From an uncultured Pseudohongiella sp. (GTDB lineage Bacteria > Pseudomonadota > Gammaproteobacteria > Pseudomonadales > Pseudohongiellaceae): 64,000 nucleotides of DNA. Each line of letters starts with the position of its first letter. Position 1 is the first letter of the stretch. Positions 1 to 64,000 of this stretch are shown here, one piece after another. The notes below the pieces were generated by a model. It was not told the origin of the DNA and made no database searches. It was given only the letters and a program-made list of their open reading frames with translations. The translations under genes and the position numbers were made by a program. The stretch spans positions 1,854,896 through 1,918,895 of the forward strand of contig OZ245763.1 of the NCBI GenBank assembly GCA_965227635.1. The letters run 5' to 3'.

Positions 1-659
1 TTTACCTCTTTGACAAACGCATCATGTGGCACATCAAGGTAGGTAATATCGCGGCCAAGTGCCGCCGAAAGGTCTGCGGCGATATCTGCGAAACCCATAA
101 GACGCGGGCCAGTCACTTCATATACCTGACCATTGTGCCCATCCTGGGAGAGAGCCACGGTGGCTACTTCCGAGATGTCATCGACATCCACGAATGGTTC
201 GAGGGTGTCACCTGCGGGAACTGTGATTTGTCCATCGAGCACCATGTCGATAAATGCACCTTCGGAAAAGTTCTGGAAGAACCAGCTTGATCGAACAACA
301 GTCCACTCCAGGCCACTGTTGATCACGATTTGCTCGCAAGCCTGGGCTTCTTCCTCGCCTCTGCCGGACAGCACAACCAGCCTTTTCACGCCCTTGGCCA
401 CGGCCAGGTTAACGAAGGCTTGAATGGTGTCGGTTGCGCCCGGCATAGCCAGATCAGGTGCATAACTGATATAGACCGCTTCAACGTCTTGCAGGCACTC
501 AGCCCAATTGGAGTCGTTGTTCCAGTCAAAGGACGGCGTGGAAGCGCGCGAACCGACTCGCGTTGGGATGCCCATGCTTCTGAGGTTTTTTACGATTCGA
601 CGACCGGTCTTGCCTGTGCCGCCAGTGACTAATGTGTATTTTTGATCAGCGTTGTTCAT
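1..659 (-). CDS. NmrA-like / atypical SDR NAD(P)-binding protein, C-terminus runs off the window start
   Basis: Absent from the ORF track because the window edge truncates it. The reverse strand from ATG at 659-657 reads MNNADQKYTLVTGGTGKTGRRIVKNL... (GxxGxxG Rossmann motif) and stays open to position 1. The + strand ORFs at 24-632 look like antisense shadows. Confidence 0.75.
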   Translation of the reverse strand, partial: MNNADQKYTLVTGGTGKTGRRIVKNLRSMGIPTRVGSRASTPSFDWNNDSNWAECLQDVEAVYISYAPDLAMPGATDTIQAFVNLAVAKGVKRLVVLSGRGEEEAQACEQIVINSGLEWTVVRSSWFFQNFSEGAFIDMVLDGQITVPAGDTLEPFVDVDDISEVATVALSQDGHNGQVYEVTGPRLMGFADIAADLSAALGRDITYLDVPHDAFVKEV

Positions 660-787
660 GCCTGTCTCCTGAATTGATTCTGTCGATTAATGAAGTCAGG
701 AGAGATGGTAGAGAGTTCTGTTGCATGACTATTGACAGCCAGTGCCATGTTTTTGGCCGAAGCTGCCAATTTTTTTGGCGGGGTCTA

Positions 788-1807
788 CTATGCCGGGCTC
801 GTGCGGGATTGGGCGGCGAGACGATAGGAACGTGGAGTCTGCCCAGCCCAGCGTTTGAACGCTCTGTTGAAGGAGCTCTGTTCCGAGAAGCCGGTGAGAA
901 AGGCGATGTTGCTAAGGGAATGTTGATTCTGCGTGAGCAACTGCTCCGCAAACTCCCGGCGTGCATCGTCTACCAGTCCTTGATAGGTGAGGCCTTGTTC
1001 GGAAAGCTTTCGTTGCAGGGTGCGACCGCTCATCGCCATCGCGCTGGCAATATCGCTGATGGCAGGGACTCCTTCACTGAGCGCCTTGGTGACCTGTTTC
1101 TTTACCTGTTTGGCCAGCGAATTTTCATCTTCAAATTGGCTAATTTCGGCTTCGAGCTGGGTCTCGAAATAGTGGGTGATTCCAGCATCACCCAGCTTGT
1201 TGGGTGCACGCATGGATTCTTCGGAGAGTAACAGGGCGTCGCGGTCAGCCTTGAAATGCACGGGGCATTCAAAGAAGTCTTCATGAGCTGCGATGTTTTC
1301 CGGCCCAGCGTGTTTAAAAAATATGCCATGCAGTTTTACTGGTTGTGTCGCTATCTCGCGACTAATCGTAAACATGCTGGCGATAGTAGCTTCATTGGAA
1401 AGCCGCAGGCCTAAATCGCGAGGCCCTTCGCGGTGAAGATGCACGAAGGCGCCATTATCCGCTGGTTCCACCGTATAGACCGACACACTGGTCATCACCC
1501 GCCAGTAGCGTTCTGCTCTGGTAAAGGAAGCCCGCAGATTGGATGCGGTTTTCCAGGCCAGGCCAAAGACTCCGTAGTCGTCACTCCGCATGGAATTGCC
1601 GGCGCGCAATGGCAGCGTGTGACCGGATTGTTCAGCTCTGGCGATACTCTCCAGAAACCCATAGTAATCACTGTCGCTGACCATGACTGATGGGTCGACT
1701 GGTGCTTCGGGATCGATTCCAATCGACGCCAGCAGTGCAGAGGTGTCGATGGCGCGCTCCGCGATGTCCGCAACTTTGTGCACGAAGAGTGAAGTGATCT
1801 GTCCCAT
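788..1807 (-). CDS. AraC-family transcriptional regulator
   Basis: 339-aa ORF. It has a C-terminal AraC-type dual HTH (LSNIAFLTGFSEQSSFNRAFKRWAGQTPRSYR) and an N-terminal effector-binding-type domain. Confidence 0.85.
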   Translation of the reverse strand: MGQITSLFVHKVADIAERAIDTSALLASIGIDPEAPVDPSVMVSDSDYYGFLESIARAEQSGHTLPLRAGNSMRSDDYGVFGLAWKTASNLRASFTRAERYWRVMTSVSVYTVEPADNGAFVHLHREGPRDLGLRLSNEATIASMFTISREIATQPVKLHGIFFKHAGPENIAAHEDFFECPVHFKADRDALLLSEESMRAPNKLGDAGITHYFETQLEAEISQFEDENSLAKQVKKQVTKALSEGVPAISDIASAMAMSGRTLQRKLSEQGLTYQGLVDDARREFAEQLLTQNQHSLSNIAFLTGFSEQSSFNRAFKRWAGQTPRSYRLAAQSRTSPA

Positions 1808-1941
1808 GGGTAAACAGGATTACACAGAGAGGTGCAAAATTCACTTCTGAGTTTACGAGTGCAAGAAAATTATCGAGGGCTTGAGGATGGCGTTAAGCGC
1901 CTTTCTAATAATCGCCCCTTTTCAGGGCATCGCGTTGAAAA

Positions 1942-2871
1942 CTATTGCCCGGTTTTGAGGAGTAAGCCCGACTGCAGCGCATTCTGCAAAAACTCCAGCA
2001 CAGCGACTTCCGGTGCAGTCGGTAGTGCGTAGGTCTGCTGCAGCAGGGAAATAATTTCCGGCACCGAATTATTGCCAGTACAAAGCTCCAGGATTACGAC
2101 CGCTGTCGGGTTTAGGCGCTGCTCTTCGGTAAGGCTGGGGCCGGTCACATAGAAGTAATCATCTTCTTCCTTCATCTCCAGGCCGGGTGACTTGCGTGGA
2201 AATTCGGGCAAGGGCTGGGCCGATCCGGCTGCACTACTTCTGAGGAACTCAAACTCATCATCCGGATGATAGCGTGGATACCACGCATAATTTTCATCGG
2301 GCTCCATCCAGTTTTCACCATAGAAGCAGGTGAGTACCTGGGAATAACCCTGTGGCACCCAGAATTCTTCCCCGTGAAACCCATGGCGAATCAGTGGCAA
2401 GACAGAGTCCGCCTGCAATTCACCCTTGATATCCGGGTAGTGGAAGTAGCGATTATCCCGCTGCCAGGTCGTCCATAGATCGAGGTTGAAAGCGGTGTGG
2501 CGTGCGGTTTCACCGGTATCCTCTCGAGAGAGTAACCTGACGTGAATCTGCCCCTTGGAATTCCGCGTTACGTTGAAATTATGTTCTTTCAGTACAGCAA
2601 CGATGTACTCGTGCTCTTCCAGGATTTCATAGTCCAGATATTTTTGCGACAGGTAGGCGATATCGACATCGGTGTCGAACGCGATGAAGTCATTCTGACG
2701 GATTGCCCCGAGCAGCGTGCCCCAGGTCAGGTAGAGTTGCAGGTCAAACTCTCGAGCAAACAGGTCCTCGAGGGTTTTCATGGACTGCACCAACAGGTCT
2801 AGCTGTGACTTGTCATAGTCAGTGAAGCTGGCGTGACCAGCAGTGAGATCCTTGTCTGCAGAGCTGGTCAT
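1942..2871 (-). CDS. LicD-family phosphotransferase fused to a C-terminal PqqD-like (RRE-type) domain
   Basis: LicD signature YLTWGTLLGAIRQNDFIAFDTDVDIAY (DxD) in the N-terminal two thirds. The last ~70 aa (RLNPTAVVILELCTGNNSVPEIISLLQQTYALP...VLEFLQNALQSGLL) match the PqqD peptide-chaperone pattern. Confidence 0.75.
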   Translation of the reverse strand: MTSSADKDLTAGHASFTDYDKSQLDLLVQSMKTLEDLFAREFDLQLYLTWGTLLGAIRQNDFIAFDTDVDIAYLSQKYLDYEILEEHEYIVAVLKEHNFNVTRNSKGQIHVRLLSREDTGETARHTAFNLDLWTTWQRDNRYFHYPDIKGELQADSVLPLIRHGFHGEEFWVPQGYSQVLTCFYGENWMEPDENYAWYPRYHPDDEFEFLRSSAAGSAQPLPEFPRKSPGLEMKEEDDYFYVTGPSLTEEQRLNPTAVVILELCTGNNSVPEIISLLQQTYALPTAPEVAVLEFLQNALQSGLLLKTGQ

Positions 2872-2922
2872 TTCGCGGAAGGATAGGCGGGTCTGATGGC
2901 AAGTCAGGGGTCGGGAAAAACG

Positions 2923-3240
2923 TCAGGACTGCTTGTTCTTCCTGCGTCTGGCCTCCAGGGCCATTGATGCCAGACCCAATCCAAGTAGTGTGACAACAGC
3001 CGGTTCGGGTACGGATGCTGCAGAGGATTGTTCGCTTGCGGACCCGCTTGAAGATTGGGAGCCTTGACTTTGAGATTGGGCGTGTACTTTGCGCGCCGTT
3101 ATCGTCTCTACTCCAAGCGCGAGAGGGACAGCAAACGCTGAGGCCTTGATAGTCCTGGCGACAAATTCTCTGCGTGAAGTATCAACTGAAGACTCAATAG
3201 TCTTGGCTTTGTCTGGTGTTACGTCGAGTTTCTTCTGCAT
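2923..3240 (-). CDS. Small Tat-signal / Ser-rich / PEP-CTERM protein
   Basis: SRREFV twin-arginine motif plus a hydrophobic stretch. Then a low-complexity linker SQSQGSQSSSGSASEQSSAAS, then VPEP + TM + RRRKNK (PEP-CTERM sorting signal). I prefer the start at 3240 (MQKKL); the track start 3288 is possible. Confidence 0.7.
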   Translation of the reverse strand: MQKKLDVTPDKAKTIESSVDTSRREFVARTIKASAFAVPLALGVETITARKVHAQSQSQGSQSSSGSASEQSSAASVPEPAVVTLLGLGLASMALEARRRKNKQS

Positions 3241-3463
3241 CGGACATCTCTCGTGATAGGCGGAAAGGTCAATCCAAATTTGCTGCAATATATGTACCGC
3301 TGCAATGGGGATGATAGTTTTTTCATTAATTTCAGCGGGTTAGCAGTTACAACGAGATTCTGATTTTCTGGCGTATGGCCAATCTGTAATTTTTTCTGAC
3401 AAATCGTCTGCTTACTCAGATAATCGTGTAAAGTTTTTCAACGCAACTCAAGGCGCTCAAATT

Positions 3464-3847
3464 ATGCCGCAGCAGAAAAGAATTATGGTAGATATGTCGG
3501 TCAGTCTGCTGCATCACGGCCATGTCAGGATCCTCAAAGCTGCCAGCGAATTGGGTAAAGTCATTGTTGCGCTGACCACTGACGAAGAGCTGAAGAAAAA
3601 GAAAGGCTATGTTCCCGAGCTGGACTACGCTGCCCGAAAAGAAATTCTGGAAGCCATTCGCTATGTCGACGAAGTCGTGCCTTCGAATTGGCTAATCGAT
3701 GACGACTTTCTTGCGCGTCATGGCATCGATCTGCTGGTACACGGGAGTGACAACAGCAACCCTGTGGCCAAGGACAAGTTGGTCATCTTGCCGCGAACGG
3801 AAGGTATTAGTAGCGAGGATATTCGCCGGGCAATTCGCAATAGCTAG
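3464..3847 (+). CDS. Cytidylyltransferase, TagD-like (glycerol-3-phosphate or phospho-alcohol cytidylyltransferase)
   Basis: 127 aa. It carries the HxGH motif (LLHHGHVRIL), RYVDEVVP and LPRTEGISSEDI blocks typical of the TagD/CCT cytidylyltransferase family. Confidence 0.8.
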   Translation: MPQQKRIMVDMSVSLLHHGHVRILKAASELGKVIVALTTDEELKKKKGYVPELDYAARKEILEAIRYVDEVVPSNWLIDDDFLARHGIDLLVHGSDNSNPVAKDKLVILPRTEGISSEDIRRAIRNS

Positions 3848-5151
3848 ATGGCTTGAGCGACAGGTGAATCAGCGCCCGTCTGCTCCACGTCGAGCTGCCT
3901 GTGGAAGTAGGCCATGGCGACGAGCGTGAGTGCCAGCCCGAGACTGCCGATCACATAGCTTCCATGCAGGGTAAAGCTTACCCAGGATAACTCCGGTTGA
4001 AATGCAGACTTGTAGAGCAAGATCGAAACGGTGCCCAGGTATCCAAACGAGTCTGCCAGATAGATTAGAAAGCCAGCGTTGCCAAGGCTCCGGGTTGCTG
4101 CAATCAGGCGCTCGAACAGAATGCAGTTAAATGGCACATAGCTCATGTACAGGCCAACGGTAATTGCGACAAACCAGAACACGCCCTCGATATAACCCCG
4201 GTCAAAAAGCCAGGTGCCCAGCAAAACCGTAATGAATCCAACGCCAATGATCAGGTGATTCACCATCAAGGCAGTCGCGTTGTTTCGAATTTTCATCAGG
4301 CTGCCGAGCAGGAGGAGTATCAGCAAGGTAACCGGAATACTGGTGAGTAGAAAAATTTCCGGCGTGTCTCCATAGCCGAGCGCAGTCCAGATTTCAGCGG
4401 CGAAATTGTCCGAGAAATCTCGCAGTGCGGTGAGCAACATATAGCTGATAATAAGGACGGATAGTCCGACGCTATAGTCCCTGAAAAATTGCCAGCGTGC
4501 GGTCCCGTCTAGCGGAATGCGGGCCTGTCGTAGGGCGATGTCTTCCGTAGAAGGAGCAGGTAGCGTTCCCAGCAGGTAGATGCCGGCAAGAAACGGCGGC
4601 AGGAATAGCCCGCCAGTGACGAAAGGCATCCACATTTCGCCAACACCAGTATTGATCAACAGCCAACTTCCTACTGTTTTCACAAGACCTGAGCCAAGCA
4701 CGAAGGTTACGCACAGGATCGCGCCCGCTGCCTCGGTGATTTTCCTGCCTTCCAAAAAACTGAACACTAGCCCCCAAACCATTCCCAGCGGTAAGCCATT
4801 GGCGAATAGCGCCATAAACTTTAATTGTGCAGGTAACAGTGGCAGGCAGCCCAGTGCAAACCAGGCGAGCAGAATCAGGCCTATCAGAGTCAGTTTGCGC
4901 TTCTCAGGCTGCATTTCTGACACAACTTTAATGCCAATGAATTTAGACAGCGCGTAACCGGCAACCTGGGCTATAAGCAGCGTGGTTTTGAAATCCAGTC
5001 CTGAAACGGGACTCATGACCCCTTCGAATGTGGCAACAGTGAAGGGTCTGCGAAATGCATACATGCTGACATAAGTGATGAATGCAGACAGTCCTGCCAG
5101 CAGGATCAGGCGCATTGTGTCAGACGAAGCAGTAGCAGTGGGCCTATTCAT
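3844..5151 (-). CDS. Polytopic membrane protein, MFS-like (DUF5690-like)
   Basis: 435 aa with about 12 hydrophobic segments and a YAFRRPF motif near the N-terminus. The family assignment is from memory only. Confidence 0.6.
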   Translation of the reverse strand: MNRPTATASSDTMRLILLAGLSAFITYVSMYAFRRPFTVATFEGVMSPVSGLDFKTTLLIAQVAGYALSKFIGIKVVSEMQPEKRKLTLIGLILLAWFALGCLPLLPAQLKFMALFANGLPLGMVWGLVFSFLEGRKITEAAGAILCVTFVLGSGLVKTVGSWLLINTGVGEMWMPFVTGGLFLPPFLAGIYLLGTLPAPSTEDIALRQARIPLDGTARWQFFRDYSVGLSVLIISYMLLTALRDFSDNFAAEIWTALGYGDTPEIFLLTSIPVTLLILLLLGSLMKIRNNATALMVNHLIIGVGFITVLLGTWLFDRGYIEGVFWFVAITVGLYMSYVPFNCILFERLIAATRSLGNAGFLIYLADSFGYLGTVSILLYKSAFQPELSWVSFTLHGSYVIGSLGLALTLVAMAYFHRQLDVEQTGADSPVAQAI

Positions 5152-5533
5152 GAAAGTTATGAGGGGGCGCTATTAAAAATGACGTAACAACTATTGAGGG
5201 CTGCTGGGTTTTCTGACTTTTAAAAAGCCACTGGGCAATGGCGGCCCTAAACGTTTTTATTTTTCCGTGGCGGAGCGTTACCAGCAATAGCCGCGTGAAT
5301 TCGCAGGTTGAACCATAGCATAACGAAAGCTGTCGTGCCCTGAGTGACAAGCCTCTCAATCGTGATATGGGTATAGGTTGAGAGTCTGAAGCAAAAATGA
5401 AGGCGGCACCACGAAGAGGGTTAAACTTAGCGCGGCAGCGTGTCAGGAGCGTTTCCAGTACGGACTTTTAGTCAATCAGTCCGCTACTCGACCAGCCACA
5501 TATCTTCGATGTGGAGTGAAATTTTGCGAGGGC

Positions 5534-6295
5534 TTAACTGTTTTTGCGCCGCGAATTCGTGAGGCCCAGTCCGATCAAACCAATTGCCAGCAGGATCAGA
5601 ATCGTGGGCTCTGGAACACTGGTGCTTACTGCGATCGTAAAAGTGTCAAGCTCATAATCCAAGACGGAGTTAAGCCCAGCGCCTCGAGATCTGATGGCGA
5701 AATGGCCTACGCCAAAATCGTTCGCAGAATCACCGGCAGTCCAGCTAAAAACCTGGTCCAAATCCAGTGAAGCGATAATATTGTCCAGATAAGAATAGAG
5801 ATGGAGCTGACTGTAGGCTTCGTCGCCTCCACCGAGGTCTATTTTGTCTTCAATGAAGTAGCTATCGAGCCCGCCTAGCCCATCTCCGGCGCCGTACTCA
5901 TTCTGGATGAGTATTTCATCCGGTGTTGCGCTGGCTACCGGGAAAATATCATCAGGCGTCAGGCTGAGAGTCACTCCACCCTTGCTCACCACCGTCGTTG
6001 AAGAAACCCATTTAATTCCTGGCAGGTGTCGCAGGCTGGCGGGGTGAGAATCGAGATCTGCGCCGCTGTCGTCCGTGTCGAATGTGAATTCGGTGACAAT
6101 CGATGCGCCTGTCATGGTATTGGCGCCAGTGCCCAATCCGAAATAGTTGGTGCTGTCATCACTTGAATAAACAGTACCGGTAGCCGAGATCGTAATTGGC
6201 GTGGCATTTGCCACGGCGGGGAACAGGATCAAGCAGGCTGCGGAAAAAACGGCAGCTTTACAACGTGTAAGCCATGGATTGGAACTTTTGTTCAA
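5534..6295 (-). CDS. PEP-CTERM sorting-domain secreted protein
   Basis: N-terminal signal peptide. The C-terminus is VPEPTILILLAIGLIGLGLTNSRRKNS. Confidence 0.8.
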   Translation of the reverse strand: MNKSSNPWLTRCKAAVFSAACLILFPAVANATPITISATGTVYSSDDSTNYFGLGTGANTMTGASIVTEFTFDTDDSGADLDSHPASLRHLPGIKWVSSTTVVSKGGVTLSLTPDDIFPVASATPDEILIQNEYGAGDGLGGLDSYFIEDKIDLGGGDEAYSQLHLYSYLDNIIASLDLDQVFSWTAGDSANDFGVGHFAIRSRGAGLNSVLDYELDTFTIAVSTSVPEPTILILLAIGLIGLGLTNSRRKNS

Positions 6296-6343
6296 GGAGT
6301 TGTCTCCAGCACTAACAAGGGGCTTATTCCCCCTATAAATTAC

Positions 6344-6358
6344 GCAATTTTCACGCCA
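6344..6358 (-). promoter_or_regulatory. Candidate sigma-54 (-24/-12) promoter for the PEP-CTERM gene 5534-6295
   Basis: The reverse strand reads TGGCGTG-AAAA-TTGCG. The GG and GC spacing matches TGGCACG-N4-TTGCW. The -12 element lies about 50 nt upstream of the ATG. Confidence 0.45.
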
Positions 6359-6612
6359 ATAGTTATTTTTCTATAAATCAATGACTTAGCCTATGGGGTC
6401 TGGACGAATTGTAAAGAAGGCTGACAAATTCGCAGATTGGATGACTAAAGTATTTACACTGTTAATACCTGGAAGCCTGTTTCGGGTCTGGATTGAATCA
6501 CCGGGGACGTGGAATCCGTTTGAATCCGGCTGCATCGGACAGACAGGTGCGCTACCGGAAGTTTGGCTCACCCGCTGTCATTGCCAGAGTCGAGAAACTT
6601 TCGGTTAGCCAC

Positions 6613-6640
6613 AAAAAAGCCCCGCATTGCGGGGCTTTTT
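6613..6640. terminator. Bidirectional rho-independent terminator
   Basis: AAAAAA-GCCCCGC-ATT-GCGGGGC-TTTTT. This is a 7-bp GC stem flanked by A and T runs, just downstream of the stop of 6663-7319. Confidence 0.8.
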
Positions 6641-6662
6641 AGAAGAACAGATTGAGGTGATA

Positions 6663-7319
6663 TCAGGCGATTCGCTTGCGTCTGCTGCGCAGGGCCAGAC
6701 CAGTCAGTCCGAATCCAAGAAGCATCAGAATTGATGGTTCCGGCACGGATACATTCACTTCCTGTGCTTCGAAAGCGAACAGGCGAGCCTCAAGTTCGTT
6801 GAAGATAAATCCCTGGCCAAAGCCTCCCGCTGCAATAACGGTCTGAGTGGAGTTCAGTACTGGTGCACCCCATGTCAGGCTGGAAAAGGCTGCCTGTACT
6901 TCTGACAGAAGCGGGCTGTAGCTGGCATTTTCTACCGGATTGTTGCTGAAGTAAGTTGAGGGGTACCCCGACAGGAAACCTGAGAGATCTGAACTCATGA
7001 GCACTGAAACTGAAGAGTCAGTCATGTTCACGCCATTGACGATTCCGCTGATGTTCTCTTCGTCACCACCGCCGCCCATACCAAGGACATAAAAAGTGTT
7101 GTCACCTGCGGCAAGATTGAATGAAAGCTGGGATACAGCATCGACCTGGTCATACCAATTCGCAGTGTTTTGGTAGAGGAGGTTGTTGATGCTGGTGGAA
7201 GTTCCACTAAAAATCGCGAAATCGTTGTCCGCCACCATTTCGATGCTGAAGGGCGAAGCAGAAACTGATCCGGCTGTAAAAACACTGAACAGTAACGCTG
7301 TGAGAGAGATCTTTTTCAT
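6663..7319 (-). CDS. PEP-CTERM sorting-domain secreted protein
   Basis: Signal peptide MKKISLTALLFSVFTAGSVSA. C-terminal VPEPSILMLLGFGLTGLALRSRRKRIA. Confidence 0.85.
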   Translation of the reverse strand: MKKISLTALLFSVFTAGSVSASPFSIEMVADNDFAIFSGTSTSINNLLYQNTANWYDQVDAVSQLSFNLAAGDNTFYVLGMGGGGDEENISGIVNGVNMTDSSVSVLMSSDLSGFLSGYPSTYFSNNPVENASYSPLLSEVQAAFSSLTWGAPVLNSTQTVIAAGGFGQGFIFNELEARLFAFEAQEVNVSVPEPSILMLLGFGLTGLALRSRRKRIA

Positions 7320-7999
7320 GTTTGCTCCTGAAAAACCCCGGTTAACTACTTGATTTTGGGATCAATTCGGGCCGATAAACGAAACCCGACGACGATGACG
7401 AATGAGCAATCTGTGTGCCAATAATTTCAGTTAATGTAACACGTTGATATTGTTGAAAATATTGAATTTGGCGAGACCCACAGAGATGCCGGAGTTGTAA
7501 ATTTTTTTGACACTCGGCAGGAAAAATCGACTAATTCCTCAAACCCGTTGCACATTTTCATGGCGAGACAACAAGAAAGCTTTATCGAAGATGGACAGCT
7601 AACACGGAGAGACACGCGCGTGCGGGAAGCGGATTCTGCAGGTGAAAACCTCGCCCCAAACCAGCATTTGGTGGCTTGGCAGGATCTGCCATTTGCCGTC
7701 TGCATAATTCTTAGGTGCAGAAACCTCCTGTAAACCACACCGTATTGTAAGCTTTCTTGACGCCTATTCAGGGCAATCTGTCCATTTGGTTAACAAAATG
7801 GCCCTTTCAGGAAATCTGCGGCCCCGTAAATCATTGAAAATACGGCATTTCTAATTTCGGTGTAATTCTTGCGTCCAAATCGAGAACCGATGTGTTCATC
7901 GGTCCCGCAATGGCAGGGCGTTGCCAGGCGGTAATAAAAGTAAAACAAATGAATAGAAGTCCGTATCGCAGAGCGCCGCTCTGATGGAGAACAAACTCA

Positions 8000-8908
8000 A
8001 TGTCTGCCTTCTTGAAATCAATTCGTCTGGGTGTAGCCGCTCTTATACTCAGTGTGTATGCAGTTAGTGCCAATGCCGGGTCGATTCTTTTCGCCCATGT
8101 GGCCGATTACAGCCCTTATGTAAATGATGGCAACGCCATCGCGGGTTACCTGAGTAACGCCGGTCACACTGTGACCACCCGTTATCTCAATCAGGCAGTC
8201 TGGAATGACTACGACAGCTTTGATCAGGTATTCGTTTACGACTTGTCTCACCTAGCCGACCTAAGCAGCAATCAAGTCGCTAACTACAACAACATAGGCA
8301 ACTGGTACAACGGGCTCGATAACAAGAACCTGATTCTCGATGGTCGAATTATTTCTTCTGCTCCCAGCTGGACACCCAGTTCAATGCCCAGCGAAGAAGC
8401 GTGGATACAAAACTATGCGACTCAGTTGCAGTTGCGTGGCGGCGGCCTGGTACTGGGCACAGACCACAACGCTTATCACAGCGGCATCAACACGATTAAT
8501 AATGTTATCAACGTGAATCCTTTTTATGGATACATTAATCAGTATCCCTATCAGGCATTCGTTGACCCCAACTCGCCTCTGGCCATCCCGGGTCTTGCTA
8601 CCTGCCTCACTGATCCATCACAGATCTGCATTAACGACAACTCGTCTACCGGCATCGTGGCGACCAACCTGCAACCAAACGGGCAGCTTCTCACGCCAGT
8701 TGCCTATCACGGAACGGGCACCAGCCAGGCCTGGGATCAGGCTGCAGTCTCAACGACTATGGGCAGCATCACTTTCGGCACCTGTGGCGGAGCCGGTCAG
8801 CCTGCATGCTCAGTTCCTGAGCCATCTTCGCCTATTTTGTTCGGTCTTGGTTTGTTGATGCTTGGCTTGCAGAAGCGACGGGGTTGGAAATCTAGAGCGA
8901 CAAATTGA
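8000..8908 (+). CDS. PEP-CTERM sorting-domain secreted protein
   Basis: Signal peptide. C-terminal VPEPSSPILFGLGLLMLGLQKRRGW. Confidence 0.8.
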   Translation: MSAFLKSIRLGVAALILSVYAVSANAGSILFAHVADYSPYVNDGNAIAGYLSNAGHTVTTRYLNQAVWNDYDSFDQVFVYDLSHLADLSSNQVANYNNIGNWYNGLDNKNLILDGRIISSAPSWTPSSMPSEEAWIQNYATQLQLRGGGLVLGTDHNAYHSGINTINNVINVNPFYGYINQYPYQAFVDPNSPLAIPGLATCLTDPSQICINDNSSTGIVATNLQPNGQLLTPVAYHGTGTSQAWDQAAVSTTMGSITFGTCGGAGQPACSVPEPSSPILFGLGLLMLGLQKRRGWKSRATN

Positions 8909-9601
8909 TGCAAGAGCATAATCGATTTCTAAAATAGGAAGGTGGGGTGAGGGAATGATCCAGTAGGGGATTCTGCGATTTTGGCAGTGGCCCTTTTGTA
9001 CTATTCCGTTGCCTTGCCTGGCATTCGTAATATGTTGGATACGCTTGCCTATCGCTTTTGCTATTGATGGTGGTGCTACTTAACCAGTCTAGCAGAGTGC
9101 CGTATTCCTCCCGAAAAAGTTGTAGTCCTCTGGATTGGTTCGATGTTTCTCTGCTATGCCATCTTCTATCGGTAGTGGCGATTCGGGCTCACTGGTAAGC
9201 GCAAGTTTTCGAGCCCGCTACGCGTAAAGTTCTGAGAAGGTCAAATATTCGGGATCTGCTGCCCAGGGTAGCGCTAGCTGGAGATGCATCGAGGAATGAC
9301 GGGCATGAGCCACAGGCCACAAAACTGCTCGTTGAAGCGCTAACCAGCAGGTGGGTGGTAGTCAACGGCAACTCTCAGTAATTTCCTATTTTTATCAATG
9401 CGCCGCAGTCTGTAGGCATGGGGTGCCAGGCTGTGTGTGTTTATTCGCCCGACTGTTGGCGGTGTTGAAAGATTTTTGCGGAAACTCCAGTCTAATCTAG
9501 TACAATTCACGTAAGATGTATTTGAGACCTGCGCTAGTTAACTCGAGGTCGGGTGAAATGAATTAAATACCCGGCTTGATGCAAAACTAAACTGAATACT
9601 C

Positions 9602-10033
9602 ATGAAAAAAGCCATAATCAGCTTGCTTGTATTGCTCCTCGTAGCGCCGCTTAATGCGAGTGCTGCAAGTTGGATGGCTATGAGTATGGGTAATTCAGAC
9701 CAGCATATGCAGCATGCATCGCACGGTGACCGCGATCACACTCATCACGTTGATCACAGGGTAGATCAGCTTCTCGGTTCTCTCGATGTTCACAGTTCTC
9801 ACACTCACGACTCGCTCGACTCTCACAGTGATCCGCAATCTGCGCAACATCATGAGCACGATGCTGCCGATTGTGAAGAACACTGCGCGTCTTGTACCAA
9901 CCACTGCTCCAGTTTAGGCATTGTCACGACTACTCAGGATCGTATCGACACTGAGGGAAGTGTTACTGGCATGCTGATTGGTACACCTTCCAACCATTTT
10001 GAACTCCTGTTCAGGCCTCCGATAAACGCCTGA
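9602..10033 (+). CDS. Small secreted His/Cys-rich protein preceding copA (CopL/CzcI-like by position)
   Basis: Signal peptide, His-rich middle region, DCEEHCASCTNHC cluster and a C-terminal FRPPINA. It is a paralogue of 60385-60780. Confidence 0.7.
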   Translation: MKKAIISLLVLLLVAPLNASAASWMAMSMGNSDQHMQHASHGDRDHTHHVDHRVDQLLGSLDVHSSHTHDSLDSHSDPQSAQHHEHDAADCEEHCASCTNHCSSLGIVTTTQDRIDTEGSVTGMLIGTPSNHFELLFRPPINA

Positions 10034-10201
10034 GGGTCAGGGTCAATCGAGTTTTAGATCAATCCAGTGAGACTGTTTCTGTGTCAAATATTGACCAGAC
10101 GCGTTTTTCACTTATCGTACTGCCCCTGATCCTGATACCGGTTAATCATTTTGAATCCGGCGCTGTTTTGCGCCGATCATAAACCTGTTTGGGAGTAAGC
10201 A

Positions 10202-11962
10202 ATGCAGTTCAAAAATTGGCGTGAGCAATGGCTAAATAGGCCATCGCAAGCTGTAGTAAAGTCGAGGCGCCGTTTCGTTCAGGGTCTGAGTGCGGGGGGA
10301 GCCCTGAGTACCATGTCGCTTGGGGGTGGTGCGTTTGGTCAGCCGAATGTGACGCGCGTTGCCAATGCGCCGGTGTTGAGCGGAACGACTTTTGACCTCA
10401 CCATAGATCAGTTGCCTGTCAATTTTACTGGTGCGCCGAGAATGGCAGCAGCCATCAATGGTTCGATCCCGGGGCCAACCTTGCGTTGGAAAGAGGGCGA
10501 AACGGTAACCATCAATGTGACCAATCGCCTCGCGGAAACAACCTCCTTGCACTGGCATGGCATGATCCTGCCTTATGGCATGGATGGTGTACCGGGGCTT
10601 AGTTTCCCAGGTATCAGGCCCGGGGAAACTTTTCAGTACCGCTTCAAAGTGCAACAGAGCGGTACCTACTGGTATCACTCCCACTCCGGTTTTCAGGAAA
10701 TGAAAGGCATGTACGGCGCGATCGTTATTGATCCCGCCGCCGAGGACCGCATTCAGTCAGATCGTGATCATGTCATCCTGCTATCGGAGTGGACTGATGA
10801 GGACCCGCATCATGTCTTCCAGAAACTCAAGACCATGGGCCACCTGTACAACTTCAACCAGCCTACATTGCCAGGCTTTTTGGATGATGTTGCAAGAGAC
10901 GGGTTGCAAGCTGCGATGAGCCGGCGTGACATGTTCAATGTCATGCGCATGAAGCCCACGGACCTTGCTGATCTTTCTGCAGAAACGTTGACCTACCTGA
11001 TGAACGGCATTACGCCTAGTGGCAATGATACCAAGTTGTTTAATGTGGGTGAGCGAGTGCGACTGCGATTCATCAATGGTGCAGGCAATACCTTCTTCGA
11101 TCTGCGCATTCCTGACCTGCCTATGACGGTAGTGCAAGTGGACGGTATCAATTTAGAGCCTGTCACCGTAGACGAGTTTCGTATGGGGCCCGGAGAAACG
11201 GTGGATGTCCTGGTGCGGCCCACCGAGGATGCCTATTCAATCTTTGCAGAAACCATGGAACGTACGGGCTTTGCGCTCGGCACCCTTGCAACACGCCCCG
11301 GACTGAAGGCTACTGTGCCGTCAAGGCGCCAGGCGCAGTGGCTGTCCATGACGGACATGATGGGGGCAATGCCCCATGACGATCCCGCTATGGGTGGTAT
11401 GAATCATGGCGATGATCATATGGCGATGGGAGACAGCATGGTGGCAGTGCGTCATGCCAGCTCTGAATTTGGTCCCAGCACGGATATGCGTGTGGATTCA
11501 CCCAGAATCAACCTCGATGACCCTGGCGTTGGCTTGCGAGAAACCTCGCGCCGCGTACTGACGCTTGCAGACCTGCATTCGCTGGATGGCGAATTTGACA
11601 GCCGTGACCCAGAAAGAGAGATCGAGTTGCACCTCACCGGCAATATGGAGCGCTATAGCTGGTCCATAGACGGGCTGGAATATGGCAAATCCACCCCGGT
11701 GCATTTTCGCCAATATGAGAAGGTGCGCGTGCATCTGCACAACGACACCATGATGACCCATCCGATGCATCTACACGGTATGTGGAGTGATCTCGAAGAT
11801 GCCTACGGAAATTTCCTGGCGCGCCGTCACACGATTCCTGTGCAGCCAGCGCAGCGAGTCAGTTTTAGCGCGACCGCTGACGCCGTGGGAAGGTGGGCCT
11901 GGCATTGCCATCTGTTGTTTCATATGGACGCGGGCATGTTCAGGGAGGTGATTGTCACATGA
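10202..11962 (+). CDS. copA: Multicopper oxidase CopA (copper resistance protein A)
   Basis: Tat signal SRRRFVQGL. Copper-site blocks HWHGM, YWYHSHS, HPMHLHG and WAWHCHLLFHMDAGM. Met/His-rich insert. Confidence 0.9.
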   Translation: MQFKNWREQWLNRPSQAVVKSRRRFVQGLSAGGALSTMSLGGGAFGQPNVTRVANAPVLSGTTFDLTIDQLPVNFTGAPRMAAAINGSIPGPTLRWKEGETVTINVTNRLAETTSLHWHGMILPYGMDGVPGLSFPGIRPGETFQYRFKVQQSGTYWYHSHSGFQEMKGMYGAIVIDPAAEDRIQSDRDHVILLSEWTDEDPHHVFQKLKTMGHLYNFNQPTLPGFLDDVARDGLQAAMSRRDMFNVMRMKPTDLADLSAETLTYLMNGITPSGNDTKLFNVGERVRLRFINGAGNTFFDLRIPDLPMTVVQVDGINLEPVTVDEFRMGPGETVDVLVRPTEDAYSIFAETMERTGFALGTLATRPGLKATVPSRRQAQWLSMTDMMGAMPHDDPAMGGMNHGDDHMAMGDSMVAVRHASSEFGPSTDMRVDSPRINLDDPGVGLRETSRRVLTLADLHSLDGEFDSRDPEREIELHLTGNMERYSWSIDGLEYGKSTPVHFRQYEKVRVHLHNDTMMTHPMHLHGMWSDLEDAYGNFLARRHTIPVQPAQRVSFSATADAVGRWAWHCHLLFHMDAGMFREVIVT

Positions 11963-12924
11963 TGATCAGCAGAGATTCTTGTAGAACGAAAGTTCTACTA
12001 TTCGCAGGCATTTTTTTCGCGGTGGTGTTGAATCAGGCAATTGCGCAGGATCATACGGGGCATACCGGTGCTGTACAGCAAGAAGCTGTCGAGCACGGCG
12101 CACACCATGACATACAAGTCCCAGCCGTACATGCCCATGGCAGCGACCAAACTATGCAGATGCAATCAATGGATGGGCGCATGAGCGAAAATCAGGGAGT
12201 GGGCAGTTTGCGTGATCCTCATGCCTACTCGGGCGGGTACATCCGTGGGGAGGGGCCGTATTCGCTACCAGTTTCGGAGCAACGTCAGTTGGCTGACGAG
12301 ACTGTTTTTGCTGGTCTATGGATAGACCGTCTGGAGACTCGTCAGGGCAGGGCGGAGGACTTCCAGGAATTCCAGGGTGAGGCCTGGATGGGAAATAGCT
12401 ATCGTCGGCTGTTGCTTCGAACGGAACTGGAAGGGAGAACGCAAACTATCGAGGAATCCAAGACCGAGTTGCTGTACCAGCGTGCATTGACTCCGTTTTG
12501 GGATCTTGAGATTGGCGCCCGTTGCGACCACGGTGACCTTGAGCACCGTGAATGGTTCGCACTCGGGGTTTCCGGCATGGCACCCTACTGGGTCGAGATT
12601 AGTGCTACTGCCTTTGCCAGCCCGGAGGGACACTCGGCCGCTACGATTGAAGCAGAATATGATCTGTATTTGACCCAGCGCTTTATCCTGCAGCCCAGAG
12701 CCGAGTTGGACTTCTACGGCGACTCCGACCTCGAGGCAGGGCACGGCAAAGGGCTTTCCAAGAGCTTGCTGGGTTTACGCCTGCGCTATGACTTCGATCG
12801 GCAGTTCTCACCCTACGTGGGCTACGAGCGAGTGCATCGTCATGGTGAAACGACCCGTGCGTTTGAGCCTTTCGGGCAGCATCGTGAGGGCCAGTGGATT
12901 GCGGGGTTTCGTTTCTGGTTCTAG
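11959..12924 (+). CDS. copB: Copper resistance protein B (outer membrane)
   Basis: The ATG overlaps the copA stop (ATGA). Signal peptide MMISRDSCRTKVLLFAGIFFAVVLNQAIA. Ends in ...GFRFWF. The track start 11893 lies inside copA and is unlikely. Confidence 0.85.
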   Translation: MMISRDSCRTKVLLFAGIFFAVVLNQAIAQDHTGHTGAVQQEAVEHGAHHDIQVPAVHAHGSDQTMQMQSMDGRMSENQGVGSLRDPHAYSGGYIRGEGPYSLPVSEQRQLADETVFAGLWIDRLETRQGRAEDFQEFQGEAWMGNSYRRLLLRTELEGRTQTIEESKTELLYQRALTPFWDLEIGARCDHGDLEHREWFALGVSGMAPYWVEISATAFASPEGHSAATIEAEYDLYLTQRFILQPRAELDFYGDSDLEAGHGKGLSKSLLGLRLRYDFDRQFSPYVGYERVHRHGETTRAFEPFGQHREGQWIAGFRFWF

Positions 12925-12931
12925 GTAAAAA

Positions 12932-13034
12932 GGGGACACTCATAAAATAATAAAATAGCGAAGTTTGGCTGGATAATAGTCTTCACTCTCTTCGGTTGTT
13001 TCGGGCGTTATTTTATTATTTTATGAGTGTCCCC
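12932..13034. repeat. GGGGACACT inverted-repeat element, subtype A (full copy)
   Basis: Left arm GGGGACACTCATAAAATAATAAAAT. Right arm ATTTTATTATTTTATGAGTGTCCCC. About 50 nt of unique core. Confidence 0.85.
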
Positions 13035-13280
13035 TCTTTCCCGAACTCAAGAAGGGCGTAGAATTCAGCCTGTTTTTACGCTTTGGACTAAATCTGGCAA
13101 TGGATGCTGGGAAGCATTTGAGCTACCTGTGCGTACGAGTTAGTTCTGGTAAGTTATTAGGAGATTTCTGGAGTTCCATTTGTTGGGAAAAGCAGTTTTG
13201 CCCGATATTGGTCCGGGGATATACTGATTGTTTACACGAGATTTTCTACGAAAAATGAGGGCTTGGATCGGGGACTAACC

Positions 13281-14117
13281 ATGGTAAAAATTTTCCTGCT
13301 TTCTGTTCTATTCGCAATTTCACTGGCCCAATCAGCATGGGCTCAATCAGATATTGTCCACTACATTCGTTACTCGTATGCAGGCAAGACGTCCGTGGGC
13401 ATATTGGAAGACGATATGATCCATGAGTTGTGGGGAGACAGCTTCTTTGATAGTCCACCACGCACCGGCAATACTGTTCCCCTTGACCAGGTTAGGGTGG
13501 AGATCCCGGTTGAGTCCAGACAAATTTTCGCTCTTGGTTTGAATTATCAAGATCACTTGGGAGATCGGGAAATTCCTGAAGTACCATCGCTGTTTCTAAA
13601 GCTGCCATCGACACTCGCGGCTCATGAAGAACCGATCATCTATCGGGAAGGCTTCACTGACTTGCACTACGAGGCTGAGCTTGTCCTTGTGATTGGCAAG
13701 GAGGGGTCGGCCATACCAATAGAAGAAGCCGGAGACTATATTTTTGGGGTAACTGCTGGCAATGATATTAGTGAAAGAGTGTGGCAGGCCAACCATCGAC
13801 ATCTTGTGCGCGCTAAAGGATCAGACCAGTTCGGACCGGTGGGACCAGTAATTGCTACCGGGCTTGACTACAATAATCTTGGTATCGAATCCAGGCTCAA
13901 TGGAGAGCTCAGACAGTCATCGAATACAAGTTATCTCATGCGCGGTGCCCATGAACTTGTGAGTCATATCAGCCAATATATCACGCTATTACCTGGTGAT
14001 ATGATCTTTACTGGCACACCCGGCCAGACTGCTTCAATGCAAGTCGGAGATGTGGTTGAGATAACACTGGAAGGTGTAGGCACACTACGCAATCGAATAG
14101 TGTTGCCAAATCCATAG
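13281..14117 (+). CDS. Fumarylacetoacetate hydrolase (FAH) family protein with apparent signal peptide
   Basis: FAH-family blocks (YEAELVLVIGKEG, GVTAGNDISER, GDMIFTGTPG). I prefer the start at MVKIFLLSVLFAISLAQSAWA. Confidence 0.75.
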   Translation: MVKIFLLSVLFAISLAQSAWAQSDIVHYIRYSYAGKTSVGILEDDMIHELWGDSFFDSPPRTGNTVPLDQVRVEIPVESRQIFALGLNYQDHLGDREIPEVPSLFLKLPSTLAAHEEPIIYREGFTDLHYEAELVLVIGKEGSAIPIEEAGDYIFGVTAGNDISERVWQANHRHLVRAKGSDQFGPVGPVIATGLDYNNLGIESRLNGELRQSSNTSYLMRGAHELVSHISQYITLLPGDMIFTGTPGQTASMQVGDVVEITLEGVGTLRNRIVLPNP

Positions 14118-14139
14118 TCAGACTGGCAGTAAAGCCACA

Positions 14140-14235
14140 GGACACTAACAATTCAAGTGAACGTCACTCATCAAGGTGTTTTGTTTTCCCTTCGGGGTAA
14201 AGGGGGCAGGAAACTATCATGCAATTTCTGTCCCC
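14140..14235. repeat. Degenerate copy of the GGGGACACT element
   Basis: Left end GGACACTAACAATTCAAG. Right end TTTCTGTCCCCAATT. It matches the family termini only loosely. Confidence 0.35.
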
Positions 14236-14443
14236 AATTGATCTGAACCTGAGTTCGGTTTCGTTGGGAAGGAATGGGCTGCGATTGCGGACGCAGGACA
14301 GGTAAGTAGTGTCCAGGGGGTACTATATAGTTTGAGAAATTGGTAGATCGGGGTGGTCTGATGGCTAGTCCGATGAAACCGTGGGTATCCCGAAACTCTC
14401 ACCAACTTTTCAATCGCATGCCAGCGTATTCCTCTTCATGTGA

Positions 14444-16267
14444 GTGCAGTCACATCTGGGTCTCTGGAAAATCAGTCTAACAATAGAGACTTGTTACAAT
14501 GGTGAGGCTTTGAGAAAAATTCCCACAAACTGGTCCGCCGAGTTGCCAATTTTAAGATTTCTATTCATAAGCGCATTCCTGCCAATACTGTCTAGCTTTT
14601 CTAGTTTTCCGATTGGCGCTGCAGAGCTGTCCGAAGTTTATAAATCCAATGGACATTCCGCATCCAGGCCGGGATTTACCGTGCTGAATAGCACTGGCAC
14701 TTTGTACTTCACTTTGGGCAGCGGTTCAATTATGCGTCTATCGCCGAATGGAGAGGTCGCCGAATTTCTCCCTCCGATTGTGACGAATGATTCGATGCAA
14801 CTTGTTATTGCGTTTCTGGTTGTTGATAGTTCAGACAATTTGTATGTTGGTGGTGAACTGGATAGCAATACCTCTTCGCTGGAAAAGCATTTCGGGTTCT
14901 TTCAAGTTACGCCTTCAGCGGAAGTAAGAGAGTTAGCCCGGATCGACGAGATTAGTGGCATTAATTTGCGAGGAGTCACTTCAGGCGCTGTGGATCAATA
15001 TGGCAACTTATTTGTAAGTGGCTATGTTAGTGACACCATTATACGAATAGGTACCGACGGTCCAGTAGTCGAATATCTGAGTGGGCCTACTTTATCAGGT
15101 AATATTCACTTCGATAGTCCTCGCAGCCTGTTGATGGACGCTGAAGACAATTTATATATCGCAGCAACCGGGAGTGACAATTTAATCCGCGTATCCTCGA
15201 TGGGTGAAATAACTGCGCTGGCTATAGGGGAAATAGCTTTTGATGGCCGAAGTTTCTCATCGCCCTACAGTGTTTCGATTAATCAATTCGGAGAGCTTCT
15301 TGTTTCATCTGTGCGCCCGGATGGAGGCGCCTACCTGATCTCTGCTAACGACCAAATAACAAGGGTTCTCTCGGAATCGGGTGATGGGACTGGTTTTGTA
15401 CACACGTTTGGAAGAGGCCTCCTGCATGGTCCTGCGGAATTTATCGGTGAAGCGTTCATCAGTGCGGGGAGGACTGCTGTTGACTCAGAGGGAAATTTTT
15501 ATGTTGTGGGACAGGAGTCAGACAACATCTTCAGAATTGGCAGGGATGGAAGCCTAACTACGATTATTGGAACAACGAAGAATACAACCAATCTGATAGA
15601 CGGGCCGCGAGGCCTGGTAATTGATCAGGATAATAACCTATACGTAACCTCTGCTTTCTCTGCAAATATAGTCAAGATTGAGGACAGTCTTTCTATCGAA
15701 TACAGTCCATCCGATTGCACTAAGGCGTCAGCTTTGGAGTCAGTCACCGATACATTCAATTGCATCCCTTCAGACGCCGATTTGCCGGTGTTTCGTTTTT
15801 ATAACTCACGAGACAACGCCTTTTTCTATACGTCGACCTGGGACGAGGCTGCCATTGTTATTGCGAATAGTTCATCGAAGATGGTTGAAGAAAACCGCTG
15901 GCCTTATACGTACCAGGGATCCACATTCAGCGCAGCTTATCGATATTCAGGGACTGTGCCTTTATACCGTTTTTACAATTACAGCACTGGACACCATTTC
16001 TTTACAGCCAGCGAAGAAGAAAAAAGTTATGTGCTTCAGCAAATATCTGAAAGCGATTGGCCATTCAATTACGAAGGCGTAGCATTTCAGGTTTATCTCA
16101 AAGACCCAACACCAGATTTCCAGGGGAGTGAGGTTCCGGTGTTCAGATTCTATAGTGGATCATTGAACCGTCATTTTTACACAGCCAATCCCATTGAAGC
16201 AGAAGTGCTGAATTCTTCTACGGAGTGGGGATATGAGGGCATTGGGTTTTATGGGGAATCACACTAA
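14444..16267 (+). CDS. Secreted beta-propeller (NHL-like) repeat protein with C-terminal RFYN...HFYT repeats (DUF5648-like)
   Basis: Repeated DNLYV/GNLFV-type propeller blades. Three C-terminal repeats: PVFRFYNSRDNAFFYTS, PLYRFYNYSTGHHFFTAS and PVFRFYSGSLNRHFYTAN. The GTG start is uncertain. Confidence 0.65.
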   Translation: MQSHLGLWKISLTIETCYNGEALRKIPTNWSAELPILRFLFISAFLPILSSFSSFPIGAAELSEVYKSNGHSASRPGFTVLNSTGTLYFTLGSGSIMRLSPNGEVAEFLPPIVTNDSMQLVIAFLVVDSSDNLYVGGELDSNTSSLEKHFGFFQVTPSAEVRELARIDEISGINLRGVTSGAVDQYGNLFVSGYVSDTIIRIGTDGPVVEYLSGPTLSGNIHFDSPRSLLMDAEDNLYIAATGSDNLIRVSSMGEITALAIGEIAFDGRSFSSPYSVSINQFGELLVSSVRPDGGAYLISANDQITRVLSESGDGTGFVHTFGRGLLHGPAEFIGEAFISAGRTAVDSEGNFYVVGQESDNIFRIGRDGSLTTIIGTTKNTTNLIDGPRGLVIDQDNNLYVTSAFSANIVKIEDSLSIEYSPSDCTKASALESVTDTFNCIPSDADLPVFRFYNSRDNAFFYTSTWDEAAIVIANSSSKMVEENRWPYTYQGSTFSAAYRYSGTVPLYRFYNYSTGHHFFTASEEEKSYVLQQISESDWPFNYEGVAFQVYLKDPTPDFQGSEVPVFRFYSGSLNRHFYTANPIEAEVLNSSTEWGYEGIGFYGESH

Positions 16268-16273
16268 TGATAA

Positions 16274-16349
16274 GGGGACACTGATAACTTTATAACTTAG
16301 CGAGGTTTTCTATTCAGAACTCATGAAGTTACCAAGTTATCAGCGTCCC
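16274..16349. repeat. GGGGACACT inverted-repeat element, subtype B
   Basis: GGGGACACTGATAACTT...AAGTTATCAGCGTCCC. The core contains TTAGCGAGG. Confidence 0.85.
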
Positions 16350-16379
16350 TGTCGTGCACTAGTGTTCCCTCATTCTTCC

Positions 16380-17444
16380 TTATCGTTGCCTGGTTGCGGT
16401 AGCGCAGGAAGAAAACAGTTCAGTTCTTACTTCAACACCTTTCTCTGCCAGTCGAGCCTGGTCTGTGCACGACACGTTGGTATGTCTTAGTTCCACGATG
16501 TCGCCAGCACCAATACCCGGGTTTTCCATCAGCGCCTGAATATTGGTTAGTTCAGGATTGAAACGCAGGTCCAATTGCATGAGGTTTGGTAGTCCACTTA
16601 GCGGGCTTATGTCAGTTACATCGTTGCCGGTAAGTTCGAGATACTGCAGCTTATAAAGTCCGCGCAGAGGGCTTATGTCGGTAAATGAATTGCCAGCCAG
16701 ACGCAATTCTTCCAGTTGAGTGAGGTCACTTAAAGGTGACAGGTCGCTTATGTCTTGCGTATGGATATTCAGGTCTACTAAATTAGTCAGATTTGCCAGT
16801 GGGCTAATGTCGGTAATGGCATTGGTAAAGAGAATTCCGGTTGCACCCATATGCGTTCTTGGAACCTGCCCTCCAATGAAATCACCATGGCGGTGCATGC
16901 GCAGCACTCGTAATTCAGTCAATTCACTTAACGCGCTGATATCTGTGAGGGGATTCTCGGCAATACGCAATCGAACCAGATTGGTCAGACCAGCGAGTGG
17001 GCTGATGTCTGATATCCAATTGGTATGAAGGTTGAGGTTTATAAGACTGGTAAGCCCGGCCAGCGGGCTGATATCGGACAAGCCCCGGTTCCTTAGCGCG
17101 AGGTCAGTCAGGCCTGTGAGGTTCTGTATTCCGGACAGGTCATGGAATATGTGGTCAGTATCCTGCCATTCTGGCGAGCCGGACACTGACCGCCTTGAAC
17201 CCGGACCGGAAGCTTCCAATGCGGTGAGTCCAGCGGCTAATTCACAGGTGAGGGCATCTTGCTCGCCAATGGACAGGGCCTCCCGTACCCGGCTTTCCAG
17301 CACGGCATCGGCAAAACTTACAATGTCCGAGGCGGCGTGATTTTGGCAGTGTTCGCCAGGCAGTAAAACTTGCTGGCCCCAGGCTCCCGAGCAAAAAGCG
17401 AGCGCAACCGCGCTTAGCAAAATTCTTCTTATTATCGGTTTCAT
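16380..17444 (-). CDS. Secreted leucine-rich-repeat (LRR) protein
   Basis: Signal peptide MKPIIRRILLSAVALAFCSGAWG. About ten ~22-aa repeats of the form LTxLxxLxLxxNxIxDISPLxxL. Confidence 0.85.
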   Translation of the reverse strand: MKPIIRRILLSAVALAFCSGAWGQQVLLPGEHCQNHAASDIVSFADAVLESRVREALSIGEQDALTCELAAGLTALEASGPGSRRSVSGSPEWQDTDHIFHDLSGIQNLTGLTDLALRNRGLSDISPLAGLTSLINLNLHTNWISDISPLAGLTNLVRLRIAENPLTDISALSELTELRVLRMHRHGDFIGGQVPRTHMGATGILFTNAITDISPLANLTNLVDLNIHTQDISDLSPLSDLTQLEELRLAGNSFTDISPLRGLYKLQYLELTGNDVTDISPLSGLPNLMQLDLRFNPELTNIQALMENPGIGAGDIVELRHTNVSCTDQARLAEKGVEVRTELFSSCATATRQR

Positions 17445-17526
17445 TGTGGCTGTCCTGTGTTTGGGCGCAGGTTATTGGACTAGCACTCTAGCGAGTTTCG
17501 GGGCTGGCGTCATCTCTGAGGAGCTT

Positions 17527-17603
17527 GGGGACACTGATAACTTATTGACTTAAGGAATTCAGAATAGGATGCCTCGCTAAGTGTTTAAGTTATCAGTGTC
17601 CCC
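17527..17603. repeat. GGGGACACT inverted-repeat element, subtype B (core inverted relative to 16274-16349)
   Basis: GGGGACACTGATAACTTATTGAC...CCTCGCTAAGTGTTTAAGTTATCAGTGTCCCC. Its reverse complement aligns with the 16274 copy. Confidence 0.85.
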
Positions 17604-17615
17604 AATTGTTCGCAG

Positions 17616-18854
17616 TCACCATTTATCTTGCGAGAACAATGCCAGCAACTCAGTCTGCAATGATGAGAAGTCAGTAAACTCTGGCAAGGTCGTGTTCATC
17701 GTCATGGCAATGACCAGTGACTGCTCAGGATAGACGGCCAACCACGCCATCGAACCCTTGGACACGCCGCCGTGATGGGCGTAGCCATCGACCTCTCGCC
17801 AGCGCCAGGTCAGCGCATAGGATTGTTCATTAACCTCACCGTTATTCAGCTTTTGTGGCGTCCAGAAAGTCTCGCGTGTGGCTTGGTCGATGAATTCGTT
17901 GTCCAACCAGGCACTGCCCAGCATGGCTAAATCTGCCGGCCTCGACATGAATCCGCCGCCGGCCAGCTTGTTGCTCAGATCAACGCGGCGCCACGGCTGA
18001 ACAAGCTTGCCGTCCTGTTGATAGAACGTGGCACGTTGCGGATTCTCTTCATCAGGCATGGGAGAGGACAAGCCCAGTGGTGCGGTGACTTGCTGTCGTA
18101 GCAACTCAGCAAAGGGCGCCTCAGCCACACTCTGCAACACAGCGGCGATGATCAGGGTATCGAATGAGGAATACTCAAATTCACTGCCCGGTTGATAGCG
18201 CAGTGGATTACCGTCAAACAGCTCGAGACTTTCCAAGACGTTGTCATGGTGTCTGCGCAATGCGCCTGTTTGATAGAGTCCTGCCCAGTCCCTGTTGGTG
18301 CTGTACTCGGGAATCCCGGCCATGTGGGAAGCCAATTGCCGCAAGGTCAATTGTGACCAGTCGGGGTTGGGCAGAGCGAGTTCATAGTGGCCAATGGGTG
18401 TGTCCAGATCGACAGCGTTGTTCGCGACCATGCGCGCCAGCAGTGTGCCGGTCACTGGTTTCGATGTGGAGCCAATGCGATACAAGGTTTGTGGTGTGGC
18501 GAGTCTCTCCGACGCCAGATCAGACCAGCCGGTTGCGGCACTCCAGACCAGTTCACCCTCTATGGCCACCGCAGCGGATAGTGAGGGCGCATGAATGGCT
18601 GCCTGACGTGCCTTCAGCAGAGAACATGCCTGCTCGAATAGTTGCACCCGGATCGGCTCGGCAGCTCCAGTCTGACAGCTGTTTGCCAGAGGTACTTCCT
18701 GCCACGCCCAGGGTTTGCGCATCCAGGGGGTGTCCTCCCCGATAAAGCCATATACCGGCCACACCAGGTAGGTGAGAATGACCATTATCAGCAGACCCAA
18801 CCCACCAGCAATTTTTCGAACAGACATAATGCACTCTCTCTTATTCATCTCCAT
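17616..18854 (-). CDS. Serine hydrolase, class C beta-lactamase / PBP-like family
   Basis: SxxK motif (IGSTSKPVTG) after an N-terminal membrane anchor. An alternative start is at 18827 (MSVRKIAGG). Confidence 0.8.
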   Translation of the reverse strand: MEMNKRECIMSVRKIAGGLGLLIMVILTYLVWPVYGFIGEDTPWMRKPWAWQEVPLANSCQTGAAEPIRVQLFEQACSLLKARQAAIHAPSLSAAVAIEGELVWSAATGWSDLASERLATPQTLYRIGSTSKPVTGTLLARMVANNAVDLDTPIGHYELALPNPDWSQLTLRQLASHMAGIPEYSTNRDWAGLYQTGALRRHHDNVLESLELFDGNPLRYQPGSEFEYSSFDTLIIAAVLQSVAEAPFAELLRQQVTAPLGLSSPMPDEENPQRATFYQQDGKLVQPWRRVDLSNKLAGGGFMSRPADLAMLGSAWLDNEFIDQATRETFWTPQKLNNGEVNEQSYALTWRWREVDGYAHHGGVSKGSMAWLAVYPEQSLVIAMTMNTTLPEFTDFSSLQTELLALFSQDKW

Positions 18855-18903
18855 GGGGAGTCTGCTGGAGAGCGTGCCGGGAGGTCTTGCCGATTTTGAA
18901 AAA

Positions 18904-20109
18904 CTAGCGCCGATTCTGGATGGCGCGCCGGAATTCGCTCGGAGTTTGGTCCGTGGCGGCTTTGAAAGCGCGGTTAAACGGGCCTATGGAGTCGTAGCCT
19001 AGATCCAGCGCAATGCTCAATATTGGTTTGTCATCACAGGCTGTATCCGATAGGCGGTCTCGGGCATCCTTCACGCGCAGATCATTCAGCAAGCTGTTGA
19101 AATTTCGATAGCCGCGGGTCTGATTGATTAGCCGCCGCAGTCGATGTTCCGGGCAATTCAAATGCCTGGCCAGTTTTGAAATGGTCAGCCCGTTTTCGTG
19201 ATAACCGGACTGGGCAATAAAGGCATCGAGAGCTTGCGAAAGGCGCTGTTCTGCTGGCTGCAGATTCAATTGAGCATCGCCCGGATTTACCGGGTTGTCG
19301 CCAGAAGCGGGTCTGGCTTTGGTCTGTAAGTTGGTAGCCTCGCTTTCTTGAGTGAGCTTGCCGGGGTCGTAGCGCAAGCGGTACAGGCGAGACACGGAAA
19401 TGGTTACTACGAAAAGCAGGAACGTTGCATTGGCCAGACCGAAAACAGCTGTATTGCGATAACGCTCGTCAGCAAATTCAAAAATCAACAAGAGCGTGCT
19501 GTAGAGTGTAATGCCCAACACGACCATGATTCTGGCTCTGCGTCGTGTATCCAGCAAATCGTCAGCAAAACCTCGGTAGGCGATAAAAGCAGCATGGAGG
19601 ATCAATCCCAGGCTCACCGCATGTATGAGATCGTGCAGGAAGCTGTCGCCAGCCTGGATACCCAGCGCATAAACGTAGATCAGCGCCAGAATGCCGAGTA
19701 GTCCCTTAAGCGGTGTTGGCCACTTGTTCGGGTTAAAGTCGTCTTCAAAAAGGTGGCAGATCAGTAGCCAGAAAACAAAGGCAAAGGCATCGGTGAGCAG
19801 CAAGAGCACATTGCGGAACAAGCCATACTGATCATCAGGTATTGGCGCCGTCAACAGCACAAGGCCAGCGATGCTTAGTCCACAGGCCAACAATAGGTGT
19901 CGAAGTCTGGATGCCGGTTCACGTAACAGTAACCCGCCGATCAACAATAGTTGGCCGATCACCATCATGCGGATTAGTAGATCGAGCTGGCTCAGTAATG
20001 TTGAAGGGATCATTGCCGGGACGAATGGTTGCAAACGAGGAATAGAGGGCACCAACAAAAACGATAAAACAGCGATGCCTGGCTGAATCATGGTCTTCAG
20101 CCTCCGCAT
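18904..20109 (-). CDS. AraC-family regulator with N-terminal multi-pass membrane domain
   Basis: The N-terminal ~240 aa is hydrophobic with several TM segments. The C-terminus is an AraC HTH (LSIALDLGYDSIGPFNRAFKAATDQTPSEFRR). Confidence 0.8.
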   Translation of the reverse strand: MRRLKTMIQPGIAVLSFLLVPSIPRLQPFVPAMIPSTLLSQLDLLIRMMVIGQLLLIGGLLLREPASRLRHLLLACGLSIAGLVLLTAPIPDDQYGLFRNVLLLLTDAFAFVFWLLICHLFEDDFNPNKWPTPLKGLLGILALIYVYALGIQAGDSFLHDLIHAVSLGLILHAAFIAYRGFADDLLDTRRRARIMVVLGITLYSTLLLIFEFADERYRNTAVFGLANATFLLFVVTISVSRLYRLRYDPGKLTQESEATNLQTKARPASGDNPVNPGDAQLNLQPAEQRLSQALDAFIAQSGYHENGLTISKLARHLNCPEHRLRRLINQTRGYRNFNSLLNDLRVKDARDRLSDTACDDKPILSIALDLGYDSIGPFNRAFKAATDQTPSEFRRAIQNRR

Positions 20110-20121
20110 TCGTTACGGTCG

Positions 20122-20147
20122 TTATTTTACTATTTTATGAGTGTCCC
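20122..20147. repeat. Solo arm of the GGGGACACT element (subtype A)
   Basis: TTATTTTACTATTTTATGAGTGTCCC. No partner arm is nearby. Confidence 0.6.
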
Positions 20148-20191
20148 TTCATTCCCTCAATTTGACCGACACTCCACAATGGGGAAAGGAG

Positions 20192-20247
20192 AAAAAAGGG
20201 GTCAGAGTAAAAATACAGTACTGTATTTTTACTCTGACCCCTTTTTT
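20192..20247. terminator. Perfect 56-bp palindrome, probable bidirectional terminator
   Basis: AAAAAAGGGGTCAGAGTAAAAATACAGT|ACTGTATTTTTACTCTGACCCCTTTTTT. It lies 20 nt downstream of the stop of the pilin-like gene. Confidence 0.7.
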
Positions 20248-20267
20248 TCCTTTTTTATCGAGCGTCT

Positions 20268-20822
20268 TTATTCTTCTTCCAATTCTTCGCCTTCGCCTTC
20301 TCCCTCATCTTCGCCGTCTTTCGCGGCGCTGCAGGTCTCCGGCAAGTAGCGCCTGCCCAGGGCGTCTACTGTGACCACGTCCGCCACGCAGTCCCATTTG
20401 ATGGTGTCGTCGTCCTGGGCTCGTGCGATGAGCAGGAAGCCAGATTCTATGTCTTTAAATCGTGTCCCAAATTCTGTCATGTCTACCCGGGCCCTGAGCG
20501 TTCCGGTGCGTAATTTGTCTTCGGCAGGGACTCCCAACTCGCCTGCCCGGTAATCCATTCCGGTGAGGATGCCTTCCGGAATGAGGCTCAGGTTGATGTC
20601 CGCTTCTGTCTGCGGCATCTCGCCGTAAGTTTCGAAGTACTCTTCAATAATCGCTTGCTGCTCCAGTCCCAGATCAACGGCAGCGGCCACCGCGTCGTCG
20701 ATCCTGGCGTTGTGGTAAAAGCCAAAGGCAACGCCTAAAAGCACTGCTACTACCATGGGATAGACAACCATCTCGGAGGTTGTGAGCCCACTTTGCCGGT
20801 TTACTGTTTGCGGTTTTTTCAT
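20268..20822 (-). CDS. Type IV pilin-like protein with acidic C-terminal tail
   Basis: I prefer the start MKKPQTVNRQSG|LTTSEMVV (G at -1, E at +5). Hydrophobic alpha-1 helix, then WDC...LPETC disulfide-loop pattern, then KDGEDEGEGEGEELEEE. The 5' extension in the track (to 21011) is unlikely. Confidence 0.6.
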   Translation of the reverse strand: MKKPQTVNRQSGLTTSEMVVYPMVVAVLLGVAFGFYHNARIDDAVAAAVDLGLEQQAIIEEYFETYGEMPQTEADINLSLIPEGILTGMDYRAGELGVPAEDKLRTGTLRARVDMTEFGTRFKDIESGFLLIARAQDDDTIKWDCVADVVTVDALGRRYLPETCSAAKDGEDEGEGEGEELEEE

Positions 20823-21132
20823 CGAGCTGAATTCCAATTTTGCAGATGTTGAATTCCTGCAATATTGCAGGCGCACATCACCATGCAACTTTCGCACCCG
20901 AGCGCGAGGCCTTGCTTTGAAATGACTTCTGATTTCAATTTCTGCCAGTGAGCAGTTCCTGCTTAAACACCGATAAGGCTGGCGCCAGGCGCCACTGGTT
21001 AAGCTAGGCACAGTATTTGCTGCATAAATCTACATCTGGCTGTATCTGGCTTTTTTAGGCGATTTATCGCGTTAAAGCGCTCAGATTCGGTGCACTCTGC
21101 TGTTTTTAGTCTCAAAAAGGGGCGAGACTAGT

Positions 21133-21912
21133 ATGGAAACCTGGAACAATCTGGTCGACAAATTTGATCTCCTGCTAACGAAGTTCAAGTTCGCAAGTAC
21201 TGTGAAAATCGGGGGAAGAGAAATTTCTCCGGTGGTTATGGGCTTTGCGTTGATCGCTATCTGCATACCCATCTGGGGCTACCTGGAATTCGAAGGCGAT
21301 AACAAACTCATCGGTGCGCTGGTCGTTATCCTGATGGCCTGGGGCGTTGCCCAGTTGAGTGCGCTAGGTCTGGGTGACGGTTTCGGCGTGAAACCAGGCG
21401 ATTCCTCAACCGACAAATCCGTTGCATCTGGCGCCCTTTCCGGATCCTCCGAGTATTCCAACTCAATCGAGCATGCAGAGGATGCAAATGAAACTCAACT
21501 CGATCAGCAACAGCGGCTGGCCATATACGCATTCGCGGGTGTTGTGGCTGCATTAGTTGTCATCTACCTGGTAAGAAATTTTGGCCGTTATGAAAATCTG
21601 AATCACGAATTTCGCTTTAGGGAACTGGTCCAGTTAGTGGAGCCTGTTCAGGACACCATAGAGACTGCCCTGCTATCCGGCAGCGCCGCCGACATGGATT
21701 TTCTCGATAGCGGCGAAGCAGGCTTGCCCGATGAGGTGCTTGTTTCTGAAGACGCCCACGGCATTTCCGTCATCGACGGCATGATCATTGCGACATGGAT
21801 GACGGATGAGTCCGAACTGGATGGGGTGACCTATATCCTTACTCCAAAAATCGAGGGCGGAGAAGTTGAGTGGGCAACCACCGGGACTTGTGGCAGTAAA
21901 AACGCCTGCTAA
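21133..21912 (+). CDS. Membrane protein with C-terminal pilin-like domain
   Basis: Two N-terminal TM segments, a third TM (LAIYAFAGVVAALVVIYLV), then a pilin-like globular part ending ...EWATTGTCGSKNAC. Confidence 0.5.
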   Translation: METWNNLVDKFDLLLTKFKFASTVKIGGREISPVVMGFALIAICIPIWGYLEFEGDNKLIGALVVILMAWGVAQLSALGLGDGFGVKPGDSSTDKSVASGALSGSSEYSNSIEHAEDANETQLDQQQRLAIYAFAGVVAALVVIYLVRNFGRYENLNHEFRFRELVQLVEPVQDTIETALLSGSAADMDFLDSGEAGLPDEVLVSEDAHGISVIDGMIIATWMTDESELDGVTYILTPKIEGGEVEWATTGTCGSKNAC

Positions 21913-21984
21913 CCATCCAGCAATGCGATTAACAACGAATTTTTTACCTGAACAATCAGCCAAAAAAACTCAGGAGCAGCAGTA

Positions 21985-23022
21985 ATGACTGATCAATCGA
22001 TAAACCCTCTTGATTTGGTTAACCCGCTTGACCCGGTGGAACCCACATCACCCGAGGTGGGCCCCTCTGGCAAGCCATTAGTGCGCACCGAAGAAGGGAT
22101 CATCACCGAAGGCAGTAAAGTCGAATGGAACACGAAGAACATCCTCTTGGCTCTGCCGCAACCGCTTCTGGTGATGGGCTCAATGCTTCTGGCCGCCGCC
22201 ATTCTGGTAAACGAATGGGGAGGGGAGTACTACCGGGTGTGGACACTGGTTGTTGCAGTCTCTTCTACGCCTATACTGCTGATTGCTGAACGGTTTTGGG
22301 CAAAGAAGAAGTCCTGGCTGCTCAAGCCCGACGAATTGGCGGAAGACGTGTTCTGGATGGCCTCAGGCGGCCTGCTTTGGGGGCCAATCATTTCCGACCT
22401 GTATCGGACGCCGGTATCTGAAGGATTCCGGGCTATACGTGATATGTCTCCGCTGCAGATCCAATTTGAACCGACTACAGTGATGGGGCTGATTGGTGCT
22501 GCGCTGTTTATCCGACTATGTTCCAGCTTCCCCTATTACTGGCTGCATCGCATCCAGCATGAGTCACTGTTCTGGTGGCGTATGCACGCGACGCATCATC
22601 ACCTGACCAAATTGAGCGCCATGCGCGGCAACCGTACCCATCCGTTCGAATACCTGGCGCTCGGTCTCGGCACACCAATGGCGCTGGCCCTGATGGGTGC
22701 CAGCGATGAAGTGTTCATCGTGTCAGCAGCCTTCGGTATGTGGAATGGCAAATTTAACCACGCCAACCTGCCTATGGTCTCAATGCCCGTGTGGGACTGG
22801 TTCTTCGCTACCGCACAGCAGCACCATTGCCACCATGCAATAGAGCGCCGTCAGGCGGATTCCAACTACGGTTGTGACATCATTTTCTGGGACCGCGTCT
22901 TCGGTACTTACTGTGGCGATGCTGAAGTAGGAGCCGCTGGTGCGGGCAAGGGTGTTAGGCTATCCATCAAAGACCAACTCATGCTGGCGTTCTATTCCGA
23001 CGAGCGTCTCAAGAGTTTGTAG
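21985..23022 (+). CDS. Fatty-acid hydroxylase / sterol desaturase family membrane protein
   Basis: Histidine boxes HRIQHE, HATHHH and HHCHHA, with several TM segments. Confidence 0.8.
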   Translation: MTDQSINPLDLVNPLDPVEPTSPEVGPSGKPLVRTEEGIITEGSKVEWNTKNILLALPQPLLVMGSMLLAAAILVNEWGGEYYRVWTLVVAVSSTPILLIAERFWAKKKSWLLKPDELAEDVFWMASGGLLWGPIISDLYRTPVSEGFRAIRDMSPLQIQFEPTTVMGLIGAALFIRLCSSFPYYWLHRIQHESLFWWRMHATHHHLTKLSAMRGNRTHPFEYLALGLGTPMALALMGASDEVFIVSAAFGMWNGKFNHANLPMVSMPVWDWFFATAQQHHCHHAIERRQADSNYGCDIIFWDRVFGTYCGDAEVGAAGAGKGVRLSIKDQLMLAFYSDERLKSL

Positions 23023-23090
23023 GCGATTGATTAGTGCCGATCCCAGGGGATCCATTCAGCGGATCGACCTGGGATGGCTACCCCGGAATA

Positions 23091-23193
23091 GGGGACACTC
23101 ATAAAATAATAAAATAAAGAAGCTTAGTCGATTGATCGTCTGCATTTTCAGCATGGATTGCAGGCGTCATTTAACTATTTGATTAGTGTCCCC
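23091..23193. repeat. GGGGACACT inverted-repeat element (hybrid arms)
   Basis: The left arm GGGGACACTCATAAAATAATAAAATAAAG is subtype A. The right arm TTAACTATTTGATTAGTGTCCCC resembles the 33294 arm. It overlaps the last codons of the GST gene. Confidence 0.75.
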
Positions 23194-23825
23194 TCTTTTT
23201 TCATTTCTCCAGTCTGTTTTGCCATCACCCGAATAAAAAGTGGCAATTCCAGCAAAGACGTCAACCAGCGATTCAGATTCGGATATGGGCCCTGCGCAAA
23301 CCAGTCTTGATCGACCATCGAAAATTGCCGAACGAATGGAAAGATAGCTATGTCGGCAAATGTTATTTCTTGCCTTATCAGATAAGGTTGTTGTTTCAAC
23401 ACTGACTCAAGCTGTTCCAGATAGCCAGCACACTGACTACGGTAATATTCCTGGCTGTGTTCAGGGTGGCGGTCGGCGTATTTATAGCGATCCAGCCAGG
23501 TTTTAAATTCACCGTCGTTTTCACGAATCAGTTTTTGGCTGGTATTGAGCTCTTCTTGTGACAGCGAGACATACCAGTTGTCCGGATCATTCTGCTTTAG
23601 CGCCCACTGCATTATCTCCAGGCTTTCGTCTATCACCCTGTCGCCATCGACCAGCACAGGCACAGTGCCCTTGCTAGAGTACTCCAGCAAGGTCTGGGGT
23701 TTGTCCTTGAGTGAAACTTCTTCAAGCCGAATCGGGATATCAGCCGAATAGATAGCCATGCGAGCACGAATGGCATACGGGCAGCGGCGGAAAGAATACA
23801 GTAAGGGTAGGGAATCGAGGTTCAT
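23175..23825 (-). CDS. Glutathione S-transferase family protein
   Basis: Thioredoxin-like N-domain LYSFRRCPYAIRARMAI, followed by a GST C-terminal domain. I prefer the ATG at 23825, because the track GTG start at 23849 lies inside a repeat arm. Confidence 0.8.
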   Translation of the reverse strand: MNLDSLPLLYSFRRCPYAIRARMAIYSADIPIRLEEVSLKDKPQTLLEYSSKGTVPVLVDGDRVIDESLEIMQWALKQNDPDNWYVSLSQEELNTSQKLIRENDGEFKTWLDRYKYADRHPEHSQEYYRSQCAGYLEQLESVLKQQPYLIRQEITFADIAIFPFVRQFSMVDQDWFAQGPYPNLNRWLTSLLELPLFIRVMAKQTGEMKKEGTLIK

Positions 23826-23841
23826 AAGATCAGGGAAATTA

Positions 23842-23991
23842 GGGGACACTCATAAAATAATAAATTAAGGGCATTTAGTCGATGCGGAACGCTACTTGCC
23901 AACTTGCCCGGTCACTGAGTGGTAAATAGGTGGTTTTTATTTCGTGAGGGCTACCTGGCGTAGATTAATTTATTATTTTATGAGTGTCCCC
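23842..23991. repeat. GGGGACACT inverted-repeat element, subtype A (full copy, 150 bp)
   Basis: GGGGACACTCATAAAATAATAAATT ... AATTTATTATTTTATGAGTGTCCCC. Confidence 0.85.
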
Positions 23992-23995
23992 AACT

Positions 23996-24079
23996 CTATT
24001 TATTTCTTCCTGATGCTATGACAACTACTAGAACTGCTATACCTACGGCAACTATGCCACCGATTATCGCTGTGCTCAT
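23996..24079 (-). CDS. 27-aa hydrophobic small protein (single TM)
   Basis: MSTAIIGGIVAVGIAVLVVVIASGRNK, preceded by AAAGGAG with a 6-nt spacer. It falls below the 60-aa cutoff of the ORF track. Confidence 0.5.
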   Translation of the reverse strand: MSTAIIGGIVAVGIAVLVVVIASGRNK

Positions 24080-24162
24080 TTAACACTCCTTTTTGCGGCT
24101 TCTCGAAAAGCCAGAAAACTACCGTTCAATTCAAATTACTCTGACCCCTTTGATTACAAAGA

Positions 24163-24720
24163 TCAATCGTCCATTCGGAAGAACCACACATCCCTGGGTC
24201 CGTTGGCGGGCAAAGGAGGAAGCGTTCCGCCGAGGTTGCCACGCGCCCGGTCTTCCATCTTTGTCCGCAGCGCCAGGTTCACCTGTGGATCTTCGACTTT
24301 CACGAAGTTGGCCGGGTAGATCTTGCCGTCGACTCGTACCCTTGCCCGGCCATCTGCAACCGCATCCGTATGCCAGCGCTTGAAGGTATAGATCAGGTGG
24401 AGCATGCGTTTTGTGTTTCCAGGCTCGAGGCGATTCCAGATGAAACCCAGATCACAGGTCATATACGCCTTGCCCTCATGCATGAGGAAACCGGCAACCC
24501 GTGAGGTGCCGAAGCCGGTCAGTTCAAACTCCACTCGCTTGGCGTCTGTGCTGGTCCAGTCGAAGGGCTGGTCCATAATCTGACCCGTCCTGAACGGACC
24601 ACCTTGCATCGGCTCGACGGGGCCGTCCGAGAAACGCTGAATAGAGACCACTGCAGTGATAGCGGCGAGGATAAGGGCTGCGATTGCGATCGCGATGTAT
24701 TTGGAAATAGTGCGCACCAT
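24163..24720 (-). CDS. Hypothetical membrane-anchored protein
   Basis: 185-aa ORF with an N-terminal TM (YIAIAIAALILAAITAVVSI). I recognised no motif. Confidence 0.6.
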   Translation of the reverse strand: MVRTISKYIAIAIAALILAAITAVVSIQRFSDGPVEPMQGGPFRTGQIMDQPFDWTSTDAKRVEFELTGFGTSRVAGFLMHEGKAYMTCDLGFIWNRLEPGNTKRMLHLIYTFKRWHTDAVADGRARVRVDGKIYPANFVKVEDPQVNLALRTKMEDRARGNLGGTLPPLPANGPRDVWFFRMDD

Positions 24721-24776
24721 GTTGATTCTCTGGTTTAGATTTTCAAATTGGAGTTATCGGATCAGGGTTGTCTGCC

Positions 24777-25610
24777 TCAGACCCGAGGCAACCACATATT
24801 GGTCGTTGCGGAGTAAATCCCGATCGCCATGAAGGTAGTAAGACCGATAAGGACAATCGAAAAAAGCCACTGCTCTTTTGCTGAGGCCTTTCCCTGGACC
24901 CTGAAGTACCACTCAAGCATCGCGAGCGGCAGCAGGTACTGTGCAAAGTAGATGGTGATCACTGTCGGACCCGTGAACGTTTCGAAGTCGATGCCCACGC
25001 CGCCGGTCAGCATGACCCAGCCCATCAGGCCAATGCGGTAGAACCATACGGCGCTGGCCGCCATGAAGAGTCGCATGGCCCAGCGACGGTGAACGGCGAT
25101 GCGACCGCCGATCGCGTGGTAAACCGCGAGTGCGCTAAACGCAATGATTAGCAAGCCATCGCCCGAGATCGCGATGTGACCAGGCAGACCGCCAACGGTG
25201 CCTCGGGTCCAGACCATAAACAGGCCGCCAGTCGCACTAATCAGACAAGCAAAGACGTAGCAGCGCCCTAAAATCCGATGGAAACCGGGATAGTTTTTCC
25301 GGAGCGAAGGCAGCAGTTGCAATGGCCCGCCACCAATCACCACGGCGGCAATCAGGACGTGGCTGATCGCCGCGAGATTCCCCACCAGGTCCCCCTCTTT
25401 GAATCCATTGGGCAGGTGCATTCCTGCCAGGGCTTCCGTGCCATGCTGGGCAATGGGCGGATAAAAAACAGCGAGGATATAGGCAACAAAGATGAAGTGC
25501 CCGATAGCCGCGAGGATGTACCACGCAGTGACCGAGAATCGGACTCCCTGCGTTGCGGTCGGTATGCTCGGTGAGTCAGCGAGTGTTGATAAGGTGGTGG
25601 AGTGGTTCAT
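24777..25610 (-). CDS. Multi-pass membrane protein (DUF2306-like)
   Basis: About 6 TM segments. I prefer the start at MNHSTTLS (25610) over the track start 25736. The family call is from memory. Confidence 0.55.
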   Translation of the reverse strand: MNHSTTLSTLADSPSIPTATQGVRFSVTAWYILAAIGHFIFVAYILAVFYPPIAQHGTEALAGMHLPNGFKEGDLVGNLAAISHVLIAAVVIGGGPLQLLPSLRKNYPGFHRILGRCYVFACLISATGGLFMVWTRGTVGGLPGHIAISGDGLLIIAFSALAVYHAIGGRIAVHRRWAMRLFMAASAVWFYRIGLMGWVMLTGGVGIDFETFTGPTVITIYFAQYLLPLAMLEWYFRVQGKASAKEQWLFSIVLIGLTTFMAIGIYSATTNMWLPRV

Positions 25611-25768
25611 GTCAGTGCATCCATCTGCTTTAAGGTTTGCACAGTATGAATCGCGGCGGCAGGCAGTACATCGGCTCAGAGGCGGGGGCGCGCCTCCCCC
25701 AAAAGGGGGAGAGAGTCGATATTCGAGCTGAGCCACTGGTATGATGACGACGTGCGTGGGCGTGCTCT

Positions 25769-27043
25769 ATGGTGCGCCCTTTGAGACAAACAAGAGGCCA
25801 ATCGATGGCATCACTACCAATTCAGGGCAATGAAAACGATATCCACCGCACTCAATCGCGGATGTATGCCCTTGGTTTCTCCCGAGGCTGGTCGCCTTTA
25901 TTCGATCTATTGATCGCGATTTCCGCATTTCTCCTGACAATGCTTCTGTGGATCGTCAATAGTGATTCCATCCCGGAGCTAAGCGATTCACTGCAGACTC
26001 TACTGTTGACCATGGCAATAATCTCTGCCGTCAGCCTCCTTTGGCGTCAGCGTTTTCCTGTGCTGGTCCATCTTGTTGTTACCGCCTGCTTTGCCGTGAC
26101 TTCTTTTGGGCCGCTGGGTTACGGCGTGGTGGCGGCCGACTTCTCGTTGTACAGCCTGGGTCGCTACGCCCGCGATGAACGCGCCAGCCTGTTGGCGATG
26201 CTGCTCTTCCTCTTCGTGTTGAGCGTGGATGAGTTCTGGATGGGTGGTAATGTTGGCTTCAGTGCTTTTTTACAGCTCTTTCTGGGGGTCGCCATTTGGT
26301 ACACTGGTCAGAGACTGAAGTTGCGCAGTGAGCATCTGCGTTTGGTCGAGGAGCGCGCGCGAGATCTCGAAGAACGCAAGCATCTTGAAGCAGAACAGGC
26401 AGTCGCAGAAGAGCGCAGCCGCATCGCGCGGGAACTGCATGACATCGTCGCTCACCAGCTTAGCCTGATGACTGTACAGGCAGGGGCAGCCAAAACTGTC
26501 GCCAGGACGGATATCGAATCGGCCCTGAATGCGATGGAAGCCGTCGAACAAGCCGGGCGTCAGGCCTTGACCGAAATGCGTCACCTGTTGAATGTGCTTC
26601 GCACCACTGACGCCGGCGGTGAACTAGCGCCACAACCCGGCTGTGCTGATCTGGAAAAGCTGGCAGCGGAAGTTAGTGCAGCGGGTGTCGAGGTAGACCT
26701 CGATACACTCGATGCACTTGATACAGGGGGAGAACTTGAGAATCTGGCGCCACGGGTTGACCTCGCAGTCTATCGAATCGTTCAGGAAGCGCTGACCAAT
26801 GTCATGAAGCACGCTGGAGACAATGTAAAAGTGTCAGTTCGTGTGGCCGCAGGTGAAGAGGGTGTTGAGTTGTCAGTCTGTGACAACGGACGCGGCTCGG
26901 GCGACACCCCCGGACGTGGCTACGGAATAGAGGGTATGCGTGAGAGAGTGGCTTTGCTCGGCGGATGGCTAACAGCGGAAACGCCGTCATCAGGCGGTTT
27001 TGAAGTGCGTGCATTCCTGCCCTACGGAGAGTCGAGCGGATGA
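25769..27043 (+). CDS. Sensor histidine kinase, HisKA_3 (NarX/LiaS-like) type
   Basis: N-terminal TM segments. H-box RIARELHDIVAHQLS, N-box QEALTNVMKHA and DNGRG. The stop overlaps the start of the downstream regulator. Confidence 0.85.
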   Translation: MVRPLRQTRGQSMASLPIQGNENDIHRTQSRMYALGFSRGWSPLFDLLIAISAFLLTMLLWIVNSDSIPELSDSLQTLLLTMAIISAVSLLWRQRFPVLVHLVVTACFAVTSFGPLGYGVVAADFSLYSLGRYARDERASLLAMLLFLFVLSVDEFWMGGNVGFSAFLQLFLGVAIWYTGQRLKLRSEHLRLVEERARDLEERKHLEAEQAVAEERSRIARELHDIVAHQLSLMTVQAGAAKTVARTDIESALNAMEAVEQAGRQALTEMRHLLNVLRTTDAGGELAPQPGCADLEKLAAEVSAAGVEVDLDTLDALDTGGELENLAPRVDLAVYRIVQEALTNVMKHAGDNVKVSVRVAAGEEGVELSVCDNGRGSGDTPGRGYGIEGMRERVALLGGWLTAETPSSGGFEVRAFLPYGESSG

Positions 27044-27717
27044 CGCTGAGAGTAATCGTCGTTGACGATCAGGCACTAGTGCGACGCGGCTTTTCAATGG
27101 TTCTCGAACAGCAGAGCGATATCGAGGTCGTTGCTGAGGCGGGCACTGGTCTCGAGGCAATCGATGCCGTTCGCAAGCACAAACCGGATATCGTCCTGAT
27201 GGACATTCGCATGCCGGAACTCGATGGGCTCGAAGCAACAGAGCGCATCGTCGCAGAGAACGGAGAACAGACTCGCATCATCGTGCTCACCACGTTCGAT
27301 CCCGACGAGTACATCTATCGCGCACTGCGCGCTGGCGCCAGCGGATTCCTGTTAAAGGACATACCTCCTGAAGATCTGGTGGCCGCCGTTAGAGCAGTCG
27401 CTGAAGGAGGCGCGCTGCTCGCACCTGATATCACACGCAGGCTGATCACGAAGTTTGCGACCCAGAGCGACGCAAACCCGGAACTCGGCGAACGTATTGA
27501 GCGCCTGACAGAACGCGAGCGCGACGTGTTGGGCTGTATTGGCATTGGGTACAACAATCAGGAAGTCGCAACAGAGCTTGGTATTGGCGCGGCGACGGTG
27601 AAGACGCACGTATCGAGTGTGTTGTCTAAGCTGGGGTTGCGTGATCGGGCGCAGGCTGTGATTTTTGCTTATGAGAGTGGGTTGGTTAAAGTGGGTAGCT
27701 CCAGCGTTGGTTACTAG
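27040..27717 (+). CDS. Response regulator, NarL/LuxR family
   Basis: Receiver domain (VVDDQ, VLMDIRMPELDG) plus a LuxR HTH (LTERERDVLGCIGIGYNNQEVATELGIGAATVKTHVSSVLSKLG). ATGA coupling to the kinase gene. Confidence 0.9.
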   Translation: MTLRVIVVDDQALVRRGFSMVLEQQSDIEVVAEAGTGLEAIDAVRKHKPDIVLMDIRMPELDGLEATERIVAENGEQTRIIVLTTFDPDEYIYRALRAGASGFLLKDIPPEDLVAAVRAVAEGGALLAPDITRRLITKFATQSDANPELGERIERLTERERDVLGCIGIGYNNQEVATELGIGAATVKTHVSSVLSKLGLRDRAQAVIFAYESGLVKVGSSSVGY

Positions 27718-27758
27718 TCTTAGGAAGATTCAGACGAGGGATAGTTCATTTCAACCAA

Positions 27759-27834
27759 GGGGCTCTGATAACTTGGTGACTTATTAAGTCTAGAACGAAA
27801 TGCATCTCTAAGTTTCTAAGCTGTCAGTGTCCCC
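27759..27834. repeat. GGGGACACT inverted-repeat element, subtype B
   Basis: GGGGCTCTGATAACTTGGTGAC...TAAGCTGTCAGTGTCCCC. It sits where composition turns AT-rich. Confidence 0.8.
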
Positions 27835-28123
27835 AATTATCCTGACGCAATTTCCTGCAGCGTCATCTTTTATTTTGAATGTTCTTGTTGCCCGTTCCAA
27901 AACTGTCGGAGAGCCCAGGTCTCGGTCAGATCGTCTAATCCCTGGGATTACCTGTGGTTAAGCCACAGGTTCGCGCTAGAAATTCTGCGTTGCATCTAGT
28001 TCATATTAACCATTCCTTCAAAAAGTTCAATTCTTAGGCTTGAAAAGCATAAAAATGCCCTCATGTACCGGGAGGACTTGAAGATAATATGAAGTTTTCT
28101 AATCCCTGACGCCTTACGTTTAA

Positions 28124-28455
28124 ATATATGCAAGACTAATTTGTTCTAATTCTGGCATTGCGTCGTTCGCTGATGAAAAGATCAACTTCAAACGCGATTA
28201 TGCTGCAGGTTACAGGCAGCAAATAAACAATCTTCAAGCGAAACTTTATAGATATACCAGTGACGATCCCGCGTTTGATGTTCCCAAGATGTTTAACTCG
28301 GGAAGCTTGGTAAAAGGCGTTACGCTTAAAACTTTCAAAGATATGGGTGTCGCTGTATACGTTAAGCAAAGAACACCACAAAGAGGGTTCACTATGAACG
28401 TGACCCAGTTACCCGAAGTGCTTTCCGTATTTTATACGATTAGTTTGCGAAGCTA
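28124..28455 (+). pseudogene. Start-less open frame directly upstream of the helicase gene (possible degraded or non-canonically initiated gene)
   Basis: A 110-codon open frame with protein-like composition (...FADEKINFKRDYAAGYRQQINNLQAKLYRYTSDDPAFDVPKMFNSGSLVKGVTLKTFKDMGVAVYVKQ...). There is no ATG/GTG/TTG before codon 56. It ends 13 nt before 28469. Confidence 0.3.
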
Positions 28456-28468
28456 ATCGGAAAACTAA

Positions 28469-31400
28469 ATGGACCTTTTTCGAAGGCTAATGATGCGCAT
28501 AACAATACCAAAGCATGAATACAGTAGGTCGTATGTTGGCGGGAACAAGTTATCTAGGCTAGCTAACCCTGAGCTAGAATTGGACGTAGAGATAAATGAA
28601 AGCCAGCGGAATGGTATATACGAAATACGAACAAGTTTGCCTCCCCCTTTAAATACAATATATCTCTTGAAGCCTAACTCGCGATCTGATGTGCCAGACA
28701 ATGCTTGCAGTTTAAAGTTTGTCATACCTTGCCCCATCAATGAAATCACGCCAGACACAAAACTGAAATGGCATACATATTCGGTTGAAAAGGCGCTACT
28801 TGATCCTAGAGAAATCACTGAATCATGGAAAGACAAGTTTAGATTTGTAGAAGAAAATCTTGAGGAACGAAAGGTAGGGCTAAGGCTGCCACAGATCGGC
28901 GCTCTGCATGCAATTTCTGCATATTTTTCATTAACAAGAAACACTGAGCCAGCGACAATTGTGCTTCCAACAGGAACGGGAAAGACTGAAACAATGCTTT
29001 CAACCGCGGTTTCTGGGCAATGTCAGAAAATACTGGTGCTTGTACCGTCAGATGCGCTAAGAGCTCAAATATCTGAAAAATTCTTGAACCTGGGGTATTT
29101 AAGAGAGTTAGGGGTTATTAGTTTTGATACAGTGAATCCTCACGTTGCGGTTCTTAAGAAAGGTCTTAAGTCTGATGAAGAAGCGTCGGATATAGTCGAG
29201 GGGTCAAATATAATAGTAGCTACAGCTTCCATACTCGCTGCTAGTCAACAGTCCTCTGTCAAACTGATTTGCGAAGCTGCATCACACCTCTTTGTAGATG
29301 AAGCGCATCACATTTCCGCTAATACTTGGTCGTCAATTCGTGAGCTGTTTGAAGGGAAGAAAATATTACAATTTACAGCTACACCATTTCGGAATGACAC
29401 CAAATCACTTGGCGGGAAAATTATCTACAACTACTCAATGGGAGAGGCTCAGGAGGCTGGGTACTTCAAACATATTAATTTGCTTCCAGTAGAAGAATAC
29501 TACGAAAATGAGAAAAACAGAACCATAGCAACTAAGGCAATTGCACAATTAAGAGAAGACCTAAACAATGGATTGGATCATATTGTCCTTGCGCGAGTGA
29601 CTTCAAGAACAAGTGCAAATAACGTAGTAGAGATATATGAACAAATCGCGCCTGAGCATAATCCAATATGCGTGCATTCTGGCAAATTAAAGTCAGAAAA
29701 CTCCGAGAATTTAGAAAGGCTACTATCAAGAGAATCACGAGTTATTGTTTGTGTGGATATGCTTGGTGAAGGTTATGACTTACCGAATCTAAAAATTGCA
29801 GCGATACATGACCATCACAAAAGCCTAGCTGTAACTTTACAATTTATAGGGAGGTTTACCCGCACAGCTGAAAACATTGGGAACGCATCTGTAGTTGTAA
29901 ACATAGCTGAACCTGAGGTGGAGAAAGATTTAGAAAAGCTTTATTCGCAAGGAGCAGACTGGGATGTGGTATTAAGGCGTCTTGCAGAAGACCGCATATC
30001 TCGAGAAGTAAAATTGCAGGAGGTGGTAGACAATCTAAAAGGTAAAGGCAATTTGCATACAGAATTGTCGCTTTGGAATTTAAAGCCGGGGTACTCGGCA
30101 ATGCTATTTCGAGCAACTTGCGAGGAATGGAATCCAGAGAATTTCAAAAATTCACTACCGCGTTGTGAGGAGTATTGGTACTCAATTGCAGATGACGAGA
30201 AGATTTTAGTCATTCTCACTTTACAGAATCTGAAGGTTAAGTGGGGCGACTACGAAGAGCTGAGTGACATAGTATACAAGCTGCTAATTGCCCATTGGGA
30301 TAGTGATAGAAATTCTCTCTACATTTACTCGAACGACTATAAAGCCTTTAGAACTGAACGTTTGGCGCTTGATCTCTGTGGTGAAGAGTGCGAGCTGATG
30401 AGCGGTAACCAAATCTTCAATGTCTTCAACGGCATGGAGTTCCCACTTATCAGAAACCTAGGAGCTTCAAAAGAAGGCGCAATTAGTTTTACTCAGTATT
30501 TTGGTCCAAATGTTACCGATGGTTTGTCGCAGATTGAAGCCTCGCAATCAAAGTTGAGCAATTGTGCAGGTATGGGGTATATCGAAGGGGACCGAGTAAT
30601 CTGGGGGTGCTCAGAAAAGAAAGGGAAAGTTTGGTCCGTCCAAAGTGGTGCCATATCAGATTGGATTGCTTGGGCAAATTCAGCGTGGGACAAAGTCATC
30701 GGTGGCGGGATAGATGAAGAAAATATCACTCGAAACTTTCTCAGGCCGACAAAAATTAATTCAGCCTACGGTGAACATCCAATTACGGTATTGTGGGGGG
30801 AGCATACTGCTTCAGCTCCCGAAGACAGCATTGTTATCCATTTTGGTGATGTTACCGTTCCAATGTATCTAGTTGATCTAGAATTGGTCGAACAACTAGA
30901 GTCTGGAGCATATAGAATTCGGTTCTTTACCGATGACATTGAAGCCACCTATGAATTTCTAATTTCAGATCAAGTGGCTCAAGGGTTCAGGTACACACTC
31001 ATTCAAGGGCCTGAAATATCCATACAGAAAGGGCGAGGAGACCTAAAACCGCTACCTGAATATATGGTCACTGATCCGCTGATTATCAATTATATAGATG
31101 GTTCATTTTCATACAATTGTTACTTGATTAGGGTAACTCAGGAAGTCGGGCGATATGATGCTAACAACATCGAAGTTATTGATTGGGATGGCATCGATAT
31201 TCGCAAAGAATCGATGGGGAAAAATATTGCCCAAGATAGTATTCAGTATAAGTCTTTTGATGAGCTACAGAGTGATTTTGATGTTGTTATAAATGACGAC
31301 AATGCTGGTGAAGCAGCAGATTTAGTTTGTGTTAAGGATTTAGGCGAAGAAATAAATTTGGCGCTTGTTCATTGTAAGTACTCCTCCCGAAATGAAGCGG

Positions 31401-31738
31401 GGGCTAGAGTCAAAGACCTGTATGAGGTGTGTGGACAATGCCAGAAAAGCGTGCGTTGGAAACATGTCGGTCTGCCGAGGTTATTTCAGCATATAAAACG
31501 TAGGGAGGCCACTTGGAGAAGTGAAGGTTACACTCGGTTTCTGAAAGGTCAGACTTCTGACCTTCTTGCATTGGCAAACAAGTCTAGAACAACGCCTTTA
31601 AATCTGCAGATCATCATTGTTCAGCCTGGATTGAGCTTGAACGTCTGTAGCCAAGATATGTTGAGATTATTGGGTAGTACATCACTGTATGTGGAGAAGA
31701 CAGCTAAAGCGAATTTTAGAGTCATTGGAAGCGATTAG
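28469..31738 (+). CDS. SF2 DEAH-box helicase with C-terminal Mrr-like restriction-endonuclease-type motif
   Basis: Motif I PTGTGKTE (aa 167-174), motif II DEAH (277-280), motif III TATP (303-306), motif VI QFIGRFTR (458-465). The C-terminal block GEAADLVCV-x12-LALVHCKYS (aa 947-972) follows the D...(Q/H)xK pattern. Confidence 0.85.
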   Translation: MDLFRRLMMRITIPKHEYSRSYVGGNKLSRLANPELELDVEINESQRNGIYEIRTSLPPPLNTIYLLKPNSRSDVPDNACSLKFVIPCPINEITPDTKLKWHTYSVEKALLDPREITESWKDKFRFVEENLEERKVGLRLPQIGALHAISAYFSLTRNTEPATIVLPTGTGKTETMLSTAVSGQCQKILVLVPSDALRAQISEKFLNLGYLRELGVISFDTVNPHVAVLKKGLKSDEEASDIVEGSNIIVATASILAASQQSSVKLICEAASHLFVDEAHHISANTWSSIRELFEGKKILQFTATPFRNDTKSLGGKIIYNYSMGEAQEAGYFKHINLLPVEEYYENEKNRTIATKAIAQLREDLNNGLDHIVLARVTSRTSANNVVEIYEQIAPEHNPICVHSGKLKSENSENLERLLSRESRVIVCVDMLGEGYDLPNLKIAAIHDHHKSLAVTLQFIGRFTRTAENIGNASVVVNIAEPEVEKDLEKLYSQGADWDVVLRRLAEDRISREVKLQEVVDNLKGKGNLHTELSLWNLKPGYSAMLFRATCEEWNPENFKNSLPRCEEYWYSIADDEKILVILTLQNLKVKWGDYEELSDIVYKLLIAHWDSDRNSLYIYSNDYKAFRTERLALDLCGEECELMSGNQIFNVFNGMEFPLIRNLGASKEGAISFTQYFGPNVTDGLSQIEASQSKLSNCAGMGYIEGDRVIWGCSEKKGKVWSVQSGAISDWIAWANSAWDKVIGGGIDEENITRNFLRPTKINSAYGEHPITVLWGEHTASAPEDSIVIHFGDVTVPMYLVDLELVEQLESGAYRIRFFTDDIEATYEFLISDQVAQGFRYTLIQGPEISIQKGRGDLKPLPEYMVTDPLIINYIDGSFSYNCYLIRVTQEVGRYDANNIEVIDWDGIDIRKESMGKNIAQDSIQYKSFDELQSDFDVVINDDNAGEAADLVCVKDLGEEINLALVHCKYSSRNEAGARVKDLYEVCGQCQKSVRWKHVGLPRLFQHIKRREATWRSEGYTRFLKGQTSDLLALANKSRTTPLNLQIIIVQPGLSLNVCSQDMLRLLGSTSLYVEKTAKANFRVIGSD

Positions 31739-31780
31739 CAGCTCTAATACATTTCTTGTGTTTGCGCTAAATTGAACACC

Positions 31781-33256
31781 ATGGAATCAGACATCCAGGA
31801 ACTAGCCTTACAAATTGACTCAGCGCTTGAGTCTGGCGCCACTGGTGAGCTGGATCGCCTAATTTGTGCGTGCGAAAATCAGCTTGAAAATGCAGAGGGA
31901 CTGACTAGGGTAATTCTTTGGTTCTATATTGCGAATTGCTATTCGGGTATCAATACTTCCCAAGATAACGTCGATTCTGTTTGGAGTTGGGAAAAGAACG
32001 AATTAATCTTTCAAGTTTTATCTCTTCGCAAAGCAGCTTCAGAGCCATCATTCGAATCATCGGATGTCATGATTCGTTGCAAGATATTAACCAATCTTGG
32101 AAATGTACTTAATCAAATAGGTAGGCCCATCGAAGCAATTAGGCTTTGGGATCAAGCATTGAGATACTATCCGATTTTTGCAATGGCTATTGGAAATAAA
32201 GGGAGAGGAGTCACAGAGTATGCCAACTATCTCTACGATCAAGGACATGCCGCGGTACTCGTTGCCGAAGCCAACAAGACGCTTAAGCAACTAACTAATA
32301 AAAGGTTGCTGTGGGACAGTGGGGAAGATACTAGCGCCAGAGCATATTTCATATCTGTTTTTGAGAACAACAACCGTAGCCTCGAAGAGGTGGGTTACGA
32401 TTATGAATTTGATTTAGACCGTTGGGCGCTAGGCAAAACAAAGGGGGAGCGAAAATACAGACAATGGTGCCTTGATCAGAATTTATTTCTTAATCCATTG
32501 AATGACATTATTACTAAAAGTGTGGCGGCGACTGATTCGCTGCACCTTCCAAGTCATACTTATGGGCTTGAAGAGCACCCTAGGTTTCCTGAGTACTATA
32601 ATCATTTAAAACAAGAATTTGTAACTGCAAGGTACTTGTACTATGAGGCAGGACAAGAGAAAAATCATTTTTCAAACCACGAAGTTTTTCTAGTGGATAG
32701 TTATAATGCCACTAGATTCGGATACCGCACCGAACAACTGAAGATGTCGTTCCGAATGGCTTACTCAATCTTTGACAAGGTCGCCCTATTTCTTAACGAC
32801 TATTTTTCCGTTGGTCTTAAAGCTAGTAGTGTTAATTTTAGAAACATATGGGGAAACAGGAGCAAAGATCAGTTTGTTCTGCACCCTTGCTTTGCTAGCA
32901 GTGTGAATTGGCCGCTAAGAGGATTGTATTTCCTCTCAAAAGAATTGTTTGACCCGAATTTCAATGATGTGGCTTCTCCAGATGCTAAAGAGCTGGCGAT
33001 CATAAGAAATCGAATTGAGCATAGGTTTCTATGCATTCAGCATTACTATTCCCAACATGATAGTGATATGGATTTTCAATACTATATTTCAATCGATGAT
33101 TTTGAAATTAAAACACTTCGAATCCTAAGGTTAGCTCGTGAAGCCTTAATTTATCTTTCACTTGCAATGCATCGTGAAGAAAAAATACGCGAATTTGAAA
33201 ACCCGGATTCGGTCAAACTACCTATCTACTCATTTCCCGTAGAAGAAAGGAACTAA
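31781..33256 (+). CDS. TPR-like plus C-terminal HEPN-domain protein (LA2681-like HEPN)
   Basis: TPR-like segment ILTNLGNVLNQIGRPIEAIRLWDQALRYYPIFAMAIGNKG. Rx4H HEPN motif RNRIEH at nt 33005-33022. The track start at 31772 is TTG, and I prefer the ATG at 31781. Confidence 0.75.
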   Translation: MESDIQELALQIDSALESGATGELDRLICACENQLENAEGLTRVILWFYIANCYSGINTSQDNVDSVWSWEKNELIFQVLSLRKAASEPSFESSDVMIRCKILTNLGNVLNQIGRPIEAIRLWDQALRYYPIFAMAIGNKGRGVTEYANYLYDQGHAAVLVAEANKTLKQLTNKRLLWDSGEDTSARAYFISVFENNNRSLEEVGYDYEFDLDRWALGKTKGERKYRQWCLDQNLFLNPLNDIITKSVAATDSLHLPSHTYGLEEHPRFPEYYNHLKQEFVTARYLYYEAGQEKNHFSNHEVFLVDSYNATRFGYRTEQLKMSFRMAYSIFDKVALFLNDYFSVGLKASSVNFRNIWGNRSKDQFVLHPCFASSVNWPLRGLYFLSKELFDPNFNDVASPDAKELAIIRNRIEHRFLCIQHYYSQHDSDMDFQYYISIDDFEIKTLRILRLAREALIYLSLAMHREEKIREFENPDSVKLPIYSFPVEERN

Positions 33257-33293
33257 CAGCAAAGCCTTCCCCTTCTTATCTAAAATGCCCAAA

Positions 33294-33322
33294 GGGGACA
33301 CTAATAGTTTAATAGCTTAAGG
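33294..33322. repeat. Solo arm of the GGGGACACT element
   Basis: GGGGACACTAATAGTTTAATAGCTTAAGG, 38 nt after the HEPN gene stop. No clean partner arm. Confidence 0.6.
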
Positions 33323-33376
33323 AATGTTGAAGTGTATTCATTGGTTGCTGATCTGAAGGGTAGTTATCACTTAGAG

Positions 33377-33476
33377 GGATTCTAGCAACAGATACTCTCA
33401 GGAAATCGAGCCGTCTACGCATCGGGTTCAGCGCTAATAAGTCTCAGGAAGTTGGTGCCCAGATTCGGAAGAATCC
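33377..33476. repeat. ~100-bp direct repeat, copy 1 (diverged)
   Basis: GGATTCTAGCAACAGATACTCTCAGGAAATCGAGCCGTCTACGC...GTTGGTGCCCAG aligns with 33626-33725 along its whole length with scattered mismatches. Confidence 0.75.
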
Positions 33477-33601
33477 ATACACCCTTAAGGCTGTTTCTCC
33501 CCTGCAGGCTTCGCGCTGGCGCGCTCGTAGCAAACTGCTTGCGCAGTTTGTCGAACCACATCGCTGGTTCTCATCCAACCCCCGAACCCCGCGCATAATA
33601 T

Positions 33602-33625
33602 AGCCTCGCAAAGCGAGGCTTTATT
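33602..33625 (+). terminator. Rho-independent terminator-like hairpin
   Basis: AGCCTCGC-AAA-GCGAGGCT followed by TTATT. Confidence 0.55.
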
Positions 33626-33725
33626 GGAATCTAGCAACAGATACTCTGAGCCAATCGAGCCGCCTACGCGTCAGGTTCAGTGCTATTAAGTCTGTGGGGA
33701 GTTGGTGCCAGGGGCGGAATCGAAT
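33626..33725. repeat. ~100-bp direct repeat, copy 2, ending in a tRNA 3'-end-like sequence on the minus strand
   Basis: The reverse complement of 33702-33725 is GATTCGATTCCGCCCCTGGCACCA (T-loop, acceptor and CCA-like). No 5' tRNA half follows. Confidence 0.7.
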
Positions 33726-33778
33726 CTATCGGGGAATCGCAGAAAATGTCAGGTTTTGTTAGGTTTTTGCAATCCATG

Positions 33779-33814
33779 TACCAACAAAAATACCAACAAA
33801 AATACCAACTAAAA
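33779..33814. repeat. Three tandem 12-mers TACCAAC(A/T)AAAA
   Basis: TACCAACAAAAA TACCAACAAAAA TACCAACTAAAA. The palindrome CTGTAGTGCTACAG (33815-33828) follows immediately. Confidence 0.8.
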
Positions 33815-34346
33815 CTGTAGTGCTACAGATGATTGGCAAAATATCATCGTATCAGTTTGCTTATATTTTCTTGCTTATCATCAGACGATTAGCGCAACCC
33901 TCCGCTCTCAAATACCTAAAGAGCGATGTATCTATAGTCTCATCTCGTCTCCGGAACACAGGAGGATGAATAGTGAATTTTCAATAAATGGTAAGGATTG
34001 GTAGGGTATCTGCCCATTTATGTAGCCACCCTTAGGATCGTAATTGTAGGCAACAGATCTGGCGGAATTGTAATTTCATTTCTACCTGGACGCCGAATTG
34101 CGAAGGAATATAACATCCCAGGTTGTCCCAAAAGAGACATTAGGGTTTTCTTGAGCAACTATTCGGAGGTAAGTTCCAGTGAATTCGGCGTAATCTCATC
34201 GACTAAGCAACGCACCAAGCCAGGTGGGCGCATGGAGGTTGATGGAATTATTGCGATGGTTGATTTGACGGGATTTCAGGTGGGCATATGTGCAAGAAAC
34301 TGACTATTGGGTTGCAAAATTATTTTACAGCCATGGTGATTAATAG

Positions 34347-34685
34347 ATGATGGATCAAGTTGTCCCAATTCTTCATGTAAAAGAAGCTAAAAAAACGGCG
34401 GAGTGGTACACACGCCTTGGGTTTGAAGTCGAAGGAGAGCATCGCTTTGCGCCAAATCTACCTCTGTACATGTTCTTACGAAGACAAGACAGTGCTTTGC
34501 ATTTGTCTGAACATGGCGGAGATGCCAGGCCAGACACTCTATTATATTTCTATGTCAGAAACATAGAAGATGTGGCGAATGAGTTTGGGGTAAAAATTAT
34601 TGAACAGCCTTGGGCGAAAGAGATTCACCTCACAGACCCAGATGGTAATCGATGGCGAATTGGAGAAAGGCGAGAATCAGTTTGA
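34347..34685 (+). CDS. Glyoxalase/bleomycin-resistance (VOC) family protein
   Basis: 112 aa. VPILHVKEAKKTAEWYTRLGFEVEGEH...HLTDPDGNRWRIGE is typical of the bleomycin-resistance-like VOC fold. Confidence 0.75.
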   Translation: MMDQVVPILHVKEAKKTAEWYTRLGFEVEGEHRFAPNLPLYMFLRRQDSALHLSEHGGDARPDTLLYFYVRNIEDVANEFGVKIIEQPWAKEIHLTDPDGNRWRIGERRESV

Positions 34686-34699
34686 TAACTGAACTTGGC

Positions 34700-35659
34700 T
34701 CATAGGTTATTCTCGCTGTCCATTAGAACGAATCTGCTTATTTCATTCAATGCTTCCGATCTAAAGATGCTATTGCCTTGTGAAGGAGGATCTTCAAGCG
34801 CATGCCCTGAGTCTTCATAGACAATCACGCGTATATTAGGATTTTCTAGTGCCTCCAATCGTCTTTCACTTTCTCTGGACGGCACATTAGTATCATCCTC
34901 ACCATAAAGAACGAGTGATCTTGCCTTTATTTGCGACCAATAAAAATTTGGATCAAAGTCACTCACCTTGCTCCAGAACTCTGGCTCACGCATGTATCGG
35001 ATTTGCGCAGTAGAGAGCAATGCGACTACGTATGAAATACCTGGAGGAATTCCCATCTGCTGCAAATTATAGTTCTCTTCAAACTGCAGTTGCTCTTTAG
35101 GTAGCACTGCTGATCCTACGACATTGACAATAAAATCCAGATTTCCATCCATTGTTGCTACTAGTGATGAGTATTTACCTCCCTCGCTCATGCCCACTAT
35201 ACCGATTTGACTTAAAGGCAATTCTGATTCACTTCTCAGGAAGTTGAGCGCGGCTAAGGTATCGGTAGCTAGATCTTCATAGTCTGCGCTTCGCCAATCA
35301 CCACCGGACTTTTCTGAACCGCGCTTGTCTGGCAGCAATACTGCAATCCCGCTGTCCTGCAAATGCTTGGTTAGTGTCAAATACCAGCCATTGGCCCGCA
35401 TACTGGGACCAGAGCCGTGAATAACAACGACACCAGGAAAAGGGCCTTCGCCCTCGGGAAGAAACAACATGCCCGCCAGATCGATAGACTGGGCATCGTT
35501 GTGGAAAAATACCTCTTCGTAATTGGTATCGTTAAGCCTGACGCCAGTAAATTGTCTCGCATTCATGGAATTGAACACGACTATTCCAATCTGGACGACA
35601 AAGGCCAGAGCTATCACTCCCAAGACGATCTGCTTTAATTTTGGCTTAATTAGGGTCAC
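34700..35659 (-). CDS. Alpha/beta hydrolase with N-terminal membrane anchor
   Basis: HGSGP oxyanion region, nucleophile elbow GMSEGG, C-terminal His (SGHALED). GTG start. Confidence 0.75.
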   Translation of the reverse strand: MTLIKPKLKQIVLGVIALAFVVQIGIVVFNSMNARQFTGVRLNDTNYEEVFFHNDAQSIDLAGMLFLPEGEGPFPGVVVIHGSGPSMRANGWYLTLTKHLQDSGIAVLLPDKRGSEKSGGDWRSADYEDLATDTLAALNFLRSESELPLSQIGIVGMSEGGKYSSLVATMDGNLDFIVNVVGSAVLPKEQLQFEENYNLQQMGIPPGISYVVALLSTAQIRYMREPEFWSKVSDFDPNFYWSQIKARSLVLYGEDDTNVPSRESERRLEALENPNIRVIVYEDSGHALEDPPSQGNSIFRSEALNEISRFVLMDSENNL

Positions 35660-35687
35660 CGCGAGACTCTATGATGATGACCACTCA

Positions 35688-35718
35688 AGTCTATAAGATG
35701 GAGTTACTACAGGATCAA
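35688..35718 (-). promoter_or_regulatory. MerR-type promoter (19-bp spacer) facing the hydrolase gene
   Basis: The reverse strand reads TTGATC-CTGTAGTAACTCCATCTTA-TAGACT. It has the same -35 and CTGTAGT half-site as the merT promoter. Confidence 0.5.
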
Positions 35719-35769
35719 CCCGTTTAAGCAATTCTATGTCTGCATTCAGCACATTAAGGAAGATAGGGC

Positions 35770-35800
35770 TTGTACCTGTAGTAGGTTCAGGTCCTATACT
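35770..35800 (+). promoter_or_regulatory. MerR-type promoter (19-bp spacer) for the HMA-thioredoxin gene
   Basis: TTGTAC-CTGTAGTAGGTTCAGGTCC-TATACT, with an imperfect dyad ACCTG...CAGGT. It lies 39 nt upstream of the ATG at 35839. Confidence 0.55.
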
Positions 35801-35838
35801 TTGTTCTCTAAATTGACCTTAATATGGATTGAGCACTA

Positions 35839-36543
35839 ATGAAAATGCGCTCCCAAACCTTTGCCAATGCACTTATTCTGACTATGGCAGGATTGATTTT
35901 GTCATTTTCAGTAAAAGCTGCAGCTGTGGATGCCGAGATGTCACAGGTAACCCTGTTCGTCGAGGGAATGATGAAAAGCCGCGGCGGCGTCACTTGAATG
36001 AGCTGACCCGATAGCGTGGTAGCAGCTCTGTCAGAGTTGCCCGGAATCCAAGAACAAAATATTACTGTAATTCTCGACCGAGATGCGTTTACTGTCGGAT
36101 ATGATAGTGAGCTGGTTTCGTTAGACCATATGTATGAGGCAATTCTAGAGTTGGGCTATAGCCCTGGGATAGAGGAACTTGGTATCGGCGAGACTGATTC
36201 AGATTCAAGCGGTAGTATTCCAGAACCTATTGCGTCCGCGCTTACTGAAGCCATTAATGGTGACAAGTTAATCTTCATCGACTTTTTTGCTGAGTGGTGT
36301 ATTGCCTGTAAAGTGCTGGAGGAGAACGCTCTTAATAACTCAGCAGTCCAACAGGTATTAGAATCGTATGTTGTATTGAAAGTCGATACAGACGCATATG
36401 CAGATGCGGCCAGGTTTTATAATGTGGTAGGAATGCCGACGCTTCTGGTGGTGGATTCAGCTGGAGAAGAAATTTACAGATCAGTAGGTCTTATCGAGCC
36501 TGAAGAACTTAGCGCGAAGTTAAGTCAGCTAGCCATCAAATAG
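35839..36543 (+). CDS. Periplasmic HMA-like domain / thioredoxin-like fusion with two in-frame TGA codons (putative UxxU selenoprotein, or a pseudogene)
   Basis: One frame reads signal peptide MKMRSQTFANALILTMAGLILSFSVKAAA, then VTLFVEGMMKSRGGVT-TGA-MS-TGA-PDSVVAALSELPGI...AILELGYSP (HMA fold), a linker, and a thioredoxin fold with WCIACK. The TGAs are at 35995-35997 and 36004-36006. The track only lists the part from GTG 36016. Confidence 0.6.
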
Positions 36544-36927
36544 GCTATCAATGATGGGACATTGTGCGACATTGCCTTGGCTACACTGATCTGCCATTTC
36601 GACTAGCACTTGTTCCATTCGCTTTAAGTCGCCAATCTTATCCCGTACTTCTTTAGCATGAACTAAAGTCAGTTCATGTACTTGCTTGCACGTGTAGTTT
36701 CCAGTATCCACCAGACTCATAAGGCTGATAATTTCTTTCAGCGTAAAACCAAGGCTTCTGCATTTGTGAATAAAGTGCAGGCGTTTGACGTCTTCATCGT
36801 CATAGATCCTCCTGCCATTAGAAGCTCGAACAGCTTTTGGCAATATGGCTTCGCGCTCATAGTAGCGGATCGTCTCGATATTCACGCCGGTTCGATCCGA
36901 TAGCTCCCCAATTGCGTACGGTTTCAT
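36529..36927 (-). CDS. merR: MerR-family metal-responsive regulator, Hg(II)-MerR-like
   Basis: HTH YAIGELSDRTGVNIETIRYYEREAILP. It has the Cys pattern of MerR (TCKQVHEL...; CSQGNVAQCPII). It is divergent from merT. Confidence 0.8.
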   Translation of the reverse strand: MKPYAIGELSDRTGVNIETIRYYEREAILPKAVRASNGRRIYDDEDVKRLHFIHKCRSLGFTLKEIISLMSLVDTGNYTCKQVHELTLVHAKEVRDKIGDLKRMEQVLVEMADQCSQGNVAQCPIIDSLFDG

Positions 36928-36951
36928 ACTTTCTCCTGCTTAACTATTCGC

Positions 36952-36982
36952 TTGATCCTGTAGTGACTACAGGATATAGAAT
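36952..36982 (+). promoter_or_regulatory. merT promoter/operator, MerR-type
   Basis: TTGATC-CTGTAGTGACTACAGGATA-TAGAAT with a 19-bp spacer. It contains the perfect dyad CCTGTAGT-G-ACTACAGG (36957-36973). Confidence 0.8.
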
Positions 36983-37030
36983 GGCCCTCAGCGTGTGAAA
37001 TTGCAAGGTATATCCGTGTTCGTAACTGGC

Positions 37031-37402
37031 GTGAAAAGTAGCAATAACGTGCGAGATCGAAGTGACGGCAAATGGCTAGCCACAGCAAGTATCGTTGGCG
37101 CTATCGTTGCTTCTTCTTGCTGTATTGCGCCCTTGCTGTTTGTAAGTGTTGGAATTAGCGGCGCATGGATTGGCAATCTGACAGCTTTGGAGCCGTACAA
37201 AATCTATTTTTTGGGGACCACAACGCTCTTTCTCGGCGCGGGGATTTGGCACCTGTATTTTAAACGACAGCAAGAGTGCATTGGCGATAGTTATTGTTCC
37301 AGGCCAATGTCTGGACTTATTACTAAAGCAGCGCTTTGGATTGCCATCATGCTTGTCATCGCATCGGCTACAGTCGATTTTTGGGCACCACTATTTTACT
37401 AA
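37031..37402 (+). CDS. merT: Mercuric transport protein MerT
   Basis: SSCCIAPLLFVSVGISGAWIGNLTALEPYK matches the MerT TM1 CC motif and loop. There is a second Cys pair, CIGDSYC. The start is uncertain (GTG 37031 or GTG 36995). Confidence 0.85.
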   Translation: MKSSNNVRDRSDGKWLATASIVGAIVASSCCIAPLLFVSVGISGAWIGNLTALEPYKIYFLGTTTLFLGAGIWHLYFKRQQECIGDSYCSRPMSGLITKAALWIAIMLVIASATVDFWAPLFY

Positions 37403-37430
37403 CGACGTTTTGACTTGGAGATTCGCAGGT

Positions 37431-37790
37431 ATGAAAAAATCAAACTTATTTTTCGGCATGATGGCATTGTTAGCTATTGCTACTTATTCCGGGATAGGCC
37501 TCGTTTCGACAATTCAGGCCGAAAACGCGGTGCAATCTAAATTATCGATCTCAGAGCAATCCGTTTCGTTTTCTATTGAACGAATGACTTGCGCGGCATG
37601 CCCCGTCACCGTTAGTAAAGCAATGAAGGGTGTTGAAGGCGTGAGAGATGTTTCAGTTGATTACGAGACCAAAACTGCAACGGTAGCTTTTAACCCCGAA
37701 CTTACGAACATTGAAATCATTGGAGCCGCTTCAACCAATGCTGGGTACCCGGCTGAATTGATAAGTAAAGTGCCAGAAGAGAGTTTATAG
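37431..37790 (+). CDS. merP: Periplasmic mercury-binding protein MerP
   Basis: Signal peptide plus an HMA domain with MTCAACPVTVSKAMKGVEGV. GGAG Shine-Dalgarno 11 nt upstream. Confidence 0.85.
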   Translation: MKKSNLFFGMMALLAIATYSGIGLVSTIQAENAVQSKLSISEQSVSFSIERMTCAACPVTVSKAMKGVEGVRDVSVDYETKTATVAFNPELTNIEIIGAASTNAGYPAELISKVPEESL

Positions 37791-37804
37791 ATAGAGAGAC
37801 ATTG

Positions 37805-38044
37805 ATGTTATTGGAACACACTATGAGCAATACTTTAGCTGACATAACTCTTGATTCAGTCTTAACATGTCCGCACTGTGGTCATGCTCAGGAGGAAGTT
37901 ATGCCTACTGAAGCCTGCCTATTTTTCTATGAGTGCAAGCAATGCAAAAATTTGCTCAAACCCAAAGTAGGCGATTGCTGTGTTTTCTGTTCCTTCGGAT
38001 CAGTGGCATGCCCGCCGATCCAGGTTGGAAGTTGTTGTAGTTAA
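37805..38044 (+). CDS. Small Cys-rich GDCCVxC-motif protein
   Basis: CPHCGH, CKQCKN and GDCCVFCSFGSVACPP. I recall an NCBI family named 'GDCCVxC domain-containing (seleno)protein'. This copy is all-Cys. Confidence 0.7.
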   Translation: MLLEHTMSNTLADITLDSVLTCPHCGHAQEEVMPTEACLFFYECKQCKNLLKPKVGDCCVFCSFGSVACPPIQVGSCCS

Positions 38045-38066
38045 ATAGAAAACAGGAGACATTATT

Positions 38067-38612
38067 ATGTCTTTAGAATTGGTTGATGTAGGCAGTCTTA
38101 CGCGACCTGGTCCAATCGGTAGATTTGTAAGACTAGTTTTGGGGACACTTTGCTTGTACGGATTGTGGCAGCTTCTAGAAGTTGCTCCCAATGTTATCGA
38201 GCGTCCAGTTGATTTATTGCCAAACTTGAGCTTGATGATTCTTGTTGTCTTCTGTGTCTTTAACTATGTAGTCAATATTGGATTCAGCAAGGATTGGAAC
38301 AACTATCCTCTTATATTTTCTCTGTCGTTATTTCTATTAGTAGCACTGGTTGGTTTTTTGGCTAATGGCGACCCTGGCTCGACCTTTCTTGGGGTTCTAA
38401 TAGTTTTGTGGATGAGTTATTTCTATGCTCACTTGGGAGTTTCTTTTTTGCTGGCGTCTATACTCGCTACTCCGGGATGCGAAATGCGAGCAATACCAGA
38501 ATTGTTTGGTCGAATGATTAATAAAGCAACGAAAGAACACCACTGCCCCTCAAGTATCATCTCCGGAATTGATCGTTGGGAATATAAGCGGCAACGTAAG
38601 CTTCATAGTTAA
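38067..38612 (+). CDS. Membrane protein with conserved C-terminal Cys pair (unknown function)
   Basis: 181 aa, about 4 TM segments, with ATPGCEMRA and HHCPSS motifs near the C-terminus. Confidence 0.6.
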   Translation: MSLELVDVGSLTRPGPIGRFVRLVLGTLCLYGLWQLLEVAPNVIERPVDLLPNLSLMILVVFCVFNYVVNIGFSKDWNNYPLIFSLSLFLLVALVGFLANGDPGSTFLGVLIVLWMSYFYAHLGVSFLLASILATPGCEMRAIPELFGRMINKATKEHHCPSSIISGIDRWEYKRQRKLHS

Positions 38613-38844
38613 GATTCTGATAGATCCGCAAATTTCTTTAGGACTCTGTATGGCTTGAGGTTAATCGCATAGAAAGAGACCGTTTAGCCCTTTTGTTTCG
38701 ATCTGATTTTTCCCGTTAATGTCGAAACTGTTGCCCGCAGTTTGATCTACTTTTACGAGCAATTTTTGATAATAATCAATAAGGTTGACGATTTGGCGAA
38801 TGAGGGGGCTACAAATATGCGGGAAACTGGAGTATATTCCTGAT

Positions 38845-39249
38845 ATGAATAGCCGACTTAGCACAGCGCAAAGCCTGCCAGCCTTTCTGGCTGTGCTGTT
38901 GCTCGTGCTTGCCAATTCATCGCATATCCACCTTCGCTATTGTCTTGATGGAGCTGAAGCCCCTATATCAATTCATTTTGAGGGCGAAGAAACGCATGTC
39001 TCCGATGTGGCTACTATCGATAGCCTTGGTTCAGAAGACCTGGCTGATGTTGAAAGTGAGCTCTCGCTCGATAGTTTGCTAGCCAAATTCTCCAAAACGC
39101 CAACGGACTCCTTGGCCATTTTCTCGTTTAACTTTCCTGCAATTTCAGAGGCAGCCAAAACTCCTTTTCAACTTATCGGGCGTGAAATACTCCCTGATAA
39201 GCCTGATACTCTTCTTCCTCCTTCCCGCGCACCTCCCGCAATAGCCTAA
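38845..39249 (+). CDS. Small secreted protein preceding czcC (CzcI-like by position)
   Basis: Signal peptide-like LPAFLAVLLLVLANSSH and a C-terminal ...PPSRAPPAIA. The start at 38845 has GGAG upstream. Confidence 0.5.
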   Translation: MNSRLSTAQSLPAFLAVLLLVLANSSHIHLRYCLDGAEAPISIHFEGEETHVSDVATIDSLGSEDLADVESELSLDSLLAKFSKTPTDSLAIFSFNFPAISEAAKTPFQLIGREILPDKPDTLLPPSRAPPAIA

Positions 39250-39324
39250 GTTGTACCTCAACAATTCGACTCGGACAAACTGTCTGAGGCGTTGCTTGGC
39301 CTCACAATTTGCGGGAGAAAGACT

Positions 39325-40578
39325 GTGAACCTTAAATGTTTAGCGATTGTGGCTTGCGTCATGATCGCGAGCGCCACGTGTAATGCGCAGGAGATGCCAA
39401 CTGGCACGATCTCCTTGCGGGATGCGCTCGAAGCCACTCTGAATTCCAATCCAAGCCTCAGGAGTTTTCCTCTGCGCAATGAGGCGCTGCTGGGCAACAG
39501 AGAGATTGCCGACTTAAAACCGCCCTTCACAATAGGTGCCAATCTCGAGGATGCCCTGGGCACCGGTGACATAAGAGACTTCACCGGGGCAGAGGCAACT
39601 TTACGACTGTCCAATATTGTTGAGATGGGTGGGAAGCGGGCGGCTCGGGTAGGGGTTGTTAACCGAAGAATCGACACACTTGCTGCAGAGCAACGGGTTG
39701 CAGAGCTTGATTTGCTGATAGAAGTTGTACGGCGGTTTATTGACGTGGCAACAGCACAGGAACAAGTTGATCTACAAGCGCAATCTACTGCAATTGCCCA
39801 GCAGACAGTGCGCGCGATTCAGCCACTGGTCACAGCCGGTCAGGCACCGCAACTGGAATTGGGTCGCGCAAACGCAGCTTTGTTGCGAGCACAATTAGCG
39901 GAGCAGGCGGCGGCTGCCAGACTTGAGAGCGCCAGGATACGTTTGGCAAATATGTGGGCCAGCAATACACCGCAATTTGACGCCGTATTGGCAGACTTTC
40001 GGACCGTTGGACAAGCGGAATCGATTGAAACAGTCTTGGCAGGCCTTGCGGAAAATCCAGATATCGAATTCTATGCAGCAGAATCTCGTCTGTTGGAAGC
40101 ACAACTGCGCTTGGCGCAATCACGGCAGCAGGGCGATATATCCTGGTCAGCAGGAATTCGGCACTTAAGAGAGTTTGATGATACTGGCGTAGTACTGGGT
40201 GTCACTGTTCCTCTGTTCAACAAAGAACGTGCTTCCGGTGCAATCCGTACCGCACGTGCGAATCTTCAGGAAGTCGAGACTCGACGCCTCACAGCGCTCA
40301 ATGCGATTGAAGGGGAGATTAGATCTCTGCATCAGTCGTTGCAACAAGCAATTTTGGAAGTAAATACCTTACAGCAACAAGTAATTCCCGTTCTGCAAGA
40401 TGTGCAGCGGCAAACGCAGGCAGCCTATGCGGCTGGCAATTACAGTTATGTGGAATTTATAAGTGCCCAGCAAGAGTTTTTAGATGCTCAGCTATCACTG
40501 ATCTCCAGCGCCGGCAATGCTCACAAAATACGAGCTGAAATTGAGCGCTTGAGTGGAATTCCACTGTCTGGACAATAA
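39325..40578 (+). CDS. czcC: Outer-membrane efflux protein, CzcC/TolC family
   Basis: TolC-family repeats. I prefer the GTG start at 39325, after GGGAGAAAG. It directly precedes the MFP and RND genes. Confidence 0.8.
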   Translation: MNLKCLAIVACVMIASATCNAQEMPTGTISLRDALEATLNSNPSLRSFPLRNEALLGNREIADLKPPFTIGANLEDALGTGDIRDFTGAEATLRLSNIVEMGGKRAARVGVVNRRIDTLAAEQRVAELDLLIEVVRRFIDVATAQEQVDLQAQSTAIAQQTVRAIQPLVTAGQAPQLELGRANAALLRAQLAEQAAAARLESARIRLANMWASNTPQFDAVLADFRTVGQAESIETVLAGLAENPDIEFYAAESRLLEAQLRLAQSRQQGDISWSAGIRHLREFDDTGVVLGVTVPLFNKERASGAIRTARANLQEVETRRLTALNAIEGEIRSLHQSLQQAILEVNTLQQQVIPVLQDVQRQTQAAYAAGNYSYVEFISAQQEFLDAQLSLISSAGNAHKIRAEIERLSGIPLSGQ

Positions 40579-40591
40579 CGAGGACAAATTA

Positions 40592-44697
<4,106 letters not shown>

Positions 44698-44706
44698 ACA
44701 GTCAAC

Positions 44707-45585
44707 ATGCATGATCACACGCACCATAGCGATCAGAGCAGCCAACGGATTGGCTGGGCATTCGTGTTAAATGTTGGTTTCACTATCATAGAATTTGTGG
44801 GCGGCCTGCTTACCAACAGCACAGCCATTATGGCTGACGCCGTCCATGATCTTGGTGACAGTCTTTCAATCGGAACAGCATGGGTTCTGAGCCTGTTATC
44901 CAAAAAGAAAGCGAGCAGTTCATTTACTTACGGCTATAAGCGACTCTCTTTGATTGGTGCATTGATCAACGGAATTGTGCTTATAGCGGGTTCTGTATGG
45001 GTGCTGCTACAGGCGCTTCCCCGCCTGTTCGATCCAGTGATGCCAGAAGCAGAAGGCATGCTAGCGCTGGCAATTCTGGGTGTTGTGGTAAACGGATTTG
45101 CTGCTTATAAACTAAGTGCAGGAACGACGCTCAATGAAAAAGTACTCAATTGGCATTTACTTGAAGATGTATTGGGTTGGGCAGCAGTTCTAATTGTCTC
45201 AATCGTACTATTGATTGTGGAATTGCCAATCCTGGACCCGTTACTCGCTGTGGGATTTACACTGTTCATTCTGTTTAACGTAGCCAGAAATACTTGGCAC
45301 GCTGTCAAACTTTTTGTTCAGGCAGTACCTGAGCATGGACTAATCGAGAAAGTAAGGAAGGAGCTGCTAACTATTTCTCAAGTGGATTCAATTCATCATG
45401 AGCATGCGTGGTCGCTCGACGGTGAGTCAACAGTCTATACGGCTCATTTGGAAATGAGTTCTCCGATGTCATCAGAAGAACAGCTCTGGATTAAGAATCA
45501 GGTTGCAAAGAAACTCCAGGAATTTGAGTTTTCACATACAACAATTGAACTGGAATTTCCGCAAGAGGATTGTAGAGATGATTAG
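44707..45585 (+). CDS. czcD: Cation diffusion facilitator (CzcD/ZitB-like)
   Basis: His-rich N-terminus. CDF signature LLTNSTAIMADAVHDLGD. Six TM segments plus a C-terminal cytoplasmic domain. Confidence 0.85.
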   Translation: MHDHTHHSDQSSQRIGWAFVLNVGFTIIEFVGGLLTNSTAIMADAVHDLGDSLSIGTAWVLSLLSKKKASSSFTYGYKRLSLIGALINGIVLIAGSVWVLLQALPRLFDPVMPEAEGMLALAILGVVVNGFAAYKLSAGTTLNEKVLNWHLLEDVLGWAAVLIVSIVLLIVELPILDPLLAVGFTLFILFNVARNTWHAVKLFVQAVPEHGLIEKVRKELLTISQVDSIHHEHAWSLDGESTVYTAHLEMSSPMSSEEQLWIKNQVAKKLQEFEFSHTTIELEFPQEDCRDD

Positions 45586-45631
45586 TAGTGCTAGCTATTA
45601 TCTATGTGTTAAGTGAGCGGTGTAATTACAA

Positions 45632-46492
45632 ATGAGTATGTCAGATTCAATGGAAACCCAAGGCCAATCTAGTGAAAATATCTACGTAAGTAGATTTCGC
45701 GTGCCCAAGATGGATTGCCCATCGGAGGAGAACTTGATTCGCATGCAACTCGAACCTATCGAATCAGGTTTGAAACTGGAATTCGATATACCCAATAGAA
45801 TTGTGCGGGTTACTCACAAAAGCAATTCTGAAAAAATCGATGAAGCGATGCTTGGTTGTGGCTTCGGCTCAATAATGGAAGAGACCAGGCCGGCTGAGGA
45901 ACAAGAAAAGACTGCATATTTCAGCTCCAGTCAATCTGAAAATGATCAGGAAGCAAACACACTAAAATTATTGTTGGCAATCAACGCTTTCATGTTTGTT
46001 TTTGAACTCACGGTTGGGTGGATCGGACAATCCACCGGACTAATCGCCGATTCAATGGATATGTTTGCGGATGCGGCAGTTTATGGCTTGGCTCTATTTG
46101 CTGTCGGAAAAAGTGCCGGAAATAAACTGAATGCTGCACATCTGGCTGGTTGGCTGCAGATGATTCTTGCATTTGGTGCATTAAGCGAAGTGCTTAGGCG
46201 ATTCATATTCGGCAGCGAGCCGGTTTCTGTTCTGATGATGGGAATAGGTTGCATAGCGTTAGTTGCAAACGTTTCCTGCTTGTTTTTGATCTCCAAGAAA
46301 AAAGACCGTGGCGCGCATATGCGAGCGAGCTATATCTTCTCAGCCAATGATGTCATTGCCAATTTGGGTGTGATTGTCGCTGGGATTCTGGTGGCCTGGA
46401 CCGGTTCCAGATATCCGGATTTGGCTATAGGTCTTATTATTGGAATCGTTGTTCTAACCGGGGCAGTCCGAATACTCAGAATTCGTAACTAG
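45632..46492 (+). CDS. Cation diffusion facilitator-like transporter with N-terminal HMA-like domain
   Basis: N-terminal FRVPKMDCPSEENLIRMQL (MDCPxEE-type HMA), then a TM domain with LIADSMDMFADAAVYG. Confidence 0.75.
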   Translation: MSMSDSMETQGQSSENIYVSRFRVPKMDCPSEENLIRMQLEPIESGLKLEFDIPNRIVRVTHKSNSEKIDEAMLGCGFGSIMEETRPAEEQEKTAYFSSSQSENDQEANTLKLLLAINAFMFVFELTVGWIGQSTGLIADSMDMFADAAVYGLALFAVGKSAGNKLNAAHLAGWLQMILAFGALSEVLRRFIFGSEPVSVLMMGIGCIALVANVSCLFLISKKKDRGAHMRASYIFSANDVIANLGVIVAGILVAWTGSRYPDLAIGLIIGIVVLTGAVRILRIRN

Positions 46493-46608
46493 ATATATTA
46501 CCAATGCCCGAACGGCGGTTGCGTGCTTTCGTTCGATCCGGGCATCGATGGCGTGCCAATTGACACGAAACTTGGGAAGAAGCAAAACAATCATTGCGCC
46601 GGGAAATT

Positions 46609-47739
46609 TCATGTTTCGGGGACCTCATCTACTACGGGTCGCAGTTCCAGATTGCCCTCGGTACCCAGATTAACCAGTTCCACACCGTAATAATCCGCCT
46701 GATTAAAAGCAACCAGATGGTCAACCTCCAGACGGTATCCGATTTTTTCTCCCTTCTTGTGGTCATGATGACTGGGCACGAGACTGAAAAATTTCTCACC
46801 ACTGGGTGTCGCCAACGTATAGAGGAATTGCGCACCCCTAAAGGCTCGCTCAATCACTATAGCCTGGCTGTCGGCCGCGTCATCATGAATTACGTCATCC
46901 GGTCTTAAAAGCACTGAGACGGAAGTGCCGGGTTGCAATTCTTTCTCCGACGCAGTATGAATGAGCCCCAACGCCGTCTCGACGCCGCCATTTGCCGAAA
47001 CAGTGCCTTCCACCAGTACGCCCTCGCCGACGAAAGCCGCCACCGCCGGAGAACTGGGACGGTGGTAGAGATTGAAGGCTGAACCCCATTGCAGCAGTTT
47101 ACCTTGCTGCATGACGCCGATTTCGTCGGCCATAGCAAAGGCTTCGAGCTGATTGTGACTGACCAGAATTGCAGTGATATTGGCCTGCTTGAGGACTTCA
47201 CGAATTTCACCGGCAATCTGCTCTCGTAGTTCAATATCGAGACTGGCGAATGGCTCATCCAGTAACAATATCCCCGGCCGTGGTGCCATGGCGCGGGCAA
47301 TGGCGACGCGTTGCTGCTGTCCTCCGGACAGATGGTGTGGGTATGCATCCAGAAAACTGCTGACCTTGAGAAGAGTTGCCAGCTCTTCAATGCGTAGCGC
47401 AACATCCTTTTCTTTAGCTTGCTGGAGGCCAAAAGCGATGTTATCCCGTACCGTCAAGTGGGGAAACAATGCATAATCCTGAAACACCATACCAATGGCG
47501 CGCTTCTCGGTGGGAATCATGCGATTTTTACTGCTCAATACCTCGCTGCCCAGTGAAATTGAACCTTCACGCACCGGCTCAAATCCGGTAATGGCCCTCA
47601 GAAGTGTGGTTTTGCCACAGCCGCTGGGTCCAAGCAGACAGCCTATCTGCCCCTGGGTCAGGGACAGAGAAATACCCTGAATAATCGGCTGGCCGCCCAG
47701 TGCCACGTGGACATTGTCAAGCTTGAGCGTCTGCTGCAT
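46609..47739 (-). CDS. fbpC: Fe(3+)-type ABC transporter ATP-binding protein
   Basis: Walker A GPSGCGKTT, signature LSGGQQQR, Walker B LLLDEP, and a C-terminal TOBE-like domain. Confidence 0.85.
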   Translation of the reverse strand: MQQTLKLDNVHVALGGQPIIQGISLSLTQGQIGCLLGPSGCGKTTLLRAITGFEPVREGSISLGSEVLSSKNRMIPTEKRAIGMVFQDYALFPHLTVRDNIAFGLQQAKEKDVALRIEELATLLKVSSFLDAYPHHLSGGQQQRVAIARAMAPRPGILLLDEPFASLDIELREQIAGEIREVLKQANITAILVSHNQLEAFAMADEIGVMQQGKLLQWGSAFNLYHRPSSPAVAAFVGEGVLVEGTVSANGGVETALGLIHTASEKELQPGTSVSVLLRPDDVIHDDAADSQAIVIERAFRGAQFLYTLATPSGEKFFSLVPSHHDHKKGEKIGYRLEVDHLVAFNQADYYGVELVNLGTEGNLELRPVVDEVPET

Positions 47740-49399
47740 AACCTACTCGGGCTCTTGAAAGTTGTCGGCTCAAGAGAATAACAGGAATGATGCTGACCAG
47801 AACAATGGTCAGCGCCGGACCGGCCGCATCGGCGAGTCGTTCTTCATTGGCCAGCTCATAGGTTCTTATGGCCAGCGTATTGAAATTGAACGGTCTCAAG
47901 ATCAGGGTTGCCGGTAATTCCTTGACCACATCCACAAAAACCAGTAACAGGGCAGCGACCATGGAGCCGCGCATCATCGGCATGTGCACGCGCCGCAGGG
48001 TTGCGGCATTACTCTGCCCCATACTCAATGCCGCTTCATCCATTGATGGTTTGATTTTTCCCAGGGCAGCATCGACCGAGTTCAGGGCGATGGGTAAAAA
48101 TCGCACCATGTAGGCAAAAATCAGTATGAATATCGTTCCGCTGAGCAACAGGCCGGTATTGATTCCCAGCCATGACTCCATGAATGCACTGATATGCCTG
48201 TCAAGCCAGGAAAATGGCACGAGCACGCCGATGGCAATGACAGTGCCGGGCAACGCGTACCCCAGAGACAACACCCGGAAAGATAGCGTAGAAAGAATGT
48301 GAGGAAACAAACGTTTACCGTAGCTGATAAAGAGTGCGATCAACAAGGCGACACAGGCGCTGATGACAGCCAGGCTCAAGGTATTCCAGGCAAGCTCAAA
48401 AAAACGCAGGGTAAAAATACGTTCCGCGGTAGTCAGGGCCCAGGCTGCAAGCTGTACCACCGGAATGACAAAGCCGGCCAATACTGGGCCGATACAGACC
48501 AGGTAGGTCCCCAGCAGATGCCTGCCGCGCAGCCGGGTACGCGACAAGGCCTGGTAGCGGGTGCTGGTGTTGTAATAGCGTGACTGCCGCCTGGACCAAC
48601 CCTCGATCAACACCAGTACCAGCACAAACAGCATGAGCAGAGCAGCCAGTTGCGTGGCTGCGACACTGCTGCCAAGACCATACCAGGTGCGGTAGATACC
48701 GGTAGTAAACGCGGCAATGCCAAAGTACTGTACGGTGCCGAAATCAGCCAGGGTTTCCATGAGTGCGATACTCAGGCCCACCACTATTGCCGGCCTTGCC
48801 AGTGGCAGGGCTACGCGCCGGAACGCTGTTCGCGGATTGCAACCCAGTGTGCGGGATACTTCCAGCACGCAGACCGATTGCTCGATAAAAGCAGCCCTGG
48901 ATAACAGATAAACATAGGGATACAGCACCAGGGACAGCATGATGATGGCGCCACCGAGGGAACGGATCGGCGGAAACCAGTAGTCGCCGTACTCCCAGCC
49001 CATAGCTTCCCTTAACGCACTTTGCACGGGACCCGCCACATCCAGCATGCCCGTATAGGTGTAGGCGATGATGTAAGCCGGCACGGCCATGGGCAGTAAT
49101 AGCGCCCATTCCAGAATACGGCTGCCGGGAAAACGGTACATGGTGACCAGCCAGGCCGGAATTACTCCCAGAGGCAGTACCAGCAAAGTGACACCAAGCA
49201 ACAGGAACATAGAATTGCGGATGTATTCAGTGAGCACCGTCTCGCGCAGGTGCTGCCATACATCGTCACTGGGGAGAAACAGCGACACTGCCACCACCAA
49301 CAGCGGTATGGCAATCACCAGAGACAGCCCCAAAGACGCAATCGGCCATGCACCCGGGCTAGCAGGTCGTGGCCATAATACAGCGATACTGTTGCTCAC
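47717..49399 (-). CDS. fbpB: Fe(3+)-type ABC transporter permease (fused double permease)
   Basis: 560 aa with two tandem permease halves, located between the binding-protein and ATPase genes. Confidence 0.85.
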   Translation of the reverse strand: MSNSIAVLWPRPASPGAWPIASLGLSLVIAIPLLVVAVSLFLPSDDVWQHLRETVLTEYIRNSMFLLLGVTLLVLPLGVIPAWLVTMYRFPGSRILEWALLLPMAVPAYIIAYTYTGMLDVAGPVQSALREAMGWEYGDYWFPPIRSLGGAIIMLSLVLYPYVYLLSRAAFIEQSVCVLEVSRTLGCNPRTAFRRVALPLARPAIVVGLSIALMETLADFGTVQYFGIAAFTTGIYRTWYGLGSSVAATQLAALLMLFVLVLVLIEGWSRRQSRYYNTSTRYQALSRTRLRGRHLLGTYLVCIGPVLAGFVIPVVQLAAWALTTAERIFTLRFFELAWNTLSLAVISACVALLIALFISYGKRLFPHILSTLSFRVLSLGYALPGTVIAIGVLVPFSWLDRHISAFMESWLGINTGLLLSGTIFILIFAYMVRFLPIALNSVDAALGKIKPSMDEAALSMGQSNAATLRRVHMPMMRGSMVAALLLVFVDVVKELPATLILRPFNFNTLAIRTYELANEERLADAAGPALTIVLVSIIPVILLSRQLSRARVGYAADAQA

Positions 49400-49419
49400 T
49401 TATAGTCTATAGGCAGTAA

Positions 49420-50427
49420 TTAACGCCAGCCGGCACGATCCATCAGCCTTACAGCTTCGGCGTTGTGCTCGCCCAGTTTTTCGAGACCCAGATTGTCCGC
49501 CTTGAAATCCCCGAAGCGCTTAAGCACGTCGCTTGTATCCACATCCTGGCGCACCGGGTATTCGCCGTTACGCTCTGCATACCATTGCTGGGCAAAGTCG
49601 CCGGTCAGAAATTCCAGTAGGCGCACCGCGGAATCACGATTTGGAGCATTAACCAGAACACCGGCACCACTGACATTCATATGCGCGCCACGACCGTCCT
49701 GATTTGGCCAAAGCACACCAATCTGCTTGGCTACCTCGACATCGGCCTCGATACCCGATGTAATCATGCCGGCCAGATAATAGGTGTTAGCAACTGCTAG
49801 TTGGCATTGTCCGGCAGCCACCGCACGGATCTGGTCCCGATCACCACCCTGGGGTGGCCTGGCAAAATTGGCGACCAGTCCCTCCGCCCATTCCTGAGTT
49901 GCTTCCATGCCATGATAAGCAATCATGGAGGCAACCAGTGACTGGTTGTAAATGTTACTGGATGAACGGATGCAAATCTCATTGCGCCAGCGGGGATCGG
50001 CCAGATCTTCATAACTGCTGATGTCATCCGGTGACACGCTGTCGCGGTCATACATGATCACACGTGAACGTAGAGACAGCCCGAACCAGAGGTCATTGGG
50101 ATCACGATAAAATGCCGGCACGCGGGACTCCAGCACGTCGGACTCAATCGGTTGCAGCAATCCGGCTTCCTTGGCGCGATGCAAACGGCCTGCATCCACC
50201 GTGAGCAATACATCGGCAGGAGAATTATTTCCTTCCAGTTCGATACGACGGATTAATGCATCCGCGCTCTCGGTAATGAGATTTACCTCGATCCCCGTTT
50301 CTTCGGTGAACCTGTCAAGCGCTGGCTTGATCAGGTCTTCACCCCGGGCCGAATAAATGTTGACCTCTGCTGCCTGCAGAGTTTGCGCAATCAGCAGAGT
50401 CGCTATGCAACCTAGTATCTGTTTCAT
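49420..50427 (-). CDS. fbpA: Fe(3+) ABC transporter periplasmic binding protein
   Basis: Signal peptide. EVNIYSARGEDLIKPALDRFTEETGIEVN is typical of FbpA/AfuA-type proteins. Confidence 0.85.
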   Translation of the reverse strand: MKQILGCIATLLIAQTLQAAEVNIYSARGEDLIKPALDRFTEETGIEVNLITESADALIRRIELEGNNSPADVLLTVDAGRLHRAKEAGLLQPIESDVLESRVPAFYRDPNDLWFGLSLRSRVIMYDRDSVSPDDISSYEDLADPRWRNEICIRSSSNIYNQSLVASMIAYHGMEATQEWAEGLVANFARPPQGGDRDQIRAVAAGQCQLAVANTYYLAGMITSGIEADVEVAKQIGVLWPNQDGRGAHMNVSGAGVLVNAPNRDSAVRLLEFLTGDFAQQWYAERNGEYPVRQDVDTSDVLKRFGDFKADNLGLEKLGEHNAEAVRLMDRAGWR

Positions 50428-50454
50428 TTATTGCCTCCTCAAAATTTAGTGGCT

Positions 50455-52683
50455 TTAGAAGTCAAAACGCAGGCCAGCGGTTACTGTCTGGCCCTTGTTC
50501 GGGCGCGCACCATATGGCTGGCGGCCCAGAATATTCTCTTCTCCGGTCAGGTTTTCCAGTCTGCCGAATACAGTCAGTTGCGGATTGAACTGGTAGTTCA
50601 CAGACGCATCCACTGTAAAGGTGTCGTCGGTTTCTTCGAAAGGACCACAGGATGCCCGCACACAAACTTCATCGACATAATTGCCGCTGATATAACTGGC
50701 CCAGGCCCCTGTCACCAAGCCCAGCGCCAGGCGAAACTGGTTATCCGGTAAATAAGGAAGCGGGTCTCCCGCGCTGACATCACCGAAGAACGCGGTATCC
50801 GCAATATTGGTGTCGAATTCCCCATTGATATGCGTATAGCTGAAATTCAGCGGCACGCTCATGGCAGCATTGTTTGCCAGTTCGGTATTAAACTGAAATT
50901 CCAGCCCCTGAACCGTCGCCGCGTCGCCGTTAAAGGCATCGCCGATCACACAATCACTGCCGGACGAATTGGTGCAGACACCAAGGATGTTGTCATAGTC
51001 ACTGACAAACCCAATTAACTCGGCATTCAGTCTGTCCGTGGCGTAACGGAATCCGGCTTCGTAATTAATGGCTTCCTCTTCGCGCGTCCCAGGAGAATTG
51101 CTCGGCGCCGTAAATCCTTTGTGTACACCAGCAACCAACGACAGCGCCGGGTTGATCTGATACAGCACACCAATCCCCGGCAGCCAGACCTCGACATCGT
51201 TACTGCGGGAATCCCGGAATGTCCTTTCGGCGCCGTCGCGATAGCGAGTTCGTTGTTGGTCTATGTCTTCATAACGGAGGCCGGGAGTCAACGTCCAGTT
51301 GCCAAAACGTATTTCATCGTAAACATGCAGGGACACGGCTTGAGCTTCCTGAACCCGATTGCCCGCATTACCGAGCATGCCGAAATCGTTCAATACGAGA
51401 TCCCCATTGACCTGGCGATAATTACTGTTGCGCTGCAATCGGTCTTCTTCGTCCTCATGAATCCGCAACCCTGCTTTTAATGAGTGGGACATGGCGCCAA
51501 TCTGCCCACTTGCGTTAAGACTGAATTGCACACCTCGAGAATAGTATTCACGATCGTTGGCACGCAGTTGTATGCTGCCCACCGGCGTGTCGGCACTGCC
51601 ATCGAGAATCGCCTGCAGTTCGCTCGGCGAAAATCCGTCCAGGCTGTTGCCGCGATTGATTGCCTGCACAACATTGAGCCAACCGGTGCGCTCAAAGGAT
51701 TCCGCATCGTCGCTGCCGTCGAAATCAATGCCTTCGGTCTTGAACCAGTTACGGGCATGCTCATTATTGTAAGCAGTGGCAGTCAGGTAGAGATTCTCGT
51801 TGACATCAAACTGATAACGAAGAATGGCCTGCTCGTGCTCGGTTTCAATATTATCGAGTTCAGACAGCCCGTAGCGGCGATAGGGAGAACTGGCAAAATC
51901 GGCATCGGTGAGACCCAGATAGCTCTGGTTGGAGTTCTGCTTTGCATACTGCAGCTTCAGTTCCAGCTGATGAGGTGAGCCCTGGGGGGCATAGCCCAGC
52001 TTCAAGGTGTAATCCTCTACATCCAGCCCGGTGTCGTTGTCACTGCGATCAATAGACTGATAACCATCGGACTGCCACTGGTGGGTTTCCACCATGAAAC
52101 CGAAGCCGGATTCATCGCGGGCGCCATAATAGGCATGGACACGGTTAGTGGCATCTTCTCCCATTTCAGTGACCACCCGGCCGTTCGCGTCTTGGGGAAT
52201 TGGTGTGGACACCATATTCAATGCTCCGCCTATGGTGTAAGGACCCTGGGTAATAGCAGAAGGTCCTTTTAGTATCTCAAATGCTGCCATGCGACCGGCG
52301 GTAGGGAAGTAATAGGCTGAGGGAGCTGAATAAGGTGCCGGCGCGATCAACACATTGTCTTCCAGCAGAGTGATGCGACCGCTGCGCTCCGTAGCTACGC
52401 CACGAATACTGATATTGGGCCGCAGACCGTAGCCATCCTCCACTTGGATCGAGACCCCGGGCACCTCTCGAATAATGCGTTGGATGTCGGCATAGCTGAA
52501 TCGGCGCAGCTCCTCAGCACCGATAAAATGGCCGGCGCCGGTCAGGCGCCTTGCCTGAACCCGGCTACCAATGATGGTGACTTCCTGTATATCTTGCTCC
52601 TGCGCCTGCAAATCAATACTGAAACTCATTGCCGTGGTGAGTACCGCCAGGGTGAACTGCCGGGAAAGCCTACTGCTCAGCAT
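50455..52683 (-). CDS. TonB-dependent outer-membrane receptor
   Basis: Signal peptide, plug domain (VTIIGSR...ISIRG), 22-strand barrel length, and a terminal ...LRFDF. Confidence 0.9.
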   Translation of the reverse strand: MLSSRLSRQFTLAVLTTAMSFSIDLQAQEQDIQEVTIIGSRVQARRLTGAGHFIGAEELRRFSYADIQRIIREVPGVSIQVEDGYGLRPNISIRGVATERSGRITLLEDNVLIAPAPYSAPSAYYFPTAGRMAAFEILKGPSAITQGPYTIGGALNMVSTPIPQDANGRVVTEMGEDATNRVHAYYGARDESGFGFMVETHQWQSDGYQSIDRSDNDTGLDVEDYTLKLGYAPQGSPHQLELKLQYAKQNSNQSYLGLTDADFASSPYRRYGLSELDNIETEHEQAILRYQFDVNENLYLTATAYNNEHARNWFKTEGIDFDGSDDAESFERTGWLNVVQAINRGNSLDGFSPSELQAILDGSADTPVGSIQLRANDREYYSRGVQFSLNASGQIGAMSHSLKAGLRIHEDEEDRLQRNSNYRQVNGDLVLNDFGMLGNAGNRVQEAQAVSLHVYDEIRFGNWTLTPGLRYEDIDQQRTRYRDGAERTFRDSRSNDVEVWLPGIGVLYQINPALSLVAGVHKGFTAPSNSPGTREEEAINYEAGFRYATDRLNAELIGFVSDYDNILGVCTNSSGSDCVIGDAFNGDAATVQGLEFQFNTELANNAAMSVPLNFSYTHINGEFDTNIADTAFFGDVSAGDPLPYLPDNQFRLALGLVTGAWASYISGNYVDEVCVRASCGPFEETDDTFTVDASVNYQFNPQLTVFGRLENLTGEENILGRQPYGARPNKGQTVTAGLRFDF

Positions 52684-52753
52684 GTCTTTATTCCTAATGT
52701 TTATTGCTACTTTTGAAAGTTGCAGGAAATACTAAACAGGAGTTAATCTAAAT

Positions 52754-52772
52754 GCAAACAATTCTCATTACT
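52754..52772 (-). promoter_or_regulatory. Candidate Fur box upstream of the TonB-dependent receptor
   Basis: The reverse strand AGTAATGAGAATTGTTTGC matches 12 of 19 positions of GATAATGATAATCATTATC by my hand alignment. Confidence 0.35.
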
Positions 52773-53084
52773 AATAATAATCTCTTTTCAGTCCAGGCCC
52801 ACGTCCGCAGGCTAGGAAGCGCGCTAGCTGTGCGCCCGAGGGATGTCAAAGTCGCATTAATTCTGGACTTGGTTTGGGGGTTCTCTTACTAAAAGGAAAA
52901 ATCTCTATAGTCGTGACTTAATTCAATGGAGGAAAGCAAATATCCAAGCTGCCATTTATCAAGAAGGGAGAAAGTGAAAGCAATAATTCAACATTAGAGT
53001 AGCTCAAAGGTTTGCATTACGACAATCGGCCTGGCAAATGGTGTATATTTTGTACTGACAGTTTGTAACTGATATCTTATTCAT

Positions 53085-53474
53085 ATGCCAAGATGTTCAC
53101 AAAAGATTAACAGAGCAATCCTGATAATGATCAGCTTGTTGTTCGTGTCCGGGCAACTTTCAGCCTACCCGCTATTTTGCACTATGCCAGGGATGGAAAT
53201 GCATGGCATGGACAGTCTGACCATTGCAAACGGAACTGATTTAATGAGCTCGCAAAACATGGGTGAATTCCCTGGTGAGCCTGCATCAAATAATCTCGAT
53301 GCTATGAGTAATTGTGAACAGGTTTGTGGCTACTGTCTCAGCTACAGCCAACCAGGCGCAAAGATCTCAAATTTGACTCCCAAATCAGGCGCTTCCCGGC
53401 AAGCGGATTTTTATTCCCGCTTCTCCCCAACCGAACCTCTCAACAGTCTATTCCGTCCCCCCATTTCTGTCTAA
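53085..53474 (+). CDS. Small secreted Cys-containing protein preceding cusC (CzcI/CopL-like by position)
   Basis: Signal peptide, NCEQVCGYCLSY cluster and a C-terminal FRPPISV. It shares the C-terminal motif with 9602-10033 and 60385-60780. Confidence 0.6.
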   Translation: MPRCSQKINRAILIMISLLFVSGQLSAYPLFCTMPGMEMHGMDSLTIANGTDLMSSQNMGEFPGEPASNNLDAMSNCEQVCGYCLSYSQPGAKISNLTPKSGASRQADFYSRFSPTEPLNSLFRPPISV

Positions 53475-53601
53475 GACAGGATAGGTCCGCCTGCTACATA
53501 CGCAGGCAGCTTCTTCAAACTTATCTAATAGCACTAGATTCGCGTGTCAATTCGACTTCGCGGCCTTTGTGCTGTGTTTGAGTAATTGTTGGGAAATTGA
53601 A

Positions 53602-54906
53602 ATGGGAACTTGGAAAGATTCTACGAAAATGGCGACTGCTCTGCTGTGGTGGTCTTTGAGCATATGGATGATGCCTGTGCATGGGCAATTCATTCCAGAT
53701 GATGAACTACTGTTAGCAGACTTGACGCGAGCGGTCATCCGACAAAACGCTGGCTTAACTTCTCGTGAACTGCGAGTTCGAGCGAGCCGCGCACTGACTG
53801 AGAGCGCGGGAGCGCTTGATGATCCCAGGGTGAGTTATTCTGTAGCGCCATCTTCTATTGGCACGGATATACCCAGTGACTTTGGCAATGCATTGAGAGT
53901 GCGGCAAACGTTTCAGGTCTCTCAATTATTTCCATGGCCAGGAAAGCGGCGACTTCGCACTGAGCTAGCCGAAGCGCGGGCAGAGATCGAAGAAGCGAAC
54001 TACGAGCAGTTACTGGTTTCACTGGTTCAGCAAGTCAGGAGTTTGTGGTCAGAACTATGGTTCGCCGATCAGGCGTTAACGGTTAATGCTGAACATTTGG
54101 CTTTGTTGAATGACCTTGAAACTGTGGCATCGACGCAGTATGCAAACGGACTGGGGTTGCAACAGGACGTGTTGCAAATTCAGACCAGCCGGGTGGCATT
54201 GCAACACAGGGAACTGGTACTGAATCAGGAAATTCGACGCTTGCAGGCCCGGATCAATGACCTCCTCAACCAGTCCGCCGACACCTCCCTCGGGCTGCCA
54301 GGGCAACTACTGCCCATTCCGACATTGCCTGGTCGCAACAATCTTCTGGAGTGGGTGCTGGAATCCGAGCCTGAGTTAATAGCTTTGCAGGCAAGATCAA
54401 GATTGGCGCTGAGAAATAAAGAGCTGGTGGAGTTGGAAGACTTTCCAGATCTTCAGGTCAACGCTGGCTACAACGAACTCTGGAACGATATTGATCAACG
54501 CACGCAGATTGGGATCAGTCTCAATATTCCATTGGACTTCGGTAAACGCTCAGCTCGAAAAGCGGCGGCGGGTTTTAACTACGCCAGTTCGCGAGCCGAC
54601 GTTGCTCGCTTGCGCAGCACTTTGGCAGCAGACCTGGAACAATTGCTTTCTACAGAGCAAGAGCTTGCTCATAGCATTGAGTTGTTCGAGACCGAGTTAA
54701 TTCCCAAGGCCGAACAAACTCTTGACGCAGCCAGCGCCAACTTTCGGGGCGGTGGCGGCAACTTTCAAACCTTGAACCAAGCGCAGCAACAATTGCTGAA
54801 TCTGCGACTTCAGATATCAGAAATGCAGGCTGACCGGCTGATCAGTATCAGCCAAATTGACAAATTAAGTGGGGGCCGACTGTGGCCCGTGGAGACTGAA
54901 CAATGA
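53602..54906 (+). CDS. cusC: Outer-membrane efflux protein, CusC/TolC family
   Basis: TolC-family repeats. The start is uncertain (53569, 53602 or 53629). The stop overlaps the next gene. Confidence 0.8.
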   Translation: MGTWKDSTKMATALLWWSLSIWMMPVHGQFIPDDELLLADLTRAVIRQNAGLTSRELRVRASRALTESAGALDDPRVSYSVAPSSIGTDIPSDFGNALRVRQTFQVSQLFPWPGKRRLRTELAEARAEIEEANYEQLLVSLVQQVRSLWSELWFADQALTVNAEHLALLNDLETVASTQYANGLGLQQDVLQIQTSRVALQHRELVLNQEIRRLQARINDLLNQSADTSLGLPGQLLPIPTLPGRNNLLEWVLESEPELIALQARSRLALRNKELVELEDFPDLQVNAGYNELWNDIDQRTQIGISLNIPLDFGKRSARKAAAGFNYASSRADVARLRSTLAADLEQLLSTEQELAHSIELFETELIPKAEQTLDAASANFRGGGGNFQTLNQAQQQLLNLRLQISEMQADRLISISQIDKLSGGRLWPVETEQ

Positions 54907-56687
54907 AAGCCATAATGAGTTTATTAATTGTAGCAATAGTTGCCGGAGTCATCGGTTTTCTTTCCGCCAACTTTATTTCCATGGAGCGGGGAGGCATGCA
55001 GGAATCGATGGTCTCCTCCTCAGAAAGGCAGCCACTTTACTGGGTGGCGCCGATGGACTCGAACTTCAGGCGCGATGCACCAGGACTGTCACCGATGGGA
55101 ATGGACCTGATTCCAGTCTATGAAGAGCCCGATGGGGAAACCAATGCCGTCAGGGTCGCCGCGACGATTCAGCAAAACCTGGGGTTGAGAACCGCCAAGG
55201 CGAAGCGTAGCGATTTCGCGCGAGATGTAAAGGCAGTCGGATACACGCGTTGGAACGAGGCGACCATTGAAATGCTACATCCGCGCGCAGAGGGCTGGTT
55301 GGAAGTCTTCAACCTGGCCAGTGTTGGTGACCAGGTTAAAGCTGGCCAGGTGATCTATGAATTGTATGCGCCTAACCTGGTCAGCGCTCAACAGGAATTT
55401 ATCACTGCGCGTCAGGCGGGTAACCAGACATTGGCTGCTCTGGCCCAGGAACGTTTACTAGCGCTGGGATTTACCCCGCGCCAGGTCGATGAACTCGCCA
55501 ACAATGGTAATACGAGCAGTCGGCTGGTTTATCGCGCCGTCGATAACGCGCTGGTGCTGTCACTGGGTACCAGGAGCGGCAACTACGTGCAACCTGCGAC
55601 CACTATCGCCACCCTGGCATCGCTGGATTCAATTTGGGTCGATGTGGATATATTTGAAACAGATGCTGCGAATCTGGAAGTGGGTCTCGAAGCCGCTATT
55701 GAATTTCCAGCCTTTCCCGGTGAAACCTGGATGGGTGAAGTGAGTTACATCTATCCGGAACTGGACCGAGGCAGCAGAACTCTGCGAGTTCGACTGGTCA
55801 TTGAAAATGAAGATCATCGGCTTAAGCCCAATATGTTCGCCAATGTCGCCATTGCCGTTGATCCTCGTCGCGACGTGCTCGCCGTTCCACGGGAAGCGGT
55901 CCTACGCTCAGGATCAGGCTCGCGGCTTATTGTCCTTCGCGACGATGGCCAATTTGAACCTCGCGCCGTTCGTACTGGATTCAGCAGTGGTGAACAGATA
56001 GAGATTCTGCAAGGACTCGCCGTCGGTGAGACCGTTGTTACTTCCGGGCAATTCCTGCTCGATGCCGAAGCCAATGGTGAGCAAGCGTTGGCGCGGCTCG
56101 ACGCGGCGAGCGAATCCACTTCTGAAAATATGGACATGGATATGGACAGAACTGCCAGTTCGTCAGTAGATCAAGAGGCCGTTTATTCTACAACCGGTCG
56201 TATCGTCAGCATGATGAACGATGGCATGGTGACATTGGCTCATCAGCCGGTCGCAGAACTGAACTGGCCGGCAATGACGATGAGTTTCACATCTGTTCCG
56301 GAAGTTAATCTCAATGAATTTTCAGTCGATGAAACGGTGCGCTTCGAGTTTCGTCAGCTTGAAGACGGTGGTTATCAAATCCTGCTTATGGACAACGCGG
56401 GTGCGCCAACGAGTATAGACAGGAATGTCAGTGCATCAGGCGATCAGTTAACTGTTTATTCCACAAGCGGTCGCATTGTTAGCATGATGAACGATGGCAT
56501 GGTGACATTGGCTCATCAGCCGGTCGCAGAACTGAACTGGCCAGCTATGACGATGAGTTTCACCACTGTCCCGGATGTTAATCTTAATGAGTTTGCAGTC
56601 GATGACACGGTGCGCTTTGAATTTCATCCGTTAGAAGATGGCAGCTATGAAATCTTGATGATGGAAGAGACGGAGGCAAATCAATGA
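54903..56687 (+). CDS. cusB: RND membrane fusion protein CusB fused to two tandem CusF-like domains
   Basis: MFP core, then two ~91-aa repeats each containing GMVTLAHQPVAELNWPAMTMSF (CusF-type metal site context). ATGA overlaps on both sides. Confidence 0.85.
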   Translation: MKAIMSLLIVAIVAGVIGFLSANFISMERGGMQESMVSSSERQPLYWVAPMDSNFRRDAPGLSPMGMDLIPVYEEPDGETNAVRVAATIQQNLGLRTAKAKRSDFARDVKAVGYTRWNEATIEMLHPRAEGWLEVFNLASVGDQVKAGQVIYELYAPNLVSAQQEFITARQAGNQTLAALAQERLLALGFTPRQVDELANNGNTSSRLVYRAVDNALVLSLGTRSGNYVQPATTIATLASLDSIWVDVDIFETDAANLEVGLEAAIEFPAFPGETWMGEVSYIYPELDRGSRTLRVRLVIENEDHRLKPNMFANVAIAVDPRRDVLAVPREAVLRSGSGSRLIVLRDDGQFEPRAVRTGFSSGEQIEILQGLAVGETVVTSGQFLLDAEANGEQALARLDAASESTSENMDMDMDRTASSSVDQEAVYSTTGRIVSMMNDGMVTLAHQPVAELNWPAMTMSFTSVPEVNLNEFSVDETVRFEFRQLEDGGYQILLMDNAGAPTSIDRNVSASGDQLTVYSTSGRIVSMMNDGMVTLAHQPVAELNWPAMTMSFTTVPDVNLNEFAVDDTVRFEFHPLEDGSYEILMMEETEANQ

Positions 56688-59600
56688 TTGCCGCCATCAT
56701 CCGTTCGTCCATTGCCAATCGCGGGCTCTTGTTATTGGCTGCCCTTCTGTTGATGGCCGCTGGTCTGCTCAATCTGCGTACCATGCCGGTGGATGCCATT
56801 CCCGATCTGTCCGATGTGCAGGTCATTATTCGTACACCCTTTGCCGGTCAGGCGCCCCAGGTGGTGGAAGATCAAGTGACCTACCCATTGACCACCGCCA
56901 TGTTGTCAGTACCCGGTGCGGTCAATGTCCGTGGTTATTCATTCTTCGGCGACTCTTACGTGTATGTAATTTTCGAGGACGGCACCGATCAGTATTGGGC
57001 ACGGAGCCGGGTGCTGGAGTATCTCAGCCAGGTTAGCGCCGCATTACCCAATGAGGTGACTCCTGCACTTGGGCCCGATGCCACGGGGGTAGGCTGGGTG
57101 TACGAATATGCCCTGATAGACCGAACCGGAAATCACGATCTCAGCCAGCTGCGATCAATACAGGACTGGTTCCTGAAATATGAGCTGCAGACGGTTGCAG
57201 GGGTTTCTGAAGTGGCAACCATTGGCGGCATGGTCAGGCAGTACCAGGTGGTAGTCGATCCTAACCGACTCAGTGCCTTGGGAATAAATCTGACTCAGAT
57301 CAGGCAGGCGATACAGAACGGCAATAGGGAGGTTGGCGGTTCAGTAATCGAAATGGCTGAAACCGAATTCATGGTTCGGGCCACGGGGTATGTGCAGAGC
57401 GTGGAGGAATTGCGCAACATCCCGCTGAAGGCAGATGAACGGGGCGTACCGGTCTTGTTGGGCGATGTCGCTGAAGTCCAACTGGGTCCGCAACTGCGGC
57501 GGGGCGTTGCTGATCTCGATGGTGAAGGTGAAGTGGTGGGTAGCGTTATTGTCATGCGCAGTGGAGAGAATGCCCAGGCGACAATTGCTGCTGTGAAATC
57601 CAAACTGCAGGACCTGGCTGGAAGTTTGCCCGAGGGCGTGGAAATCGTGCCCACTTATGATCGTTCAGAATTGATCGGTGCGGCGGTAGACAATCTCTAC
57701 ACAAAACTCATGGAAGAGTTTCTTGTAGTCGGCCTGATCTGTTTGCTGTTTCTATTTCATCTACGTTCATCGCTAGTGGCGATCGCCATATTGCCACTGG
57801 GCATCATGGCCGCACTATTGATCATGCGTGCCCAGGGCATCAATGCGAACATCATGTCCCTCGGCGGCATTGCGATTGCTATCGGGGCGATGGTGGATGG
57901 CGCCATCGTGATGATAGAAAACGTCCATAAGCATATGGAACGCCGTCCCGGGCTGGTGGGTAAAGAGCGCTGGGATTTGATTGCGGAAGCGACAACCCAG
58001 GTTGGTGGCCCGCTGTTTTTCTCTCTGCTCATAATCACGCTCAGTTTTTTACCCATATTCACACTCGAAGCACAGGAAGGGCGGTTGTTTGCGCCGTTGG
58101 CTTTTACCAAAACCTGGGCCATGGCAGCAGCGGCTTTATTCTCTATCACCTTTATTCCAGTCTTTATGGGCTATCTGATTAGAGGAAAGATTCACTCCGA
58201 ACATCGAAATCCATTGAATAGACTACTCACCGCTTGCTATCGACCAGTAGTGGGATTCATTACAAAACACCCTTGGCCTGTCATCGTGTTGGCTGTATTG
58301 CTAACGGCATCTGCAGTCTGGCCTGTATCAAGGATGGGTTCGGAATTCATGCCGCCGCTGGATGAAGGCGACTGGATGTATATGCCTACGGCGCGGCCTG
58401 GCCTACCGATTGGCGAAGCAACGCAATTACTGCAACAAACAAGTCGGATGATCAAGTCAGTGCCTGAAGTGGCGCAGGTATTCGGAAAAATCGGGCGCGC
58501 TGAAACCGCCACCGATCCGGCCCCGCTCACCATGATCGAATCGGTAATTCGTTTTAAACCGGAATCAGAGTGGCGCGCGGGTATGACTATTGCCGACATA
58601 CGGGCTGAAATACGCGACCGGGTACAGGTGCCAGGCATCGCCAATGTTTGGGTCATGCCCATCAAGACACGCATTGACATGTTGGCGACCGGTATCAAGA
58701 CTCCTGTTGGAATAAAAATAAGCGGGCCCGAGCTTGGTGTGATTCAAACCCTTGGCAGAGAAATTGAAAACCTGCTCGGGGATTTCCCAGGTTCTGCCAG
58801 TGTCTATTCGGAACGAGTCGTTGGCGGCAGTTACGTAGTAGTGGACATCGACCGGACAGCGGCTGCACGACTGGGACTTAATATCACCGATGTGCAAGCT
58901 GTAGTGACTTCAGCGATTGGCGGCATGAATGTATCGGAAACCATCGAAGGCCTGGAAAGGTATCCGATCAATGTGCGCTACCCGCGGCAAGTACGAGACT
59001 CACTGGAAAATATACGACGCCTTCCCATTATCACACCGAAAGGAGAACGGATCGCATTGAGTGACGTCGCCAAAGTGGAGATCGAAGATGGTCCACCGAT
59101 GATCAAGAGCGAAAATGCCCGACCCAACGGCTGGGTGTACATTGACATCGCCGACATCGATGTGGGCAGTTATGTGAGTAACGCGAGAGAACATTTGGAA
59201 GCCAACCTTACTCTGCCGCCTGGATATACCCTCGCCTGGTCCGGCCAATTTGAATACATGGAGCGCGCGATAGAACGCCTCAAACTGGTGGTGCCTTTGA
59301 CCCTCGTTATTATCACATTGCTACTTTATTTGGCATTTAACAGGGTCAGTGATGTGTTGATAATTCTGACATCCCTGCCTTTTGCAGTGGCAGGTAGTGC
59401 CTGGTTTGTGTGGTACCTGGGATTCGATTTATCGGTGGCAGTCGCGGTTGGAATAATTGCCCTGGCAGGGGTAGCTGTAGAGATAGGAGTGATCATGCTG
59501 ATCTACCTTAATCAATACCGGCAAGACTATCTGGATCAGCTCGGCCCCGATGAAAAACCTTCGCTCGTCGGTTTGCAGGAAGCAATCCAGCAAGGAGCGC

Positions 59601-59827
59601 TGCAGCGGTTGCGGCCCATTGTTATGACCGTGGCTGCAATTACAGCAGGATTGTTGCCCATTATGTTCGGGCATGGAGTTGGGTCGGAAGTCATGCAGCG
59701 GATTGCGGCGCCGATGATTGGGGGGATGATTAGTACGTTGTTGTTAACGTTGTGTGTAGTACCGGCGCTGTATTTGGTTTGGCAAAATATCGAATATGGT
59801 AGGCGTTCTGAAGAAGCAGCGGATTAG
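56684..59827 (+). CDS. cusA: Heavy-metal RND efflux pump CusA (monovalent Cu/Ag type)
   Basis: 1047 aa. The TM4 signature SLGGIAIAIGAMVDGAIVMIEN (AIG-DGA-IEN) is typical of CusA-type pumps. Confidence 0.9.
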   Translation: MIAAIIRSSIANRGLLLLAALLLMAAGLLNLRTMPVDAIPDLSDVQVIIRTPFAGQAPQVVEDQVTYPLTTAMLSVPGAVNVRGYSFFGDSYVYVIFEDGTDQYWARSRVLEYLSQVSAALPNEVTPALGPDATGVGWVYEYALIDRTGNHDLSQLRSIQDWFLKYELQTVAGVSEVATIGGMVRQYQVVVDPNRLSALGINLTQIRQAIQNGNREVGGSVIEMAETEFMVRATGYVQSVEELRNIPLKADERGVPVLLGDVAEVQLGPQLRRGVADLDGEGEVVGSVIVMRSGENAQATIAAVKSKLQDLAGSLPEGVEIVPTYDRSELIGAAVDNLYTKLMEEFLVVGLICLLFLFHLRSSLVAIAILPLGIMAALLIMRAQGINANIMSLGGIAIAIGAMVDGAIVMIENVHKHMERRPGLVGKERWDLIAEATTQVGGPLFFSLLIITLSFLPIFTLEAQEGRLFAPLAFTKTWAMAAAALFSITFIPVFMGYLIRGKIHSEHRNPLNRLLTACYRPVVGFITKHPWPVIVLAVLLTASAVWPVSRMGSEFMPPLDEGDWMYMPTARPGLPIGEATQLLQQTSRMIKSVPEVAQVFGKIGRAETATDPAPLTMIESVIRFKPESEWRAGMTIADIRAEIRDRVQVPGIANVWVMPIKTRIDMLATGIKTPVGIKISGPELGVIQTLGREIENLLGDFPGSASVYSERVVGGSYVVVDIDRTAAARLGLNITDVQAVVTSAIGGMNVSETIEGLERYPINVRYPRQVRDSLENIRRLPIITPKGERIALSDVAKVEIEDGPPMIKSENARPNGWVYIDIADIDVGSYVSNAREHLEANLTLPPGYTLAWSGQFEYMERAIERLKLVVPLTLVIITLLLYLAFNRVSDVLIILTSLPFAVAGSAWFVWYLGFDLSVAVAVGIIALAGVAVEIGVIMLIYLNQYRQDYLDQLGPDEKPSLVGLQEAIQQGALQRLRPIVMTVAAITAGLLPIMFGHGVGSEVMQRIAAPMIGGMISTLLLTLCVVPALYLVWQNIEYGRRSEEAAD

Positions 59828-60301
59828 AATATCGTCGTTGGAAAAAGTAAAAAATATAGTTAGTACGAGATGTGTATATGACTTAGATGTTTAAAAACTA
59901 GTTTCGGTGACCGAACGCCATAACTAGATGTGACTAGTAGGTGTGACTAGGGTTAAGGTGTACGGTAAAGAGTACGAATTCCAAGAATTCTTCAAACCAG
60001 AGGGCTTCCGGGAATTTACTTACAGTTCGAGGATGGGTTTGTAATTTCAGATTTCTGATTACTTTTTTAATAGGAAAGTATCGGTTCTATACAGTCTCAC
60101 GAGCACAAATGATCCACTTTCAATCTTGGAGATACTAGCATGGACAAGGTGTGTGCTTAATTGATTGGCTAGTTAATACTTGGTAATTTTCAATTGTTGA
60201 TTCGACGCTCCAATTTGTTTCTTCATAACTTGCACATTTGGACTCTAAGAAACGAAACGTGGGAGTAAGGTTCAGGTTGTTATATAGGAGCATCAAATCA
60301 T

Positions 60302-60332
60302 TTGACTTTAGAGTGGCTCTAAGTGTTTTACT
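60302..60332 (+). promoter_or_regulatory. MerR-family (ZntR/CueR-like) promoter with 19-bp spacer
   Basis: TTGACT-TTAGAGTGGCTCTAAGTGT-TTTACT with the dyad TTAGAG-N3-CTCTAA. Its layout parallels E. coli PzntA (TTGACTCTGGAGTCGACTCCAGAGTGTATCCT, quoted from memory). Confidence 0.4.
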
Positions 60333-60384
60333 TCTGGATTCGTGCTATTTTAGTGATTAGAATTTTTATATCCCCACTAAATGT

Positions 60385-60780
60385 ATGGATTTTCCATTGC
60401 TGAAACGCCCATTGATTATGTCACTAGTTGTTCTGCTTGCGCTGCCTTTGAATACAGGCGCGGCAACCTGGATGGCAATGTCGATGGCGGAATCTGGTGA
60501 AGTTACAGAGGTTCTCGATTCCTCAAATAGCTTGCATCATGACCATCAACAGCATATGAACATGGGTAGCAAGCAATCCCTGGATTCGGAATCCAATCAC
60601 GAGCACGACTCTGAAGATTGTGATGAACATTGCATGTCCTGTAGTAGTCACTGCTACAGCTCAAGCATCACGTCAGCTGTAGTTGATTTTCAAAATCAGC
60701 GTAGCCTCCATGCTAGTACAACACCTGGCGTGACTCTTAATCGCGAATACCTCCTCTACCGGCCACCAATCCACGCCTAG
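60385..60780 (+). CDS. Small secreted His/Cys-rich protein preceding copA (paralogue of 9602-10033)
   Basis: AATWMAMSMAESG, DCDEHCMSCSSHC and a C-terminal YRPPIHA. Confidence 0.7.
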   Translation: MDFPLLKRPLIMSLVVLLALPLNTGAATWMAMSMAESGEVTEVLDSSNSLHHDHQQHMNMGSKQSLDSESNHEHDSEDCDEHCMSCSSHCYSSSITSAVVDFQNQRSLHASTTPGVTLNREYLLYRPPIHA

Positions 60781-60943
60781 TGGGTCTGTAGGCCAGTATC
60801 TCTGTTTCATTCTTACTAGGTTGAAGTTCATTCCTTTCGGAAGGCACTAACCGAAGTCTTGCATTACCTCAGACCCTAATCTGAAAACTCACGCTGTTTG
60901 TTGTGGGTGCGTTTTCGCACTCGAGTAATTTTAGGAGTTTGCA

Positions 60944-62710
60944 ATGCAGTACAAAAATCAATCCAGGTTCGGCCCGGCTTTAGCATCACCACTAAAGTCG
61001 CGGCGCCGCTTTGTTCAAGGATTAGTAGGAGGGGGAATAGTTGGCGTAGGCTTTGCCTCCAGCAGTTGGGCGCAAGAAGCGCGGTTCGCCTATGGTGCAG
61101 GCAGAGCACCAGTACTAAGTGGAAAGACATTTAATCTGGTCATTGAAGAGCAACCTGCAAATTTCACCGGGTCGCCGCGAATTGCCACCATGATTAATGG
61201 TTCAATTCCAGCACCAACCCTACGATGGAAAGAGGGTGACACGGTTACCATCAATGTCACTAACCGGCTTTCCCAGCCCACTTCTATTCATTGGCACGGC
61301 ATTATTCTGCCTTTCGAGATGGACGGTGTGCCTGGTATCAGCTATCCGGGAATTGCTCCGGGTCAGACCTTTCAATATCGCTTCAAGCTGCAACAGAGTG
61401 GAACCTATTGGTATCACTCCCACTCTGCTTTTCAGGAAATGACCGGCATGTATGGCGCAATTGTTATTGAGCCGGCAGAGGGCGAAAGGATTCAGGCTGA
61501 TAGAGAACATCTGATTATGTTGTCAGAGTGGACTGATGAAGACCCCATGTATGTTTTTCAGAAACTGAAGACCATGGGGCATTTATACAATTTCAACCAG
61601 CCTACCCTGCCAGTTTTAATGGAAGACATTGCGGGTAATGGTCTGGATGCTGCCGTTACGCGACGTGACATGTTCAATGTCATGCGCATGAAACCAACAG
61701 ATCTCGCCGATCTCTCCGCGAATACGTTGACTTACCTGATGAATGGTACGACACCAGCAGGCAATAACACTTCGCTTTTTGAAAGAGGACAGCGAGTTCG
61801 CCTGCGCATAGTGAACGCGGCTGGAAATACTTTCTTCGATCTGCGAATACCGGATCTACCAATGACAGTAGTTCAGGTGGATGGCATTGATGTTGAGCCT
61901 GTCACTGTGGATGAGATTCGGATGGGGGCAGGCGAGACTTATGATGTTCTGGTGACGCCTGAGGACGACGCTCACACAATATTCGCCGAGACGATGGACC
62001 GTACCGGTTATGCTCGCGGCACTCTCGCCACACGCCAGGGTTTGTCTGCTCCAATTCCGCCACGGCGGCAAGCGCAGTGGTTATCTATGCAGGACATGAT
62101 GGGCGATATGTCTCACTCGGATCAAACCATGGGCTCGATGGATCACGGTGGCGATCATGCAGGAATGGATATGTCGAATTCGATGCAAGTGCAGGCGCGT
62201 CATGCAAGCACAGAATTTGGACCTAGCACTGACATGCGCGTGGACTTTCCGCGAACCAATTTGGACGATCCGGGAGTAGGGTTGCGTGAAACGGATCGCC
62301 GAGTTTTGACCCTTTCTGATCTGCGGACACTCGGTGGTGCTATCGACCAACGGGATCCCGAGCGCGAAATTGAATTGCATTTAACAGGCAATATGGAGCG
62401 TTACAGTTGGTCCATCGACGGGCTTGAGTATGGCAAATCGACGCCTATTCATTTCCGATATGGTGAGCGACTACGAGTCCACTTACATAACGACACGATG
62501 ATGACTCACCCCATGCACCTGCATGGTATGTGGAGCGATCTGGAAGATGCCAGCGGTAATTTTCTCGCCCGGCGCCACACTTTACCTGTGCAGCCGGCAC
62601 AGCGCGTGAGTTTCAGTGTGACCGCAGACGCATTAGGGCGTTGGGCATGGCACTGCCACCTGTTATTGCATATGGACGCAGGCATGTTTCGCGAAGTGGT
62701 GGTTGTATGA
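60944..62710 (+). CDS. copA: Multicopper oxidase CopA, second copy
   Basis: Tat signal SRRRFVQGL. It is collinear with 10202-11962 and shares long identical blocks, e.g. QQSGTYWYHSHS, VFQKLKTMGHLYNFNQPTLP and RRDMFNVMRMKPTDLADLSA. Confidence 0.9.
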   Translation: MQYKNQSRFGPALASPLKSRRRFVQGLVGGGIVGVGFASSSWAQEARFAYGAGRAPVLSGKTFNLVIEEQPANFTGSPRIATMINGSIPAPTLRWKEGDTVTINVTNRLSQPTSIHWHGIILPFEMDGVPGISYPGIAPGQTFQYRFKLQQSGTYWYHSHSAFQEMTGMYGAIVIEPAEGERIQADREHLIMLSEWTDEDPMYVFQKLKTMGHLYNFNQPTLPVLMEDIAGNGLDAAVTRRDMFNVMRMKPTDLADLSANTLTYLMNGTTPAGNNTSLFERGQRVRLRIVNAAGNTFFDLRIPDLPMTVVQVDGIDVEPVTVDEIRMGAGETYDVLVTPEDDAHTIFAETMDRTGYARGTLATRQGLSAPIPPRRQAQWLSMQDMMGDMSHSDQTMGSMDHGGDHAGMDMSNSMQVQARHASTEFGPSTDMRVDFPRTNLDDPGVGLRETDRRVLTLSDLRTLGGAIDQRDPEREIELHLTGNMERYSWSIDGLEYGKSTPIHFRYGERLRVHLHNDTMMTHPMHLHGMWSDLEDASGNFLARRHTLPVQPAQRVSFSVTADALGRWAWHCHLLLHMDAGMFREVVVV

Positions 62711-63861
62711 AGCAGGCACTATTTCTGCAATTTTTCATCTTCTCATTGTTAATGCAGGCATCCCTTGCTGTAGCACAAGTTGAGAATTCCCAATTACATC
62801 AGGAACACGCGGAACACGCAGAGCATGTAGAACACGCAGAGCATGCAGAACACGCAGAGCATGCAGAACACGCAGAGCATGAAGAACATGCAGAGCATGA
62901 AGAACAAGCAGAACATGCAAGTACAGAAATGGCGAATGAACATGACGAAGAAGCAGCGCATAGTGACGAAGTCTCCGATCATTCTCAGCACCGGTCTGGA
63001 GAGCTGGGAGCCGCGATCTCGACAAACCACGAGCATCATGGATCTCAGCCTGAAACGGGTGAAGATGAGCACCAGCACATGCCGGAAGCCATGGACCATG
63101 ACGCAATGTCTGAATCCATAATGCAGAGTGAAGGAGCAAGTTCTCTGCGTGATCCTCACGCCTATTCAAATGGATTTGAGCTTACTTCGGGGCCGTACTT
63201 GCTTGAATCAGGGAGCAAGATAGGTCTCGCTGATGAAACTTATTTCACAGGGTTATGGGTAGACAGGTTTGAATATGTCGAGTCTCACGATCTTGACGCA
63301 ACTGAATTTGAAGGACATGCCTGGATTGGCGATAGCTACAATCGATTTCTGTTGCGCAGCGAAATCGAGATCGTCAACGACTCGATAGAAACGGCTGAAC
63401 TAGACCTTCTGCATACGAGGGCAGTATCGCCATTCTGGAATGTGCAGTTCGGGCTGCGGCGCGAATTTGGAGAAGAGGATGAGAGAAACTGGGCGTCCGT
63501 TGGGCTCAGTGGCCTGGCACCCTATTGGTTCGAGGTGGATGCGAGTTTGTTTTTGGGTGAGAACGGCAATTCTCTTTTGGATATCGAGGCTGAGTATGAC
63601 TTGCTATTGACTCAACGATTAGTCATGCAGCCTCGAATTGATATTCACTCCTATGGGAAAACTGACAAGGAGATGGGTCGTGGATCTGGTCTTTCAACGC
63701 TGAAAACCGGTTTCCGTTTGCGTTATGAATTTGATCGGCAATTGGCGCCCTATTTAGGGTACGAGCGAGTGATCAAATACGGAGAAACGGCAGACTTACT
63801 GCCTGTTGGTGAAGACAGAACGGACAATCACTGGATCGTTGGTTTCAAATTTTGGTTCTAA
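62707..63861 (+). CDS. copB: Copper resistance protein B, second copy, with (EHA)n His-rich repeat
   Basis: ATGA overlap with copA. Signal peptide MKQALFLQFFIFSLLMQASLAVA. His-rich HAEHAEHVEHAEHAEHAEHAEHAEHEEHAEHEEQAEH. Ends ...GFKFWF. Confidence 0.85.
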   Translation: MKQALFLQFFIFSLLMQASLAVAQVENSQLHQEHAEHAEHVEHAEHAEHAEHAEHAEHEEHAEHEEQAEHASTEMANEHDEEAAHSDEVSDHSQHRSGELGAAISTNHEHHGSQPETGEDEHQHMPEAMDHDAMSESIMQSEGASSLRDPHAYSNGFELTSGPYLLESGSKIGLADETYFTGLWVDRFEYVESHDLDATEFEGHAWIGDSYNRFLLRSEIEIVNDSIETAELDLLHTRAVSPFWNVQFGLRREFGEEDERNWASVGLSGLAPYWFEVDASLFLGENGNSLLDIEAEYDLLLTQRLVMQPRIDIHSYGKTDKEMGRGSGLSTLKTGFRLRYEFDRQLAPYLGYERVIKYGETADLLPVGEDRTDNHWIVGFKFWF

Positions 63862-63927
63862 CACAAAGCACTGAAAAAACGAGCAATGCTGCAGAATTCT
63901 AATTAGTGCATCACTTTGGAGATGAAT

Positions 63928-64000
63928 ATGAAACACATTACATTTTTTACTTTAGTTGCCACGCTATCGTTTGTCGCAGGTCAAGTGGCCGCTCAGACAG
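63928..64000 (+). CDS. 5' end of a secreted protein (truncated by window end)
   Basis: ATG at 63928, then MKHITFFTLVATLSFVAGQVAAQT (signal peptide). Its identity cannot be determined. Confidence 0.4.
   Translation, partial: MKHITFFTLVATLSFVAGQVAAQT

Follow-up and report, generated by a model that had tools for sequence, protein, structure and literature searches.

The locus described here lies within a window of 64,000 nucleotides, the whole stretch of DNA from an uncultured Pseudohongiella sp. that was analysed. Its central feature is a complete coding sequence on the plus strand (35839..36543), which comprises 234 codons, among them two in-frame UGA codons predicted to encode selenocysteine (Sec53 and Sec56), and ends with the stop codon TAG (36541-43). 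From the ATG at 35839 the frame reads MKMRSQTFANALILTMAGLILSFSVKAAAVDAEMSQVTLFVEGMMKSRGGVT-TGA(35995-97)-M-S-TGA(36004-06)-PDSVVAALSELPGIQ...WCIACK...AIK and encodes, in this order, a signal peptide, an HMA domain, a linker and a thioredoxin domain. In the predicted product, the surroundings of the UxxU motif read SRGGVT-U-MS-U-PDSVVAALSELPGI. The TGA codons at 35995 and 36004 are the only interruptions, and further stops or frameshifts are absent. An open reading frame listing of this region contains only a 52-aa piece (35839-35997) and a 175-aa piece that begins at GTG 36016. The latter had been pointed out in the first-pass annotation, whose other statements on the region (ATG, signal peptide, both TGA codons, rest of the HMA domain and WCIACK) were re-read and found correct as well.

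All parts of this gene lie on the plus strand. The signal peptide (MKMRSQTFANALILTMAGLILSFSVKAAA, 35839..35925) was recognised by eye from its basic n-region, its hydrophobic core and a small-x-small cleavage motif of the A-x-A type. It is kept in homologues and implies periplasmic export of the product, while residues 1-33 have a low pLDDT in the AlphaFold model. The HMA domain (35938..36171) is indicated by both Pfam PF00403, with 27.8 bits against a cut-off of 24.8 if U is replaced by C, and AlphaFold. The modelled elements (beta 34-42, alpha 56-65, beta 75-78, beta 83-89, alpha 95-104 and beta 108-111) follow the order of the ferredoxin-like beta-alpha-beta-beta-alpha-beta fold. Its extended metal loop, EGMMKSRGGVT-U-MS-U-P, is seven residues longer than the canonical GMTCxxC. 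T-U-M-S-U-P sits at the loop/alpha-1 junction, i.e. at the HMA metal-binding motif, and UMSUP aligns by eye to CAACP in the MerP-like protein of the window. A flexible linker follows (36172..36228), acidic and rich in Ser and Gly, which is variable in alignment A1 and has a pLDDT below 50 for residues 112-124.

The C-terminal part is a DsbD-gamma-like thioredoxin domain (36229..36537) with the active site W-C-I-A-C, formed by Cys154 (36298-300) and Cys157 (36307-309). With U replaced by C, it scores 50.6 bits against Thioredoxin PF00085 (cut-off 23.5), and it matches positions 466-572 of the NCBIfam DsbD model. The best Foldseek matches are likewise the DsbD C-terminal domain (1vrs_D, 2fwf, 1uc7; 36% identity, E about 6e-9), and nine of the top ten hits are entries of this domain (35-37% identity, E 6e-9 to 8e-8). 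The AlphaFold model has a pTM of 0.51 and a loop pLDDT below 50, and its inter-domain geometry carries no confidence.

The first-pass annotation had held two random nonsense hits at the CxxC positions to be unlikely. Comparison with homologues, drawn from genomes (40 loci) and metagenomes (66 loci) plus 8 distant representatives, bears this out with a pattern far beyond chance. Of 113 homologous sequences, which stem from genomes and metagenomes and include that of the window, 112 have TGA at both sites. UGA 1 (35995..35997) is TGA in all 113 of them, and UGA 2 (36004..36006) in all but one, L109, which carries TGC (Cys). Sequences with both TGAs reach down to about 30-38% protein identity, and their carriers include complete or near-complete genomes, such as the Pseudohongiella MAG chromosomes OZ244938.1, OZ253535.1, OZ254078.1, OZ245938.1 and OZ243108.1, as well as CBDDGA010000002.1 and the MAG D1-CHI-14 (JAVJRC01), whose gene is 97% identical. 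Such a distribution is hard to reconcile with a pseudogene or an assembly or sequencing artefact, in which two nonsense mutations would have struck a decaying HMA-thioredoxin gene. While one related copy (L040/L105) indeed looks frameshifted, both TGAs recur in more than 110 independent assemblies at 30 to 99% protein identity, with strong purifying selection on either side. Moreover, the copy in the window shows no additional stops or frameshifts. The probability of this explanation is virtually nil, and we regard it as already refuted by the comparative data.

The first-pass annotation had further invoked a Sec/Cys family pair. Searches of 5.8e9 and 1.84e9 sequences yielded no full Cys-form orthologue, and the single partial Cys form is the UxxC variant L109. 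Consequently, the pair argument rests on L109 together with the alignment of both TGA sites to the CxxC of ordinary HMA domains, namely the CAACP of the window's MerP and the Pfam HMA match. Judged from these sequences, the selenoprotein family appears to be essentially obligately Sec.

Two kinds of selection are visible at the codon level. Upstream of UGA 1, the residues of codons 27-52 are kept while all synonymous codons are used (4- and 6-fold sites carry 1.5-2.3 bits). Constant residues with free synonymous change show selection at the protein level and thus a translated frame. In contrast, codons 55, 63, 64 and 65 (AGC, GCT, CTG, TCA) show zero synonymous variation among the genes that encode the majority residue (71-77 of 77 distinct genes), which shows selection at the RNA level. 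In another view, the region gives rise to two products, namely a secreted 52-aa peptide terminated by TGA 35995 and, from GTG 36016, a thioredoxin protein of 175 aa without a leader. This view matches the ORF lists as well as most annotations in databases, with their 175-aa forms. However, the downstream start is not conserved: 20 of 35 variants have GTC or GTT in place of GTG 36016, and where it is absent, gene callers pick assorted downstream starts, so that the annotated products vary from 137 to 186 aa. In contrast, both the frame and the 9-nt spacing of the TGAs are perfectly conserved in the homologues. The split would fall between beta-1 and alpha-1 of the HMA fold, and there is no rationale for a DsbD-gamma-like domain in the cytoplasm that carries three-quarters of an HMA fold. 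Two separate products are therefore extremely unlikely.

A predicted bacterial SECIS hairpin lies at 36022..36040 (plus strand), and codons 63-65 contribute to it. It consists of an 8-bp stem (GCAGCUCU/AGAGUUGC) and the apical loop G-U-C, with a dG of -10.3 kcal/mol and a z of -2.7, and its loop lies 32 nt from UGA 1 and 23 nt from UGA 2. Bacterial SECIS elements are expected to have a loop of 3-9 nt starting with G[G/U], a stem of 4-16 bp, a distance of 16-37 nt from the UGA and an MFE of -7.5 or below (PMC13188914). The hairpin agrees with all four constraints for both UGAs. It forms (+28 to +46) in each of 60 distinct sequences, in two registers, with 91% of the cells paired and the rest in a bulged-U register. 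Double-sided compensatory changes occur at four of the eight pairs, in 16 cells, and the covariation score of 0.247 exceeds that of shuffles (0.184; none of 500 attains 0.247) and that of slid controls, which do not go beyond 0.104. Distant members carry the hairpin at the identical offset but with different sequences, several with the loop GGA. The Rfam SECIS models gave no match, as is expected for a bacterial SECIS, and at a permissive threshold only chance snoRNA-like hits arose.

This is not the hairpin that had originally been drawn. The first-pass annotation had proposed GAGCUG...CAGCUC at 36000..36028 (plus strand; arms 36000-05 and 36023-28), which can fold (-16.1 kcal/mol for the 50-nt fold, z = -1.8) but is mutually exclusive with the SECIS candidate at 36022-36040, the conserved one of the two. 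The alternative structure pairs in the main clade without covariation, gains a single covarying pair if the distant members are added, and is disrupted in the latter. Consequently, it was rejected as SECIS. It is plausible that one SECIS serves both UGAs, 9 nt apart.

One might argue that the UGAs are decoded by read-through other than Sec insertion or by an altered code, e.g. by near-cognate Trp or Cys stimulated by the hairpin. The W-forms already produced by public gene callers, with TGA translated as Trp (P0001, P0005 and others), fit this idea, and so does the result of our search for Sec machinery: selA, selB, selD and tRNA-Sec were found neither in the window nor in 1.23 Mb of related loci (115 loci, about 20 kb per genome). 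tRNA-Sec, whose gene may lie within selB in Gammaproteobacteria, was sought with ARAGORN on the 115 loci and with tRNA and Rfam scans of the window, SelA, SelB and SelD by tblastn with approximate E. coli queries; given these queries and the coverage of about 20 kb per genome, this negative, which would also speak against Sec decoding, is weak. However, of 39 long open frames within the window, 12 end with TGA as an ordinary stop, thus the genetic code is not reassigned, and code 11 applies to the hosts, which are Gammaproteobacteria. In addition, the codons fall exactly at the Cys ligand positions, with Cys at site 2 in one homologue, the hairpin has the G[U/G] loop signature of a SECIS at correct spacing, and Trp at both metal ligands would be structurally senseless. 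We consider read-through of this type very improbable. In contrast, the conserved TGAs, the protein-level selection on both sides, the Cys at site 2 in L109 and the covarying SECIS-like hairpin support the UxxU selenoprotein with HMA and thioredoxin domains that the first-pass annotation had put forward, and it is very probable that the in-frame TGAs specify selenocysteine in an exported HMA-thioredoxin protein. Two candidates for a second selenoprotein gene in the window were rejected, one being a PEP-CTERM protein with a normal TGA end and the other non-coding, and a Sec/Cys-type screen of the 1.23 Mb of loci for conserved in-frame TGAs returned antisense and alternative-frame artefacts only.

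Upstream of the gene lies a MerR-type promoter (35770..35800, plus strand) with the -35 element TTGTAC (35770-75), a 19-nt spacer and the -10 element TATACT (35795-35800). Its spacer contains a putative operator dyad, CCTGTA...TTCAGG (35775-35792). A standard scan for promoters with 16-18-nt spacers did not pick it up, which is expected given its spacer of 19 nt. Among 72 distinct upstream regions, 43 show the layout TTGnnn-N19-TAnnnT with CTGTAG/TACAG, and others do so if deviations of one nucleotide are allowed. A gene for a MerR-family regulator (36529..36927, minus strand; Pfam MerR_1 and MerR-DNA-bind), a putative metal sensor with Cys80, Cys115 and Cys123, converges on the selenoprotein gene, and the 3' ends of both overlap by 15 nt. 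A convergent merR homologue accompanies the gene in 70 loci, on the opposite strand and in most of them at +535 to +590 nt. With a spacing of 19-20 nt, a dyad within the spacer and an adjacent merR-family gene, the arrangement looks like that of a MerR-regulated promoter.

On its other side, the regulator gene faces an operon on the plus strand (36995..38612). Between both lies the divergent merR/merT promoter (36952..36982, plus strand; -35 TTGATC, 19-nt spacer, -10 TAGAAT), whose spacer harbours the perfect dyad CCTGTAG-TGA-CTACAGG (36957-36973) and which has half-sites in common with the promoter of the selenoprotein gene. At this position, the dyad CTGTAG-N3-CTACAG is present in 39 of 66 distinct loci, and a candidate merR promoter runs on the minus strand (36999-36971). 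The operon encodes, all on the plus strand, a MerT-like protein (36995-37402; Cys form, 86.9 bits against a cut-off of 150), a MerP-like protein with CAAC (37431-37790; Cys form, 70 bits against 92.55), a GDCCVxC protein (37802-38044) and the uncharacterised membrane protein orf181 (38067-38612). As stated in the first-pass annotation, the GDCCVxC family does have selenoprotein members: NF041374, which corresponds to GOS_B, is named '(seleno)protein'. The window's own member is a Cys form, and in-frame TGAs were found in none of the neighbouring GDCCVxC genes, all of which are Cys forms.

The first-pass annotation had spoken of a mercury locus, and MerR-, MerT- and MerP-like genes are indeed present. 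However, all three matches remain below their NCBIfam cut-offs, the regulator reaching 132 bits for TIGR02051 MerR (cut-off 150.85) and 116 bits for CadR/PbrR, also below the cut-off. No merA was found in the 64 kb and no pyridine-nucleotide disulfide reductase among the window ORFs scanned, so that the locus differs from a canonical mer operon. The surrounding island is multi-metal (czc, cus, two copies of copAB, CDFs), and merTP occurs at only 17 of 105 loci, while in most loci the partner operon consists of GDCCVxC and a membrane protein of unassigned family instead. Thus, the term mercury locus over-reads the evidence.

We suggest that UGA53 and UGA56 are read as Sec, with the single SECIS at 36022-36040 recruiting SelB-Sec-tRNA(Sec). 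After cleavage of the signal peptide, the mature product would comprise about 205 residues, with two Sec at the CxxC metal-ligand positions of a MerP/CopZ-type HMA domain and a flexible linker to a DsbD-gamma-type thioredoxin with WCxxC. In the oxidising periplasm, U-x-x-U would close to a diselenide, which the tethered thioredoxin might re-reduce; the thioredoxin domain would in turn be recharged by DsbD or CcdA in the membrane. Very tight binding of a soft divalent metal, for instance Hg(II), Cd(II) or Pb(II), by the two selenolates could follow, and the bound metal might be sequestered or handed to co-regulated membrane proteins (MerT/MerP or GDCCVxC/orf181). Metal would switch the gene on via its own MerR-type promoter under the convergent MerR-family regulator.

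Alternatively, the protein could contain two Sec but employ its UxxU HMA domain mainly as a redox module, a diselenide/selenol relay fed by the DsbD-gamma-like domain that would act on oxidised partners (GDCCVxC, MerP), metal-thiolate complexes or metalloid oxyanions. The type of the tethered domain fits this idea, as gamma in DsbD hands electrons to another domain, and most prokaryotic selenoproteins are redox proteins with UxxC or CxxU motifs (PMC13188914). The metal loop, seven residues beyond GMTCxxC, is atypically long, and the lack of Cys orthologues suggests a requirement for selenium-specific chemistry. However, both the fold and the ligand positions, with UMSUP aligned to the CAACP of MerP, are those of a metal-binding HMA domain. 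Furthermore, the gene stands behind a metal-sensor (MerR-type) promoter within a metal-resistance island, and the nearest curated UxxU family, NF041115, is named 'metal-binding'. A role mainly in redox relay is thus unlikely. We favour, with good confidence, a single gene for an exported protein with two selenocysteines, which would combine an HMA-UxxU metal site with a DsbD-gamma-type reductase and be induced by metal in the MerR manner.

We judge the chances to be about even that the protein represents a previously undescribed, obligately Sec family of exported 'diselenol' metal traps or chaperones, with their own DsbD-gamma reductase, one SECIS for two UGAs and MerR-type induction, widespread among aerobic marine Gammaproteobacteria (Pseudohongiella, SAR86 and relatives). 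If this is true, selenium availability would be tied directly to the handling of Hg, Cd or Pb by bacteria in the ocean, and in these abundant hosts the family would link heavy-metal tolerance to the supply of selenium. From a chemical perspective, a Se2 metal site in the periplasm that has its reductase tethered to it would be a natural, oxidation-resistant design for very tight soft-metal capture and could be of interest for bioremediation or sensing of Hg and Cd. For the study of recoding, two UGAs and one compact covarying SECIS would offer a clean model of SelB-dependent spacing tolerance. Databases list truncated versions as 'thioredoxin family' or 'hypothetical' proteins, in about 40 clusters at 50% identity and more than 130 at 90%, and other entries carry Trp at the metal ligands. 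Since gene callers truncate or mistranslate the two-Sec product, marine-bacterial selenoproteomes and metal-resistance inventories are probably under-counted.

None of the NCBIfam models and published inventories covers the architecture signal peptide-HMA(UxxU)-thioredoxin, and we found neither an HMA/MerP-thioredoxin selenoprotein nor a report of selenocysteine in Pseudohongiella in the literature. The GOS-2008 'MerP' selenoprotein was ruled out as a prior description as it has a different sequence, and a search of a plasmid collection with the gene gave no match. The closest family is NF041115 ('UxxU_metal_bind, metal-binding (seleno)protein'), which shares the HMA-type fold, Sec at both ligand positions and predicted heavy-metal binding. 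With 30.2 bits against a cut-off of 95 (E 3.5e-7, residues 33-108), the present protein is related to this family but not a member. NF041115 proteins stand alone and have about 74 residues, whereas here a signal peptide, a loop longer by seven residues and a fused DsbD-gamma-like domain are present, along with the gene's own MerR-type promoter and a lack of Cys orthologues. Similarly, MerP and CopZ (PF00403; TIGR02052) have the same beta-alpha-beta-beta-alpha-beta fold with the ligand pair at the loop/alpha-1 junction, and MerP is likewise periplasmic, made with a signal peptide and linked to merR and merT. However, they employ Cys and lack a reductase fusion, while the present protein has Sec and a reductase domain, is transcribed apart from merTP and converging on merR, and scores only 25.3 bits against TIGR02052 MerP (cut-off 92.55).

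For residues 131-233, the DsbD gamma domain (1vrs, 2fwf, 1uc7) is the best match in both structure and sequence, with 36% identity, and it is likewise a thioredoxin of the periplasm from which a partner domain receives electrons. The active-site motif of E. coli DsbD gamma falls within WC[VI]ACK. In contrast to full DsbD, alpha and beta domains are absent here, and the presumed acceptor is the tethered HMA-UxxU instead of DsbD-alpha; the match to full-length DsbD NF001419 reaches 67.8 bits against 330 and is confined to the gamma region. Selenoproteins with UxxU of the SelL type were reportedly described by Shchedrina et al. in 2007. Like the present protein, SelL and Prx-like UxxU selenoproteins possess two Sec as UxxU, occur in aquatic or marine hosts and are expected to form a diselenide (PMC2398784). 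However, they have a peroxiredoxin/thioredoxin-like fold, and it is the thioredoxin fold itself that has UxxU as its redox motif, whereas here the thioredoxin keeps its CxxC and UxxU resides in the HMA domain. Finally, NF045683 (MerT/CopZ fusion-like heavy-metal transport selenoprotein) is a membrane MerT fused to HMA, in contrast to the MerT and MerP of the window, which are separate Cys-form genes and stay below the model's cut-off of 375. As in the present protein, NF045683 and the MerT-family selenoproteins have Sec in mercury-type transport or binding proteins, which shows that mer-like systems do employ Sec as a ligand for soft metals.

The open reading frame at 35839-36543 (+) is very probably a genuine selenoprotein gene. 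Starting from ATG 35839, a single frame encodes a signal peptide that is conserved among homologues, followed by ...VTLFVEGMMKSRGGVT, a first TGA (35995-35997, UGA1), M, S, a second TGA (36004-36006, UGA2) and PDSVVAALSELPGIQ..., while its 3' part comprises a thioredoxin-like domain with WCIACK and ends at TAG 36541-36543. Re-reading thus gave an exact match to the first-pass annotation, which had also noticed that the ORF track shows the 3' part from GTG 36016; the mechanical ORF list is limited to two pieces, one of 52 aa and one of 175 aa that starts at this codon. With U written as C, the protein matches the Pfam families HMA (27.8 bits, cut-off 24.8) and Thioredoxin (50.6 bits). For a homologue of 86% identity, the AlphaFold model shows an HMA fold (beta-alpha-beta-beta-alpha-beta) followed by a disordered linker and then a thioredoxin fold, with helix alpha-1 beginning directly 3' of the second TGA. 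Aligned by eye, U-M-S-U-P matches C-A-A-C-P of the window's MerP-like protein. From 'GM' to the first ligand, the metal loop has 7 residues more than canonical GMTCxxC. Two separate products of 52 and 175 aa, as the ORF list has them, are implausible: GTG 36016 is replaced by GTC or GTT in 20 of 35 variants, and the HMA fold would be divided between the two pieces.

A search of the U-to-C protein against 5.8 billion proteins revealed 132 relatives of two kinds. The first are about 175 aa long and start just past the second TGA; such truncated pieces are named 'thioredoxin family protein', 'DsbD' or 'hypothetical' by NCBI and JGI. The second are 'full-length' proteins of 222-238 aa, all with W at both sites (GGVTWMSWPDS), and apparently stem from gene callers that, on short contigs, changed to a code with TGA=Trp. 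Public calls such as P0001, P0005 and P0007 on short contigs have both TGAs as Trp, apparently via genetic code 4. The resulting proteins look plausible and complete and mask the selenoprotein behind them; this artefact is systematic and merits a screen.

At the DNA level, both sites were TGA in 40/40 sequences (the window and 39 intact genome loci; a 40th, L040, was left out as frameshifted) and, with metagenome loci added, in 105/105. Most of the carrier loci belong to Pseudohongiella, SAR86 or other gammaproteobacterial MAGs of marine origin. When 1.84 billion cluster representatives were searched exhaustively with HMMER, eight far more distant representatives emerged, seven of them with TGA-x-x-TGA. 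The eighth, L109, has TGA-L-A-TGC (659-670, ...SGAT-U-LA-C-TD...) and is alone in having Cys at the second ligand site, while a Cys-Cys form of the HMA-thioredoxin architecture was found in neither search. Hence the homologue comparison proposed in the first-pass annotation yielded TGA at both sites, with a single TGA/TGC exception. That annotation had also considered a pseudogene. Since purifying selection acts on the gene and both TGAs persist in over 110 independent assemblies, a pseudogene or artefact is excluded. The same holds for a general code change, because TGA terminates 12 of the 39 long open frames in the window and the hosts are Gammaproteobacteria. Within the family, L040 (match ~10001-10304) and L105 (~6001-6304) represent one lineage with a frameshifted or partial copy (...GGVTLNELTRKCRSS...), which is probably a genuine pseudogene. 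In a further variant (L113:3770-4783), the UxxU-HMA and thioredoxin domains are followed by an additional HMA domain at the C-terminus, whose Cys motif (GLACPFC) is of the ordinary type.

When 77 distinct genes were aligned by codon, the invariant residues of codons 27-52, 5' of the first TGA, proved to use all synonymous codons (entropy at four- and six-fold sites, 1.5-2.3 bits). Fixed residues with free synonymous codons point to protein-level selection, and thus the '52-aa fragment' is read in the selenoprotein frame. AGC55, GCT63, CTG64 and TCA65 show zero synonymous change among the genes that encode the majority residue (71-77 of 77), which is a signature of RNA-level selection. Codons 62-67 (36022-36040) form an 8-bp hairpin, GCAGCUCU-GUC-AGAGUUGC (dG -10.3 kcal/mol, z = -2.7), in 60/60 distinct sequences, 18 main-clade and 2 distant ones in a bulged-U register. 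Double-sided changes affect 4 of its 8 pairs, in 16 cells, and its covariation score of 0.247 compares with 0.184 for shuffles (0/500 reach 0.247) and at most 0.104 for slid registers. Distant members form it at the same offset with other letters, for example L110 (U-A, G-C, G-U, G-C, U-G, C-G, C-G, U-A; loop GGA) and L115 (outer pairs C-G, A-U, G-C); in L109 it is kept at this offset as well. The bacterial SECIS model demands a loop of 3-9 nt starting G[G/U], a stem of 4-16 bp, a UGA-to-loop gap of 16-37 nt and an MFE <= -7.5 kcal/mol (PMC13188914). All four constraints are passed for both UGAs, with gaps of 32 nt from UGA1 and 23 nt from UGA2.

The RNA folding suggested in the first-pass annotation therefore did reveal a SECIS-type hairpin, but not the one drawn there at 36000-36028. 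The latter can pair in the main clade but without covariation, collapses in distant members, gains one covarying pair once these are included, and competes with the 36022-36040 hairpin for the CAGCUC arm. The alignments thus support moving the SECIS candidate to 36022-36040. Ser codon 55 (36001-36003), between the UGAs, is AGC in 77/77 main-clade genes, never AGT or TCN, while distant members encode other residues there. This freeze is unaccounted for by the SECIS hairpin and may reflect UGA context or an alternative fold pairing with 36023-36028. In addition, six distant loci (L107, L110, L111, L113-L115) show a second small hairpin at +10 to +25 nt after UGA1 that includes UGA2 (for example UGACCG-AACG-CGGUCA); it is weak or absent in the main clade.

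Read-through of both UGAs without Sec is disfavoured by the metal-ligand positions of the UGAs, the UxxC variant L109 and the SECIS-type loop. Taken together, conserved TGAs, two-sided selection, L109 and the covarying hairpin support the initial proposal of a UxxU selenoprotein with HMA and thioredoxin domains. Neither selA, selB, selD or tRNA-Sec nor a second selenoprotein gene was found in the window and 1.23 Mb of related loci (~20 kb per genome); the Sec-decoding capacity of the hosts is what we infer.

The first-pass annotation had placed the gene in a mercury locus, a label that fits in part. MerT-, MerP- and MerR-like genes are present, but all score below NCBIfam cut-offs, merA is absent from the window, and merTP lies near the selenoprotein gene in only 17/105 loci. 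The window is a multi-metal resistance island with czcCBA, two CDF transporters, cusCBA (its membrane-fusion protein with a C-terminal CusF domain) and two copA/copB pairs at 10202-12924, 39292-46492 and 53569-63861. The GDCCVxC gene neighbours the selenoprotein gene in 31 loci. A second companion, orf181 (38067-38612), has homologues in 25 loci and is almost always located 3' of the GDCCVxC gene. It encodes an uncharacterised multi-pass membrane protein in which the Cys motifs TPGCE and HHCP are conserved; its 313 database relatives are all 'hypothetical', without a Pfam or NCBIfam family. This protein may be a membrane partner of the selenoprotein system. Locus L041 matches the window at 99-100% identity in the selenoprotein, merR and merT genes, but downstream of merT identity falls to 43% for MerP and 56% for GDCCVxC, which points to a recombination breakpoint within the divergent operon. 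Just upstream of the metal island (28469-33256), a 1089-aa ResIII/DEAD-box helicase adjoins a 494-aa HEPN_LA2681 protein, a pair that looks like a defence module. The following ~1.1 kb (33260-34340), up to a glyoxalase-family gene, contain short overlapping frames only and no ORF >101 aa.

The selenoprotein gene has a predicted MerR-family-type promoter at 35770-35800 (TTGTAC, a 19-nt spacer with dyad CCTGTA...TTCAGG, TATACT), a layout shared by 43 or more of the 72 distinct upstream regions. Between merR and merT (36952-36982), a second promoter with a 19-nt spacer has the same half-sites and a perfect dyad, CCTGTAG-TGA-CTACAGG, conserved in 39/66 loci. The MerR-family gene converges on the selenoprotein gene with a 15-nt 3'-end overlap (36529-36543) and no terminator between them; 70 loci have a homologue at a distance of up to 9 kb, convergent in most. 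Induced transcription of either gene would run antisense into the other, and a regulatory loop could form. The regulator scores below both the MerR and the CadR/PbrR NCBIfam cut-offs, while C80, C115 and C123 suggest a divalent-metal sensor, given the CueR/MerR literature. Judged from sequence, promoter and regulator layout would support a metal role of the selenoprotein.

Its C-terminal domain is, by sequence and predicted fold, a DsbD-gamma-type thioredoxin: the NCBIfam DsbD model matches over positions 466-572, and 9 of the 10 top Foldseek matches are DsbD C-terminal domains (35-37% identity, E 6e-9 to 8e-8). In DsbD, the gamma domain acts in the periplasm as electron donor to a partner domain. 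In the proposed mechanism, the selenoprotein would be exported and its U-x-x-U pair would be prone to oxidation to a diselenide; the thioredoxin domain linked to it, which DsbD or CcdA would recharge, would keep the pair reduced, and the two selenolates would then bind a soft divalent metal. We lean slightly toward such a reductase-maintained diselenol metal site as the mechanism.

No HMA-thioredoxin selenoprotein was found in targeted literature searches or among the 119 families of a 2026 inventory of prokaryotic selenoproteins, which includes NF041115; the GOS-2008 'MerP' selenoprotein was rejected as an earlier description, being a different sequence. NCBIfam (June 2026) holds a MerT/CopZ-fusion selenoprotein model and a GDCCVxC '(seleno)protein' model, whose name agrees with the first-pass statement that the family has selenoprotein members. 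None of its selenoprotein models is passed by the present protein, which reaches 30.2 bits (cut-off 95) against NF041115 ('UxxU_metal_bind, metal-binding (seleno)protein'), an HMA family of 74 positions that contains two Sec. The protein belongs with the UxxU HMA selenoproteins, an already known kind. It differs from these by its export, extended metal loop and built-in DsbD-gamma-type reductase, by one predicted SECIS for two UGAs, and, at the family level, by a dedicated MerR-type promoter and the lack of Cys orthologues.
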